IMG/VR virus record: IMGVR_UViG_3300025853_000068
Coordinates: 2,882-66,881 of that record
DNA from: a virus
DNA length: 64,000 nt
Reading direction: 5' to 3' (one strand)
In this document: piece after piece, positions 1 through 64,000 of the stretch
Numbering within the stretch: position 1 is the stretch's first letter
Layout of the letters: every line of letters begins with the position of its first letter
Program-made: the position numbers and the translations under genes
Notes under the pieces: model-generated
Told to the model about the DNA's origin: nothing
The model's database searches: none
What the model saw: the letters and a program-made list of their open reading frames with translations, nothing else

Positions 1-3000
1 GTCATGTCATTTTGAACCAAAGCGTCTAAAGCTCTACCTTCTACTATAGCAAAGTAAGCGTCTGTGTAATCAGGAGTAGCTGCAAAAGCGTCTTGACTTA
101 CGTGTTTAGGGCTGCCATCTTCGTTCTGTACAAACTTATCAAATGTCTGCTTCAAGTCTGGATCACTCTTAATGTTGGCATCTAAAGACTTAGAGTAAGC
201 TCTTTCAGCTCTAGCTTCTTCTTGTTGCTGTGGTGTTTTTGCTTGCTCAACAATTAGTCCACCAGCTCCTTTAGCCATCATTCTAGTAATAGCAGCGTTA
301 GGCTTATTGTTCTTTATAGAAGTATGCATATCCTTCATAAAGTTTCTAACGTCTTGACTCGTGTCAAGCTGTATATCTCTGCCTAAATAATTCTGTGCAA
401 ACTGTCTAAAAAAATCTTTAAGCTTTTGTAGCGTAGAGTCGTTAAACTCTATATCTCCATCAGCTAACATCTCAGAGGCTATAGTTATTATTTCCTCTCC
501 TCTTCTATCAGCCTTGTATCCAGCTATCCTTTTGTTAAACAACGCGTCTTTTCCAGGTTTGAACTTAATTCCATCGCCGCTCAACATGTCTATAACCCTG
601 TCGCCTAAAGCAGTTCTAATACTTGGGTCGTTTTTCATAGTGTTATACAGTACAGCGTGCACAAACTCGTGGGCTTGTGTGTTAAACTTACCGTTTTCAC
701 CAATAGCTTCTGGGTTTAATTCTATTTGAAAGCCTGTTAGCTTTCTGTCTTTGCCTTCGCCAGTAAACGTAGGTATCATACCTCCATAAACCTTAGTGTT
801 GTTTAGCATTTCTAAAGCGGCTTCACCTTGCCTTTGGCCTTCCTTAGCTTGCTGTAAAACTTCTTTAGCTTCAGCTACGTCCTTAGGTGAAGAGTTAGGA
901 TCATTTATTATATCGTTAGCCGCTTCTTTAAGCCCGTCTTGAAACATAGAAAACTCTTCTACAGACTGCATGCCTTGCCCAAACTCATCTTGAGAAAGAT
1001 TTTCTTGCATTTCCTTATTACTAACCTCTTTAACAGAAATATTTAAAGGACTTCCTAGCTTTTTAAGCTGGGCATTTGTTTTATCTATTAAAAGCTGTTG
1101 TTGCTTTTGGTGCTTTTTAACATCAGAAGGAGGATACTTATTTATTATCTCTTGTCTAGATTTTTCGTTTTTCTTATATCTTTCGTTAAGTCTATCAAGA
1201 TCTCTTTGTTTAACATCGTCTGGCGTAGTTTTATCGTTTACTATCCTGTTATATTCTGCCTGTAGTTTAGAGTTATTTTTATTTAGCTTTAACAGTTGAG
1301 ACTTTTCAGAGTCGCTAAGCATATCAACTCTGTTAGCATCTATCTCTATAAGCTCTTTATTTTTATGTAGTATATCGCCCACCTCAGACTGTAAGTCCGC
1401 TACCTCTTCTTTAGATAAACTGTTTTTACCTTCGTGTAGCTGTCTTTTTATTTCTTGTAGTCTTTGGTTGTTAGCTGCCATAGCATCGCTAGCAGAAACA
1501 GATTTAAAAGGAGCCATCATGTGCTTGAATAACACCGGCGATTTAATGCTACCAGATATAGCTACACCAGAGACGAAAGACTCTGCAACATCATCATATA
1601 TAGTTACGCCTTCTTTGCCAGAAGCCATATCAAATAAGTTACCGCTTATAGTGGCAAGACTTTCAGATCCACCTTCTTCAATAAAGTCTTTACCTGTAGC
1701 TAGTAGAGATCTTTTGTTAAACACGTTTTGTCTAAGGTATCTAGACGCGCCTTCAATACCAGCTTCTCTGGCCGTTGCGACAGTTCCTCTAAGCGCTCCT
1801 TTTACATATTTAATTTGGCCAAACGTAACTCTTTCTGATAATCCTTCAGCCGTACCACTAAGCATTGAATTTGTCCACATGTTCCAAAAACCGTAGTCTG
1901 TTCCTTCAGCGCCGTCTGTGTCTTTGTAAAGAGATCGCTCTTGCTCTAGTTGATCAAACTTTTGTCCAGCAGCAGAGCCTCCCATCATTACTAAACCAGC
2001 TGTACCTCCAGTTAAAGCCATAGCTGTAAGCTGAGGTAGCTGACCACCTAGCATTGTCACAAACCACTCACCTGCGTCTGAAGAGTTTTGTATATCTCCA
2101 AAAGCTACTGGATCTTGAACTTTTTGTCTAAAGTTAGTTTGCCACTCTGATAAAACTTTTTTACCTTGTTCTCTAGCTGTTGGTGTTACTGGGTCGTTGT
2201 CCCAGTCTATACTGTCTGGAGAAGTTATTAATTTTCCAGCATTAATAAATGTTTTTATATATGGGTCAGTTATTATACCTTCTTCAATAGCCCAGTCAGA
2301 TATTTCTCCAAATGGATTAACCATGTAAGCAACTTGATTTAAACCTTTTATCATATCTACAGCACCCATGAAAGCAGCGTTACCTGCTTGCGTTCCAAGC
2401 TGATGGTTTTTTTCAATAAGAGTGGAGTACATATCAAGCTGACCTTGGTCTAAGTTAATATCTTGCATTTGCCTATACGCTGAGCTCATAGCTTCTGATA
2501 TATTTTTATTATCAGATATGTATGTATTATATTTATCTACATTACTTTGGTACTCATCTTTTAGTTTTTGTATTTCAGCATTTGCAGCTTCAACCTCTTC
2601 TTCTGTTTTATATTCTTTGCTTTGTATTTCTTCTATTTTTTTTCTAATAGGAGCTGGATCAATTTTACCTCTTAAAGCTTCAGCGTCTTTTATACTATTA
2701 GAAAAAGCTTCGTTAAGCTTATCTATTCTTGAAACAACTTCTTGCTCTTCTTTGCTTAATGTTGCTAGATGGTTATCTGTTTGATCTTCAAATAATTTTT
2801 GAGTTTCAGCTTTTCTAAACCAACCACCGCCAAGATCTTCTATGTTTTGACTAATGTTTTTATTTTGTGTTTGTCGATTTTTTTGAGCTGTTAATATTGA
2901 ATTAGCTACTTCATTTACTTCTTCATCATCACTACCTATGTTATTGTATATGTCTTTTAAATTAACCACTTCTCCATTAGGCGCAGTGCCTTTTTGAAAG

Positions 3001-4301
3001 TCTTTATTTATAAAGTCAAGGCTATGGTTAGCATTTAAAAACTTATTTAAGTCTTCTCCTTTAAACCCCATAGCTTCAGCATACAACTTCTTAGCCTTAT
3101 TAATTCTAGCGGAAGAGCTTGCAGAACCAACTTGCCCTCTTTCTAGTTCATCAAGCTTTTTTCTTAGCGCTTCTGGTGATTTTTCTGCAAGAGCTTTGTT
3201 AGCCATTTTTTGAATAATAGATTTAGCCAAAGGATCTTGCATCTTTTTATCTATTATATCAGCTCTATATCCGCTTAGTGATTGTCTATATTCAGCTTCT
3301 GCTTTTTTGTACGCTTCTTCTTTATCCTCTTCAGAAACAACATATTCTTGAGACTCTAAAATCTCAACTTGTTTTTTTAAATCCGTATATTCTTTTGTTT
3401 CTTGAGATGACTTTTGTTTATTTTGTGATTTTTGAGCGTTAGTCACACGCGTAGTTTCTGCGTTACCTTCTGCAGCTGTGTTACCTCCTCTAGTAGCGTG
3501 TTTTTTCATAAACTCGTCAACTTCACTCGCAACTCTCTCGTCTTTACTGCCCACCCAACTATCTACGTCAAAGGTTAAGCTAGCTCCATTCAAAGCTGTA
3601 ACAGTTATTGAATCAGTGGTGCTACTTGGATTACTAAAGCTAAAACCGTATTCAGAGTAATCTGCTACAAATCTATCTAAACCTGATTCTCCAAAACCAA
3701 AAAACCAACCACCGTCGTCTGTACCTATTAAATCTTTTGTGACCGTAGGCATTTCGTTTTTAGCCCACTCATTGTCTCTAACTCTTTTTTCTTCAAGAAT
3801 TTTAGACATGTCATCATCAACCTTTTGAGGTTCTCCACTTTCACTAGGTACAGTCCAACCTAGTTTGTGGTCGTATTGATAACCTTCTGGATCTATTATA
3901 GACTCGTTGTTTTCTGTTCTAGTCTTATTTAACTCTTGTATTTTTGCTAAATGAGGATTTTGTTTTTCAAACTCAGCTTGCTGATCTAGTATAGCTTGAG
4001 TTTCTTCATCTACGTTCGACGCCGAAGAAGTATCGTCCGAAGTGGATGCCGTACCGTCTTCCGTCACAGTGGCATCCGCCTGTGTCTCGGCTTTTTTTGG
4101 TGCATACTCTGGAAAAAGCTCTGGAAAAGCTTTGTTAACTTTTTCGTAATCAAACTTGTTATTAACAGCGGTAGTTACATAGTCTTGTATAACTCCTGTG
4201 TCAACACCTTCTAGCTCTGGAAATGCAGCTAAAACTTTATCGTAATCGTAGTCGTTAGCTACAGATGTTGTAACTAAATCTTTTAGTATTTGTTGATCCA
4301 T
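1..4301 (-). CDS. Giant virion/ejected polyvalent protein, N-terminal part (runs off the left edge)
   Basis: ATG at 4301 (MDQQILKDLVTTSVANDYDYDKVLAAFPEL...) directly after the 4303 stop. Absent from the ORF track, consistent with no stop before position 1; frame still reads ...EGRALDALVQNDM at the edge. Zincin-like AHEFVHAVLY near 645-675; duplicated N-terminal xxxFPEL motif. Confidence 0.85.
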   Translation of the reverse strand, partial: MDQQILKDLVTTSVANDYDYDKVLAAFPELEGVDTGVIQDYVTTAVNNKFDYEKVNKAFPELFPEYAPKKAETQADATVTEDGTASTSDDTSSASNVDEETQAILDQQAEFEKQNPHLAKIQELNKTRTENNESIIDPEGYQYDHKLGWTVPSESGEPQKVDDDMSKILEEKRVRDNEWAKNEMPTVTKDLIGTDDGGWFFGFGESGLDRFVADYSEYGFSFSNPSSTTDSITVTALNGASLTFDVDSWVGSKDERVASEVDEFMKKHATRGGNTAAEGNAETTRVTNAQKSQNKQKSSQETKEYTDLKKQVEILESQEYVVSEEDKEEAYKKAEAEYRQSLSGYRADIIDKKMQDPLAKSIIQKMANKALAEKSPEALRKKLDELERGQVGSASSSARINKAKKLYAEAMGFKGEDLNKFLNANHSLDFINKDFQKGTAPNGEVVNLKDIYNNIGSDDEEVNEVANSILTAQKNRQTQNKNISQNIEDLGGGWFRKAETQKLFEDQTDNHLATLSKEEQEVVSRIDKLNEAFSNSIKDAEALRGKIDPAPIRKKIEEIQSKEYKTEEEVEAANAEIQKLKDEYQSNVDKYNTYISDNKNISEAMSSAYRQMQDINLDQGQLDMYSTLIEKNHQLGTQAGNAAFMGAVDMIKGLNQVAYMVNPFGEISDWAIEEGIITDPYIKTFINAGKLITSPDSIDWDNDPVTPTAREQGKKVLSEWQTNFRQKVQDPVAFGDIQNSSDAGEWFVTMLGGQLPQLTAMALTGGTAGLVMMGGSAAGQKFDQLEQERSLYKDTDGAEGTDYGFWNMWTNSMLSGTAEGLSERVTFGQIKYVKGALRGTVATAREAGIEGASRYLRQNVFNKRSLLATGKDFIEEGGSESLATISGNLFDMASGKEGVTIYDDVAESFVSGVAISGSIKSPVLFKHMMAPFKSVSASDAMAANNQRLQEIKRQLHEGKNSLSKEEVADLQSEVGDILHKNKELIEIDANRVDMLSDSEKSQLLKLNKNNSKLQAEYNRIVNDKTTPDDVKQRDLDRLNERYKKNEKSRQEIINKYPPSDVKKHQKQQQLLIDKTNAQLKKLGSPLNISVKEVSNKEMQENLSQDEFGQGMQSVEEFSMFQDGLKEAANDIINDPNSSPKDVAEAKEVLQQAKEGQRQGEAALEMLNNTKVYGGMIPTFTGEGKDRKLTGFQIELNPEAIGENGKFNTQAHEFVHAVLYNTMKNDPSIRTALGDRVIDMLSGDGIKFKPGKDALFNKRIAGYKADRRGEEIITIASEMLADGDIEFNDSTLQKLKDFFRQFAQNYLGRDIQLDTSQDVRNFMKDMHTSIKNNKPNAAITRMMAKGAGGLIVEQAKTPQQQEEARAERAYSKSLDANIKSDPDLKQTFDKFVQNEDGSPKHVSQDAFAATPDYTDAYFAIVEGRALDALVQNDM

Positions 4302-4302
4302 A

Positions 4303-5493
4303 TTATGATTTTGCTAGTCTGTTACTTCCTCCTGCCTTAGTAGAGCCTTTCATGTTTGCAGCTCTTCCTTCAAGGCCAGCTGTTTCTAAAGTTGTTGTTT
4401 CTCTTGCGTCAGAGTACTTTTTATCTTGTTGAGCTACAAATCTAAAAAAGTAGTTCTCTAATACAGATCTACCTATGTTTTCATCTTCTTGTATTTTCTT
4501 TAACATAAACTCTTTGTCTTCTGGAGATATATTGTCGTACCAGTTTGTTTCACCTTCATCAGGGCTTATGTTAAATTCATTTAACTCTTCTGGGCTTAGC
4601 AGCTCTTGATACGTTAAGTTGTCTATTTCACTAGATATATCTTCCATTACACTTCTGCCAGTGCTATCAAGCTTGTCTGCAAACAAAGATTTAAAATCTT
4701 TTGTATTTAAGTTGTTGCTTATTTGTCTTTTAACATCTGCTTCATCAAAAAATCCTCCAGAACCTGCGTTATCTTTTACAGCTTTAGCCATATTGCCTAT
4801 AGCTAAATCAAACTCTGAAGCTTTAGGTACAGTCATTTCTTCTAGTTCAGCTCTTGTACCAGTAAACACATCAGGCGGTCCAGCAGAACCCGCCGGCGGT
4901 GGTATTTCTATTGTGTATACTTTTTCGCCTTTTTCATTTGTAGATATTTGAGACTCTCCAGCATAAAACTTTTCTAACAACGAAACTGTTCTTTGATCAG
5001 TAGCACTACTTACCGTTGATTTATTTTTTCGGGGATCCATGCTAAAATCTTTTAACCCAGTAGCAGATTCAACGTCGCTAGCTGTTTGCGTTTTTATATC
5101 TGCAATATACATATTAAACTCACGCGTCAAGTCAGCGCGCTCTTTGTCATCTGTAGATTCTAATATCTGATTTCTAAGATCTTGAAGCTTGTCATAGCCA
5201 AAGTTATATTCATTGGTGTTAGAACCAGCGCTAATAAAGTCGTCTAGCTTAGTCTGAAGATTACCTTCTAACCTGTCTTGTTCTGCTTTCTGCTCTTTCT
5301 CTAAAGCTTCTTTTTCTTTAGCAGCCTCTTCTATCATCTCAGTTCCTTTGTCAACAGCTACTTGCCCTAACGTTTCACCAAGACCTTTAGTCTTAAACTG
5401 ACCAACTCCAGCGGCCGCTTGTGAAGCTCTGCTTAATCTATTGAGTTCGTTTGCACCTAATCCTAAATTTATACTTGCTCTTTTCTCTGCCAT
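4303..5493 (-). CDS. Putative internal virion (ejection) protein
   Basis: 396 aa, helical and charged; lies between small ejection-like gene and giant protein, the usual podovirus order. Confidence 0.55.
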   Translation of the reverse strand: MAEKRASINLGLGANELNRLSRASQAAAGVGQFKTKGLGETLGQVAVDKGTEMIEEAAKEKEALEKEQKAEQDRLEGNLQTKLDDFISAGSNTNEYNFGYDKLQDLRNQILESTDDKERADLTREFNMYIADIKTQTASDVESATGLKDFSMDPRKNKSTVSSATDQRTVSLLEKFYAGESQISTNEKGEKVYTIEIPPPAGSAGPPDVFTGTRAELEEMTVPKASEFDLAIGNMAKAVKDNAGSGGFFDEADVKRQISNNLNTKDFKSLFADKLDSTGRSVMEDISSEIDNLTYQELLSPEELNEFNISPDEGETNWYDNISPEDKEFMLKKIQEDENIGRSVLENYFFRFVAQQDKKYSDARETTTLETAGLEGRAANMKGSTKAGGSNRLAKS

Positions 5494-5504
5494 ATCTTAT
5501 ATAT

Positions 5505-6110
5505 TTAATCGGGTTGTGGGATTAAACTAGCGCCAGCGCCTGCAATATCACCAATACCAGACATCATTAAGTTTTGAGCATCAGATACAGCTGCTTGTTG
5601 ATTTGCATAGTTGTCAGCAGCCATACCCATTAACGCTTTTGTTTTATCAGCTTCCATTTGTCTAGACATAACATCGCCCTCTCTTTCTAAACCTTGAAGC
5701 CTAGAAGCTTCTTTACGCTCAGCTAATTGGTTGGCTTGCTCTTGCTTGCCTATAGATATAGCTGCTTTACGAGCGTTCTCAGATCCTTGATTTGCTAATG
5801 TTTGAGCTAGCGCTGCAATACCAGATCCACCAGCCGCTCCTCTCATATCCGCCAATATGTTTGCTTGTGACTGCGCTTGTTTCTCGGCCGTAAACTGCGC
5901 TTCTTCTTGGTTGACTGTTAAATCTTCCATTGTGTTTTCCATGTTTTGATACGGATTAGAAGTGTCTAAGTTTTTAAAAGCTTGTTTTTGAGCTTCTAAC
6001 TCTGCTTGCGCTGCTGCTGCCGCTGCCTTAGCTTTCTTCTTTTGAATACCGCCTGATATAGCTTTAGCTGCACCACCTGCAACCGCTAATCCTACTGCTA
6101 CAAATGACAT
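5505..6110 (-). CDS. Putative internal virion (ejection/pilot) protein
   Basis: Ala/Gly/Gln-rich helical protein with hydrophobic Gly-rich N-terminus (MSFVAVGLAVAGGAAKAISGG). Confidence 0.6.
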   Translation of the reverse strand: MSFVAVGLAVAGGAAKAISGGIQKKKAKAAAAAAQAELEAQKQAFKNLDTSNPYQNMENTMEDLTVNQEEAQFTAEKQAQSQANILADMRGAAGGSGIAALAQTLANQGSENARKAAISIGKQEQANQLAERKEASRLQGLEREGDVMSRQMEADKTKALMGMAADNYANQQAAVSDAQNLMMSGIGDIAGAGASLIPQPD

Positions 6111-6111
6111 A

Positions 6112-6729
6112 TTATTTCTTTTTAGTTAATTCAACGTTTAAGCCTAGCTTTTCAGTTAGACTTTGTATTTCATCTAAGCAAACAGCTTCATCATTAAAGC
6201 TTTTTGCTATTACTTCTTCTTCTACTTCTTCTGGAGTTTTCTTGTCTGTAGCATGAACTGTTACAAACGTACAAGGCTCATGAGTATATATAACTCTTTT
6301 TGTGCCTGCTTTAGTAACTCCATGGTGAGGAGCTTCGATGTCTACTATACCGTCTTCTGTAAGTATAGACATTTTGCCACTCATTAAAAAGTATGGGTGG
6401 TCAACCTTATGTATCTTAGTTACTAGCAGCATGTTAGCAGGATTATATATTTCTCTTACGTAACACCCACCAGCAAACGTATGTTTAGTTGGATTTGCTT
6501 TGTGTAGCTCTTCACCAACCATACCACCTTCATTTTCAAGCTGTTCGTGCAGCTCTGTTATTTGTCTTCTATACTCTTGCTTCTTTCTTACTTCTTGAGC
6601 TATCTCCCAAGCTTCATCAAAAGTAAAAGTATGTTTTAGACCCAGCTTCTCTGTTTGTTCTATAAATTGTTTCCTTAAATCTTCTTTTGATAATGGATTA
6701 TTTATAGCTTGATCGTCTATATGCTTCAT
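6112..6729 (-). CDS. Cupin-fold phage protein
   Basis: HTFAGGCYVRE...KIHKVDH...G.KR...VTVH pattern resembling phage cupin-like proteins. Confidence 0.55.
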   Translation of the reverse strand: MKHIDDQAINNPLSKEDLRKQFIEQTEKLGLKHTFTFDEAWEIAQEVRKKQEYRRQITELHEQLENEGGMVGEELHKANPTKHTFAGGCYVREIYNPANMLLVTKIHKVDHPYFLMSGKMSILTEDGIVDIEAPHHGVTKAGTKRVIYTHEPCTFVTVHATDKKTPEEVEEEVIAKSFNDEAVCLDEIQSLTEKLGLNVELTKKK

Positions 6730-6759
6730 TAAATTAAATTTACTATAATATAGTTACAC

Positions 6760-7149
6760 TTAATTGCTACTTTCAAAAGTGTCAACAGTGATATTAAACA
6801 ACTCTGCAAACTTATTAGAGTCATTTTTAAATCTAAACATACCATAGTAGCCTAGCATCGATCCGTATTCGTGACAGTTGTCTTTGCTAAACAACACAAA
6901 TAAGACCTCAGGTCTTTCTGGATTAGGTTTAGGTGTAGGCAGTTGATTAACATATAAGTCTGTAGTAACTGTTATAGTATTGTTAACTCTATCTATAGCT
7001 GTTATTTCTCCTAGCTGAGTTATATCTTGCTGGTTAACGTTAAAGCCACTGTTTGGAACAGCGACCACAGCGTAAGCAATATCACCTACAGATACAGAGT
7101 CTTGTATAGTATATTGAAATTGTAATGTTAGTGTAAATGGAGGAGGCAT
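6760..7149 (-). CDS. Tail-associated structural protein (hypothetical)
   Basis: Beta-rich 129 aa, in operon downstream of muzzle gene. Confidence 0.5.
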   Translation of the reverse strand: MPPPFTLTLQFQYTIQDSVSVGDIAYAVVAVPNSGFNVNQQDITQLGEITAIDRVNNTITVTTDLYVNQLPTPKPNPERPEVLFVLFSKDNCHEYGSMLGYYGMFRFKNDSNKFAELFNITVDTFESSN

Positions 7150-7150
7150 A

Positions 7151-8500
7151 TTATGTTACTGTTATAAAATTATCTACTGCTATAGTAAAGCTTTCGTTAA
7201 CTCTACCAAATCTATCTACTTTAAACAAACCTTTAACTGTTAAAGAGTTTGCTGAAAACGTAGTTGTTAAGTCGTGAAGAGAAACCCTAGCGTCAACTAT
7301 AGGCTCTCGTCTAACGTTTATTGTGTCTTTTTCATATTCATCGTACTGGCTAGCTAAAGGCGTTGATATATCTGTGACATAAGCGTCTCTAGACTTGCTA
7401 GCTGACTTACTGCCACCGCCACCAGAAGGATCAAAAGTTCCAGTTAAAGTAAAATACTTGTAACCTGGCTGGCCGTCCATGTCTGATGATTTTAAATCAG
7501 GCTCTATACCTATGTCTCTAGGCCAAACTAAAGGAGTGTAGGCTTTTGGCTTTTTACCAGGCCTGTCTGTAAATGTTACATCGCTAGCGGCAAAAGTCCA
7601 GTTAGAAGAGTGGCTAGAGCTTGTTAAAGCTAAAGTTATAGTTGTATCTATATATCTTTTAAACTCGTAAGGGTTTTCTTCACTAGGAACTCCATCTGCT
7701 AACACAGTGTTGTTTTTAGGGATAACGTAAAAACTATAGTCAGTATTAACACTAATAGCTGGAAAGTTAATCGAATAAATATTTTTAGGTATATAAATAA
7801 AATCTCCTCCTTCTAAAAGCTCTTTCTCTGTAATATCAAGTATATTCTTTAAACCATCACTAGTATTAGATCTGCTAGAGTATTTTTTAGCAAAAGATCC
7901 AGTTGTAAAGCTATAATAATCGCCGGTAGTTTTATTATACAAAACTAAATCACAATCAGCGTCTTTACCTTTGTTTAAACTAACGTCTACTGCCACAGGG
8001 TCTTTAGTATCTGGAAGCTCAAAGCTTGCGTGGAAAACAACGTTACCATCATTTAAAGAAACATGATCGTTAGCATCAACGTCTCCACCGTTATTTGGAT
8101 AAAAACACGAGCCGTCGTCAGATGTTGCTAGCGGGTTGTAGTTTACAGCGTTTGGATCCGTGCAACCTTTAGCTATTGGAGGGTGCTCTTGCACGGGCTT
8201 TCTATCAATGTCAAGGCGTATTTCCATGAAGTTGTTAACAACAAAGCTAGTGTGGTATACGGCCGCGTTTACAGTGCCGTCGTTGTTGTTTGTAAAAACT
8301 ACTTTTGTTATTTCAGTTGCAACGTTACCACCAATCCAACCGCCTTGCGAAAACACAGCTCCACCAATAGAAAACTCTGTAAAGTCTAGCGCAGCTCCTG
8401 TAATCTCGGATATAGTTAAATTAGCTATTCCAGCTGGAACAACATCTCCTTGAAAAACGTTATAATCAAAATCTGTTACGTTACAATTATCTACAGCCAT
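7151..8500 (-). CDS. Tail-associated protein with one GCTD...DDGSC Cys repeat
   Basis: 449 aa beta-rich; contains GCTDPNAVNYNPLATSDDGSC. Confidence 0.55.
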   Translation of the reverse strand: MAVDNCNVTDFDYNVFQGDVVPAGIANLTISEITGAALDFTEFSIGGAVFSQGGWIGGNVATEITKVVFTNNNDGTVNAAVYHTSFVVNNFMEIRLDIDRKPVQEHPPIAKGCTDPNAVNYNPLATSDDGSCFYPNNGGDVDANDHVSLNDGNVVFHASFELPDTKDPVAVDVSLNKGKDADCDLVLYNKTTGDYYSFTTGSFAKKYSSRSNTSDGLKNILDITEKELLEGGDFIYIPKNIYSINFPAISVNTDYSFYVIPKNNTVLADGVPSEENPYEFKRYIDTTITLALTSSSHSSNWTFAASDVTFTDRPGKKPKAYTPLVWPRDIGIEPDLKSSDMDGQPGYKYFTLTGTFDPSGGGGSKSASKSRDAYVTDISTPLASQYDEYEKDTINVRREPIVDARVSLHDLTTTFSANSLTVKGLFKVDRFGRVNESFTIAVDNFITVT

Positions 8501-8501
8501 A

Positions 8502-11500
8502 TTAATCCCAATTTTGTCCTGTTATGCTAGAGCTAAAGTCTTTTACTACAGCTCTTACTGGTTGTGGAGCTAACTCTCCAGGGTTGCTATGTGTTATAGT
8601 AGCTTCACCTATACCTTGTACAGTAAACTCTTTTTCGTCTAGGTTGTTAAAATCTGTGCAAGCTCCTCTTATATAATTAAACCATTTACCTTCTTTGTTT
8701 AAAAACTCTGGAACTTTACCATCTTGAAGATCAGTGTTAGCGTACTCAACGTACCAACCTTCTTTTGAATTTAAGTTATAATATTGATCGTCATCTACAT
8801 GTCTATTTATTCTAGCTTGTGTGCCTTCGTACTTTATAGTTTGAAAGTTTTTAACAGAGCTAGGAGCATCGTTAAATAACACTTCAACATAAGAAGGAAT
8901 AAATGAACTACCATAAAAAGTATTTCTACTATTGTTTATGTGGTGCTTCCATATTGAGCCATTATCAAAAGTGTAATAATCATTATTAACGCCTACACCT
9001 GTTTCAGGGTGAAAACTTTTAAAGCTAGTCCAACCTTTAACTTGCTCGTTATATGTTACTGTTGTAGCTGGAAAATTACTAGCTAAAAAACCGTTAGGAT
9101 AACCTTTTCGCTGCGTAGGCTTTTCATACATTGTTAGATTATAGTTATCTTTTCTTTGATCAAAAGTACCTATAAGCCTAAAGTTTTTTATAGTATTAAA
9201 TGTATCTGTAAAGTAATCTTTCATACCATAGTCTGATATAGGTGTCATGCCGTCTTTTGATAGTCTAAGCACCGCGCCTCTTTGCGTGTCAGTAAAGTAA
9301 CATCTGTATTTATCTGCCGCAAAAGACTCAGGGTTAGTAGATATACCGTAGTCTCCAGCAAAAGCTATAGCTTGACCAAGAACTCTATTAGCAGCTGTAA
9401 GTTGAGCGTTACCGCCAGATTCAAACAAAGCATCTTTATCAGATAAAACTTTTAATACTTTATCTTCGCAGAAAGTTACTATGTCAGTGTCTCTTGTAAA
9501 TAGCTTCTGTATGCTTCCGTTATCGGGATCAAGATCTTTTGTTATTGGCTCAGCCTGTATAAACTGATTAAGTCTATTAACGCCAGACAGACTATTGAAT
9601 ATACCTGAAAATATAAAGCTTTGCGATCTTCTTTCTTCTTTATACTGCTCTGCTATAGTAGTCGATGCTTTAACACCGTTTTGTATTGTTGGTTGGTTAA
9701 AGTCATCTCTAATTCTATCTGACTCTATACCATTACCAAAAGAGTAGCAGTTGTGCCAAGGTAGCGTTATAGAATTCCAAGAGGCATGGAACCTAGGATT
9801 AACCCTTATAGTAGATCCAACCGAAGCTTGTGTTGCAACTAGCGTTACTTCACCACCATACCCGTCTTCAAAAAGAAGCGTATCTCCAGACGCGACCGCT
9901 TGTGCGCTTTGTACTTCTACCTCAACAAATCCCCCTCCAGCATATTCTCCTCTCATTGCGGTAACTAATGATGGTTGTATAGAAGTATTATCTATAGCTA
10001 TTAGAGAACCAAAGTTAGGTAGTATTGCAGTCTCTGCGTTAGTCTCATCTATAACAATAGGGTACGCTCTGCTTATCTCGTAGTATATATCTAAGCCAAT
10101 ATCTTCTTTAGGTTTTGTTTCCCAAACGGCTGGGTTTTCACTTGAAAAACCTTCGCCATCATCGAAAGGACCCATTATCTGCAAGTTGGTAGTGCTGCTA
10201 CCATCATGATTAGCGTTTCTTCTAGCGTTGTATATAGTTCTGTCTGCTACTATAGTCCACTTTTGTCTTCTGTTCCAAGACTCCCAATAGTCGCTGTCAC
10301 CTAAATGTAAATCACTTTTCTGAGCGTTGGTTATTCCCCAATGGCTATATGAAGTTACTGTCTCATGTATTGTCTGATCTGGATCATCTTGCCACTTCCA
10401 CTTACAACCTGGTAAAAGTAAAAGTCTCATGAACTCATATTCGTCTGTATTACTACCTTTTCTTAAATGAACAGGATTCATAAAATCCATTCTTGCAGGG
10501 GTTAAATCATCTTTCCAGTCTCCTGTTGGACCAAACTCATCATCTGGACCTATAAACCCACCAGTAACAGATATATCCATTCTGTTACCCCATATACCTC
10601 TAGATCCGTTTTGATAACCGTTAGCACTACCGTTCCAAGGTGCTATTTCTAAAGCGCCGTTTAGACCTCCTGCCAGCGTAATTTGTTGATCAGGAGCGGT
10701 GTGCCAATCTTCAAAGTCTTGAGGGTTGAGACCGTCTTCTATAGTATGCGGGTCATGAGCCCAGCTCAAAGCCCAAGCATCATCAATAAATAGCGTAGCT
10801 TGACCACCTCTTGTAAAGTAATTGTTCCAAAACTGAAAAGCTCTGTTGTCGTTAATAAAGTCTGCTGCCGCAAATCCAGCTTGAGCTGCTAGATAAATTG
10901 GAAGAAGCAAAAGCTCCCACCATTGTGGGGCGCCTCCAGCATCAACAGATCCTGCTGTACCTTTGTATATACCCCAGTCACCACCGTTAGATGCTAAGAA
11001 AAAATCTCCTAGCGGAGCATTTTGGTTATTCACGTACGTATACGGTGGACTATCGTTGTTAGGTTGATTAGACACCTCTGATAAGTTGCCTGGTATTGGC
11101 AAAGTAGCGTTAGTGTTGTCTCCCCAAGTGTAGCTAGAGTTGTATGGGTGAACATGATTTAATCCAGCTATTGATCTAACGTAGCCGTTATTTGTGTTGC
11201 CAAATATAGAAAAAGGAAAGCTTCCTCCACCATACCCAGCGCCTTGGTTATTTGTGTTGAGAACACCACCGCTTCCACCGGTTTGCTCGTCATAAGTATG
11301 AAGATAACGCATGCCATACGCTGTAACAACAACAAGGTTATCATCGTTTAAAACCATAATAAAGTTTTCTAACGTAGTATCTTTAAAAACTTTAACAAAA
11401 AACTTACCGTCAAACTCTGGCTTATCAATATACTCGTTGCGTACGATTTGTAATTGTAATCCAGGGTTTCTATTTGCCCAACTTGAACCACACACTGAAT

Positions 11501-14204
11501 TAACCTCAGGTCCTAATCGTTCTTCTAAATTTATTCTATACCCGTCATTTCCACCGCCACCAAAGAAGTTACCTAGTTCTATACTAATTATATCGTAATA
11601 CTGAGTGGCTAAACCTGTTATAGTTCTAAACCTAACAGAGCACTCTGATGCTATAGCGGTCACGGGGTTGTTAGAAGTAGTATCAAAAGCTGTATCAAAC
11701 TGATTCATTCTTACGTAAAAAAACACTTCGTTTTGTCCCGGAAAGCCTATACCAGTACCTGTTTGTCCAAAAAAGTCGTCTAAAGTAGTTGTTCCAGCGG
11801 TAGTGGTAGATCCATTTAATAATGTTCCTTGTACTTTTCTATCAAGCTTTATATCTTGAGGAGCTTCGTTTTCAATGGCTAGTATTTTATATCTAGCAGG
11901 CTCTACTATAGGGGTTGGCCCGTCGTGCTCTTTCTTTAATTCTAAAAATGTTTCTTCATCTACTTTATTTCTATCTGATGAAGGAAAAGAAATCCACAGG
12001 TTGCCATCTTCAGCATTGTACCAGCGGTCCATCGCTAAATTGTAGTATTCGTTAGAAGTTTCTTTAATAAAAAACTTAAATGACTTAGCCCAGGTAGGAG
12101 CGTTATTATTAATAGAAGTTACAAAACTATTAGAGTTAGCGCAGAACTCTTTTGAAACTGTTATTGAACCTCCTTGCTTATCTGCTAATACTGGTGTTTC
12201 TCTACCAAACTCATCTTTATAAACAACACCTAGCTGGTAAGTTCTTTGTGTTTTTATAGATTTAGTAGGTATCTCTACCGCTAAGCTTTGATCTACATAA
12301 GACAGAGATTTTACTTTAAGACCAGCTTCTGGGCTAATGAGCTTGTTGGAAGAATCTAATAAATTGTAATTTTGTAAGTAGTTAGCATATATAAGTCTAT
12401 TAGCAGAAACCTCTTGAGCTTTAGCTTTTCTAGGCACATTATCCCAAGGGCGTAGCAATTGATTTGCTGGAACTACAGCGTGTATTAACTCTGATTCTAT
12501 GCGTAAGCTACCTCTCTCTTGAAAGTCGCTACCATCAGCTAAAACAGCATATCCAGAAAAAGGATCAGACGTAGGCCACAGTGGAGCTCCGTCTTCTAGC
12601 TTTATAGTTTTAACAGTATAAACTGTTGTTGATTTGTCTTCTTTGTAAAGTACATCAATTTCAGTTATATCCTTAGGTCTATGACTAGGTAAAGGCGCGT
12701 AGTTTTCTACGTATAAACTTCTTAATCTATTAGCCATACCTTGATTGTAACCTTCTTTAGGATAATAATCAAAAGGCCCTGGAAGAAAAGCTACTTCAGA
12801 AAAAGGCGCAAAAGGAGAGTACTGACCGTCTACATACTTGTATCTGTATGAAAATCTAGGAAACTTAAACTCAAACAAAGCATCTTCTTGTTCTAGTATA
12901 ACGTAAAAGCTACCTACATTTTCCAAGTCATTACTTATTGACATTATTTGTATGTCATAAGATACTTGCCCTGAAGGTAAAATAGATGTGTTAAATATTT
13001 GAGCTCTAATGTCAAAGTCTGTAAAAGCCGTTGGATCTTGACTCAACTCAGATGTCATTAATATAAAATCTCCTTCAAAGTAAGATACGTCGTCGTCAAA
13101 AGTAACATTACTTATTATAGTGCCAGTGCCAACTACGTTAGTTGGAAACTGTACAGATGCAGCGCCAAAAGGACCTATTGGTGTAACAAAAGGATTGTTT
13201 TGATTAAAAGTGTTACCACCACCTACGTTTACAATGTTTACGCCTGGATTAAATTGAGTTGCTACTGGTAAAGGTCTATCATCATTAGTAGAAGACATCC
13301 TTAACGTTGGTGGGGTTAAAGGACTTTTTCTTATAGTAGTATTATTTTCTAATTCAGAATATACTGGAACATCAATATTTATTTGATCAAAATATTTTAC
13401 TATTTCAAGTCCATCATTAATAAAAGATCCATCGATTTTTTTACTAACTAGCCTAGTGTGATGCTCAGAAGAGTTTCCAGCGCCAGCTGTATTTAAAATG
13501 TCGTCATCAGAACCTGTTCCAAGTATAGATCTTTTTATGTTTATAGTTTTAGGCTCACTTACATCATCAGTATACATCAACAAGTCTTCAACAATGTTTA
13601 TAGCTGTAATATCTGTAAATTTGTTAAACCCTAAAACACTTGTGTTAGCTATTGTTTGTTGACCTAAAGCTATAGACGCGTTGTTAACACCGTGTAGCAA
13701 GTCGTTACCAACAACATTTTTTATTTCATAACCACTAACTTTCATGCCAGGTCTAATGCCTGCACTACTAGAAACTTGGACTGCTGGAGCTGGTGTAGCA
13801 AAAACTGGCGCACTCACAGTGTTTGTAGAAACTATATTTGTTGTAACTCTATATATATCTACAAAAACAAACGTAAAGTTGTTTTCATCTATATCGTATT
13901 TTACAATATAGTTTTTAGTTATTCTGTTACCGCCAGCATGCGTAAATTCATTACCAGCTACTAAATAGTATATGCAGTTAACTTCGTTGTCTACTATAGA
14001 TCCAACACAGTAACCACCTTCTGGTATTAAGTTTGTAGATAGTTCTACGTTACCTAATATATTTTCTAGTGAACCTACGTTACTACCATCTGAGGTAGAA
14101 ACCTGTATGTTCATGGCGTCTCTATATTGACCAGCTGGAACAAGGCGCTCATCAAGGTCCTTGTTCATTTTACCTTGTGCAAAATTTCTATTAAATTCTG
14201 GCAT
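8502..14204 (-). CDS. Tail stabilization / muzzle (nozzle) protein
   Basis: 1900 aa; N-terminus GKMNKDLDERLVPAGQYRDAMNI and C-terminal YGISTNPESFA / YFTD..RGAVLRLS / KEGKWFNYI resemble crAss-like/Bacteroidota podophage stabilization proteins. Confidence 0.8.
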   Translation of the reverse strand: MPEFNRNFAQGKMNKDLDERLVPAGQYRDAMNIQVSTSDGSNVGSLENILGNVELSTNLIPEGGYCVGSIVDNEVNCIYYLVAGNEFTHAGGNRITKNYIVKYDIDENNFTFVFVDIYRVTTNIVSTNTVSAPVFATPAPAVQVSSSAGIRPGMKVSGYEIKNVVGNDLLHGVNNASIALGQQTIANTSVLGFNKFTDITAINIVEDLLMYTDDVSEPKTINIKRSILGTGSDDDILNTAGAGNSSEHHTRLVSKKIDGSFINDGLEIVKYFDQINIDVPVYSELENNTTIRKSPLTPPTLRMSSTNDDRPLPVATQFNPGVNIVNVGGGNTFNQNNPFVTPIGPFGAASVQFPTNVVGTGTIISNVTFDDDVSYFEGDFILMTSELSQDPTAFTDFDIRAQIFNTSILPSGQVSYDIQIMSISNDLENVGSFYVILEQEDALFEFKFPRFSYRYKYVDGQYSPFAPFSEVAFLPGPFDYYPKEGYNQGMANRLRSLYVENYAPLPSHRPKDITEIDVLYKEDKSTTVYTVKTIKLEDGAPLWPTSDPFSGYAVLADGSDFQERGSLRIESELIHAVVPANQLLRPWDNVPRKAKAQEVSANRLIYANYLQNYNLLDSSNKLISPEAGLKVKSLSYVDQSLAVEIPTKSIKTQRTYQLGVVYKDEFGRETPVLADKQGGSITVSKEFCANSNSFVTSINNNAPTWAKSFKFFIKETSNEYYNLAMDRWYNAEDGNLWISFPSSDRNKVDEETFLELKKEHDGPTPIVEPARYKILAIENEAPQDIKLDRKVQGTLLNGSTTTAGTTTLDDFFGQTGTGIGFPGQNEVFFYVRMNQFDTAFDTTSNNPVTAIASECSVRFRTITGLATQYYDIISIELGNFFGGGGNDGYRINLEERLGPEVNSVCGSSWANRNPGLQLQIVRNEYIDKPEFDGKFFVKVFKDTTLENFIMVLNDDNLVVVTAYGMRYLHTYDEQTGGSGGVLNTNNQGAGYGGGSFPFSIFGNTNNGYVRSIAGLNHVHPYNSSYTWGDNTNATLPIPGNLSEVSNQPNNDSPPYTYVNNQNAPLGDFFLASNGGDWGIYKGTAGSVDAGGAPQWWELLLLPIYLAAQAGFAAADFINDNRAFQFWNNYFTRGGQATLFIDDAWALSWAHDPHTIEDGLNPQDFEDWHTAPDQQITLAGGLNGALEIAPWNGSANGYQNGSRGIWGNRMDISVTGGFIGPDDEFGPTGDWKDDLTPARMDFMNPVHLRKGSNTDEYEFMRLLLLPGCKWKWQDDPDQTIHETVTSYSHWGITNAQKSDLHLGDSDYWESWNRRQKWTIVADRTIYNARRNANHDGSSTTNLQIMGPFDDGEGFSSENPAVWETKPKEDIGLDIYYEISRAYPIVIDETNAETAILPNFGSLIAIDNTSIQPSLVTAMRGEYAGGGFVEVEVQSAQAVASGDTLLFEDGYGGEVTLVATQASVGSTIRVNPRFHASWNSITLPWHNCYSFGNGIESDRIRDDFNQPTIQNGVKASTTIAEQYKEERRSQSFIFSGIFNSLSGVNRLNQFIQAEPITKDLDPDNGSIQKLFTRDTDIVTFCEDKVLKVLSDKDALFESGGNAQLTAANRVLGQAIAFAGDYGISTNPESFAADKYRCYFTDTQRGAVLRLSKDGMTPISDYGMKDYFTDTFNTIKNFRLIGTFDQRKDNYNLTMYEKPTQRKGYPNGFLASNFPATTVTYNEQVKGWTSFKSFHPETGVGVNNDYYTFDNGSIWKHHINNSRNTFYGSSFIPSYVEVLFNDAPSSVKNFQTIKYEGTQARINRHVDDDQYYNLNSKEGWYVEYANTDLQDGKVPEFLNKEGKWFNYIRGACTDFNNLDEKEFTVQGIGEATITHSNPGELAPQPVRAVVKDFSSSITGQNWD

Positions 14205-14207
14205 ATC

Positions 14208-15149
14208 TTATTTTATCCATTTAGATTTGTTTCTCATCACCTGCATAAACTCTGTTATCTTGTAGTTAGATAATCTTAGTTTAGCTTTTCTAAGTTCAGC
14301 AAATCTTTCTTTTTTTAACATTTGTATTGTTGCAGGACTATAGTTTGATCCTGTTGAAACTATGTAGTATGCTACACACTTATACCAAGCTTCTTCAGCA
14401 AACTTATGTATAACGCTATCTTTTATTTTGTCAGGTTCACCAGAGTCGTTACCTGTTCCGTCTGTAACATAGTCTAATATTATGTTTGATCCAACTAATC
14501 CTGAACCAAAGTACAATCTTCCTCTAGCGTGGTCAAAGTAGTAGCTACCATTTATCTGCGCATGCTCAGGTGATAATCCATATCTTTGGCCTAAAGCAAA
14601 CTCAGAGTGACCATCGTTGTAGTTAAAGTCAGCTACTTGATCTTCGTGGCTTGCTGTAGTTTGAAAGTTAGGCGTGATAACATTGTCGTCCTCTGGTATC
14701 TGTTGAGGAAACGGTCTACCTAAAGCATCTATACCGTTTACATCCCACCACAAATCATTTTCTTTTGGATCATCTGTTTTAGTTGCTGGCCTGTAAGGAT
14801 TTTGAGTTTCTCTAACAGGATATAGTGGATGCTTAATACCAGAGCCGTCGCTGTAGAAAACATTTGTATAACCTACAAAGTCATGAGGTAAAGGTATGTA
14901 CATTCTATTATCTAGTGTAAACTCCCAAGTCTTTTTAGATCTTAGAATATCGTAGTTCATTTCTTGCATAGCTCTACGGCCAAAAAAGAAAACGTCAGAT
15001 CTATCTACTTTAGATATTATTTTATTTTCACCAACGTACATGGCTAAGAACGTATTAACCAAAGCTGATAAGTTTTGATACTGAAATGTTCCGTAATTAG
15101 CCGGATTATTGTAGTAGTTAGCTACCTGTTGTGGAGTGTGTTGTGCCAT
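14208..15149 (-). CDS. Tail ring / tubular (head-tail connector) protein
   Basis: LPHDFVGY motif and position before muzzle gene. Confidence 0.65.
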   Translation of the reverse strand: MAQHTPQQVANYYNNPANYGTFQYQNLSALVNTFLAMYVGENKIISKVDRSDVFFFGRRAMQEMNYDILRSKKTWEFTLDNRMYIPLPHDFVGYTNVFYSDGSGIKHPLYPVRETQNPYRPATKTDDPKENDLWWDVNGIDALGRPFPQQIPEDDNVITPNFQTTASHEDQVADFNYNDGHSEFALGQRYGLSPEHAQINGSYYFDHARGRLYFGSGLVGSNIILDYVTDGTGNDSGEPDKIKDSVIHKFAEEAWYKCVAYYIVSTGSNYSPATIQMLKKERFAELRKAKLRLSNYKITEFMQVMRNKSKWIK

Positions 15150-15949
15150 TATGATTTTTCATTATTGCTTTGCTCTACAACTTCAGCTTTAGCTAAACTT
15201 GCTAGACCAGGTTTGTTAATAGTTATACCACCTAGTTGTAGTATTCTATATACTAAGTTAGTTTCTTCAGACGGATGTAGATCAAAGTTTGTAGCTCCGT
15301 TAGCGTTGTATAAAGCTTTTTCGTTTACAACAACATAATCCCAATTAACTTTTTTAGGAGTTCGTATAAAACCTATCTGTATAACACCTCCAAAAAGTCC
15401 AGACTGATTGTAACATCTAATAAAGTTATCTGATCCTGAATTATAAACACCCGAAGGAGGAGTTGTAACTCCCGCTGCGGTAGGACCAAAAGATCTAATA
15501 TATACTGGAGATCCATTATGAACTTGAGCGGCATAAACACTTCTTAATTGATCGTCGTATTTTTGAGCTGTAGTTTGTTGAGCCGTTGCGTTGTTAAACT
15601 CTACTCGAGTCAGCCTATACATTGTCTCGTCGTTAGGCAATATATGACCATACGTACTGCCGGCGATAGGCTGCCCTGTTTCTGGATCTATTACAACGGC
15701 TGCAGCTACAGAGTGGTTGTGAACTTGAAACCTACTTATTTTGTCTTCTATGTAGTCTACAGAATCTGAAAAGTTTGATTGATTTCCAGGATTTCTAAGA
15801 TATTGATTCAAGTGATGAAAATACTCTTCAAATATTTCCATCTGAGCTTGATTTGCAAACAGGTTGTATTCCTGTGGAGTTATGTAACCTCGTTGCTCTT
15901 TATTTGCTAATGCTAGTACACGTTGATATACTGTATCTACACTTACCAT
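15149..15949 (-). CDS. Tail ring / tubular protein
   Basis: VDTVYQRVLALANKEQRGYITPQEYNLFANQAQ N-terminus; LHPSEE near C-terminus. Confidence 0.65.
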   Translation of the reverse strand: MVSVDTVYQRVLALANKEQRGYITPQEYNLFANQAQMEIFEEYFHHLNQYLRNPGNQSNFSDSVDYIEDKISRFQVHNHSVAAAVVIDPETGQPIAGSTYGHILPNDETMYRLTRVEFNNATAQQTTAQKYDDQLRSVYAAQVHNGSPVYIRSFGPTAAGVTTPPSGVYNSGSDNFIRCYNQSGLFGGVIQIGFIRTPKKVNWDYVVVNEKALYNANGATNFDLHPSEETNLVYRILQLGGITINKPGLASLAKAEVVEQSNNEKS

Positions 15950-15969
15950 TTAATTATCTTTTATAGTTA

Positions 15970-15995
15970 AGTAACCACCCCGAAGAGTGGTTACT
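15970..15995 (-). terminator. Intergenic cUUCGg hairpin (terminator or mRNA-stabilising stem)
   Basis: Minus strand AGTAACCACTC-TTCG-GGGTGGTTACT; weak U-tract. Confidence 0.55.
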
Positions 15996-16009
15996 CTTCT
16001 ATAAAGTAA

Positions 16010-16834
16010 TTACATACTTAGTTGCTTTTCTATATTAGAATACACTTCCATACCTTCGTCTGTTTTAAACCAAGCGGCTAAAGCAGAATACGGATGCTCA
16101 TCAAAAGGAATAGTCATTAGTTTTCTATCATTTGATCCCCAATTAAAATTTCTTTGATCAGTTGATAGTTTTATAATTCCTAGTTCAGTAGCTTTAATAC
16201 CAAAGTTTCTAAGCTCTACGTTTTCATCTTGAACTAGCTCTAAGAACAAACCTGGGTTTCTTCTTGCAAATACTAGACAATCTCGTTTTAACTCCTTAGA
16301 ACTCATCTCTGATACCTTAGAACCTAATTCTACTCGCATTATGGCTTCCATCTTGTCAATGTCTAGTGTTCTAGCTAAAACTAAAGCGTCAGCTTCCATT
16401 TCTAAGTAGTCTAGCTCAGTAGCTGCTATTTCTACAGGCTTGTGCTCGTAAAAAAGTTTATCACGCATTGGGTGATATAGAGATAATAGCTTTTGTAAAG
16501 TTGCTTTTTCTCTTGGAACGTATAGCGCTCCATTTCTAAATATAATGTGAGCTAGCCTTTGATCGCCTTGCATTTCGTCTACGAAAACAGTTCTTTGATT
16601 TTCACAATATTTTAACTCTCTTTCGTACCCTAATTTTTCGTCAAAGTAATATATACCTGAAGACTTCATTGAATAAGATAAAGCTGATCTATTTTGTTTT
16701 AAATAATAAACTCTATCTTTTATTTCCCAAGTAGGTTTTTTAGGTTGCGGCTTAACAGCCACTTCTACCGTTTCATTTGTAGCTTTAATTTCTGGCTGTG
16801 CTACCTCAGCTTTTTTTGTTTGCTTTTTTGCCAT
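16010..16834 (-). CDS. Conserved phage protein downstream of major capsid gene
   Basis: 274 aa ORF with phage-like codon usage; function not recognised. Confidence 0.7.
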   Translation of the reverse strand: MAKKQTKKAEVAQPEIKATNETVEVAVKPQPKKPTWEIKDRVYYLKQNRSALSYSMKSSGIYYFDEKLGYERELKYCENQRTVFVDEMQGDQRLAHIIFRNGALYVPREKATLQKLLSLYHPMRDKLFYEHKPVEIAATELDYLEMEADALVLARTLDIDKMEAIMRVELGSKVSEMSSKELKRDCLVFARRNPGLFLELVQDENVELRNFGIKATELGIIKLSTDQRNFNWGSNDRKLMTIPFDEHPYSALAAWFKTDEGMEVYSNIEKQLSM

Positions 16835-16855
16835 GATATAATATAATAAAAAATT

Positions 16856-16886
16856 AAAAAAAAAGATCGGAGCCGAAGCCCCGACC
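16856..16886 (-). terminator. Rho-independent terminator after major capsid gene
   Basis: Minus strand GGTCGGGGC-TTCG-GCTCCGATC followed by T9. Confidence 0.85.
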
Positions 16887-16898
16887 TAATTAATATGC

Positions 16899-18395
16899 TT
16901 ACTTCATTAACATGAAGTTGTTAGCACCTTGAACAACTAAACATCTTTCAGATAGATAGTTCACTTGCATTGCATCAAGATCAGAAGTGATGTTTCCACC
17001 AACAGATCCAGTAATCCAAGTTTTCATTTTTCTATCGTCCATTTGAGAAGCTCTATAACGTACGTGTAAGAACGGACGCTTTAAGTTTCTACCTAATGTT
17101 TGATCGTATACAGTTGATACACCAGCAGGAATAACAACCCCACGGATACCAAAGCCTGCAGCTCTATCGTTGATAGATCCACGAGTAGCTTTGTCGTTTA
17201 AGTATCGCATGTCAGACTTATAGAAGTCGTAAGAACCTCTTCGGAATCCAGAGAAACCTAAGTTCAACGCCATATCTTCGTCGTTGTTAAATACTCCGTA
17301 AGAAGTACCACCAGCACCGTAAGAGTTCATTGAAGCTAACATATCGTCGATAGCTAAGCTAGTCGCACGGTTAACAAATAGCATGTTCTCTTCAATAGCA
17401 CCTTGCTTATCAAACTCTGCTAAGATAGCGTCAAACTCTGCTAAGTCAGTAGCAGCGTTAACACCAGTAACACCAGTAGTAACGTTACCACGAGTCTCAA
17501 TAGCAGCGAATAAACCTTCAGTACCGTAAGACTCACCAGCTCCGTTAAGTAAAGTTTCGTTAACATCGTTAGCAACGTTAGCACCTTTAACAGCTTCCAT
17601 CATAGTCATCTCTAAGTAATCAGTGAAGCGAGAGCGAGTATCGCCTTCAGCTTTTAAATACCATAAGTAACCATTTTGTCCGTCTTCACCAGCGATTTCT
17701 ACCCAACCGATTTGAGATACATCAGATCCGTTGATTTCGTAGTAATCCTTCATGATGATAGGTTTGTTGCTAAAAGATTTGTGTTGTGGCTCTACAGCCT
17801 TAGCACCTTCAGCAGCTGATCCTTGGCCAGCTGTTCCTTTACCAAACTCAGAACCATATACTAATACTGTACAAGCTACAGTACCAACAGAAAATGCAGC
17901 GGCGTCGTCAATGTTTTCCTTTTCGTAAGGCTTAACAGTAACCTTGTCAGCTGTACCAACTAAAGCGTCAGTAACTAAACACTTGATTACACCTTCAGAA
18001 GTAGCAACGATAACTTGATCGTTTAATCTAATACCGTGAGTAGTAGTTAAAGCGTTTCCGTCAATATCTTTTTGGATAGTTAACTCACCAGTTGCAGTGT
18101 TAATTGTACCCGTGTAAGATAAGTGAAGTCTACCTTGCTCTGTCCAAATAACTTGGTCAGAAGTCATAGACTCTTCAGCACCTACTTGAGATAAGAAACC
18201 TGAAATAGTTCTTGGTCCGAACACTTCAGCTTCAGCTTCAATTAGGTCTGGTAAATACTGCTGCGCCCAGTCGTTGCCAGCGCCGCTCGTAAAGTCAATG
18301 TAGTTTGAAGACAATGTAGCTCTCACTGGAGCAGCTACACTATTTAAACTACCTGTAGTCCCGGAATGCCCAGGACCTGGATTTGTAATTGCCAT
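16899..18395 (-). CDS. Major capsid protein
   Basis: 498 aa after portal and scaffold, followed by strong terminator; WAQQYLPDL, WTEQGRLH, LNLGFSGFRRG, LSERCLVVQGANNF motifs. Confidence 0.85.
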   Translation of the reverse strand: MAITNPGPGHSGTTGSLNSVAAPVRATLSSNYIDFTSGAGNDWAQQYLPDLIEAEAEVFGPRTISGFLSQVGAEESMTSDQVIWTEQGRLHLSYTGTINTATGELTIQKDIDGNALTTTHGIRLNDQVIVATSEGVIKCLVTDALVGTADKVTVKPYEKENIDDAAAFSVGTVACTVLVYGSEFGKGTAGQGSAAEGAKAVEPQHKSFSNKPIIMKDYYEINGSDVSQIGWVEIAGEDGQNGYLWYLKAEGDTRSRFTDYLEMTMMEAVKGANVANDVNETLLNGAGESYGTEGLFAAIETRGNVTTGVTGVNAATDLAEFDAILAEFDKQGAIEENMLFVNRATSLAIDDMLASMNSYGAGGTSYGVFNNDEDMALNLGFSGFRRGSYDFYKSDMRYLNDKATRGSINDRAAGFGIRGVVIPAGVSTVYDQTLGRNLKRPFLHVRYRASQMDDRKMKTWITGSVGGNITSDLDAMQVNYLSERCLVVQGANNFMLMK

Positions 18396-18424
18396 TTTTA
18401 ATTAGTTTTAAATGGATTAATAAT

Positions 18425-19561
18425 TTATTTTCTACCTCGTTTGATTTTAACTTTAAAGTCTGAAGTAGACTCTCCACTTAATACTCTATATGTAGCGCCT
18501 CCAACTTTAACTTCTCTGTTAGTTTGTCTTGGATCCATATTAATGTTCTTAGACTTTTCAACAGAAGTTTTTAAAGCGTCAGCTTTACCTTGTTCGTAAA
18601 AGTGTTGAGCTATAGCGTCTGCGTTCATAGCGGTATATAAACCTTTATGATAACCTGCGGCGTCTTCCATTGATCCCTCTTTATTCAAAAACTTTTTGAT
18701 AAAGTTACCAATATCGCTTTGAGTTTCTTTAACACTATCAACGTTTTTAACATTAAACCTAAACTTCTTTTCTCCTAAGTTATATTCAAAACCTTTGAAT
18801 TTATCAGAGAAAAGACTAGATGTCTTTTTGTTAAACACGTTCTGGTTGCGCTCTTGCGTTTGCTTTGCGCTTTCAGACTCTTTGTTATATCTGTTGAAGA
18901 AATCAATTGCTTTCTGTTGCTCTGTAGTGAGCTTCGATCCAGCTTTGATCTCTTCGTAATATTTAGACTTTTGCCTGTCTAAGTAGGCTTTAGCCTCGGC
19001 AACTTGCTCTTTGAGGGCTATTTTCTTTCTTCTAATATCTTTTTCATCATCAACCTCTTCATCATAGCTAAAGGTTTCGTCCATTAAGAACTTTCTTTCT
19101 TCAACATCTAAATGAGGTTTTGTAATTTTGTAGTACTCTTCTAGCGCTGTTAAATTATCCATTTGACTGTAGTCTTGGTTTAATCTAACATAATCTTCAA
19201 CAGTACCACCTGTTTCGTTTATAAACTCAACTAGCTTTTCAACGTTTTCAGGGAGCTCTACAGTTGGCTTTTCTTCTGCCACCATTTCTTCTGTAGTCTC
19301 CTCGTTTTCTTCTTGAGGCTCTTCTTCTGTAACCTCTTCTAATACTGGAGTTTCTTGTGCTTCACTTTCCGCCTGTACTTCTTCTTGTTGCGGTGCGGCG
19401 TCGGTAGCTTCATCGCTTCCAACCACTCCTGTGTCGTCAGTTGTACCTTCTTCAGCATTGTCCTTTTTGTTTAAGTCCACCTTGTGAACTGTTTCTTCTG
19501 GTTTCTTTTTCAAGCTTACCTTAGTTACGTTTTCTTCTTGTACTTCTTTTGTTTCTTCCAT
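18425..19561 (-). CDS. Capsid scaffolding protein
   Basis: Very acidic N-terminus and coiled-coil; between portal and MCP. Confidence 0.7.
   Translation of the reverse strand: MEETKEVQEENVTKVSLKKKPEETVHKVDLNKKDNAEEGTTDDTGVVGSDEATDAAPQQEEVQAESEAQETPVLEEVTEEEPQEENEETTEEMVAEEKPTVELPENVEKLVEFINETGGTVEDYVRLNQDYSQMDNLTALEEYYKITKPHLDVEERKFLMDETFSYDEEVDDEKDIRRKKIALKEQVAEAKAYLDRQKSKYYEEIKAGSKLTTEQQKAIDFFNRYNKESESAKQTQERNQNVFNKKTSSLFSDKFKGFEYNLGEKKFRFNVKNVDSVKETQSDIGNFIKKFLNKEGSMEDAAGYHKGLYTAMNADAIAQHFYEQGKADALKTSVEKSKNINMDPRQTNREVKVGGATYRVLSGESTSDFKVKIKRGRK
19339..19458 (-). CDS. Overprinted 39-aa basic peptide (ArfA-like) within scaffold gene
   Basis: +1 frame ATG..TAG: MLKKVQLTTQEWLEAMKLPTPHRNKKKYRRKVKHKKLQY; A-rich leader; host gene shows atypical G/C-ending codons here. 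Confidence 0.5.
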   Translation of the reverse strand: MLKKVQLTTQEWLEAMKLPTPHRNKKKYRRKVKHKKLQY

Positions 19562-19578
19562 AATATAAAATATAATAA

Positions 19579-21930
19579 TTAAAACTGATTCATGTTCAAG
19601 CCAGTACTTAATTCATCATTACCTGCTGACTCAAACTTTTTACTCGCCGCCACTTGCCTCTTGTCTTCTATTTGATTTTTAGACTCAGCTTCTAGCGCTC
19701 TTAACTTCATGTTGTATTGATACTCTGCTTCCATTAATTCTTTTTTAATGTCAGCTTCTTGCCTTAAGTTGTTTGATTTAAAACCTGCTTTAGCCTCTTC
19801 TAACTGTATTTGACTTTGAGTTATAGCTTGTTGTTTTTGCATTTCAGCCTGCGCTTGCGCTTGAGCTGTTTGCTGTTGAGCTTGTTGTTGCGCTTGTATG
19901 TTCTGCTGTTGCATTGCTTGCTCTTGCTCCATCTTCTTTTTTTCTTTTATTTTAAGAAGTTCGTTTGCAAGTTTTACGTTTTTAGTAGCTCTAATATCAA
20001 TAGCATCAGATAATCTTATTATCTTTTGAGCTAAAGCCATTTGTATATTGTTTTCTAGCAATTGTCTTTCTTCTTCGTCTGGAGCTAGTTCTATAAATAT
20101 ACCAAAGTCATACAAATGTAAGTCAGCCATTTCTTCTAGCGTAGCCACGTTGTGTACACCTATTTGTTGTAAGAAAGCGTCTCTAGTTGGAGAGTATTCT
20201 ATTATGTCAGATATACGCAAAGATATTTGTTCTGCAACGTCGGCTGTTAAGAATAAACCTGCTTGAAGTATGTGTCTTGTCGCTGTGTTACTATTTGCAG
20301 CCGCTAGCTTTTGAACACCAACTAAAGCGTTTCTGTCTGGTGTACTACCATCTCTAGCTTCATTTAATCCGGTTACATCACGGATCATCTGCATGTAGTA
20401 GTTGTAGTTTGCTATAAGCGTTTGCATTTTAGCTCCAGCGCCTTTACCGTTTGATATTTCTTGTATAGGAACTTTACCTGGGTTTGGATCACCATCAGCA
20501 GTAAACGATCTACCAATTATACTACCAGTTTGGAAGAACATGTTTAGAGCTTCCTGTGGATTGTAATTTGTACCGTTACCTAAGTCTATTTCAGCTAAGC
20601 CATCAGCGTCTAAGTAAACACCATCAGGTACCATACGCGCCATAACTTGTTGCAGCTTCAAGTGTGTGAGCTGTATCATATCTGCAAAACCAGTGATACG
20701 GCTAACGATACTTTCTATTCTACCTTGATACATGCGCGGAGCTACAATACTATAGTTCATCTTGACTTTGCTCATATCGCTTTTTGGCCTAATCATATTT
20801 TCAGCCATCTCCCATTTTAAAAGTTTGTCAGAACCAATAATCATAGCTCCTTCATATAAAACTTCTATTTGTCTTGAAAGTTTAGCAAAGCCACCTTGCA
20901 TGTCTGTAGGTGGATTAAAAGTGTCGTCTTTTTCTATAGCTTTCTCTCCACCTGTTGAGGTTTCTTTTAGCTTGTAAACCTCGTTCATATAAGTTTTCCA
21001 GTTAAAGTATAATACTTCAACTTGATTTATATCTTGATCTCTTCTACCTTTATTGTATTCGTAGGTTCTACTGTTATTATATTGCTGTATATTTTCAAGA
21101 TCTTCTTGGCTTAAGTGTGGAAACTGTTTTACCAACTCGTTAATTGGAATTGTTTTAACTTCACCAACATAGTATATATCATCAAAATATGGAGACTCTG
21201 TGTAAGAGTGAACAATTCTATCTGGATCAACGTAGTCTATAGTTACTCCTTCTGAATTTGTAAAGTTTGTTTTCACAGCAGCCATACCTAAAACTGTTAG
21301 GTCATAGTAAAGCCTTTTCTTAGTAAGCTCGTAGTCGTTGCCTTGTAGTAACACGTTTATAGCTTGCTCTTCCGCTAGCTCAGTAGCTTGCTTATAGGTT
21401 AGCTGCATGTGTAACTCTAGCTCTTCTTCTGTTTCGGGTAAAGTTTCAGGATCGTTTTCTGCAAAGTCCATGTTTAACTGTTGCTTAGCTACAGCATCAA
21501 ACTCTTTCATTTTCATATCACGAAGAACGCTCTCCATGTATTCTGTTCTCTTTGCTACACCGTATGGATCTTGAGAAAATACTTTTATATCGTAGTTTCT
21601 TTCGGCCATACCGTTAACAACAATGTCTACAAACTTAGGTACAACTGGAACAGGCTTCCAGTCTAAGTTTAAGTAGCTTAAGTCACCATTTATAGATAGC
21701 TCGTTTTTATATTTTTGTACAGACTGTTCGCCTCTAGCATATAATCTTAAGTTGTGGAAGTTATTTTTATTACTATAGAACCTTCCGTTGCCACGTATGT
21801 TTCCATCTTCGTTTCTATCAAACCACTCGCTCTCTATAGCTTGTGCAACTTTTAGACCGTAGTCATAGCTTATTTTTTCTATATCAGGTACTACCTGACT
21901 TGGAAAATTGTTAGTGTTTCTGTAAGCCAT
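19579..21930 (-). CDS. Portal protein
   Basis: 783 aa after TerL; LSYLNLDWKPVPVVPKFVDIVVNG, IRDVTGLNEARDG; Gln-rich C-terminal coiled coil. Confidence 0.85.
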   Translation of the reverse strand: MAYRNTNNFPSQVVPDIEKISYDYGLKVAQAIESEWFDRNEDGNIRGNGRFYSNKNNFHNLRLYARGEQSVQKYKNELSINGDLSYLNLDWKPVPVVPKFVDIVVNGMAERNYDIKVFSQDPYGVAKRTEYMESVLRDMKMKEFDAVAKQQLNMDFAENDPETLPETEEELELHMQLTYKQATELAEEQAINVLLQGNDYELTKKRLYYDLTVLGMAAVKTNFTNSEGVTIDYVDPDRIVHSYTESPYFDDIYYVGEVKTIPINELVKQFPHLSQEDLENIQQYNNSRTYEYNKGRRDQDINQVEVLYFNWKTYMNEVYKLKETSTGGEKAIEKDDTFNPPTDMQGGFAKLSRQIEVLYEGAMIIGSDKLLKWEMAENMIRPKSDMSKVKMNYSIVAPRMYQGRIESIVSRITGFADMIQLTHLKLQQVMARMVPDGVYLDADGLAEIDLGNGTNYNPQEALNMFFQTGSIIGRSFTADGDPNPGKVPIQEISNGKGAGAKMQTLIANYNYYMQMIRDVTGLNEARDGSTPDRNALVGVQKLAAANSNTATRHILQAGLFLTADVAEQISLRISDIIEYSPTRDAFLQQIGVHNVATLEEMADLHLYDFGIFIELAPDEEERQLLENNIQMALAQKIIRLSDAIDIRATKNVKLANELLKIKEKKKMEQEQAMQQQNIQAQQQAQQQTAQAQAQAEMQKQQAITQSQIQLEEAKAGFKSNNLRQEADIKKELMEAEYQYNMKLRALEAESKNQIEDKRQVAASKKFESAGNDELSTGLNMNQF

Positions 21931-21932
21931 AT

Positions 21933-24152
21933 TTAATTTTTAATTATTTTAGAGTTTACACCATCGTTACTATATTTAGAAAACGAAAAGCCTAATGGTT
22001 TTCTTTTTCTTTCTTTTACTGGTCTATACAAGTGTCTATTACAAGCCATAACAGCTAGCCCAGAACTTATCGCGGCATCAAACTTAGTTCTTTTATTTAT
22101 ATCAAACTTAGCCCAGTCGTTTAATGTTTCGTTAAAATACATTGTTCCATAAGTGCCATCTTCCATTAACCCAACGTGATCGTTGATATACATTTCAATA
22201 GCAGCAGCATGAGCTTGTTTAATATCTTCACTAGAGTTCGGTATACCACCTATTTCTTTTTCAGTAATAGATAATTTATTCCAAACTTTATCTGGTCTGT
22301 TCATACTGAATCCTCTATATCCTCTACGCTTTAGATGATACAGTAATCTTGGTTTATTGTTTTCTGCTAGCAATGGCATGCCGTAGAACACTAACGCCAT
22401 TAGCACATCTTCAAAAAATATTTCAGCGGTTTGTGGTCTTGCTATGTATTCTAGAAAAAAAGTATTTGCTGGAGCTGACTCCATACTAAACTTAGTTAGT
22501 CCATGAAGAGATCCGTTGGATCCTCTACCGTCAACAGTGCCGCTAATATCATAGCTATCGCAGCCAAAAGCGCCCATGTGTTCGTTTGCAGGATACTTAA
22601 TTCCATTTTTAATTATAACATTATTCTGCAAGTTAAAATCCGGAACCCAACTAACTTTAAATCTACCGTTAGGATCTGGAGTAAAAACTACAGATGTATC
22701 TTTTATGCCGTTTACCCACTGAAAATTACCAGTGTTTAAAACTGCTGAGCTAGTTATACCTTCGTTGTAATCTATTTGCTCATATATTTTCACAAGATTA
22801 AAAAGACTATTTTTTGTCTCATCTCTAAACGCGTGCTCTTCAGTTCTTGGAAACTGTCTATAAAACTCGTTTAAAGCGTCTTGATCTCCTTTTAAACCTT
22901 CAACTTCATTTTCCCAATGCGATATAACACCTACGTCTATTAGTTCGCCATGTGGTCCTCGTACATCATGACTTGGGCTATTAAAAACAGGTTGTCCGTA
23001 TTCGTCAATAAATCCTTCAAAGTTCCATTCCATTGGGATAAACAAAGAATATAAACCAGACTTTGTTTGTCCATTACGGTTTCTGTTTTTAGCATTTGAG
23101 TCATTGTAGAGCTTTTTAAAATTATCACCACCTTTATCTAACGAGTTAGACGTTGATCCCATCATGCATTTACCAACTATACGAGCACCTAGCCTTAAAC
23201 AAGTTTTAGTTACTCGCCAGTTGTTTAGAATATTATCAGGCCTCTCCCACTTACCACTTTCATCGTGTACTAGTAGATTAAGCTTCTCTCCATCATAGCT
23301 GTTATCGCCTGTGTTTTTCCAATCAATAGTAGTGTCAAGTCCAACCAGCTCTTCCTGCTTTTCGTTTGCAGTAATTTTTTTACGCGTAAACTTACTTGCA
23401 GGAACCCTATAAGCAAGTTCACTTTTAGGCCTGTCCATACCGTCTTGTATCGGTTTAAAGAAAAACGGATAGTTGACAGATATTGGTACAACTTTATCGG
23501 TAAACATTTTTTTAGCATCAGCACCACTTTTTGATAGTATTCCATATCTAGCATCACTCGATATAGTAGCTAAGTTAACAGTCTCAGCTGAGCTCATGAA
23601 AGAAAAACCACTACGTCTATTTTTTAAGTAACACATGCCATAGCACCTGCTATCAGCTTTGCACGCTTCCCAAAATATAAAGAACAGCCTGTTGGCTTCT
23701 CTAAAATCTGGAGCTCCAACATCTATTTTACTCCATTGAAGATACATGTAGTGACTACCTGTTATATACGTAGACACTCCGTTATTGTTAAACCAAAAGC
23801 CTTCTTCACGATTTTTGAATTCATCATCAATAAAATCGTACCACTTTTCTTTTAATTCCTCAGGATAGTTTCTCCAGTCAAATATACTTTTTAACTTACC
23901 TAACTCTTTAGGGTACTCAAGCCTTTTCCACTTGTTTAGTTCATTGGAGTGCACTTGCACTGGTTCCAACGGCAAAGCAATTTGCAACCCTTGTATTTCA
24001 ATGATCTCGCCAATTCTACCAGTTTTTGATATGACAATGATATTGTTTTCTTTATTGTATCCATATTCCCATTTACGTTTTTTGTTAAGTCGACTTATAG
24101 TAGTCTTCTTAACTGGTTCAACAATTTTATATAAGCTTTGTTCGTAACTCAT
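21933..24152 (-). CDS. terL: Terminase large subunit
   Basis: Walker A-like KNRRSGFS, Walker B LLVHDESGK, nuclease domain FGCDSYD...KFDAAISSG. Confidence 0.9.
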   Translation of the reverse strand: MSYEQSLYKIVEPVKKTTISRLNKKRKWEYGYNKENNIIVISKTGRIGEIIEIQGLQIALPLEPVQVHSNELNKWKRLEYPKELGKLKSIFDWRNYPEELKEKWYDFIDDEFKNREEGFWFNNNGVSTYITGSHYMYLQWSKIDVGAPDFREANRLFFIFWEACKADSRCYGMCYLKNRRSGFSFMSSAETVNLATISSDARYGILSKSGADAKKMFTDKVVPISVNYPFFFKPIQDGMDRPKSELAYRVPASKFTRKKITANEKQEELVGLDTTIDWKNTGDNSYDGEKLNLLVHDESGKWERPDNILNNWRVTKTCLRLGARIVGKCMMGSTSNSLDKGGDNFKKLYNDSNAKNRNRNGQTKSGLYSLFIPMEWNFEGFIDEYGQPVFNSPSHDVRGPHGELIDVGVISHWENEVEGLKGDQDALNEFYRQFPRTEEHAFRDETKNSLFNLVKIYEQIDYNEGITSSAVLNTGNFQWVNGIKDTSVVFTPDPNGRFKVSWVPDFNLQNNVIIKNGIKYPANEHMGAFGCDSYDISGTVDGRGSNGSLHGLTKFSMESAPANTFFLEYIARPQTAEIFFEDVLMALVFYGMPLLAENNKPRLLYHLKRRGYRGFSMNRPDKVWNKLSITEKEIGGIPNSSEDIKQAHAAAIEMYINDHVGLMEDGTYGTMYFNETLNDWAKFDINKRTKFDAAISSGLAVMACNRHLYRPVKERKRKPLGFSFSKYSNDGVNSKIIKN

Positions 24153-24427
24153 TTCGATCTGCCTTCCGCGAAGCCTTTAAATACTCGTTCTTTCTTTTCT
24201 TCTTGTGTCTTTCCTTCCAGAATATTTTCTTCTTCTTGTATGCGGTTGAGGATTTCAAATGCATCAAATATAGCTAACTTCTTAGTAGCCGCGGCGTTCT
24301 TTAATCTATCAGCAGACACATCGTCTTCTGTGTTGGTTATAATCTGCTCTTGAGCAACCTTAATTAACTCATCAACAGCTTTACGCCCAGCTAGGATTAT
24401 ACGTTTCTTCGTTTCCTTTATGCTCAT
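24149..24427 (-). CDS. Putative terminase small subunit
   Basis: Helical 92 aa ORF overlapping TerL start. Confidence 0.55.
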   Translation of the reverse strand: MSIKETKKRIILAGRKAVDELIKVAQEQIITNTEDDVSADRLKNAAATKKLAIFDAFEILNRIQEEENILEGKTQEEKKERVFKGFAEGRSK

Positions 24428-24950
24428 ATTTAATTGTAATAAATTTATTTAACACCCTGTAAAGTCTTTTTCCTTCTATTATAAACTCGTATTGAGAAAA
24501 AGGAGTGTAGCCTACAACTTCACCTATTTTGTAAGTGCCGTCACTATATACTATCACACCTTTTGAAGGATCTTCTTTTTCGTTGCTGTAGCTGTCTGTG
24601 TTAGAAAGTGGTTGAACAAAAGAATAACCAGGCATTGGTTTATCTTTGCATAAAAATACTTGATCTGGAGATACTATGTACTTGTTGTCTTTGAAGTATG
24701 ATCTACTGTTTCTTTCTTCTCCTTTAACGTCGTGCCATCTTCTGAATACGTTGTGGTGTACGATGATTTCGTCACCTGGTAATATATCGTAATCCCCAAC
24801 AATAGGGCAAGAGATAACACGAGCTCTACGATTAACAAACTCATGATTGTATATTTCTGTGTTTATTATTAGGCTCTTACCCTCTACGTCTTTGACGTTA
24901 TTGTATCTTTCGCCAACGGGCTCAACTACAAAACAGTATGGGCTTTTCAT
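24381..24950 (-). CDS. Divergent GroES-like protein (two tandem GroES-type domains)
   Basis: FVVEP...ARVISCP...ILPGDEIIVHH and FVQP...KGVIVY...IGEVVGY...FIIEGKRLYRV both resemble cpn10 pattern. Confidence 0.5.
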   Translation of the reverse strand: MKSPYCFVVEPVGERYNNVKDVEGKSLIINTEIYNHEFVNRRARVISCPIVGDYDILPGDEIIVHHNVFRRWHDVKGEERNSRSYFKDNKYIVSPDQVFLCKDKPMPGYSFVQPLSNTDSYSNEKEDPSKGVIVYSDGTYKIGEVVGYTPFSQYEFIIEGKRLYRVLNKFITIKYEHKGNEETYNPSWA

Positions 24951-25198
24951 TAATACTCAAGATTATATTCAACAGATATAGCCATATTCTTATTAAAGTC
25001 TTTCCACGGCAAAACACTTTTACCTTTTCTAATGTATATAGAATACTTTTCTTCTTCTTCAAGAATATCACAAATGATATGCCCTCCGTAGACCTCTTGG
25101 CCTACAGAGTAATGCATAGCATCTATTTTATAATCCTTACCTATCGTTATCTTTCTTATCAGCTTCGTTGTTATCATCATTATATTTAATTGTGCCAT
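24950..25198 (-). CDS. Conserved hypothetical phage protein
   Basis: KLIRKITIGKDYKIDAMHYSVGQEVYGGH; coupled to neighbours; true start may be slightly downstream. Confidence 0.65.
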   Translation of the reverse strand: MAQLNIMMITTKLIRKITIGKDYKIDAMHYSVGQEVYGGHIICDILEEEEKYSIYIRKGKSVLPWKDFNKNMAISVEYNLEY

Positions 25199-25442
25199 CG
25201 GCTATATTAATATCATTAGTGCCGTACTGCTCTTTGAACTCCGCTTGAAGTTCTTGAACAACTTGTTGCATTTGTATAATAGCGTGAAGAGCTTCGTGTT
25301 TGCGAACCTCTATCACACCTATATCCATTTGAGCTTTGTTGATTGCAGTAACTACCTCTCTCATTTTAGAGAGTTGTTCATCTGTTACTTTTTCTGCACG
25401 AGCTTTTAGCTCCACAGTTTTTGGAGTTTTTCTTTTTGCCAT
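25137..25442 (-). CDS. Hypothetical coiled-coil protein
   Basis: 101 aa, heptad-like pattern, AT-rich leader. Confidence 0.65.
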   Translation of the reverse strand: MAKRKTPKTVELKARAEKVTDEQLSKMREVVTAINKAQMDIGVIEVRKHEALHAIIQMQQVVQELQAEFKEQYGTNDINIADGTIKYNDDNNEADKKDNDR

Positions 25443-25470
25443 AATTTAATTTAATTTAAGTTAATTTTGT

Positions 25471-26244
25471 TTATTTTTCAAAGTGTAATAACACTCTAAC
25501 CGGGTGTATGTTGTAAATTGTATCTCCGTTAGCTACAGTCGTAGCATCACCAGCTCCTGAAGTTGCAGTGGTTAGATTTATTGGCCCTGTCGCCGCGTCG
25601 TCAATAGACGCTACAGTTCCAAGAAGAACATCGTCTTGCGCGTGTAGAATATCACCAGCTATAAAATGCTCTCTAACATCCATACTGCTGCCCGCCATTA
25701 CTATAGCTGTAGGTGTTGTACTGTTTATATCCGCGTCATTAATTACGTTTATAGATTGGAAATCTAAACTACCGTTAGAAAAGCCTGCTATATAAAAAGT
25801 GTCTTCTGAAGCAGATCTATGAACTGCGTTTTCTTGACTAAAAATTATTGGAGTAAAACTGCCTGATCCGCTAGCTCCACTGCTTTGCGCCACTACTGTT
25901 CCTTTACCAGTAGCTGGACCAAAGTTTCCACTAGCAAACTCCATTACGCCCATGTAGTCGTTTCTAGGAGTGTTTTCAAGAACACTTTGAACTGCACCTA
26001 AAGAACTTGGCGCTCCAGTTGAAGATCCTTTGCTAAACAAAACGCCTAAGGCAACATTGTTTGCTGTTGGAGTAGCATCTCCTTTTGGCCTTACTAAAAT
26101 GCTAGCGCCAATCAACTTAGCGCCACCGCTAGGAATTTTAAACTCTGTCCAATCAAAGACTATCGTTCCTGAGCCAAAGCCACCAGCGTGTTGTTTTGAT
26201 GCTGCTATCGTAGGTTTTATTTCTCTTGTAAAATAAGCTGTCAT
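25471..26244 (-). CDS. Hypothetical structural protein
   Basis: 257 aa, Gly/Ser/Ala/Thr-rich beta-type composition. Confidence 0.6.
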   Translation of the reverse strand: MTAYFTREIKPTIAASKQHAGGFGSGTIVFDWTEFKIPSGGAKLIGASILVRPKGDATPTANNVALGVLFSKGSSTGAPSSLGAVQSVLENTPRNDYMGVMEFASGNFGPATGKGTVVAQSSGASGSGSFTPIIFSQENAVHRSASEDTFYIAGFSNGSLDFQSINVINDADINSTTPTAIVMAGSSMDVREHFIAGDILHAQDDVLLGTVASIDDAATGPINLTTATSGAGDATTVANGDTIYNIHPVRVLLHFEK

Positions 26245-26245
26245 T

Positions 26246-26668
26246 TTATTTTTCTTTTATTTGTTCGTTTTTCTTTGAGCTTCCACCGAAGAAGAAGTCT
26301 ATTATTGTATTTACTTTAGCACTCATAGCGCCAAATATCGTCGATATAAAGCTTATTTCAAATTCACCTAAGTCTATTGACTTTGTAACAAAATAATTAA
26401 ACATTACAAATGTAATACCAAAATATGCTACTGTAAATAGTGTTGCTAGAACCTTTTGAATAATAGCATCGTCTTTATACATATCTCTTGCAGACTTGCG
26501 ATCTTCGACTTCTTTCGCAAACGCCTCACGCTCTGCATCAAGAAGTAACTTTTTAAGAGCAAGCTTAGCTTCGTCGCGTTCTTTGTCTGTAGTAACAACT
26601 TTGTCAAGTATGCCTTCTGCATTGTCTACTATTTTACCGAATAAACCTCCTATTAAGTTGTTTATCAT
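26246..26668 (-). CDS. Putative holin (3TM/GTA holin-like)
   Basis: GILDKVVTTDKER amphipathic N-terminus, SARDM motif, two hydrophobic segments ending FFFGGS and basic tail. Confidence 0.65.
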   Translation of the reverse strand: MINNLIGGLFGKIVDNAEGILDKVVTTDKERDEAKLALKKLLLDAEREAFAKEVEDRKSARDMYKDDAIIQKVLATLFTVAYFGITFVMFNYFVTKSIDLGEFEISFISTIFGAMSAKVNTIIDFFFGGSSKKNEQIKEK

Positions 26669-26997
26669 TATCCTAATAGTTTTTTATTTATCTTTTTTGA
26701 TTTCTTATAGTCAGGATCTTTTCGCTTGTTTTTTTCTTCATCAATAAAATCGCTAAAAGTAGGTGCAGTAGAATTAGTACCGTCAGCAGCTATTAACGTA
26801 GGTTCGTCTACGTCTATTTGCTTAGGCCTAGCACTTGTAATGGTTTTAGGTTTAGCTGGACCTTTACCAGTAGCGATGTTATCATTCATTTCTTCAACCT
26901 CAGCGTCGTTAACCTGTCCTTTGTGATAACCACCGTGATTTTTCTTTAATGCCGGAGCAACTGTGTTGTTTTCCGGTCTGTTCATTTTATATGGCAT
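26668..26997 (-). CDS. Small late protein with MxYKM leader
   Basis: MPYKMNRP...APALKK. Confidence 0.6.
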   Translation of the reverse strand: MPYKMNRPENNTVAPALKKNHGGYHKGQVNDAEVEEMNDNIATGKGPAKPKTITSARPKQIDVDEPTLIAADGTNSTAPTFSDFIDEEKNKRKDPDYKKSKKINKKLLG

Positions 26998-27000
26998 AAC

Positions 27001-27369
27001 TTAATCTTTAAATTCCCACGGCAACTCTATATCGCCTTCAGGGTACATTTCACCTTCGTATTCTATATAACCATCTTTTCTAGGGTATGCACCGCCATCC
27101 CAGTAAACATAATTATCGTCGTAATCTACTCTACCGAGCTTCATGTGAACCATGTGTTTCATCTCGTGTTGTAGAACTCTGTTGTATTGCTCACTGTCTT
27201 TTTCAATATTGTCATTAATGTATATGACTCCTTCTTTGTGAGCTTCACCCATAATACCTTCTGGTAGCTCGGTAAACTCTACTCTGATACCACCTACAAC
27301 ATTGGATTTTCCACCTATGTTTAACTTGTTATCAGTATTACCTCGTTTGCTACCTAGTTTAAAAGCCAT
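27001..27369 (-). CDS. Zincin-like (HExxH) metallopeptidase
   Basis: GVIYIN...VLQHEMKHMVH...LPWE. Confidence 0.7.
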   Translation of the reverse strand: MAFKLGSKRGNTDNKLNIGGKSNVVGGIRVEFTELPEGIMGEAHKEGVIYINDNIEKDSEQYNRVLQHEMKHMVHMKLGRVDYDDNYVYWDGGAYPRKDGYIEYEGEMYPEGDIELPWEFKD

Positions 27370-27809
27370 TATCTTGTTGGGTCTTTTATCATATCGTCAA
27401 TAGCTTTATTATAAACTTTATCTGTATATGACTTATTATTGTAGAACACGCTTCGATCTGATACTGGCAAGTCTTCTTCTCCGAGTAAGATCCTGTATAT
27501 TCTACTTATTAGCTGGCTGCATTTAAAAGAAGTTTTAAAAACGCTGTACTTAATCGTAGTTCGATTTCGATGACGCCACACCTCTATCCAGCCTAGCTTT
27601 CTTAGTTTGTCCCACCGGGTTTTATCCCAGCTCATGGTATAAGTACCATCTATAAATTCTTGTCTTGTAAAACGCTTCTTACAGTCTAAATATATTAAGA
27701 GCTCTAAGTCTGCGTCTGTTAACCCGTAAGTCTTACAGGCCCACTTCCTTGTGAGCCTGTAGTACTTAAGGATTTGTAATTCACGTAAATCGTGAGATGT
27801 TAATCGCAT
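27369..27809 (-). CDS. Putative winged-helix DNA-binding protein
   Basis: GLTDADLELLIYLD...WDKLRKLGWIEV, MarR-like pattern. Confidence 0.5.
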   Translation of the reverse strand: MRLTSHDLRELQILKYYRLTRKWACKTYGLTDADLELLIYLDCKKRFTRQEFIDGTYTMSWDKTRWDKLRKLGWIEVWRHRNRTTIKYSVFKTSFKCSQLISRIYRILLGEEDLPVSDRSVFYNNKSYTDKVYNKAIDDMIKDPTR

Positions 27810-27812
27810 TTA

Positions 27813-28172
27813 TTACGAAGCATCAACTATTGCAATCGAAGCGCAAGCTGTAATACCTGAATCAATAAATACACCGTTTTCACTGTCAGCTACAACAATC
27901 ATAGGAGCGTTAATAGCATTAGCGCTAGCAATAGCTCCAGTAATAGCTTCAATAACTTCTTTGTGCTTACCAGAAGTAATAGTAAGTACAGCGTGAGCTG
28001 CATCTATACCTGAGTCAGCGTCATTTTCTTGACTAGACTCAAAATAAACTCTTAATTGAGTTGCTGTTGCCATCTCAAGGTGAGATAATTGATCAGCAGG
28101 AAAACACACTACTTCTTCAGTAGCAGCGTCAGAGTCAGCTGCTGCAGAAGCAAAATACAAAAATTTTTTCAT
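27813..28172 (-). CDS. Hypothetical (probably structural) protein
   Basis: 119 aa Ala-rich ORF with AT-rich leader. Confidence 0.6.
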   Translation of the reverse strand: MKKFLYFASAAADSDAATEEVVCFPADQLSHLEMATATQLRVYFESSQENDADSGIDAAHAVLTITSGKHKEVIEAITGAIASANAINAPMIVVADSENGVFIDSGITACASIAIVDAS

Positions 28173-28246
28173 TTTTAAAATTTTTAATGATTAATAATTA
28201 ATTGATTGTGATTTTAAGTTTAAGGACTATGGTTTATAGTTTATGT

Positions 28247-28504
28247 TTAATCTACTAATACAATATCACTTGACTTTATAACAAAATAAAACTTACCGTC
28301 ATATTCTATTACATGGCCAGCGTGTCTATCATACCACACCACATCCTCTTGTTTAATTACTTCTACTAGATTACCTATAGAAATAACTCTACCTTTGAAG
28401 TATCTGATCTCTTCGTCTCTAACTTCATCAAGTATAAGCCCACCTTTTGTTACAGGCTTTTCTTTTATACGATCTACTACTACGTAATGATTAACTGCTT
28501 TCAT
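28247..28504 (-). CDS. groS: Co-chaperonin GroES
   Basis: TKGGLIL mobile loop, GRVISIG, YDRHAGHVIEYDG...DIV; adjacent to GroEL. Confidence 0.9.
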   Translation of the reverse strand: MKAVNHYVVVDRIKEKPVTKGGLILDEVRDEEIRYFKGRVISIGNLVEVIKQEDVVWYDRHAGHVIEYDGKFYFVIKSSDIVLVD

Positions 28505-30059
28505 TTACTCGTACGTTTGAGATTACACAATCAGCAGAGATAATAGTAGATACTACGCTCACCGCGTTTTTTAAAGCAGATTTAGTTACAAGCACTGGAT
28601 CTATGATACCAGATTTAACCATGTTAATACGTTCACTAGTTATAGCGTCTCTTCCATAACCTTCATGATCTACAGACTCTTTGTCTATAAATATACCAGC
28701 GTTAGCTAATATAGTATCAAAAGGAGCTCTAATAGCTTTGAGTAGTAATTCTTCACCGACATCGTCGGTCGAAATTTTTTGAGATGCATTAAGGAGGGCA
28801 ACGCCGCCCCCTGGTACTATACCTTCTTTCAACGCAGCCTTTGTAGCATAAATCGCATCCTCGACCCTGTCTTTCTTTTCTTTAAGCTCAACTTTAGAGT
28901 TTGCCCCAACGCGGATAATTCCAACACTACCCGATAGCATAGACAATCTTTGTTCCAGCTTCTTTTTAATGAAACTATTTTTCTCATCTGCGATTTGTTT
29001 GTTTACTTGATCGATGCGTTCACCTATAGCTTCTACATCAACATCTAACGTTATAACAGTATTCTTATCATCTGTTTCTGCATAGTCAGCTTCACCAAGA
29101 TGATCTGATGACATCATTTCTAAATCATCACCTAGCTCTTCGTTAAATAGAGTAGCACCTGTCATTATGGCTAGATCTTGACAAGTGTCGTTTCTAGTAG
29201 GGCCAAATCCTGGTAAGTCAATAATATTTACTTTAATATTACCTTTTACTTTGTTCATCAATAAAGATGATTTAACTTGTTGAGATACTGGCGCTACTAT
29301 TAATAGTGATCTGTTCTGCTTGATAACATGCTCTAGTATATTCTGTATCTTACGCATGTTAGGTATCTCAGACGTGCATATCAACACTAGAGGATTATCT
29401 AACTCTGCTTTCTGCTTGTCAGTATTAGTAACAAAGTGTGGAGATGTTAGTGCGCAATCAAATTGTATACCATCTACAGTGTCTACGTAAGTTTCATCTG
29501 TGCCAGAACCTTCCATAAGCACAACACCGTCTTTACCTACAGACGTATAAGCTTCTGCTATAATCGTTCCAAGCTTTTTATCGTTGTTACAACTGATAGT
29601 AGCTACGTTGTTAAGCATGTCAGAGTCTACTTCTATTTTGATGGAGTCTAAATATTTCATGACTTTGTCTAGACCAGACTGCATACCTTGCTTTATTTCT
29701 CTAATTGTAGCTTTGTCCATAGAGTTATAGACATGTGTAAGTATTGATTCTGCTAAAACAGTGGCGGTAGTCGTACCATCACCCGCTTCACGCACTGTAT
29801 TGCTAGCAGCTTCTTTAATAAGCGTAGCTCCGATGTTTTCTACAGGGTCAAATAACACTACTGACTGCGCCACAGTAACGCCATCTTTAGTAATTACCGG
29901 GTTACCTCGCGAATCTTCGTAAATTACGCACTTACCAGACGCACCGAGTGTAGATTTTACTGCTTTTGCTAGTTTGTTTACGCCAGAAATGACGCGATTT
30001 TTAGCCTCATCGCCAAAATTAAGGTCTTTGACGATCTCGCTAGGGAGATTGTATTCCAT
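28491..30059 (-). CDS. groL: Chaperonin GroEL
   Basis: [40 protein letters not shown]; lacks GGM tail. Confidence 0.95.
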
Positions 30060-30085
30060 TATATTAAATTAAATTAAATTACTAC

Positions 30086-30382
30086 TTATTTTTCAAAAGT
30101 TTTTACCACCTTAGGCCCTTTTGTAGCCTCTAGTTTCTTTTCAAAGTGCTCAATTGAGCCATCAATGGCTTTTTCTGCACCTTCTAAAGTTTCTCTGCGT
30201 GTAACGTCAGACCATTTTTCTGCGTCACCAGGGTGATTTACCTCTGTTTGGTAGTAACCGTTGGGTAATTGGGTAATTCTCCAGTTCTTTTTGTCTGCAA
30301 GGTGTTCCCATTGGCCCTTGGTTTTGTCGTTAATTTGTGGATTTCCGGTCCACGTACTAGTTTTGTAATACAAATACGTCAT
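30086..30382 (-). CDS. Conserved hypothetical protein
   Basis: 98 aa ORF (WRITQLPNGYYQTE...TRRETLEGAE) upstream of groEL. Confidence 0.7.
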   Translation of the reverse strand: MTYLYYKTSTWTGNPQINDKTKGQWEHLADKKNWRITQLPNGYYQTEVNHPGDAEKWSDVTRRETLEGAEKAIDGSIEHFEKKLEATKGPKVVKTFEK

Positions 30383-30430
30383 TTTGGTTTATGTATTGGT
30401 TAATAATTAGTTTACGGTAGTATAGTCACC

Positions 30431-30610
30431 TTAAATTCCCATGAATTTACCAAGCATACCGCCAAGTTTTGTTCCTTTCATCTTATCTACTGCTCCAGGA
30501 GCTATAGCCTGTGCTGCTTTACCTACTAATCCCATACCGAAAAGTTTTGTAGGTGAGCATCCTACGCCTGGTAGCTTCTTATATCTTGTTTGCTTGTTCT
30601 TTAATCCCAT
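30431..30610 (-). CDS. 59-aa basic/amphipathic late peptide (not in ORF track)
   Basis: MGLKNKQTRYKKLPGVGCSPTKLFGMGLVGKAAQAIAPGAVDKMKGTKLGGMLGKFMGI; fills the gap after 30614 ORF. Confidence 0.6.
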   Translation of the reverse strand: MGLKNKQTRYKKLPGVGCSPTKLFGMGLVGKAAQAIAPGAVDKMKGTKLGGMLGKFMGI

Positions 30611-30613
30611 AAT

Positions 30614-30805
30614 TTATTGTTTATCTCGTTCTATATTCATTTTATTTTGTGATAATCCGCTAGACGCTTGATCCATTGGATTAAACTTAGTATCTTCAGT
30701 AGGAGCGTAGTTAGGTTCTGGCATCGCTATTTTAATCTCTTCTGTCTTTTTCAAACAGCTAGATCTTTTACGCCTTTTACCATGCATTATTCTTTTAGTT
30801 CTCAT
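30614..30805 (-). CDS. Small late protein with basic N-terminus
   Basis: 63 aa, ATGA-coupled to upstream gene. Confidence 0.55.
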   Translation of the reverse strand: MRTKRIMHGKRRKRSSCLKKTEEIKIAMPEPNYAPTEDTKFNPMDQASSGLSQNKMNIERDKQ

Positions 30806-31875
30806 CGCTTTCTTCTAAATGACATTGTTCTTTTGTTGAGCACATGATTTGGATTAGCGTACTTCAACTTATTTGTAGGAGCTGGATCAGGTGCTTCAGA
30901 AGCTTCTCTTACGCCGTCTCTCCAAGAGCCTTTATCTTTTACATACGAAGCCGTCACACTTGACTTAGACCCACCTTGTAAACCTTCACCGCTACCACCT
31001 TCTTTGCCAGGCTTGTTTTTAGTCTCCCATGATTTAGCAGACACGTTTAAGCTTCCTTTTTCTCCACCGTGCACTTTCTGAGGTAGATGTTTCATTGAAT
31101 ACTCAAAGAAACTTATATTCTTACCTCTTGAATTAGTTGCGTTTTTCTTGTATTTTTCATACAACTTTCGAGCTTTCTGCACTTTCTTTTCGTCTTGCAT
31201 CCAGTCAAAGCTTGGGTTGCTTTCGCTAAACTGACTTAACAAAGTTCTGTCTTCGCTATTTGTAGTAACTGTTTCTGGATTAACGTTGAATAGTTGAGCT
31301 ACTGTTACTGGATTTCCTCCTTGAGGAGCTTCTTGCTCTCCTGCTTGTGCAGAAGCTTGATCTGGCGTTTGAAAAGCAGGGTCTGTTATTTCAATTGGAT
31401 TAGTAAATCCTTTTTCGTTACCCATGTGAGTTCCTTGATCAACGTAGAACTTACCGTCTTTTTCATATACGTCTAAGTTGTCAACTTGCTTTCCGTACAT
31501 ACTTGATAAGGTTTCTCGCTGTATGTCACTCATGTTTTCAAAATCAACCTTGTTTGCATCGTTGTAAAACCTATTAGACGCTTCTCTATTTTCTGCAATA
31601 TCTACTTGCTCTTGACCTAAGTTTTTCTTAAACTCTTCTTCGCTTCCGTAGCTAGTGTTCTGTGCATACCAATCATCCGAAAGCTTAGTGTCATCTGAAT
31701 CAAATTCAACATGTTTAGTTTTTCCTTCTACACCTGACATGTCATATATCATATCTTCTTCTTCTCCTTCTGTCTTTTTAAGAGCTGCTATGCGATCATT
31801 TACTGCGTCGTCTATCATCTTAGATAATGGTCCGCGATACATAGACATGCTTCTATTCTTTAGTCTTTTTGCCAT
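30802..31875 (-). CDS. Hypothetical protein (possible internal virion protein)
   Basis: 357 aa hydrophilic; basic leader then GPLSK motif. Confidence 0.65.
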   Translation of the reverse strand: MAKRLKNRSMSMYRGPLSKMIDDAVNDRIAALKKTEGEEEDMIYDMSGVEGKTKHVEFDSDDTKLSDDWYAQNTSYGSEEEFKKNLGQEQVDIAENREASNRFYNDANKVDFENMSDIQRETLSSMYGKQVDNLDVYEKDGKFYVDQGTHMGNEKGFTNPIEITDPAFQTPDQASAQAGEQEAPQGGNPVTVAQLFNVNPETVTTNSEDRTLLSQFSESNPSFDWMQDEKKVQKARKLYEKYKKNATNSRGKNISFFEYSMKHLPQKVHGGEKGSLNVSAKSWETKNKPGKEGGSGEGLQGGSKSSVTASYVKDKGSWRDGVREASEAPDPAPTNKLKYANPNHVLNKRTMSFRRKR

Positions 31876-31877
31876 AT

Positions 31878-32066
31878 TTATTTTTCGTTAGGAAAAGGAT
31901 TGTAAACTTTTTCTTTTAGCTTACGGTATCTTTTAGTATCAGTTTTGCCTTTAGCTTCAAGCTTTTTTAAACGCTTAATTTTTCTGAGTTGCTTGTTCTC
32001 TCTACGTACTTCCTTCTTATTGTCAGGGTCGTTGAAGAACAGAGGGCCATTCATTTTATATGTCAT
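31878..32066 (-). CDS. Small basic late protein
   Basis: MTYKMNGPLFF leader; first gene of leftward block. Confidence 0.6.
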   Translation of the reverse strand: MTYKMNGPLFFNDPDNKKEVRRENKQLRKIKRLKKLEAKGKTDTKRYRKLKEKVYNPFPNEK

Positions 32067-32104
32067 GACTATAGTATCACTTAAAAAAGTGCATTATAAA
32101 TATA

Positions 32105-32178
32105 GGGGTATAGCGTAGCCCCACCTACCCCCTCCCCCTCCTCCCTCACAAAAGCCAAATCGTTTACCCGCCCCCGCC
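32105..32178. other. C-tract/G-tract island at the strand divergence (possible genome end, packaging site or origin)
   Basis: Six C3-C5 runs in an otherwise AT-rich intergenic region. Confidence 0.4.
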
Positions 32179-32203
32179 TTCATATTTTCATTTCGTTTCG
32201 TTT

Positions 32204-32236
32204 GCAAAGCGAATACGAGCGATTTTAGATAATATA
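32204..32236 (+). promoter_or_regulatory. Early-region 33-bp motif copy 1
   Basis: GCAAAGCGAATACG-N10-GATAATATA. Confidence 0.65.
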
Positions 32237-32268
32237 TATGTATAAACAAACAAATTAAATTCTATATT

Positions 32269-32346
32269 ATGAAAACATTTTTCTCACATTTATTTCAAAA
32301 CATTCAAATTATTGGAAACGAATTAGCAAAACAAAAAAGAAAATAA
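32269..32346 (+). CDS. 25-aa early peptide
   Basis: MKTFFSHLFQNIQIIGNELAKQKRK between motif copies 1 and 2. Confidence 0.4.
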   Translation: MKTFFSHLFQNIQIIGNELAKQKRK

Positions 32347-32347
32347 T

Positions 32348-32380
32348 ACAAACTAAATACTACTTTATACAGATAATATA
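32348..32380 (+). promoter_or_regulatory. Early-region 33-bp motif copy 2
   Basis: ACAAACTAAATACT-N10-GATAATATA. Confidence 0.7.
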
Positions 32381-32423
32381 TATAACTAAAATAAATTAAA
32401 TAACTAAATTAAATTAAACTATT

Positions 32424-32648
32424 ATGAAATTAACTAAAAACAGATTTACTATTGCTAAATCACTAATCGGTCAAAATGCAATTATAACTTTCACAAACAA
32501 AAAAGGTGAAACATATACTTACGATCACGATGCAGTATATGCTGCTAATCAAGAAAAGTTTGAAACTATGAATTGCTTTCAACAATATGGAAATTACACT
32601 AACAGTAATAACTTACCAACGTTCGCAAGAGAGTTCACTGCTGAATAA
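32424..32648 (+). CDS. Early protein, paralogue of 33782-34015
   Basis: FTNKKG..Y.YDHD.VY..NQEK.ETM.CFQ.YGNYT shared with paralogue. Confidence 0.8.
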   Translation: MKLTKNRFTIAKSLIGQNAIITFTNKKGETYTYDHDAVYAANQEKFETMNCFQQYGNYTNSNNLPTFAREFTAE

Positions 32649-32651
32649 ACA

Positions 32652-32697
32652 GTGACACTTGCCTACTACTATACTCTACTTAATAACCTAATGTCAC
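32652..32697. repeat. GTGACA-N34-TGTCAC inverted box (copy A)
   Basis: Similar element in opposite orientation at 40665-40710. Confidence 0.6.
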
Positions 32698-32845
32698 ACT
32701 TTTATGATACATATAATACACGACTTAACAATACTAATAACACTCGGAGTTTTACTACAATATATTGAAACTATAATTGTAAGTGAAGAGAGTGAGCGGA
32801 ATGACTCATAAACAAATTCATTCACTAAACAAAACAACTACTTTT

Positions 32846-32878
32846 ACAAACTAAATACGTTACTAACTGGATAATATA
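32846..32878 (+). promoter_or_regulatory. Early-region 33-bp motif copy 3
   Basis: ACAAACTAAATACG-N10-GATAATATA. Confidence 0.75.
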
Positions 32879-32885
32879 TACGACT

Positions 32886-32987
32886 ATGCAAAATACAAAT
32901 AAATACTCTAAAAAAAACACGCTGATTCTACAAACAGTATTTATTACTATTCAGCTAACAGCACTAATAATAATTTCTAACTTATAA
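32886..32987 (+). CDS. 33-aa single-TM peptide
   Basis: MQNTNKYSKKNTLILQTVFITIQLTALIIISNL directly after motif copy 3. Confidence 0.45.
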   Translation: MQNTNKYSKKNTLILQTVFITIQLTALIIISNL

Positions 32988-32999
32988 AAAAATACTATT

Positions 33000-33251
33000 A
33001 TGAATAAAACTAGATTACACAAAGAATTACTTAAGCAGCAGTTAATGAACTATGACTACTCAAATACACCAGTAGATAAATCAATACTTGTCGAGTTAGA
33101 CTACAAACAAATTACTGTGTCTACTGAAGGTCCAAGTGGCTTTACTCACTGGAGAGCGTCAGGTGGTTCTATTGAAAACTTAGTAGAGTTAATGAATAAG
33201 CGAGCTGCTGAAAATCCTGACTATGATTTAATAATAGTTGATAAAGCATAA
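33000..33251 (+). CDS. Hypothetical early protein
   Basis: 83 aa ORF with A-rich leader. Confidence 0.65.
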   Translation: MNKTRLHKELLKQQLMNYDYSNTPVDKSILVELDYKQITVSTEGPSGFTHWRASGGSIENLVELMNKRAAENPDYDLIIVDKA

Positions 33252-33283
33252 CAAAATAAATACGATGCTTATTAGATAATATA
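33251..33283 (+). promoter_or_regulatory. Early-region 33-bp motif copy 4
   Basis: ACAAAATAAATACG-N10-GATAATATA. Confidence 0.75.
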
Positions 33284-33313
33284 TACGAATTTAAACTATA
33301 AAAATAATATACT

Positions 33314-33535
33314 ATGCACTTAAAAATTTCTAAATCAACTAACATTATCAAATTAAACAATAACACTTATATACCTTTTCAACTTCATCAGTTACCAGAT
33401 TACTATCAAGAAATATCTCTAACTGACCAATTCAAAGCAAAAGGCTATGTTTATATAAATAAACTTGCACTAAAATCTTACAATGTTGATACTCATACTT
33501 TAAATAAAGATTTAAACTATAGACTAAAAAGATAA
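33314..33535 (+). CDS. Hypothetical early protein
   Basis: 73 aa ORF bounded by motif copies 4 and 5. Confidence 0.6.
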   Translation: MHLKISKSTNIIKLNNNTYIPFQLHQLPDYYQEISLTDQFKAKGYVYINKLALKSYNVDTHTLNKDLNYRLKR

Positions 33536-33568
33536 ACAAAACAAATACGATTACTAATGGATAATATA
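33536..33568 (+). promoter_or_regulatory. Early-region 33-bp motif copy 5
   Basis: ACAAAACAAATACG-N10-GATAATATA. Confidence 0.75.
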
Positions 33569-33577
33569 TATAAAGAT

Positions 33578-33775
33578 ATGCAAAAAACATTACAAAAATA
33601 CAAACTACATTACTTGCACGCTAAACAATATGGCGATACAGATATACAAGTAACATATTTCAACAAGATACAAGACTTGTTAGCTCAAGAAATATACTCA
33701 GAGTTCGGTTATGATACTTGTAGTATGGTAGAAAAAGAAGAAATATTAACTAAAACTATTAACTTTTTAAATTAA
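33578..33775 (+). CDS. Hypothetical early protein
   Basis: Start moved to MQKTLQ because the track start lies inside the motif. Confidence 0.6.
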   Translation: MQKTLQKYKLHYLHAKQYGDTDIQVTYFNKIQDLLAQEIYSEFGYDTCSMVEKEEILTKTINFLN

Positions 33776-33781
33776 ATTATT

Positions 33782-34015
33782 ATGTCAAATGTACTAGAAA
33801 AAAAGAGATTTGTAATCTCAAAAGCAATGGTTGGTAAAGAACTTGTTATTCAGTTCACCAACAAAAAAGGTGATGTCATCAAGTATGACCACGATGGTGT
33901 CTATGCTCTTAATCAAGAGAAATTAGAGACAATGGAGTGTTTCCAAAAATACGGTAACTATACTTCATCGAATAATATTCCGACTTGGGCTAAAGAAGCT
34001 CAGTTAGAAGACTAG
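33782..34015 (+). CDS. Early protein, paralogue of 32424-32648
   Basis: Clear sequence similarity to 32424 ORF. Confidence 0.8.
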   Translation: MSNVLEKKRFVISKAMVGKELVIQFTNKKGDVIKYDHDGVYALNQEKLETMECFQKYGNYTSSNNIPTWAKEAQLED

Positions 34016-34073
34016 TGTAAATGGTTGAGTGTGTGCAAATCTACTCGGTGGTTCGACTCCACCTACACTTCTA
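34014..34073 (+). ncRNA. D-armless tRNA-like element 1
   Basis: AGTGTA/TACACT acceptor stem, GAGT/ACTC arm with GTGCAAA loop, T-arm GGTGG-TTCGACT-CCACC, 3' TCTA. Confidence 0.6.
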
Positions 34074-34085
34074 AAAATTACAATT

Positions 34086-34322
34086 ATGAATAAAGAAAAA
34101 ATTATAATCAAAGCACTAGATGGTGGTTGGTACAAACTAGAACTAACAGACAAGTATGGTACATACGTAGGTGTGTGCGAGCAAACGTTAGAAGACTGTA
34201 TCAAATATGCAAAACATTATTTTGCAGGTGCCGACGAGCGTAAACGTAAAAATGACTCATGGGGTGAATGTGTTAAACAACTAGTTGAGGCAGACCGCAA
34301 AGCAGGTCGCTCATGGGAATAA
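34086..34322 (+). CDS. Hypothetical early protein
   Basis: Start at MNKEKIII after tRNA-like element. Confidence 0.65.
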   Translation: MNKEKIIIKALDGGWYKLELTDKYGTYVGVCEQTLEDCIKYAKHYFAGADERKRKNDSWGECVKQLVEADRKAGRSWE

Positions 34323-34354
34323 CAAATTAAATACGATTACTAATAGATAATATA
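34322..34354 (+). promoter_or_regulatory. Early-region 33-bp motif copy 6
   Basis: ACAAATTAAATACG-N10-GATAATATA. Confidence 0.75.
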
Positions 34355-34367
34355 ATAAAATATAGAT

Positions 34368-34574
34368 ATGAAAATTACAATACAACAAATAGGTAAAACC
34401 TATATCGCTAATGATAGCGAAGAAGTAAAAGTAGTACACAATCACGACTCAATAATAAAAGTCGCAGGCGAATATTACAAGAATAAATTAACTAACGAGT
34501 GGATTAGTGAAGACGAATACTATGAATCACTCTGTCTAAAATTTGAAGAAGATGAATCAAACAAATACTATTAA
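34368..34574 (+). CDS. Hypothetical early protein
   Basis: 68 aa ORF after motif copy 6. Confidence 0.6.
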   Translation: MKITIQQIGKTYIANDSEEVKVVHNHDSIIKVAGEYYKNKLTNEWISEDEYYESLCLKFEEDESNKYY

Positions 34575-34718
34575 TCACGAAGAGTTCGACAAGTGGCTTG
34601 AAGAACTAATTGTTAAAAACGGAACTACAGAATTATGATGACTCCAATAGATTTAGCAGTGTATTTACTAATCTACTATTATTTAGTAGCACTAAAACGA
34701 CATATTTATGAAGAATAA
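34552..34718 (+). CDS. Two tiny coupled ORFs (34552-34638, 28 aa; 34635-34718, 27 aa TM peptide)
   Basis: MNQTNTINHEEFDKWLEELIVKNGTTEL and MMTPIDLAVYLLIYYYLVALKRHIYEE, ATGA-coupled. Confidence 0.35.
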
Positions 34719-35193
34719 CAAATTTATAGCAGCGGCAGTAGCAGCTACTCTCGCGCTAACCTCTTGCGAAAGCAGACAAGAGCAGTACGAGCAAGACTTG
34801 CTTGATGCTTGTAATGTCAAAATTATGAGCGATAACTACGTTAAAACTACCGCAATATCAAGTTGTACTGGTCTCGACACTAGTTTTACAGTTGATTTTG
34901 GCGTTGCTTATGTTGTAAACATAGCAAATCTACCAGGTATTGATGACGTTCGCTACGACGAGTATGAGTTTTATGCTATGCTAGATGGTAGAAAAGTAAA
35001 AGGCTTTCAAAACCTAAAAGACCAAGTGGGCAAGGTATCACAAGGTCTAATCGAAGGAAACATTAACATGCAACTTTCAGGTCACGACGACCTAGCGGTA
35101 TACTTATTACACGAAAATATGTACAAAGCGCAGTTCTTTGTAGAAAATGGTGATGGTCAACTGTTCGAGTTGCAATTAAATGAAGTTTACTAA
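34708..35193 (+). CDS. Lipoprotein
   Basis: MKNNKFIAAAVAATLALTS-C lipobox. Confidence 0.75.
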   Translation: MKNNKFIAAAVAATLALTSCESRQEQYEQDLLDACNVKIMSDNYVKTTAISSCTGLDTSFTVDFGVAYVVNIANLPGIDDVRYDEYEFYAMLDGRKVKGFQNLKDQVGKVSQGLIEGNINMQLSGHDDLAVYLLHENMYKAQFFVENGDGQLFELQLNEVY

Positions 35194-35576
35194 TGAAAAA
35201 AATAACATTATCAGTTGCATTACTACTAGGTGGTTATGTAGCTAAAAGTCAAACAACAGAATACATAGACGTTACTACTAAAAGTATATTTGGTAGAAGC
35301 GAAATGGTATTGTACAACAATATCGTTGACTATGATGATTTAGAATATCTTTACATTGGAAAGTTTAATTCTAATTATCATTGGGTGAAATATACTGGAG
35401 CTAAAGATATTATTGTAACGCTAAACGATAGTCAAGGTGACAAACGTAGAATATGTACTCAGCAAGGTCAAGACGAAGCGGAGTGTAAACAATATGATGC
35501 TTTTGGCGAACAGTATAAATTTACAGCAAAACAAAAAGTATTTCAAATATGGATTTCAAAACCAAACGTAAAATAG
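35193..35576 (+). CDS. Secreted/periplasmic protein
   Basis: MKKITLSVALLLGGYVAKS-Q signal peptide ending before Gln (Bacteroidota Q-rule). Confidence 0.7.
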   Translation: MKKITLSVALLLGGYVAKSQTTEYIDVTTKSIFGRSEMVLYNNIVDYDDLEYLYIGKFNSNYHWVKYTGAKDIIVTLNDSQGDKRRICTQQGQDEAECKQYDAFGEQYKFTAKQKVFQIWISKPNVK

Positions 35577-35581
35577 TAATT

Positions 35582-35683
35582 ATGAGAAAATTTAATCACA
35601 CAGATTTAGCAATGATAGGTGGCTTGTTAGCGATGGTAGGCATGATAGCCTTCAACCTTATCACTCAAGGCGTATCTTATTAA
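35582..35683 (+). CDS. 33-aa single-TM peptide
   Basis: MRKFNHTDLAMIGGLLAMVGMIAFNLITQGVSY. Confidence 0.5.
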   Translation: MRKFNHTDLAMIGGLLAMVGMIAFNLITQGVSY

Positions 35684-35715
35684 CAAAATAAATACGATTA
35701 CCATTGGATAATATA
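35683..35715 (+). promoter_or_regulatory. Early-region 33-bp motif copy 7
   Basis: ACAAAATAAATACG-N10-GATAATATA. Confidence 0.75.
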
Positions 35716-35747
35716 ATTGAATTTAATATGACAAAAGACTATTAACT

Positions 35748-35963
35748 ATGGCAAATTATTGTAAATGTGGTGAACCCGTACACCCAGTTAGACAAAAATA
35801 CGGGTATAAAACATGTGTGCCTTGTAGTGGCGTCGAGCGTGTAGCGTCAGCTCCAATCACTAACCACAAAACAGGTAACACAATACAAATAGTATCGCAA
35901 GCACAATCTATTGCGATAGCAAAGGCAAGTCGTCGTAAAGGTTACGGCACATGTCTTAGATAA
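35748..35963 (+). CDS. C4 zinc-finger protein (DksA/TraR-type finger)
   Basis: CKCGEPVHPVRQKYGYKTCVPC. Confidence 0.6.
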   Translation: MANYCKCGEPVHPVRQKYGYKTCVPCSGVERVASAPITNHKTGNTIQIVSQAQSIAIAKASRRKGYGTCLR

Positions 35964-35969
35964 AATATA

Positions 35970-36184
35970 GCCCAAGTACAAGGTGAACAGTAAATCTATG
36001 GTAATGTGGGAAGATGTTACTACGTAGCACTAGACGTTGAAGATGAGTACATCGGAGTTGATAGAACGTTCGTAACAACTAAACAAAAATAGAGCCTTGT
36101 CGCTACAACCGCAACCCGGCCCACCGGAAATCGGTAGCTAGCAACGTTGGTTAATTGGTGGTTCGACTCCACCCTTGGGCACAA
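35970..36184 (+). ncRNA. Large (about 215 nt) tRNA-like RNA, element 2
   Basis: 7-bp acceptor GCCCAAG/CTTGGGC + ACAA, U8-A9, CAAGG/CCTTG stem closing about 110 nt of hairpins, T-arm GGTGG-TTCGACT-CCACC. Confidence 0.7.
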
Positions 36185-36190
36185 TAATAT

Positions 36191-43896: not shown

Positions 43897-45612
43897 ATGA
43901 ACGTACAGGATAAAGAGATCAATGGATTTTTGATTGATGAGTTCAATCAACACGGCCTAGAAGTTGGGAAGACGCAGGGTGTATGCCCTACGTGTTCTCA
44001 CACTAGGAAACCTGAAAATAAGAAAGCTAAATGCGCTTCTTACGACTGGGAACGTGGTCTTGGTACCTGTCATAACTGCAATACTAGTTTTCAACTTCAC
44101 ACTTATAAGCGTAAAGGAAACAGCGAAAAGGTTTATGTTAAGCCTGAGCCTGCCTCTACTTATCGTATAAGTGAAAAAGTTGAAGACTGGTTTAAAGAAC
44201 GTGGTATATCATCAGCTTCCCTTCGTGACTTAAAAGTTACCACAGGTGAAGAATATATGCCACAGACAGGTAAATCTGAGAATACAATTCAATTTAACTA
44301 TTACATAAGCGATCAACTCATAAACGTTAAATACCGTGATGGCCGTAAGAATTTTAAACTGTACAAAGGTGCAGAAAAAATATTTTACAACATCAATAGT
44401 ATTATTGGTTATGACGCTTGTGTCATAGTTGAAGGCGAAATGGATGTGCTTGCAATGCACGAAGCGGGAGTTAAAAACGTTATATCAGTACCTAACGGTG
44501 CTACGTTAAACTCAAACAACCTTGATTATTTAGATAATTGCATAGACTATTTTGATGACAAAGAAAAGATTATATTAGCAGTTGATGCTGATGAACCTGG
44601 CCAAGCGCTAAAACAAGAGTTTATTCGTAGGCTCGGTGCTGAGGTTTGTTATCTAGTCGATTTCGAGGACTGTAAAGACGCAAACGATTATTTAGTTAAG
44701 TACGGAGCTGAAAAGCTTAGAGATGTAATTGATAACGTTAGGCCTGTACCTCTTGAGGGTGTGTCTACATTAAAAGATATAGAAGATGAGCTTAAAGATT
44801 TTGTTAAAAACGGCTTTAAACCCGGCTTTCAAATCGGACTTAAAAACTTTGATAGTATTTTCTCTACTTACACCGGTCAGTTTATTACTGTTACCGGCGT
44901 ACCTAGTAGCGGAAAGTCTGACTTTGTTGACCAGATGGTTGTGGGCTATAATCAACTATACGGTTGGAAAACTGCGTATGCTAGTCCAGAAAACCAACCA
45001 GTGTATTTACACGCGCACAAGTTAATGCGTAAACATTGGCAAGATATGCCAGCTGTAGGCGATATTGGCGGTGATAAATGGGAACAAGTTACTGATCATG
45101 TTAATGACAACTATTTCTTTATTGATATGGATAAATACAATTTAGAAGCGGTGTTACGTAAAGGCGCTGAGCTTGTTAAACGTAAAGGTATTAAATGTTT
45201 AGTTCTTGATCCATTTAATAAGATTAGAGATGTTAATGCACACTCAGATGACGTTAACCGTTATACAATGGATTATCTAGCTAAAATCGAAGCTTTCTGT
45301 AAAAAGTATGATGTACTAACATTTATTGTTGCACACCCTACTAAAATGTACAAAGGCCAAGATGGTAAGATGGAAGAGCCAACGATGTATAACATTAAAG
45401 GCGGTGGTGAGTGGTACGATGCTAGTTATCATGGTTTACTAGTTCACAGAGATTACGATGCTAAAACAACTAAGGTTAAAGTGCTTAAAGTTAAGTTCCA
45501 AAACCTCGGTGAAAACGGAGCTGAGTCTTTCTTTACATGGGAGCCACGCTCTGGTAGCTTTGTACCACACGTTGGCACCGAAGCTGAGACTGAACCAATG
45601 CCCTGGGAGTGA
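43897..45612 (+). CDS. Primase-helicase (T7 gp4/Twinkle-like)
   Basis: Zn ribbon CPTC...CHNC, TOPRIM VEGEMD / DADEPG / KDAND, Walker A GVPSSGKS, VAHPTK. Confidence 0.92.
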   Translation: MNVQDKEINGFLIDEFNQHGLEVGKTQGVCPTCSHTRKPENKKAKCASYDWERGLGTCHNCNTSFQLHTYKRKGNSEKVYVKPEPASTYRISEKVEDWFKERGISSASLRDLKVTTGEEYMPQTGKSENTIQFNYYISDQLINVKYRDGRKNFKLYKGAEKIFYNINSIIGYDACVIVEGEMDVLAMHEAGVKNVISVPNGATLNSNNLDYLDNCIDYFDDKEKIILAVDADEPGQALKQEFIRRLGAEVCYLVDFEDCKDANDYLVKYGAEKLRDVIDNVRPVPLEGVSTLKDIEDELKDFVKNGFKPGFQIGLKNFDSIFSTYTGQFITVTGVPSSGKSDFVDQMVVGYNQLYGWKTAYASPENQPVYLHAHKLMRKHWQDMPAVGDIGGDKWEQVTDHVNDNYFFIDMDKYNLEAVLRKGAELVKRKGIKCLVLDPFNKIRDVNAHSDDVNRYTMDYLAKIEAFCKKYDVLTFIVAHPTKMYKGQDGKMEEPTMYNIKGGGEWYDASYHGLLVHRDYDAKTTKVKVLKVKFQNLGENGAESFFTWEPRSGSFVPHVGTEAETEPMPWE

Positions 45613-45878
45613 TGGCAAAGAGAAGACCTTTTAAACCAGGCTTCCGACCTCTTTCAAAATTAGAATCTAAAATGATACAGTGGTGTATTGACAATAGCAT
45701 AGCTTGTTGTGTTGTACACAGTCAAGGCTTTTCAGGCCCTGGCGAAGAGTTCTGCGTTGAGATAATAATCAATGGTAAATCAAATTTTAGCCCTAACTTT
45801 AAGAAGCAGGAAGTATTAGAAAAACAAATCGAATATTATAAATACTACTATGACAAATACAATAAGAATACTAAATAA
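45609..45878 (+). CDS. Hypothetical protein
   Basis: 89 aa coupled to helicase gene. Confidence 0.6.
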   Translation: MMAKRRPFKPGFRPLSKLESKMIQWCIDNSIACCVVHSQGFSGPGEEFCVEIIINGKSNFSPNFKKQEVLEKQIEYYKYYYDKYNKNTK

Positions 45879-45987
45879 CAAAACGGTAATGTTAACTAGA
45901 AACGGTAAAACATTTATGCTGTCGGAAATTAAAAATCCTAACGCAGTAAAAGTATGGTATACAATAAATGGAAAACACTATGCATAG
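45850..45987 (+). CDS. 45-aa hypothetical protein
   Basis: MTNTIRILNNKTVMLTRNGKTFMLSEIKNPNAVKVWYTINGKHYA. Confidence 0.4.
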   Translation: MTNTIRILNNKTVMLTRNGKTFMLSEIKNPNAVKVWYTINGKHYA

Positions 45988-46654
45988 TTTTAAAACAGCT
46001 AACGATGCTTTTCATGATTTATACTGGCGTCTTGTACGCGACGGTGTAGACTTTGCTGGAACTAAAGCATTATTTAATGCTGGTTTTTATATTGAAAACC
46101 CTGCTTTAAATGATATTAAAGACAGTAAAGTTAAGCGCAATTGGTCTATTGAATATGCTGAAGCCGAATGGCAGTGGTATCTTTCAGGTCAACCATACAT
46201 TCAAAAGCTAGGAGACATATATGGTAAAGTACCTGCTATATGGAAACGTATGGCTAACGATCAAGGCTTTGTTAATTCTAACTACGGTTATCAATGGGAT
46301 AGAGAAGATCAATTGTCTAATGTTATTAGTATGTTAAGACAAAACCCTGACACTAGGCAAGCTGCAATATCTATATTTGATGGCAAAGAAAGACAGTTAT
46401 ATAATAATGATACTCCATGTACATACGCTGTACAGTTTACAATATTGCATGGCAAGCTTGATATGTCTGTTCTAATGCGATCTAATGATCTCTGGTACGG
46501 TTTCTGTAATGATCAGTATCAGTTTTCAAACTTACAAATGCTAGTTGCTCACGAGTTAAATATACCAGTTGGCGTATATTACCACTATGCACACAATTTG
46601 CACTTGTACAACGACAAATTACCAGAAGATAAAACTAGAAACTACCACTTATGA
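45968..46654 (+). CDS. Thymidylate synthase-family enzyme, dCMP hydroxymethylase-like
   Basis: VNSNYG, DTPCT (catalytic Cys), MRSNDLWYGFCND, HNLHLY; Asp at the Asn177-equivalent specificity position. Confidence 0.8.
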   Translation: MENTMHSFKTANDAFHDLYWRLVRDGVDFAGTKALFNAGFYIENPALNDIKDSKVKRNWSIEYAEAEWQWYLSGQPYIQKLGDIYGKVPAIWKRMANDQGFVNSNYGYQWDREDQLSNVISMLRQNPDTRQAAISIFDGKERQLYNNDTPCTYAVQFTILHGKLDMSVLMRSNDLWYGFCNDQYQFSNLQMLVAHELNIPVGVYYHYAHNLHLYNDKLPEDKTRNYHL

Positions 46655-47469
46655 TGTATGCTATTTATCACATACCCGGTGTTAAAATCGGTGTAACAAA
46701 TAACATTAAACACAGGGTTGAAGAACAACAAGGATACGACGTTGGCGAGTATGAAATACTAGAAATGTCTGACGATATAGATTATATATCTAAGCGTGAA
46801 CTGTATTTGCAAGAGCGCCACGGCTATAGAGTTGATCGACAGCTTTATAAAGATTTATTTAATAACAATTTTATAGAATTAAACAATATGGATATAAATG
46901 TAACTGAAATGACCACAACTTTTCCTTGCCCGGTCAATAAACTAAAAGGCAGACTTATGGATAACCTCGGTAAGTCTTGGGAAACAATCGCTGGCCCTGT
47001 TATGGTAACAGAGTCTTCAATACGATGGATAATGGATAACGTTAAATCATCACAGTATACTAGTGATCGATGCTATGTGTATAATAAAGCTTTTGCTAGA
47101 TGGTTTGACAACAACGACCCTCATAGAGATACAATTAAATTCACCAGCTGTAGTACAGCGTGCGATGATTGTGGTGAAGAAATATTTGACTGTATTAGAG
47201 CTTGGGCTAACGAAAGAGGCTTGTACGATAAAGGCGATCCTAAAACACAGTACATTAAGTTAATGGAAGAGACTGGTGAGATCGGTAGAGCTATACTTAA
47301 AAATGACACTGAACAAATTATTGATGGTATTGGCGACGCTGTAGTTGTATTAACTAACTTGGCTGAGCTATGCGGCGTGCCTATTGAAGAGTGTATACAA
47401 GAAGCTTACAACGTTATTAGTAAGCGTACAGGTAAAATGGTTAACGGAACATTTGTAAAAGATAATTAA
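46651..47469 (+). CDS. MazG-like NTP pyrophosphohydrolase with GIY-YIG-like N-terminal extension
   Basis: C-terminal KLMEETGEI...DGIGDAVVVL; N-terminal YAIYHI...KIGVT...R. Confidence 0.7.
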   Translation: MMYAIYHIPGVKIGVTNNIKHRVEEQQGYDVGEYEILEMSDDIDYISKRELYLQERHGYRVDRQLYKDLFNNNFIELNNMDINVTEMTTTFPCPVNKLKGRLMDNLGKSWETIAGPVMVTESSIRWIMDNVKSSQYTSDRCYVYNKAFARWFDNNDPHRDTIKFTSCSTACDDCGEEIFDCIRAWANERGLYDKGDPKTQYIKLMEETGEIGRAILKNDTEQIIDGIGDAVVVLTNLAELCGVPIEECIQEAYNVISKRTGKMVNGTFVKDN

Positions 47470-47470
47470 T

Positions 47471-47779
47471 ATGAGCGACAGAGAAATAATGGACGGTAAA
47501 AACGGTATAGCTGCAAGAAAGTCTTACGGCTTTAGAGATCCAGTAGTTAAAAACGTAGTTGATAAGTTTGTTGAAAGGTCTAATGTTGGCTACACTAAGT
47601 ATGGTCAATCATTGCACGATGAAAGATCATCTGGTGTTAAAGACTTATCTGCATACTTAAACGATATACAAGAAGAGTTAATGGATGCTATCTTATATAT
47701 TCAGGCTGCGCGCGAAGAACTACGTGATTTATCAGAAGAAGCTTTAATACAAAGATTTAATGATGAAGAAGAGATCTAA
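47471..47779 (+). CDS. Small all-alpha NTP-PPase-like protein
   Basis: R...G..KYG...IQEELMDAILY. Confidence 0.55.
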   Translation: MSDREIMDGKNGIAARKSYGFRDPVVKNVVDKFVERSNVGYTKYGQSLHDERSSGVKDLSAYLNDIQEELMDAILYIQAAREELRDLSEEALIQRFNDEEEI

Positions 47780-48203
47780 AAAACGTGGACCTGTACGAGC
47801 TAAGAAGGTCGTAGTTGATGGTATACAGTTTGCATCAGGGCTAGAGCGATATATGTATCTAGCCCTGAAAAAAGCTAAGCTAAAAGCTAGATACGAAGGC
47901 GAGACTTATGTAATACAAGAAGGCTTTGAGTTTAACCAAAGCTGTTATGAAAAACAGTCTAATGGTAAAGGTGAATATAAAGATCGTGGTAACAAGAAAA
48001 TACTACCAGTAAAGTACACGCCTGATTTTATCGGCAAAGACTTTATTATCGAGTGTAAAGGCCGTGCTAACGAAAGTTTTCCAATGCGATGGAAAATGTT
48101 TAAAAAGTACGTAAAAGAGAATTTACCTCGTGTAACTTTATATAAACCCCAAAATCAAAAAGACTGTGATGAAACTATTAATTTAATACTAAAATCACAA
48201 TGA
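47760..48203 (+). CDS. T7 endonuclease I-like PD-(D/E)xK nuclease / resolvase
   Basis: FASGLE, YTPDF, IECKG. Confidence 0.8.
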   Translation: MMKKRSKKRGPVRAKKVVVDGIQFASGLERYMYLALKKAKLKARYEGETYVIQEGFEFNQSCYEKQSNGKGEYKDRGNKKILPVKYTPDFIGKDFIIECKGRANESFPMRWKMFKKYVKENLPRVTLYKPQNQKDCDETINLILKSQ

Positions 48204-48340
48204 AAGATAATTGGGAATTAAGCTTTGGAACTTTTCCAGGCTTATTGTTCGGCATGAGAACATACAGAGAAGAACTAAGAGACAATCATGTAATATATCT
48301 AGGTTTCTTAGACATTTGTTTAACTATTTATAAAAACTAA
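48200..48340 (+). CDS. 46-aa hypothetical protein
   Basis: MKDNWELSFGTFPGLLFGMRTY...; ATGA-coupled. Confidence 0.5.
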   Translation: MKDNWELSFGTFPGLLFGMRTYREELRDNHVIYLGFLDICLTIYKN

Positions 48341-48343
48341 TTA

Positions 48344-50197
48344 ATGAATAATATACTATCAGATATTACTGTGCACATGAAGTATGCTAAGTTTATGCCC
48401 GAGCTTAATCGTAGAGAGACTTGGGCAGAGCTTGTAGATCGTAATGTAGCAATGCACAAAAAGAAATACCCTAACCTAATAGACCAAATAGATGAAGCAT
48501 ATAAGTTTGTGTATAATAAAAAAGTTTTACCAAGTATGCGATCGTTGCAGTTTGCAGGTAAGCCTATTGAAATATCCCCTAATCGCTTATACAACTGTAG
48601 TTATTTGCCTGCTGATAGTGTCGACGCTTTTAATGAAATAATGTTTTTACTTTTGTCTGGCTGTGGTGTAGGCTACTCAGTACAACAACACCACATTAAA
48701 AAGCTACCGGCTATTATTAAGCCGTTTGACAAACGTAGTAGACGATTTGTTATTGGCGATAGTATTGAAGGCTGGTCTGATGCTGTTAAAGTTTTAGTTA
48801 AGTCTTATCTTGGTGATAAGCGTACGTCAAAAATAAACTTTGATTATACAGACATAAGACCTAAAGGTGCAAGACTTGTAACGTCTGGTGGTAAAGCACC
48901 AGGCCCACAGCCATTAAAAGAATGTTTAATAAAAATAGAAGGTATACTAAATGCGAAAGAAGACGGATCGACTCTCAGCTCTATTGAGACTCACGATATT
49001 ATTTGTCATATTGCTGATGCTGTCCTTGCTGGCGGCATAAGACGTGCGGCTTTAATAGCATTATTTACAGCAACTGATGATGATATGATAAGCTGTAAGT
49101 CAGGTAACTGGTGGGAAACAGATCCACAACGTGGTCGTGCTAATAACTCAGCTGTACTTATGAGACATAAAATAACTAAAGAGTTTTTTATGGATTTATG
49201 GAAACGTGTTGAACTGTCTGGTGCAGGCGAACCTGGTATATACTTAAACAACGACAAAGACTGGGGTACAAACCCGTGTTGTGAAATAGCTTTGCGTCCG
49301 TTTCAGTTCTGTAACTTATGTGAGGTTAATGTATCTGATCTTGAAAGTCAAGATGATTTAAACGCTAGAGTTAAAGCTGCAGCATTTATAGGTACACTAC
49401 AAGCTAGTTATACTGACTTTCATTATCTAAGAGAAATATGGAGAGAGACAACAGAAAAAGACGCGCTTATCGGTGTGTCAATGACAGGAATAGGGAGTGC
49501 CGCTGTGCTCCAGCTGGATATGAAGGCAGCTGCAAGTATAGTGAAAAGAGAAAACACGAGAGTAGCAAAGCTACTAAATATAAATCCAAGCGCTAGATGT
49601 ACAACTGTAAAACCTGCAGGGACAACTTCTCTAGTGCTAGGAACATCTTCGGGTATTCATGCATGGCATAATGATTATTATGTACGTAGGATGCGCGTAG
49701 GAAAGAACGAGGCTATATATACGTATCTAAATAATAATCACCCTGATTTAATTGAAGATGAATATTTTAGACCTCATGATACAGCCGTTATATCTGTACC
49801 ACAAAAAGCACCTGACAACTCTATACTTAGAACTGAGTCACCGTTTGATACACTTGAACGTGTTAAACGTGTAGCTACTGAGTGGGTTAAGCCAGGTCAC
49901 CGAAAAGGTAGTAACACACACAACGTGTCTGCAACAATATCGTTGAAAGATAATGAGTGGGAAGCTGCTGGTGAGTGGATGTGGTTAAATAAAGATTATT
50001 ACAACGGTTTATCTGTATTGCCTTATAATGGAGGTACATACACGCAGGCTCCGTTTGAAGACATTGACGAAGCTAAGTTTATTGAAATGTCTAAAGTGTT
50101 ATCTAATGTAGACTTAACCAAGGTGGTTGAGCTAGATGACAACACAGATCTATCAGGCGAGCTTGCTTGTGCTGGTGGAAACTGTGAAGTAGTTTAA
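48344..50197 (+). CDS. nrdJ: Class II (adenosylcobalamin-dependent) ribonucleotide reductase, monomeric RTPR type
   Basis: YNCS, GGIRRAA, TNPCCEI, TTVKPAGT, C-terminal LACAGGNCEV; no small-subunit gene nearby. Confidence 0.88.
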   Translation: MNNILSDITVHMKYAKFMPELNRRETWAELVDRNVAMHKKKYPNLIDQIDEAYKFVYNKKVLPSMRSLQFAGKPIEISPNRLYNCSYLPADSVDAFNEIMFLLLSGCGVGYSVQQHHIKKLPAIIKPFDKRSRRFVIGDSIEGWSDAVKVLVKSYLGDKRTSKINFDYTDIRPKGARLVTSGGKAPGPQPLKECLIKIEGILNAKEDGSTLSSIETHDIICHIADAVLAGGIRRAALIALFTATDDDMISCKSGNWWETDPQRGRANNSAVLMRHKITKEFFMDLWKRVELSGAGEPGIYLNNDKDWGTNPCCEIALRPFQFCNLCEVNVSDLESQDDLNARVKAAAFIGTLQASYTDFHYLREIWRETTEKDALIGVSMTGIGSAAVLQLDMKAAASIVKRENTRVAKLLNINPSARCTTVKPAGTTSLVLGTSSGIHAWHNDYYVRRMRVGKNEAIYTYLNNNHPDLIEDEYFRPHDTAVISVPQKAPDNSILRTESPFDTLERVKRVATEWVKPGHRKGSNTHNVSATISLKDNEWEAAGEWMWLNKDYYNGLSVLPYNGGTYTQAPFEDIDEAKFIEMSKVLSNVDLTKVVELDDNTDLSGELACAGGNCEVV

Positions 50198-50215
50198 TTT
50201 AATTTAATATTTATT

Positions 50216-50407
50216 ATGAACGAAGTAACAAAATTGTACAATCAAATGCTAGTTAACCTTGAAAAAGGTATTGAAGACTTAGAAAAGTTTAACCACGGAA
50301 ATAAGTCTGCTGGAACTAGAGTAAGAAAGAACATGCAAGATGTTAAGAACTTAGCCCAACAAGTTAGGACTGAAGTTCAAGAAATGAAAAATGCAGTTGC
50401 TGCATAA
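50216..50407 (+). CDS. Histone H1-like protein (Hc1 family)
   Basis: GNKSAGTRVRK motif typical of Bacteroidota Hc1. Confidence 0.8.
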   Translation: MNEVTKLYNQMLVNLEKGIEDLEKFNHGNKSAGTRVRKNMQDVKNLAQQVRTEVQEMKNAVAA

Positions 50408-50410
50408 AAC

Positions 50411-50437
50411 AAAAGGGGCTTCGGCCCCTTTATTTTT
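50411..50437. terminator. Bidirectional Rho-independent terminator at convergence of the two gene blocks
   Basis: AAAAGGGGC-TTCG-GCCCCTTT-ATTTTT. Confidence 0.85.
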
Positions 50438-50819
50438 CTCCACACTTTTTACTTGGGTTACCAACTTGTACCCAGTTTTCTTTTTTAAACCAGTCTCTTA
50501 GTGTAGCTCCTTTTTTTCTAGCGCCTTTAACAAAGGACTTACTAGATCTTTTATACTTACCGCCTTTAGCCGCCTTACGTTTAGCTCTAACAACTCTAGA
50601 TCTTTCAGACTTGCTCATGCGTCGAACTTTAGAAGCTGGCAGACATACTTTTTTAGTGCCTCCGCCTTTAACTTTACTTCTTTTTTTAGTAGGAGGTTCG
50701 TGTGTATATCCTTTTTCACCAAGATCTACGTGCTCTTTGTGGGTTTCAGCTACTACTTTTTTACCTGTATCAGGTTCGTACATGTCATGAGCCTTAAAGC
50801 CCTTCATCTTAAAAGCCAT
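50430..50819 (-). CDS. Lys/Arg-rich late protein (MAFKM leader)
   Basis: MAFKMKG...CLP...LRDWFKKENWV. Confidence 0.7.
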   Translation of the reverse strand: MAFKMKGFKAHDMYEPDTGKKVVAETHKEHVDLGEKGYTHEPPTKKRSKVKGGGTKKVCLPASKVRRMSKSERSRVVRAKRKAAKGGKYKRSSKSFVKGARKKGATLRDWFKKENWVQVGNPSKKCGEK

Positions 50820-51172
50820 TATTTCTTTTTTTCATCTTTGCCTAAACGTTTTCTAACTATGTTCATAGTTGTCTTCATTTTTTTAGCGTAGCTAGGGTTT
50901 TTACCTCTATTAAATACAACCTGCTGGTTTAAGCTACTAATAATTTTAGACAAATTACCTTTTCTAGTCTTAATCATCCAACTAGCTAAACCTGATGCTG
51001 ATAAGCTTTTAAATTTACCCTTAGCGTCAGGCGCGTCAGAGTGTTTAAACTTACCCATGCGTTTAGGTAAGGCGCCTTGTAGCTTTTTAGCTTGACCAGC
51101 ATGAGTCTTACTAGCTTTTTTAAGCTCAGATATAACTTCTTTTATTGTGTTATTTTTTAATTTAAAAAACAT
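50819..51172 (-). CDS. Lys-rich late protein
   Basis: ELKKASKTHAGQAKKL motif. Confidence 0.65.
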   Translation of the reverse strand: MFFKLKNNTIKEVISELKKASKTHAGQAKKLQGALPKRMGKFKHSDAPDAKGKFKSLSASGLASWMIKTRKGNLSKIISSLNQQVVFNRGKNPSYAKKMKTTMNIVRKRLGKDEKKK

Positions 51173-51351
51173 TACTTCTTCTTTTTGCCACCACCAAACT
51201 TACTAGGTCCACCAGCTCTAGTACAGCGAACACCCCAGCCAGAAGCATAAGCGCTAGGCCAAACTTTGAATTTACGTTTAGCAGCTGCTTTGCAAGCTCC
51301 ACTAATTTTTTTTAAAGAGCTATTACTTGGTGTTATATTATATTCTGCCAT
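51172..51351 (-). CDS. 59-aa basic protein (WPSAYASG motif; not in ORF track)
   Basis: MAEYNITPSNSSLKKISGACKAAAKRKFKVWPSAYASGWGVRCTRAGGPSKFGGGKKKK; exactly fills gap with coupled ends. Confidence 0.7.
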   Translation of the reverse strand: MAEYNITPSNSSLKKISGACKAAAKRKFKVWPSAYASGWGVRCTRAGGPSKFGGGKKKK

Positions 51352-51989
51352 TATTTTCTACGTTTTTTACCACAGCTTCTCTTGTTCATGCCTGATGGCT
51401 TTATGTAATGCTTGCTTTTAGGATCATCAAAAGCGCTATTGTCTTCGCTATATCCTTTAGCAAACATCTCAGTAGCCATAACATCTTGAGCACTTCTACT
51501 TCTATCAGCTCGTCTTCTTTTACGCGCAGCTCTTCTAGCTAAACGTCTAGCTCTTCTTTCATTACCTTCGTTTGCGGCTTCAGCTGTTCTTAGCTCTAAT
51601 TCTTCTGCTTTTTTATACTTACGAGATGTTCTTCCTCTAGTAAACTCAGAAGCTCTACCTCTAGGTTCACCAATAGCGTCAAGACCTGCTTTACTTTTTT
51701 CATCGTCAGCGGTGTATTTTTTTGCCATGCTATTTTCATGAACCTTTCTCATCGACGTACCATAATTTAACATGCCACTCCTGTCGTTCATTGGCATTCC
51801 TTTGTTATCCATGATAGCCTTTGTGAAGTTTTTATTAAGCTCACCGGCTTCAGCTTTTTGCTCTAGCTCTTTAGTAAACCCCATTGGAGTATAGTTTTTC
51901 TTAAAACAGTGTGACTTTAAAGGTCCTCTGTTCATTCGTAAACCACCTTTTGATTTACCAGTTTTACAAAATGAGTTTTTGTATGCCAT
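51351..51989 (-). CDS. Basic late protein
   Basis: 212 aa, Arg-rich helix, MAYKN leader. Confidence 0.65.
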   Translation of the reverse strand: MAYKNSFCKTGKSKGGLRMNRGPLKSHCFKKNYTPMGFTKELEQKAEAGELNKNFTKAIMDNKGMPMNDRSGMLNYGTSMRKVHENSMAKKYTADDEKSKAGLDAIGEPRGRASEFTRGRTSRKYKKAEELELRTAEAANEGNERRARRLARRAARKRRRADRSRSAQDVMATEMFAKGYSEDNSAFDDPKSKHYIKPSGMNKRSCGKKRRK

Positions 51990-51999
51990 AATTATTTAT

Positions 52000-52326
52000 T
52001 TAACAGTTCCATCTGCGTCTAGCAGCTTTACCTCTTTTACTTTTCCAACCTTTTGATCTAGCGCAAAATGATTTTCTACGCTTAGCAGCTTTGCTACCTG
52101 GTTTTAGTTTTGATGGTGGTGTTGTTACAGCGGTTTTAAGTTTACTTCCTGGGTTCTTGCGTCTATATTCTTTAACGCCTTTTTCAGTCATACCCCCACC
52201 AGCTTTACCGCCAGTGCCAGTAGACTTTGCTTTATTAAAGTTTTTACCAGGACCTATAGTTTTTCTAACGTCTGGTTTTCTTTTTCTTTTCCTCTTGTTT
52301 AGAGGTGATTCCATTATAAACGCCAT
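52000..52326 (-). CDS. Basic protein (DUF6321-like, RRKSFCAR...RWNC)
   Basis: GGMTEKGV..YRRKNPGSKLKTAV...RRKSFCARS...RRWNC. Confidence 0.7.
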   Translation of the reverse strand: MAFIMESPLNKRKRKRKPDVRKTIGPGKNFNKAKSTGTGGKAGGGMTEKGVKEYRRKNPGSKLKTAVTTPPSKLKPGSKAAKRRKSFCARSKGWKSKRGKAARRRWNC

Positions 52327-52327
52327 A

Positions 52328-52675
52328 CTAATAATCTATAAATATATTATAAAGCTTATCTGTGGCTGTAGCCCTAATCAAAAGAGTGTAATCATCTCCT
52401 TCTAAAGCTCCTGTTATAGCAGTGCTATCTATAAGCCCTGTAAAGTCTAATCCTTCTATACATAAGGTTACACCTGTTGGGATTTTTATAGCCTGTAGTA
52501 CGTTTACACCTTCTGTTAAACTAGTTGCGCCAGCGCTGTTGGATTTTCCTACAGCTAAGTCAATGCTGATAGCTTCACTGTCGGCATTAGCTACAAGCAG
52601 TTTCTTAAATACTATGCATTTTAAATCTACAAATTGATTCGTGTTGCTGTCTATGTCGAGTAATAGTGATGCCAT
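52328..52675 (-). CDS. Small beta-rich structural protein
   Basis: LLVAN...IKIPTGVTL pattern; late operon. Confidence 0.55.
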   Translation of the reverse strand: MASLLLDIDSNTNQFVDLKCIVFKKLLVANADSEAISIDLAVGKSNSAGATSLTEGVNVLQAIKIPTGVTLCIEGLDFTGLIDSTAITGALEGDDYTLLIRATATDKLYNIFIDY

Positions 52676-52676
52676 A

Positions 52677-52832
52677 TTATTCTGCGTTTTGTGCTTCTGT
52701 TAATTCATCTAGCTTTTCTATAATTTTTTTTAGTATAGCTACAACATCTTGGTAATCACCACTAAGCATTGATTCTTCTATATCTGCCGACATATCTGTC
52801 AGCTCTTGTGTCATTGTTTTTATATCTGCCAT
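52677..52832 (-). CDS. 51-aa acidic coiled-coil protein (possible fibre chaperone)
   Basis: MADIKTMTQELTDMSADIEESMLSGDYQDVVAILKKIIEKLDELTEAQNAE. Confidence 0.5.
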   Translation of the reverse strand: MADIKTMTQELTDMSADIEESMLSGDYQDVVAILKKIIEKLDELTEAQNAE

Positions 52833-54484
52833 TACGGTAATAATGTTTTAAGAACTAAAGTACAGTTCCACTGCACGGTTCTTGAATTACTAGATACACT
52901 TCCTATCAAAGGAAATATTACATGCCCAGCTGACATAGAGTGATTAGCTGATAAATAATCTGCTCTAACAGGTCTTTGACTATAATTACTGTCAGGTCCA
53001 GCACTAATGTCCGCGGCGTTGTAAGCTCTTAACGTACAGTCAAACGTTGCAAAGTCATTGTATGTTGGTACACCAACAGCTAAGCCAACCTTAGATTGAT
53101 AATTACCTACACTTCTTATTAAGCTTGAATACCCAACAAGAACACAATCGTAAGGCACTATAATACCTTGACAAATAGCGCCAGTAGGTATTGTAACTGT
53201 CGAGCTACCCACTGTTGCTCCGCCAGAACCTAAGTCTGTATTCCACGTGTGGTTAGATATACCATTAGCAGAAACTGTAATCCAATCGCCATCAGCAGGA
53301 ACTGTTGCACTACCTGTAAAGCTTATGTATTGATATGCGTTTTGTGTAGCAAGATTAGCTCTTGGTAAGGCACCTGTAACGTCTGCTGTTAAGTCTATTT
53401 GATTCCTTGTTATTTGCTGTCCTGATATTGTAATGTAATCAGGTGTTCCAGTTAACGTAACATTAGTAGAGTTATCTGTGCCAGCAGCATCTACACCTAG
53501 TGCAGCTCTAGCGCCACCAACATTATTAGCTCCAGTACCACCTTTTGCTACAGGCACAAGATCAGATAGCGTAGAACCAGCAGCAGTAACAGTTATGTCG
53601 CTAGTCCCGTTAAAACTTACACCATTAATACTTCTTGCTGTTGCTAACGCTGTTGCCGTACCCGCATTACCTGTTGTGCTTTGATTTAACGTAGGTATTC
53701 TAGCCGCGTCAAATGTTCCAGCGTTTACTTTGCTAGCATTTAAGCTAGGTATATCACTGTCAACAATCTCACCTCTAATAGTAGCTGACGACTTGTTTTC
53801 AACGCTACCTAAACCTACATCTGCTTTAGCTAAAGCTAAATCTGTTTTTAAATCAGAGACAGGTCTTGTTGAAATAGCACCAGCGTTATCTACTAATAAG
53901 TTACCAGCAGACCCTTTTGATGGGTATTTAGTAACACCTCCAGCTGTTTGCGCTGTAATGGTTCCTCTAGTAACTATATTACCATCTTCGTCTACAGTAA
54001 ATATAGTGTTACCATCACCGTTTGTTATTTTAAAAGAGTGAGTGCCAGCTGTCGACGCTTGATCATAATCTAAATGAAGATTAATGTCTTGAGAAGACTG
54101 AATAAGAATGTCAGACCCAGCAACACCTCTAATTATATGGCTTGCATCTATTAAAAGATCTTGAAGACCTTTGCTTAAAGTAAACGTAAGATCATATTCA
54201 TCTGAGGAAGTACCGTTGCTAGTATCTGTCCAGTTTATATCTATACCACCACCTTCAACAAACTTCCAATGTTTACCGTTTGATATAACAACGTCTGTTG
54301 TATCGCCATCTTCAACTGTGAAACTATCTGTAGTACCTCTATCCTGCTTGTATAACTTACCATCACTATCGATACCAACAACATGATCTTGAGTTGTCTC
54401 AGCTAAGTTTTCAAGATATACGTCATCTCTAAACCTAGCTATTAAACTTACGATATGTTGTCCTATCCATTTAATCATAATCAA
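52832..54484 (-). CDS. Tail fibre / receptor-binding protein
   Basis: KADVGLGSVENKS, TATALATARSINGVSFNGTSDIT, VPVAKGGTGA fibre repeats and C-terminal head domain. Confidence 0.8.
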   Translation of the reverse strand: MIMIKWIGQHIVSLIARFRDDVYLENLAETTQDHVVGIDSDGKLYKQDRGTTDSFTVEDGDTTDVVISNGKHWKFVEGGGIDINWTDTSNGTSSDEYDLTFTLSKGLQDLLIDASHIIRGVAGSDILIQSSQDINLHLDYDQASTAGTHSFKITNGDGNTIFTVDEDGNIVTRGTITAQTAGGVTKYPSKGSAGNLLVDNAGAISTRPVSDLKTDLALAKADVGLGSVENKSSATIRGEIVDSDIPSLNASKVNAGTFDAARIPTLNQSTTGNAGTATALATARSINGVSFNGTSDITVTAAGSTLSDLVPVAKGGTGANNVGGARAALGVDAAGTDNSTNVTLTGTPDYITISGQQITRNQIDLTADVTGALPRANLATQNAYQYISFTGSATVPADGDWITVSANGISNHTWNTDLGSGGATVGSSTVTIPTGAICQGIIVPYDCVLVGYSSLIRSVGNYQSKVGLAVGVPTYNDFATFDCTLRAYNAADISAGPDSNYSQRPVRADYLSANHSMSAGHVIFPLIGSVSSNSRTVQWNCTLVLKTLLP

Positions 54485-54938
54485 CGTAGGTGATTGTCAC
54501 CTCTTCTCCGTCTGCTATAGCTTTCGCAATGCTCGGGTAAATCCTTTTATAAGCGTTAACACTTTTACCAACAAAGCCATCTGGCAATAAGAGATTATTT
54601 TCCTGCGCGTCACCAACAATGAGGCAGCCAGCAGTGTGCTCGTCAGTATTTCCAGTGTGTATAAGAATATACTCAAAGTTAGGTACATCAGTGATATGTA
54701 ACATACCACGGTGTAAACCAGGATATTTTTTAGTATATCTTTGATGAAACCCACCTTCATTTCTTAATTCAATTTTATATGTACCAGCTGGCACACGCGT
54801 CTCGCCTCTAACTTTTAGAGCTCGACGTTCGTCCTCTAGCGTATAACATAAGAACTTCTTCCCGATGTCTGTTAACTCGAAAAGAAGTCCTGATGTTGAG
54901 TCTATTTGAGAACTAAATCTTAGTACCTCAAGTTGCAT
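54471..54938 (-). CDS. Putative endolysin, DUF5675 (L,D-peptidase-like)
   Basis: CYTLED, GETRVPAGTY, ILIHTGNTDEHTAGCLIVG. Confidence 0.8.
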   Translation of the reverse strand: MQLEVLRFSSQIDSTSGLLFELTDIGKKFLCYTLEDERRALKVRGETRVPAGTYKIELRNEGGFHQRYTKKYPGLHRGMLHITDVPNFEYILIHTGNTDEHTAGCLIVGDAQENNLLLPDGFVGKSVNAYKRIYPSIAKAIADGEEVTITYVDYD

Positions 54939-54939
54939 A

Positions 54940-55326
54940 TTACGCCTTAGTAAATACTCCTACTTCAAGTATACCAGTACCACTGTTTGATCTAGCAACA
55001 AGCGCGTGATCTAAACCAGCTGGTAATAAAGCAAACTCGCCGTCTAATATTTCTAATATTAAAGCAGTAGCATCGTTATCGCCATCGTCATCTGGATCTG
55101 TAAATATAGTGATAGTTCTAGTTGAGCCTGTAGAGTTTTTTAAATAAACAATACTTTGTCCGTCAGCCGTAGCAACAACTGTGTTCGTGTCTGTTGCTAA
55201 GTTAAATTTTTTCATCGTACTACCGGCGTTTATTGTAACGTCTTTAGTCATAGATAAAGCTAGTGAGTCAGACAACAAGTCCCCGGCAGGAGATGTTAGT
55301 GTTAATGTTTTTGTTAATGTAGCCAT
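54940..55326 (-). CDS. Structural protein, paralogue of 55341-55718
   Basis: MATLTKTLTL...VYLKN...GEFALLP. Confidence 0.65.
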   Translation of the reverse strand: MATLTKTLTLTSPAGDLLSDSLALSMTKDVTINAGSTMKKFNLATDTNTVVATADGQSIVYLKNSTGSTRTITIFTDPDDDGDNDATALILEILDGEFALLPAGLDHALVARSNSGTGILEVGVFTKA

Positions 55327-55340
55327 TTTATATTGTTTTT

Positions 55341-55718
55341 TTAAAATTCAAATATCGCAAACTCACAGTAAGGCGCTGTGCCAGTACCGTTGTTTTTAAT
55401 TTTTAAGTCTGCGGTCCCATCCCATGGAAATAATGCAAACTCATCTTTTCCTATAATTAGCTCGTCTGCACTAGCAAAAGCTACTATTATTTTAGGAGCA
55501 GACTCTCTTCCAGCGCTATCAGGAGTTAAGTTTTTAAGATAAACCATTGACTCGCCAAATTTTGATGCTTCAGCTAAAGCCACTAGCGATCCTGTAGTTA
55601 GTTTTTTTCCGTACTGAGATTGTCCAGTTACATTCAATGCAGCTGTTACACTCAACGACAGTGTGTCTACTAAAGCGTCAGTGCTGGAAATAGTTAACGT
55701 TGGTGTTACTGTTGCCAT
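55341..55718 (-). CDS. Structural protein, paralogue of 54940-55326
   Basis: MATVTPTLTI...VYLKN...DEFALFP. Confidence 0.65.
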   Translation of the reverse strand: MATVTPTLTISSTDALVDTLSLSVTAALNVTGQSQYGKKLTTGSLVALAEASKFGESMVYLKNLTPDSAGRESAPKIIVAFASADELIIGKDEFALFPWDGTADLKIKNNGTGTAPYCEFAIFEF

Positions 55719-55722
55719 AATT

Positions 55723-57687
55723 TTAGTTTTTAATTATTCTTTTATTAATTATTAAGTTGTTGTGTTTAATTATAATAGTATATATGCCAGGGGTTAGTTT
55801 CGTAACATCTAAGGCATTTATATTTTGTTTTTGTATAAGTATATCCCCCAGCATATTAATCACTGTAAGATCAACTTTTTTACTTACGTATATATAATCA
55901 CTTGTAGGGTTGGGATATGTAACTAGATCATTTCTAAATTCAATTAAGTCTGTAGGGCCTGTCCAACCATCAACACAATACTGATATAAGCTAACACAGC
56001 CTTGATCCCACTCTTGATCGCAGCAATACTCATCTACTTCTATAACCCAAGCAAAGCAATCATTAGGTAAAGTATAGACATCACCAATAGCGCAACCAGC
56101 AGAGTATTCACACGATGAGTCAGGTACATTAACAAGCGGATCGTAGTTAATAGCAGTCGGGTCATTGCAGCCATAAATAGCATAAACACATGAGCCGTTA
56201 TCAGTATTAGCATCATCGTCGTAATTGAGTGCGGTACTGTCCATGCATCCATAATAAAAAGGTATACAACTACCATTGTCTGTATTTGCATTAGGGTCAT
56301 AGTTAAACATCGTAGCGTCCATGCAACCATAGAATACTTCTATACAACTACCATCGTCTGTGTTTGCTAGCGGATCGTAATTAAACGCTGTTACATCTGT
56401 ACAGCCGTAAGCATAATAAATGCAAGAGTTATCGCTTACGTTTGCCAACGAGTCGTAGTTCATAGCTGTAATATCCATACAGCCCTCTATAATAGCTACG
56501 CAAGTGTCAGGCGTATTAGCTAGTGGGTTGTAATTAAAAGCAAACTCGTTCATACAACCCAACACTGTAGGTATACAAGATCCTGCTAGCTCTACATTTG
56601 CGGTTGAGTCAAAGTTGAAAGCTGTACTATCCATACAACCTAACACAACTAAAGTATTACAGCTACCATCATCATAATCAGCGCTAGCATTATATTCTAA
56701 GTATATAGGATTCGTGCAGCCTGTTACATAGTAGCAGGTATTATCGTCAGTGTTAGCTACGGCATTGTAATTTAAAGCTGAAACGTCAGTACAACCATAA
56801 ACTCTATCGATACAACTATTACCACAGTAAGGCACGCCAACCACGTTAACAAAAGGAACTAGTGGGCTAGCAAATCCTCCTGGTGCATTAATAGCCACGT
56901 GCTCATCAGAATATAAACTATAACCGCATTGCACTGACGTAAATTGTGACTGTTGTGTTATATTAAATTTTACTTGCACAGGCTCTGCTACGCTTAACTC
57001 AAATGTAAACGTAGTGTCAAAGCCATTATCAAGAGTAAATATACCTAAAAAGTTGTTGCCTTGAAACACCTGTAGATATGCTCCAGCCCAACCGTTGCCA
57101 GCTAAGTCTGTAAGCTCTAATGTATGCGTACAACTATCTATTAGTATATCTGTGTTAGCTGAGTCTACGTAATTATAAGCAAGCGAATCTGTACAGCCAA
57201 ATAATTTCTCTGTGAAACACATCCCTGTGTCTACAGTTGCTATTGGCAAGAACTCTACAAAGCTATTATCCATGCAACCGTATATAGGCGGTGGCGGAGC
57301 GCAGTCATCTACTGTAAACCCATGGTAAGCAACAAAACCAAAGTTAGCCGAGTCTATTTCAACTATAGTATCATTACATCTTACTAAGTAGTACGAGCCA
57401 TCTTGCCCACCCCATAGGCTACCTTGCATGCCATCTCCATAGGTATCACTTATTACAAATTCGTAGTCACCATTAGGTACACAAAGCTGAGTTACTTGTG
57501 GAGAGTAATCTATAATGTTATCGTAAGGACCGCCAGTTACAACAGTATCTAAGTTGTAGTCCAATATAGCCCATGAAGTTTCTTCTGGATACTGATCTGG
57601 ATTTATAACGATGTTTAGATATGTTCCGTTAGGACATTGCGCAAGCGCTATGTTAATGCAAAATAATAGTGTAATTAAATACTTCAT
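55723..57687 (-). CDS. Secreted Cys-repeat protein with T9SS (type A) C-terminal sorting domain
   Basis: Signal MKYLITLLFCINIALA-Q; 11 GC(M/T)D...NY...AN...SC repeats; C-terminal YPNPTSD...INMLG...LDVTKLTPGIY...KRIIKN. Confidence 0.85.
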   Translation of the reverse strand: MKYLITLLFCINIALAQCPNGTYLNIVINPDQYPEETSWAILDYNLDTVVTGGPYDNIIDYSPQVTQLCVPNGDYEFVISDTYGDGMQGSLWGGQDGSYYLVRCNDTIVEIDSANFGFVAYHGFTVDDCAPPPPIYGCMDNSFVEFLPIATVDTGMCFTEKLFGCTDSLAYNYVDSANTDILIDSCTHTLELTDLAGNGWAGAYLQVFQGNNFLGIFTLDNGFDTTFTFELSVAEPVQVKFNITQQSQFTSVQCGYSLYSDEHVAINAPGGFASPLVPFVNVVGVPYCGNSCIDRVYGCTDVSALNYNAVANTDDNTCYYVTGCTNPIYLEYNASADYDDGSCNTLVVLGCMDSTAFNFDSTANVELAGSCIPTVLGCMNEFAFNYNPLANTPDTCVAIIEGCMDITAMNYDSLANVSDNSCIYYAYGCTDVTAFNYDPLANTDDGSCIEVFYGCMDATMFNYDPNANTDNGSCIPFYYGCMDSTALNYDDDANTDNGSCVYAIYGCNDPTAINYDPLVNVPDSSCEYSAGCAIGDVYTLPNDCFAWVIEVDEYCCDQEWDQGCVSLYQYCVDGWTGPTDLIEFRNDLVTYPNPTSDYIYVSKKVDLTVINMLGDILIQKQNINALDVTKLTPGIYTIIIKHNNLIINKRIIKN

Positions 57688-58028
57688 TAAAATTTACTTA
57701 TTATAAGTTCATCAATATATTCCTGTATCTCTTCTCTTGTAGCAACCATTTTAAAACTAAGATCAGCTTGAAAACGTTTTACTTCTTCGCCTTCGTCAAA
57801 CACAATGATAGTAGGTACAATAGCAATAGCGTATTTTTTTTGTGTATCAGCGTTGTCAATACTTAGGCTTTTTTTGCCAGCGTCTGACAGCTTGTTAAAC
57901 CATTCAACATCGTTAGCTTCGTTCCAGCCAGCGTTGAAGTGTATTACTTTAACTTGACTATAGGTTACGCCAATAGTAAAAGCGATTATAATTATAAGCG
58001 CGTATAAAAATTTAGTAAACTTATTCAT
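57687..58028 (-). CDS. Secreted thioredoxin-fold protein lacking CxxC
   Basis: Signal peptide ending YS-Q; HFNAGWN in place of FxAxWC; IVPTIIVF...GEEVKRF. Confidence 0.7.
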   Translation of the reverse strand: MNKFTKFLYALIIIIAFTIGVTYSQVKVIHFNAGWNEANDVEWFNKLSDAGKKSLSIDNADTQKKYAIAIVPTIIVFDEGEEVKRFQADLSFKMVATREEIQEYIDELIISKF

Positions 58029-58306
58029 TACTTATAAAGCTTATCTTCTATTTTCTCAAGAGTTTTTTTAATTTCTGTAACGTCTTCTTGAGTGTTCATG
58101 ATAGTGTTACGTATCATTTCGTCTTTCATTTGAAACTCCATGCGCGTAACCTCTGGCGGTATTGGTGCTGGTAGCTCCTTCGCTTCAGCTATATCTGCTT
58201 GCAAAGTGAACCACATGCCTGTACCCATCACGAGCACAACGCCTAACGATATTATTGTTTCTAAACTTAATTTTACTTTTGTTTCTTTACCTATTTCAGT
58301 TGCCAT
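58028..58306 (-). CDS. Single-TM membrane protein with coiled coil
   Basis: IISLGVVLVMGTGMWF TM followed by heptads. Confidence 0.65.
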   Translation of the reverse strand: MATEIGKETKVKLSLETIISLGVVLVMGTGMWFTLQADIAEAKELPAPIPPEVTRMEFQMKDEMIRNTIMNTQEDVTEIKKTLEKIEDKLYK

Positions 58307-58309
58307 ACT

Positions 58310-59365
58310 CTAGAATATTACATAGTTGATACCGCACTTAAAATCGTACCACTCACGATTCCAGTACTTGTTATATTTACCTTCAACAAACATACCTAAA
58401 TGTTTAGTTATTTTAGCGCCTACGATTAAACCACCTGAATAATCATACCACTGTTCACCGTCATTAAAGTTGTGATATGAAAACTCATTGCCATCGTCGT
58501 AGTGGTAAGGCATTAGGTTACCCCAGCCGTGTAGCCAAAAGTTCTTTTTATAATAATAGTAATCAAAGCCAACGACTAGCGAGTGTTGCCACTGATTAGC
58601 TAGCTCGTTACGCTTCTTTTCTACATAATTTTCTAATACCTCAGGTATAACAACTTGTTTCCAAACATCAGCGCTAGTTGCTACTATGTTACCATCAGGA
58701 TCTTTATATTCGTTCTCGTATACATCTACTGAATAACCTTCTTCAATAGCTAAGCACGTGTAATGCAAGTAGTTGTTTTCAAGCTGCCACTGTTCTAGTG
58801 GATCAAAGCCGTATGGTTCAGCAAGTCTTTGAACAGCTCCGATGTTAAACGATAGCTTTTTATTACCGTTTAATCTTAATCGCTGCGTGCTTTCAAAATA
58901 CTCTATGTCTGCAAAGCCATCTTTAATATATTCCACCTTAGCAAGCCACTTTGGCTTTACATATCTTACAAAATGATGTTGATCTAGATATTCTACACCT
59001 TCTTGTCTTTTATAGTTTGCTTGAAATAAATATTCAAACGGTGATAGACCTACACTAGCAGCGTCACCATAGGCAGATTCTGTGCCATCTTTAAACTTAG
59101 TTATATCTTCATAACCAAATCTTTTAATTTTACGTATACCCATAACTAATGAGTAATCAAACGGAGTAAATACCGTATCGTATAACACAGATCCATCTTT
59201 TACAGAATATATATCTCTATCTGCTAAAGATGTGTTACCGTTCGCTGCTATGTAAAACGTAGAGAACTTAAATGTTTTCTTTAACACTTGTGAGCAACAC
59301 TTTTTAGTCGCCGCACAAGAGGTTAAAATCAATAATAATATAATTGCTAGTCGTGATAATAACAT
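58310..59365 (-). CDS. Putative outer-membrane beta-barrel protein
   Basis: Hydrophobic N-terminus with LTSC; Tyr/Trp/Phe-rich alternating strands; C-terminal GINYVIF beta-signal. Confidence 0.6.
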   Translation of the reverse strand: MLLSRLAIILLLILTSCAATKKCCSQVLKKTFKFSTFYIAANGNTSLADRDIYSVKDGSVLYDTVFTPFDYSLVMGIRKIKRFGYEDITKFKDGTESAYGDAASVGLSPFEYLFQANYKRQEGVEYLDQHHFVRYVKPKWLAKVEYIKDGFADIEYFESTQRLRLNGNKKLSFNIGAVQRLAEPYGFDPLEQWQLENNYLHYTCLAIEEGYSVDVYENEYKDPDGNIVATSADVWKQVVIPEVLENYVEKKRNELANQWQHSLVVGFDYYYYKKNFWLHGWGNLMPYHYDDGNEFSYHNFNDGEQWYDYSGGLIVGAKITKHLGMFVEGKYNKYWNREWYDFKCGINYVIF

Positions 59366-62300
59366 AATCCTGATTTACTTGATGTTTGCATCTTACAGCG
59401 CTTGCCGTCAGACTTTACTTTCTTACATTGTACTTCTTTACCATCACTTCTTTTTTCTACTTTTGTATGTATAGTACAATATGTTCCGTCAACAGGTGTG
59501 CCTTTACATCTGCTACCGCTTTTTGTCGCTGCCGCACATCTAGGTTTTTTGTCTTCTTCTTTTTCGTTTTTCTGATCTTCTAAATACTTTTCCTCCTGCT
59601 CTTGTTTTACTTCAGCTTCTCTTGCTTTGCGCTCTTTCTTTTTTTGATCTCTACTTTCCTGCTTAACTTCCTGCCTAGCCTCTTCAATCTCTTCAGGCCT
59701 ATCAATACCTAAACCCCATTTGTCCCATCCAGCAAACAAAGCTAGCCTCTGCCAGTTAGCGTTGTCGTTATCCATTGCTGCTTTTAGGTTAGACAACTTT
59801 CTTTGTATTCTAGCTAGAGGCACGTTAAACGAGGCTTCAACTAAATTACCCGTTACATCCCATATAGGATTGTCGACATTTGTTAAAGGTATTTTACTGT
59901 AAACACCTTTGTTCCACTTGTCTGTAGTCATAGCTGAATACAACTTTCTAACCTTCGAGCCAAGAGGTGGAGACACATTTAAAGCCTCAACTAAAACTCT
60001 ACCATTGTCAGCTTGCATGCCTTTTTCTCTTTCAGACATGTACTTCATTATAGTGTTTTTAACTGTAGACAATACAGCTCCGTATATACCAGATCCTCTA
60101 AGCAATGAATCAAGAGTTCCGTTTGCTATACGCTCTGTCTTAGTATCTAGAAACTCTTCGTCTTCATCGTCGTTCCAAGCTACTGCAAATAACGCGCTTT
60201 GCAAACTAGCAAATATAATATTTTGAGCAGCACCGTAGTACAGTATTCTGGATATGTTAGCCTTAGTGTTTCCTCTACCGTTTATTAAATCTAACGCAGC
60301 TTTCTTTATCAGTCTGTTATACTGCATTGGCGTGTTTTGAAACGCTAGTATTAAACGACCTAACACTGATGCTTGCTCTTGAGATATTTTGTCTGGTCTA
60401 CTAGACTGCTGAGTAGCCTCTGCTATTTCTTGAAAGTCAACAAAAGCTTGCTCTTCAGCTTGCTTTTGATTCATACCTTCTTTAACATACTTATTAACTC
60501 TATTCCTGTAAAACGTAGATCCACCGGCTGATATAGCAAAGCTATCTGCAATTTGAGTAGGTGCAAAACCAAGCTCAAGTAGTCTACCAACCACAGCTCT
60601 AACTCCACCTTTTTCCGCTAGCCTTTGAAGCTCTGAAGCGTTTAAGTCAGACTGTAATCCTCCACGTCTTTGCTTGAGCATTGGAGAGTTGAACAACATT
60701 GAAAAATCTTTCCAGTATTGTTTTTGATTTCCAAAAGCTTTAGCAGCTGCAAATATATTGTTGTCTTCAAAATTTATAAAGTTAACAGTAGATAAAGTTT
60801 GTAGCACCGCTGACCTAGCGTTAAAGAACATAATAGCACCAACAGATCCGTTTAGCCAGTCTAAGAAAGCATTAACTGTTTTGTTTCTTATCGTAGGTCT
60901 ATTAGTACCAGACTTCATTCTAGCCAACGTATCTTCAAGAGCACTTCTATATGCAGAGCCGTGAACAGCTTCAAGCTTGTTCAACATTTCTTCTGTAAAG
61001 TAGTTGTCAACATTTTCTTGCCACTCAGCTATATACTCAGCTCGCTTTATTTTAGCAGCGTCAGATATATCACCGTTAAATGAACTACCGTTCCAACCAA
61101 TTTCTGGCTTTAAATAACCGTCTACACCTACTGCAGCTTCAATAGCTCCAGCAAATAATACCATGTCTCTGTTTTTAGCTACTTGACCAGCTATTCTTTT
61201 TTGTTCTGCTTCAGATATACCGGGTACGCTGTGCCCGTTTTTATCGTACAGGTATATGCGCATAGCCTGCTCGTTGGTGTAGCCAGTATTTTCAAACTCT
61301 TTAGTTAGGTTTTTAGATACGTCAGGCAAAGCTTTTGAAACTTTCATAGCGTCTTCTCTAAGCTTCTGCTTGTACATGTCTAGTTGTCTATCAGCTCTGT
61401 TAAATGGATCGTAAAACTTTTCCTTAAAAAATTTAGCATCAGCATCACCTTGCTTACCTTTGCCGTAGTTGTAATACATTAAGCCTTCAAAGTCATCTGC
61501 ACTAGGCGGTATAAACAATTGTCTTTTTCTATTTTGCTTGCCTTTATTTCTAGCTTTAACCCTATTGAAAGTTTCATCTACAGGCACGCCTTTATTTCTT
61601 TCAAGCATGTCATCAATAGGATTTGGATTGTCTTTGCTAAACTTCATTTTAGCTTGAACAGACTTACCTTTAATATCTAGCTGATCAATAACATTTGCTA
61701 CAGCCTCAACGTTAGGTAAAGCGTCATCAACAAAATACATATCATTATAGCCCTCAGCAAACTTGTCAAGCATCCATTGAGCTTTAGCGGCTCCGGTGCT
61801 ATTACCCAGCCCGGTTATATTTTCTAAAGGTATATTAACACCCTTGCTTTTCAACCAACCATGTATAGCCACAGCAGACTCCATAGGCCTAGCTGTTAGT
61901 ATATAGTTGTTTTCTGGACCATACTTAGCTATTCTATTTTTAAACTTTTGAAACAACGGTCCTTCAACACCGCCTCTAACATTTATAAAGTCATCGAAGT
62001 TAAAGTCATAACCTTGCTGCATCAACTCAGGGCCTTTTAACGGCCAGTCACCTGAGCTTATTTTTATTTCATTACCACTAGCAGGATCTGTAGCTATTAT
62101 AAAGTTGTCGCCGTGCATGATAAGTGTTTCGTCAAAATCAAAAGCAGACATACCTCTAGATGTAGTTTCTTTAGACCACATGCCTGATCTAACTCCTTCG
62201 CCTAGTCTTTGCATGTCGTTAAATGAAGGCACGCCTGGCTGCCTAAGAGCTTTAATAATATCTATAAAATTTTGACCAACTTCTAGTGGCGCGTCTGGAT

Positions 62301-64000: not shown

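Follow-up and report, generated by a model that had tools for sequence, protein, structure and literature searches.

Comparative sequence analysis identifies the interval 19339–19458 (minus strand) of the window, i.e., the whole stretch of 64,000 nucleotides analysed here (positions 2,882 to 66,881 of the IMG/VR virus record IMGVR_UViG_3300025853_000068), as a real protein-coding gene in the +1 frame of a longer gene at the scaffold position, both frames being held readable by selection. We consider it likely that this is an overprinted gene of a phage-restricted family of basic peptides, which is initiated internally at its own ATG and made late. The features concerned are collected in Table 1.

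Table 1. Overprinted gene, its parts and its neighbours (positions in the window)
Feature	Position	Strand	Description
Overprinted small gene	19339..19458	(-)	39 codons + TAG stop at 19339-19341; strongly basic peptide, "type A"
Conserved core of the nested gene	19354..19440	(-)	87 nt, peptide residues 7-35 (L-T-T-x-E-W-L..K-x-P-x-P..N-K-K-K-Y-x-R-K-x-K-H-K)
Basic tail N-K-K-K-Y-R-R-K-V-K-H-K-K	19351..19389	(-)	Residues 24-36; most deeply conserved motif of the family; includes Y-x-R-K-x-K-H, common with ArfA
A-rich leader of the nested ORF	19459..19476	(-)	Inside the host coding sequence
Host gene, scaffold position	18425..19561	(-)	378 aa; N-terminal ~100 residues acidic and hypervariable
Portal gene, upstream neighbour	19579..21930	(-)	phrog_6547 portal protein, E=6.8e-148
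Gene for a 498-aa head/virion structural protein, downstream neighbour, capsid position	16899..18395	(-)	phrog_13704 virion structural protein (head and packaging category), E=4.8e-103

Here, "scaffold" is a name by position only, given to a gene lying between portal and capsid-type genes. The host protein has no match in the PHROG or Pfam families, and its homologue in the Flavobacterium elemo phages, for which the match covers residues 102–354 only, is annotated as 'structural protein'. The nested ORF had been described in the initial annotation, and the ORF listing returns the same 39-aa sequence letter for letter. It begins 103 nt inside the host ORF, overlaps host codons 35–74 and encodes a product of ~4.7 kDa with ~40% Lys+Arg (manual count of the sequence). 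No tRNA or tmRNA genes were found within the window, which therefore provides no translation-related context.

To compare the host gene with its relatives, 598 of them were found in IMG/VR, of which 80 were kept; 3 exact duplicates were dropped, and 78 distinct scaffold-position genes (56–78% protein identity to that of the window) were compared. A homologous ATG-started +1 ORF occupies the same place in 66 of these 78 genes, a different +1 ORF is present in 7 and no +1 ORF in 5; a +2-frame ORF is found in none of the 78. The profile of the relatives' peptides matches the window peptide at E=1e-23, and the core is gapless in all type-A relatives. Across 62 distinct sequences, column entropy in the core amounts to 0.42/0.38/0.77 at peptide codon positions 1/2/3, and 9/29 residues are invariant in the +1 frame vs. 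0/28 in the host frame. Although kinship among sequences inflates such plain conservation counts, the comparison of the inside with the outside of the overlap, which uses the same sequences throughout, yields a host third-position entropy of 0.477 inside (40 columns) vs. 1.045 outside (331 columns; Mann–Whitney p=3.9e-10), the host first positions being the most variable ones within the overlap. Natural variation follows the same lines: among near-identical variants from four runs, 3 of the 5 listed within the overlap are silent in the peptide and alter the host protein, and those outside are mostly silent changes at host third positions (the gene of the window is listed in 20 runs from 14 studies). 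The functional overprinted peptide gene posited by the initial annotation is thus borne out by the alignment of related scaffold genes, in which the +1 frame is open, ATG-started and conserved, with synonymous variation suppressed in the host frame. In the five peptide-less relatives, whole-record searches found no displaced copy of the peptide, these records being only 8–15% complete.

Beyond these close relatives, a peptide profile search retrieved 210 called small proteins at E≤0.01 and 85 cluster representatives (50% identity) at E≤1e-3. When 80 further phage loci were sorted by context, 48 had the peptide gene inside a scaffold homologue and 32 had it outside any ORF on the same strand; each of the 48 embedding homologues lies between portal and capsid genes. 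The stand-alone copies, carried by contigs of up to 116 kb (estimated 28–70% complete), have GroEL-like genes, DNA ligase, AAA ATPase, endonuclease, sugar epimerase and tail sheath genes as neighbours. Their scaffold-equivalent frame contains stops in 22 of 24 distinct copies (mean 3.5), and the third frame holds ~4 stops in the nested and stand-alone sets alike. Because the same gene stands alone in other phages, the peptide frame probably came first, and the acidic scaffold linker reads across it.

The family consists of basic proteins of 40–50 aa. Their N-terminus is Lys-rich and variable; a short conserved helix (L-T-x-Q-E-W..A-x-K), in many cases P-x-P, and lastly an extended tail follow. 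The tail is retained in distant members, while the non-basic residues E, W, N, Y and H are conserved across the stand-alone contexts. AlphaFold2, run with 36 sequences, predicts helices at residues 9–15 and 25–28 and coil elsewhere (mean pLDDT 72.5). When PDB sequences were searched with the profile of alignment A1 (E≤10), the lone match was a fragment of the EphA2 SAM domain at E=1.2, taken as a chance match. To judge from the genomes searched, the family is phage-restricted: 185,579 species genomes yielded 2 matches, both on MAG contigs of 19–24 kb, and a search of the family to which one of these MAGs belongs (301 genomes) recovered only that MAG and a match broken by 3 stops. Among 50,697 isolate phage records, no type-A carrier was found (blastn query: the host gene; tblastn queries: the window peptide, at E≤1, and the stand-alone member P0016, at E≤10), in searches where the BLAST low-complexity filter may mask short Lys-rich matches. 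Likewise, the peptide profile found nothing in the whole Flavobacterium elemo phage record or in Phage C75C1.

Among described families, DUF7230 (PF23876) is a probable distant relative of the window peptide, as suggested by weak profile matches, and we claim no membership. Its score against the window peptide is 15.4 bits (E=0.021), or 11.5 bits in the genome search, for a cut-off of 27 bits; of the 36 family members, 23 match it at E≤1 (best 1.2e-4, all below the 27-bit cut-off), and 12 of 17 stand-alone members match as well. PHROG 6310, a family without curated cut-off, matches the window peptide over residues 15–36 at E=1.8e-4 and 20 of the 36 family members at E≤0.1 (best 4.8e-5). DUF7230 and PHROG 6310 (also 18092 and 2701) are likewise small phage proteins of ~42 residues with a basic C-terminal part, but the matches are limited to the tail (profile positions 19–36) and their descriptions do not include a nested position in a scaffold gene. 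A full-text literature search returned no paper on DUF7230; for the NKKKY motif, the papers listed showed only irrelevant uses (monkeypox epitopes, H. pylori CagA), as judged by title, and for overlapping genes combined with bacteriophage scaffolding proteins nothing on this gene, as judged from the listing.

As for the target of the peptide, we would tentatively guess that the short helix docks on a conserved partner and that the basic tail binds a structured host nucleic acid. The leading candidate would be ribosomal RNA, at a site of the mRNA-channel type, and such a target would imply an action in the cytoplasm, not in the virion. The conservation of non-basic residues in stand-alone copies from unlike contexts points towards a host-directed target, whereas the failure of the PDB profile search, hhalign and Pfam ArfA to detect homology to ribosome-binding proteins counts against the RNA/ribosome guess. 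Less probably, the peptide might be a head component that neutralises charge by binding phage DNA or the procapsid; the rest of our expectation goes to some other target.

The head component reading deserves a closer look, even though we hold it to be unlikely. A head-internal DNA-binding peptide, akin to the DNA-condensing peptide that the initial annotation had offered as an alternative, would be produced along with the head proteins, loaded into procapsids, possibly via the acidic N-terminus of the scaffold, and would neutralise the packaged DNA. Both its very basic composition and the position of the nested copies between portal and capsid genes agree with such a role, as does a second, unrelated basic peptide gene (type B) that occupies the same slot in 7 of the 78 relatives, including the closest one to the window (hhalign probability between types A and B: 0.13%). 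On a quick scaffold tree with SH-aLRT support only and a midpoint root, type B replaces type A at least 5 times, and this repeated exchange fits a generic basic-peptide role in head assembly at least as well as an RNA or ribosome target. An Atlas look-up of the type-B peptide led to a cluster, at 0.77, of which 14% carries DUF3008, to be taken as a lead only. A known peptide of this kind is protein J of the phiX174-type microviruses, a DNA-binding packaging peptide that neutralises packaged DNA; it is similarly short (~25–40 residues), very basic and encoded among head genes, a likeness drawn by description only. Unlike protein J, type-A peptides keep a specific motif across unlike capsids, often outside head modules. 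Indeed, the stand-alone copies mostly lie beyond recognisable head modules, and the family spans very different virions yet retains specific non-basic residues. Moreover, the closest isolates, the Flavobacterium elemo phages, have a scaffold-position homologue but no such peptide anywhere in their genomes, and the Glu-rich linker may be the sole place that tolerates a Lys-rich overlapping frame.

The initial annotation had likened the peptide to the ribosome-rescue factor ArfA, a likeness of which one part stands, the gapless Y-x-R-K-x-K-H, while no homology is detectable. As an ArfA-like factor, the peptide would insert its tail into the empty 30S mRNA entry channel and either recruit a release factor for rescue or plug the channel, which we regard as improbable. 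In favour of this reading, Y-x-R-K-x-K-H aligns without gaps to ArfA residues 39–45 (Y39–H45) at positions conserved in both families: in the peptide tail, R and the second K are invariant in alignments A1 and A5 and the first K reaches at least 90%, while H, the consensus residue of A1 and A5, reaches at least 90% in alignment A4. Build and size also agree (a short N-terminal element followed by an extended basic tail, according to the predicted structure), and Pfam ArfA is carried by 23% of the 62 members of a neighbouring cluster in the Atlas (46-aa proteins, score 0.90), again a lead only. According to excerpts from PMC5378476, ArfA residues 31–48 sit in the mRNA tunnel and the protein is inactive when truncated after Met40, while parts of PMC8012679 describe a Lys-His motif that binds an entry-channel pocket as the one feature by which ArfA and BrfA notably resemble each other. 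A basic C-terminal tail with a like Lys-His pair is present in the phage family, and ArfT, described in part of PMC6299226, has 40 aa and a similar basic stretch. Small size is common to these release-factor-dependent rescue factors and the phage peptides, and so is a basic tail, in which ArfA and the phage family both conserve [YF]-x-R-K-x-K-H.

Against this reading, the claim of homology finds no support in any of the comparisons made. At E≤10, Pfam ArfA (PF03889; cut-off 25.5 bits) has no match in the phage genome, all frames included, for a control score of 89.7 bits with E. coli arfA, and at E≤1 it matches none of the 36 + 17 family members; likewise, the PDB sequence profile search returned no ArfA chain at E≤10. 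The profile–profile comparison suggested by the initial annotation gave hhalign probabilities of 2.2% (A1 vs. E. coli ArfA) and 6.2% (A5 vs. a 16-sequence ArfA alignment of low diversity), each over 20 columns. The KGKGS conserved in the tunnel-binding tail of ArfA, as reported in a section of PMC6299226, is absent from the phage family, which has N-K-K-K at the aligned positions, and the N-terminal, RF2-binding part of ArfA is unalignable and unrelated to that of the phage peptide. The motif match itself appears marginal, since composition-preserving shuffles do as well in 18–30 of 1000 cases (p ~0.02–0.03), for a comparison picked after the fact. A complex prediction, in which the peptide (alignment A1) was paired with a Flavobacteriaceae RF2 (its post-frameshift part), weighs on neither side (score 0.01, mark 0.32, controls not folded). 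An unrelated peptide without the motif substitutes for type A in the same slot, and ArfA is a cellular protein whose retrieved relatives are all enterobacterial, whereas the phage family is phage-restricted with Bacteroidota hosts. Hence it is rather doubtful that the peptides of these marine Bacteroidota phages occupy the mRNA entry channel with their tail, as ArfA and BrfA do, either as a late rescue factor or as a plug that retunes translation, with the gene hidden in the scaffold gene to ride the most abundant late mRNA.

Whatever its target, the peptide would be translated by independent internal initiation at the ATG of the nested ORF, which stands in A-rich surroundings and has A at -3. 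The sequence before this ATG in the window reads ...AAACAAAAAGGACAATG, and confirms the A-rich leader and A at -3 pointed out in the initial annotation; no Shine–Dalgarno spacing was found in this leader. A at -3 recurs in 85% of the nested ORFs of the 66 relatives, in which the mean A content from -18 to -1 is 0.57, vs. 0.39 for 1071 other out-of-frame ATGs of the same genes (0.47 at 33 long ORFs of the window). The host group agrees with such a start: the closest isolates are Flavobacterium, Cellulophaga and Maribacter phages, one window protein with a T9SS sorting domain counts toward a Bacteroidota host, and part of PMC6847099 presents A at -3 as a positive determinant of the start in Flavobacterium johnsoniae. 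An A-rich/A(-3) context would be the type of signal that replaces the Shine–Dalgarno site for Bacteroidota ribosomes. Internal initiation in a head-gene mRNA would in turn mean late expression, the peptide being made off an abundant transcript. In contigs from an RNA library (run X15), 30 of 30 bins of the gene are covered, where carried-over DNA is possible. Run X16 covers only 15 of 30, and no weight was given to its uncovered part, to the depths or to the joints listed at this low likeness threshold. One near-identical natural variant (a single contig, run X15) carries ACG in place of the nested ATG, a change that is silent in the host frame; this strain would lack the nested start, the next in-frame Met being residue 16, which counts against a real gene.

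Alternatively, a +1 ribosomal frameshift from the scaffold frame might yield a short fusion of the scaffold N-terminus with the basic tail, and no independent peptide. One database protein (P0153, 110 aa, a single contig) does follow the scaffold frame and then the peptide frame, but it is a single record that resembles an assembly indel. A search for longer fused forms, in itself weak evidence, returned 6 proteins of 87–225 aa without Pfam domains, among which the sequence of P0153 was the only one read. We regard a frameshift as very improbable, given that all 66 type-A copies have their own ATG with a +1-frame stop just 5' of it (4 codons in the window), that the frame measures only 43 codons from stop to stop in the window and 37–64 in the nested relatives, and that the stand-alone homologues start at the equivalent Met.

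At face value, the nested ORF might also seem to be a product of composition. In terms of length alone, as judged from the window sequence, the ORF is no more than what chance provides: when the synonymous codons of the host gene were shuffled 5000 times, 1962 shuffles (39%) yielded a +1 ATG ORF of at least 39 codons. Moreover, the initial annotation was mistaken in describing the host codons as unusually G/C-ending: GC3 of codons 35–74 is 0.25, vs. 0.32 in the rest of the gene and 0.35 in the rest of its acidic part, and the argument for dual coding drawn from such codons falls with it. Nevertheless, that the +1 frame of a Glu-rich gene is merely Lys-rich and open by composition, without a product, is scarcely credible and clearly contradicted by the sequence comparison, in spite of the shuffles and of the variant without ATG, because over the same bases the peptide is more strongly conserved than the host protein, host third positions are frozen within the overlap, homologues are known as free-standing genes, and the same frame in the five peptide-less relatives is full of stops (~11 to 15 in the first 120 codons, manual count), so that the caveat of +1 frames of Glu-rich genes being intrinsically Lys/Arg-rich does not explain the ORF.

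Fully nested genes are known from other phages, such as the lysis gene E inside the scaffold gene D of phiX174 and Rz1 inside Rz of lambda. In both pairs, as in the present case, the +1 frame of a larger gene harbours a small one in its entirety, and gene D of phiX174 shares the scaffold role as well. However, E and Rz1 serve lysis as membrane proteins or lipoproteins and originated in place, whereas the type-A peptide is soluble, basic and devoid of a hydrophobic segment, has free-standing homologues, which makes the small gene probably the older partner, and sits in a slot that can be exchanged with an unrelated peptide gene. The type-A genes provide unusually clean evidence that overlaps can come about when a long gene is read through a mini-gene already in place. 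Frames rich in Lys and frames rich in Glu are natural partners one base apart, and the disordered N-terminal linker of the scaffold-position protein emerges as a swappable slot for unrelated genes of basic peptides.

The nested gene is never reported by gene callers, which leaves a clade of abundant marine phages with an unannotated protein. With at least 85 clusters, a phage-restricted distribution and a sharply conserved motif, the family offers a defined and cheap target in the search for a new small phage effector. To our knowledge, no phage-encoded protein of the ArfA functional type is known so far; if the ribosome reading were true, the type-A peptide would be the first.

The 39-codon ORF at the centre of this study lies on the minus strand exactly as quoted in the initial annotation, and its start, 103 nt into the host gene, does place it in the +1 frame. 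Its length is ordinary: 1962 of 5000 synonymous-codon shuffles of the host gene yield an ATG-started +1 ORF of at least 39 codons. The host gene has at least 598 relatives in IMG/VR, of which the best 80 (56–78% identity) were retrieved; once exact duplicates (L006, L029, L048) were left out, 78 distinct genes remained, including the window's own. At the same place, 66 of them carry an ATG-started +1 ORF of 39–49 codons (type A), with the common pattern L-T-T-x-E-W-L-x-x-[ML]-K-x-P-x-P-x-x-N-K-K-K-Y-x-R-K-x-K-H-K-K, seven a different +1 ORF (type B; M-P-F-x-S-K-A-Q-M-R-Y-L-F-A-T-N-P-K-L-A-K-K...), and five neither, while +2 ORFs of at least 25 codons are absent from the slot region of all 78. 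The five peptide-less genes show about 11–15 stops per 120 codons of the same +1 frame (counted from the translations); therefore, the Glu-rich host frame alone does not hold the +1 frame open. Three relatives have an extra short +1 ORF (27–33 codons, Lys-rich then hydrophobic) upstream of the main slot, which may be due to chance or be a further nested gene.

As judged from codon statistics, the region holds two overlapping coding frames, both of which are maintained. The 87-nt core aligns without gaps across 62 distinct sequences; its column entropy at peptide codon positions 1/2/3 is 0.42/0.38/0.77, and 9 of 29 peptide residues are invariant vs. 0 of 28 host residues. When the 66 type-A host genes are aligned by codon, variability is highest at host third positions everywhere outside window codons 30–72 (0.74–1.34 per 12-codon block); within these codons, the third positions drop to 0.44–0.75 and the first positions of the host frame vary most. 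Overall, host third-position entropy is 0.477 in the overlap (40 columns) vs. 1.045 outside (331 columns; Mann-Whitney p = 3.9e-10), a contrast that does not stem from shared ancestry, since the same sequences are compared in both. The conservation and synonymous suppression expected under dual coding are both found in relatives; the G/C-ending host codons invoked by the initial annotation are not, GC3 being 0.25 in the overlap vs. 0.32 in the rest of the gene. Natural variants (near-identical sequences from four sequencing runs) echo the codon pattern: among those listed, five fall inside the overlap, three of them peptide-silent and host-changing, and two lie in a single Arg codon, where together they would yield a different Arg codon. 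A variant at window 19457, present in a single contig of an RNA-library run, replaces the nested ATG by ACG without changing the scaffold protein and leaves residue 16 as the next in-frame Met; it is evidence against universal use of the nested start.

Features of the window and of related phage loci
Sequence	Feature	Position	Strand	Remarks
Window	Head/virion structural gene (498 aa)	16899–18395	−	capsid position; phrog_13704
Window	Scaffold-position gene (378 aa)	18425–19561	−	by position; homologues "structural protein"
Window	Nested type-A ORF	19339–19458	−	+1 frame
Window	Portal gene	19579–21930	−	phrog_6547
Window	Terminase-position ORF (739 aa)	21933–24152	−	by position; no Pfam match
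Window	GroEL/Cpn60-type chaperonin (525 aa)	28494–30068	−	PF00118, E = 6.6e-53
Window	ATP-dependent DNA ligase	39717–40571	+	
Window	MazG-domain protein	46639–47466	+	
Window	656-aa protein	55726–57693	−	C-terminal T9SS sorting domain (Por_Secre_tail, E = 1.1e-7)
L002	Type B	1607–1747	+	nested, +1 frame
L021	Type B	1580–1708	+	nested, +1 frame
L038	Type B	1607–1753	+	nested, +1 frame
L044	Type B	1583–1741	+	nested, +1 frame
L045	Type B	1607–1753	+	nested, +1 frame
L078	Type B	1265–1423	+	nested, +1 frame
L079	Type B	1550–1693	+	nested, +1 frame
L082 (Phage C75C1, OQ984151.1)	Type-B ORF (34 codons)	3001–3105	+	stand-alone, unannotated
L038, L045	Extra upstream ORF	scaffold nt 25–109		+1 frame
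L074	Extra upstream ORF	scaffold nt 19–121		+1 frame
L085, L088, L119, L128	Stand-alone type A			1–1.5 kb downstream of GroEL-like gene (homologue of window chaperonin)
L086, L087, L140, L143, L144	Stand-alone type A			near DNA ligase (homologue of window ligase)
L089	Stand-alone type A			after tail sheath

The window covers the greater part of an IMG/VR phage record of 66.9 kb, whose host is almost certainly a member of the Bacteroidota, because the isolate phages nearest to the scaffold-position protein are those of Flavobacterium (68 of 77 matching records), Cellulophaga (7) and Maribacter (1), and because one phage-encoded window protein bears a T9SS sorting domain, a secretion signal of the Bacteroidota. 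The isolate matches (37.5% identity) span residues 102–354 only. Across the head genes (16899–24152, −), the portal and the structural protein are named by PHROGs only, with no Pfam match at E ≤ 0.01 for either of them or for the terminase- and scaffold-position genes; the latter matched no PHROG family either, and owes the name "scaffold" to its position, its acidic N-terminal ~100 residues and its homologues in Flavobacterium elemo phages. The phage also encodes a chaperonin, a DNA ligase and a MazG-domain protein.

Type A extends well beyond this gene. A peptide profile search of a 5.8-billion-protein set returned 210 called proteins of 21–86 aa at E ≤ 0.01 (e.g., P0087, 43 aa, on 204 contigs up to 165 kb), and when 1.84 billion representatives were searched in full with HMMER, 85 scored at E ≤ 1e-3, 24 of them at E ≤ 1e-10. 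Distant members keep the motif [LV]-T-x-Q-E-[IW]..A-x-[RK]....[KR]-[NS]-K-K-x-Y-x-R-K-x-K-H-K, P-x-P not being universal. In 80 further IMG/VR loci, type A is nested in a same-strand ORF of at least 100 codons in 48, all homologous to the window's scaffold-position gene (48/48), and non-nested in 32, where it is preceded by its own intergenic leader. Neighbours of these stand-alone copies, beyond those tabulated, include an AAA ATPase, an endonuclease and a nucleotide-sugar epimerase, on contigs reaching 91–116 kb (estimated 28–70% complete). Their scaffold-equivalent frame is broken in 22 of 24 distinct copies (mean 3.5 stops). Recoding has therefore kept the scaffold frame open in the nested copies, which places both frames under selection; the third frame has about four stops in both sets alike. 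A pattern-based scan of limited reach over 185,579 species genomes yielded two matches, both on 19–24 kb MAG contigs; in the family to which one such MAG belongs (301 genomes), the only matches were that MAG and a sequence interrupted by three stops. As far as tested, the family is phage-restricted. It appears weakly tied, at sub-threshold scores, to two families without known function: Pfam DUF7230 (23 of 36 members at E ≤ 1, best 1.2e-4; window peptide at 15.4 bits vs. a cut-off of 27), for which a full-text literature search found no paper, and PHROG 6310 (20 of 36 at E ≤ 0.1; window peptide 1.8e-4).

Independent internal initiation at the nested ATG may be inferred from several features. 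Each of the 66 type-A copies possesses an ATG of its own, which is closely preceded by a +1 stop (stop-to-stop frame of 43 codons in the window, 37–64 in nested relatives), and stand-alone homologues begin at the equivalent Met. The A-rich leader with A at −3 reported for the window is indeed present, and A makes up 57% of the 18 nt upstream of type-A ATGs (vs. 39% at other out-of-frame ATGs of the same genes) and occupies −3 in 85% of copies; in the SD-less Flavobacterium johnsoniae, A at −3 is described as a positive determinant of initiation (PMC6847099). P0153 (110 aa, one contig), which reads the scaffold frame first and the type-A frame after, is the sole hint of a frameshift product and most likely reflects an assembly indel. 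One RNA library gives a weak indication of transcription in nature: its contigs, at ≥88% likeness, span the gene in 30 of 30 bins, DNA carry-over being possible. AlphaFold2 predicts a short helix (residues 9–15), a helical turn (25–28) and coil elsewhere (mean pLDDT 72.5), so that type A might combine a docking helix with an extended basic tail.

The likeness to the ribosome-rescue factor ArfA put forward initially survives as a gapless Y-x-R-K-x-K-H match, at positions conserved in both families, and fails as homology. The Pfam ArfA model has no match at E ≤ 10 in the phage genome (E. coli arfA control, 89.7 bits), a PDB profile search lists no ArfA chain among its matches, and hhalign probabilities are 2.2% and 6.2%. 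BLASTP finds 6 of 12 identities (E = 0.033, single comparison), and composition-preserving shuffles match the observed score in 18–30 of 1000, a marginal result for a comparison chosen after the fact. ArfA residues 31–48 are reported to fill the mRNA tunnel (PMC5378476), and ArfA and BrfA are described as notably similar only in a Lys-His motif binding an entry-channel pocket (PMC8012679); the type-A tail has a comparable Lys-His pair. We therefore regard the likeness as a lead to mechanism rather than a family assignment.

Type B peptides (43–53 aa, basic, starting M-P-F-x-S-K-A-Q) match phrog_1375 in six of seven cases (best 2.6e-7); kinship with type A was rejected (hhalign probability 0.13%). 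In Phage C75C1, a stand-alone ORF (type-B profile E = 6e-13) sits between a pair of annotated hypothetical genes, overlapping the second at that gene's start. On a quick tree of the scaffold C-terminal domain, the seven type-B genes need six changes, at least five forced by well-supported branches, which is no fewer than with shuffled labels (mean 6.8). Because of these independent changes, and because the window's nearest scaffold relative (L002, 89% identical over 274 C-terminal columns) carries type B and not A, the scaffold N-terminal module looks like a recombining cassette.

The overlap would most likely have arisen as the scaffold frame began to read across a mini-gene that already existed, or across an exchangeable module bearing it, because type A is free-standing in distant phages and the scaffold N-terminal ~100 residues are missing from the alignment with elemo-phage homologues; a de novo birth of type A inside the scaffold gene is less likely. 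As for function, our tentative guess is that type A acts on a conserved target in the host, for which structured RNA, e.g., that of the ribosome, is the first candidate, and a role inside the phage head seems less likely. We would favour the former since specific non-basic residues are kept across phages with unlike virions and gene neighbourhoods; against a host RNA target, however, the slot acts as a cassette in which A is exchanged with an unrelated basic peptide. This repeated exchange suggests either that A and B serve analogous functions linked to head-gene expression, or that the Glu-rich linker is the sole place tolerating a Lys-rich overlap.
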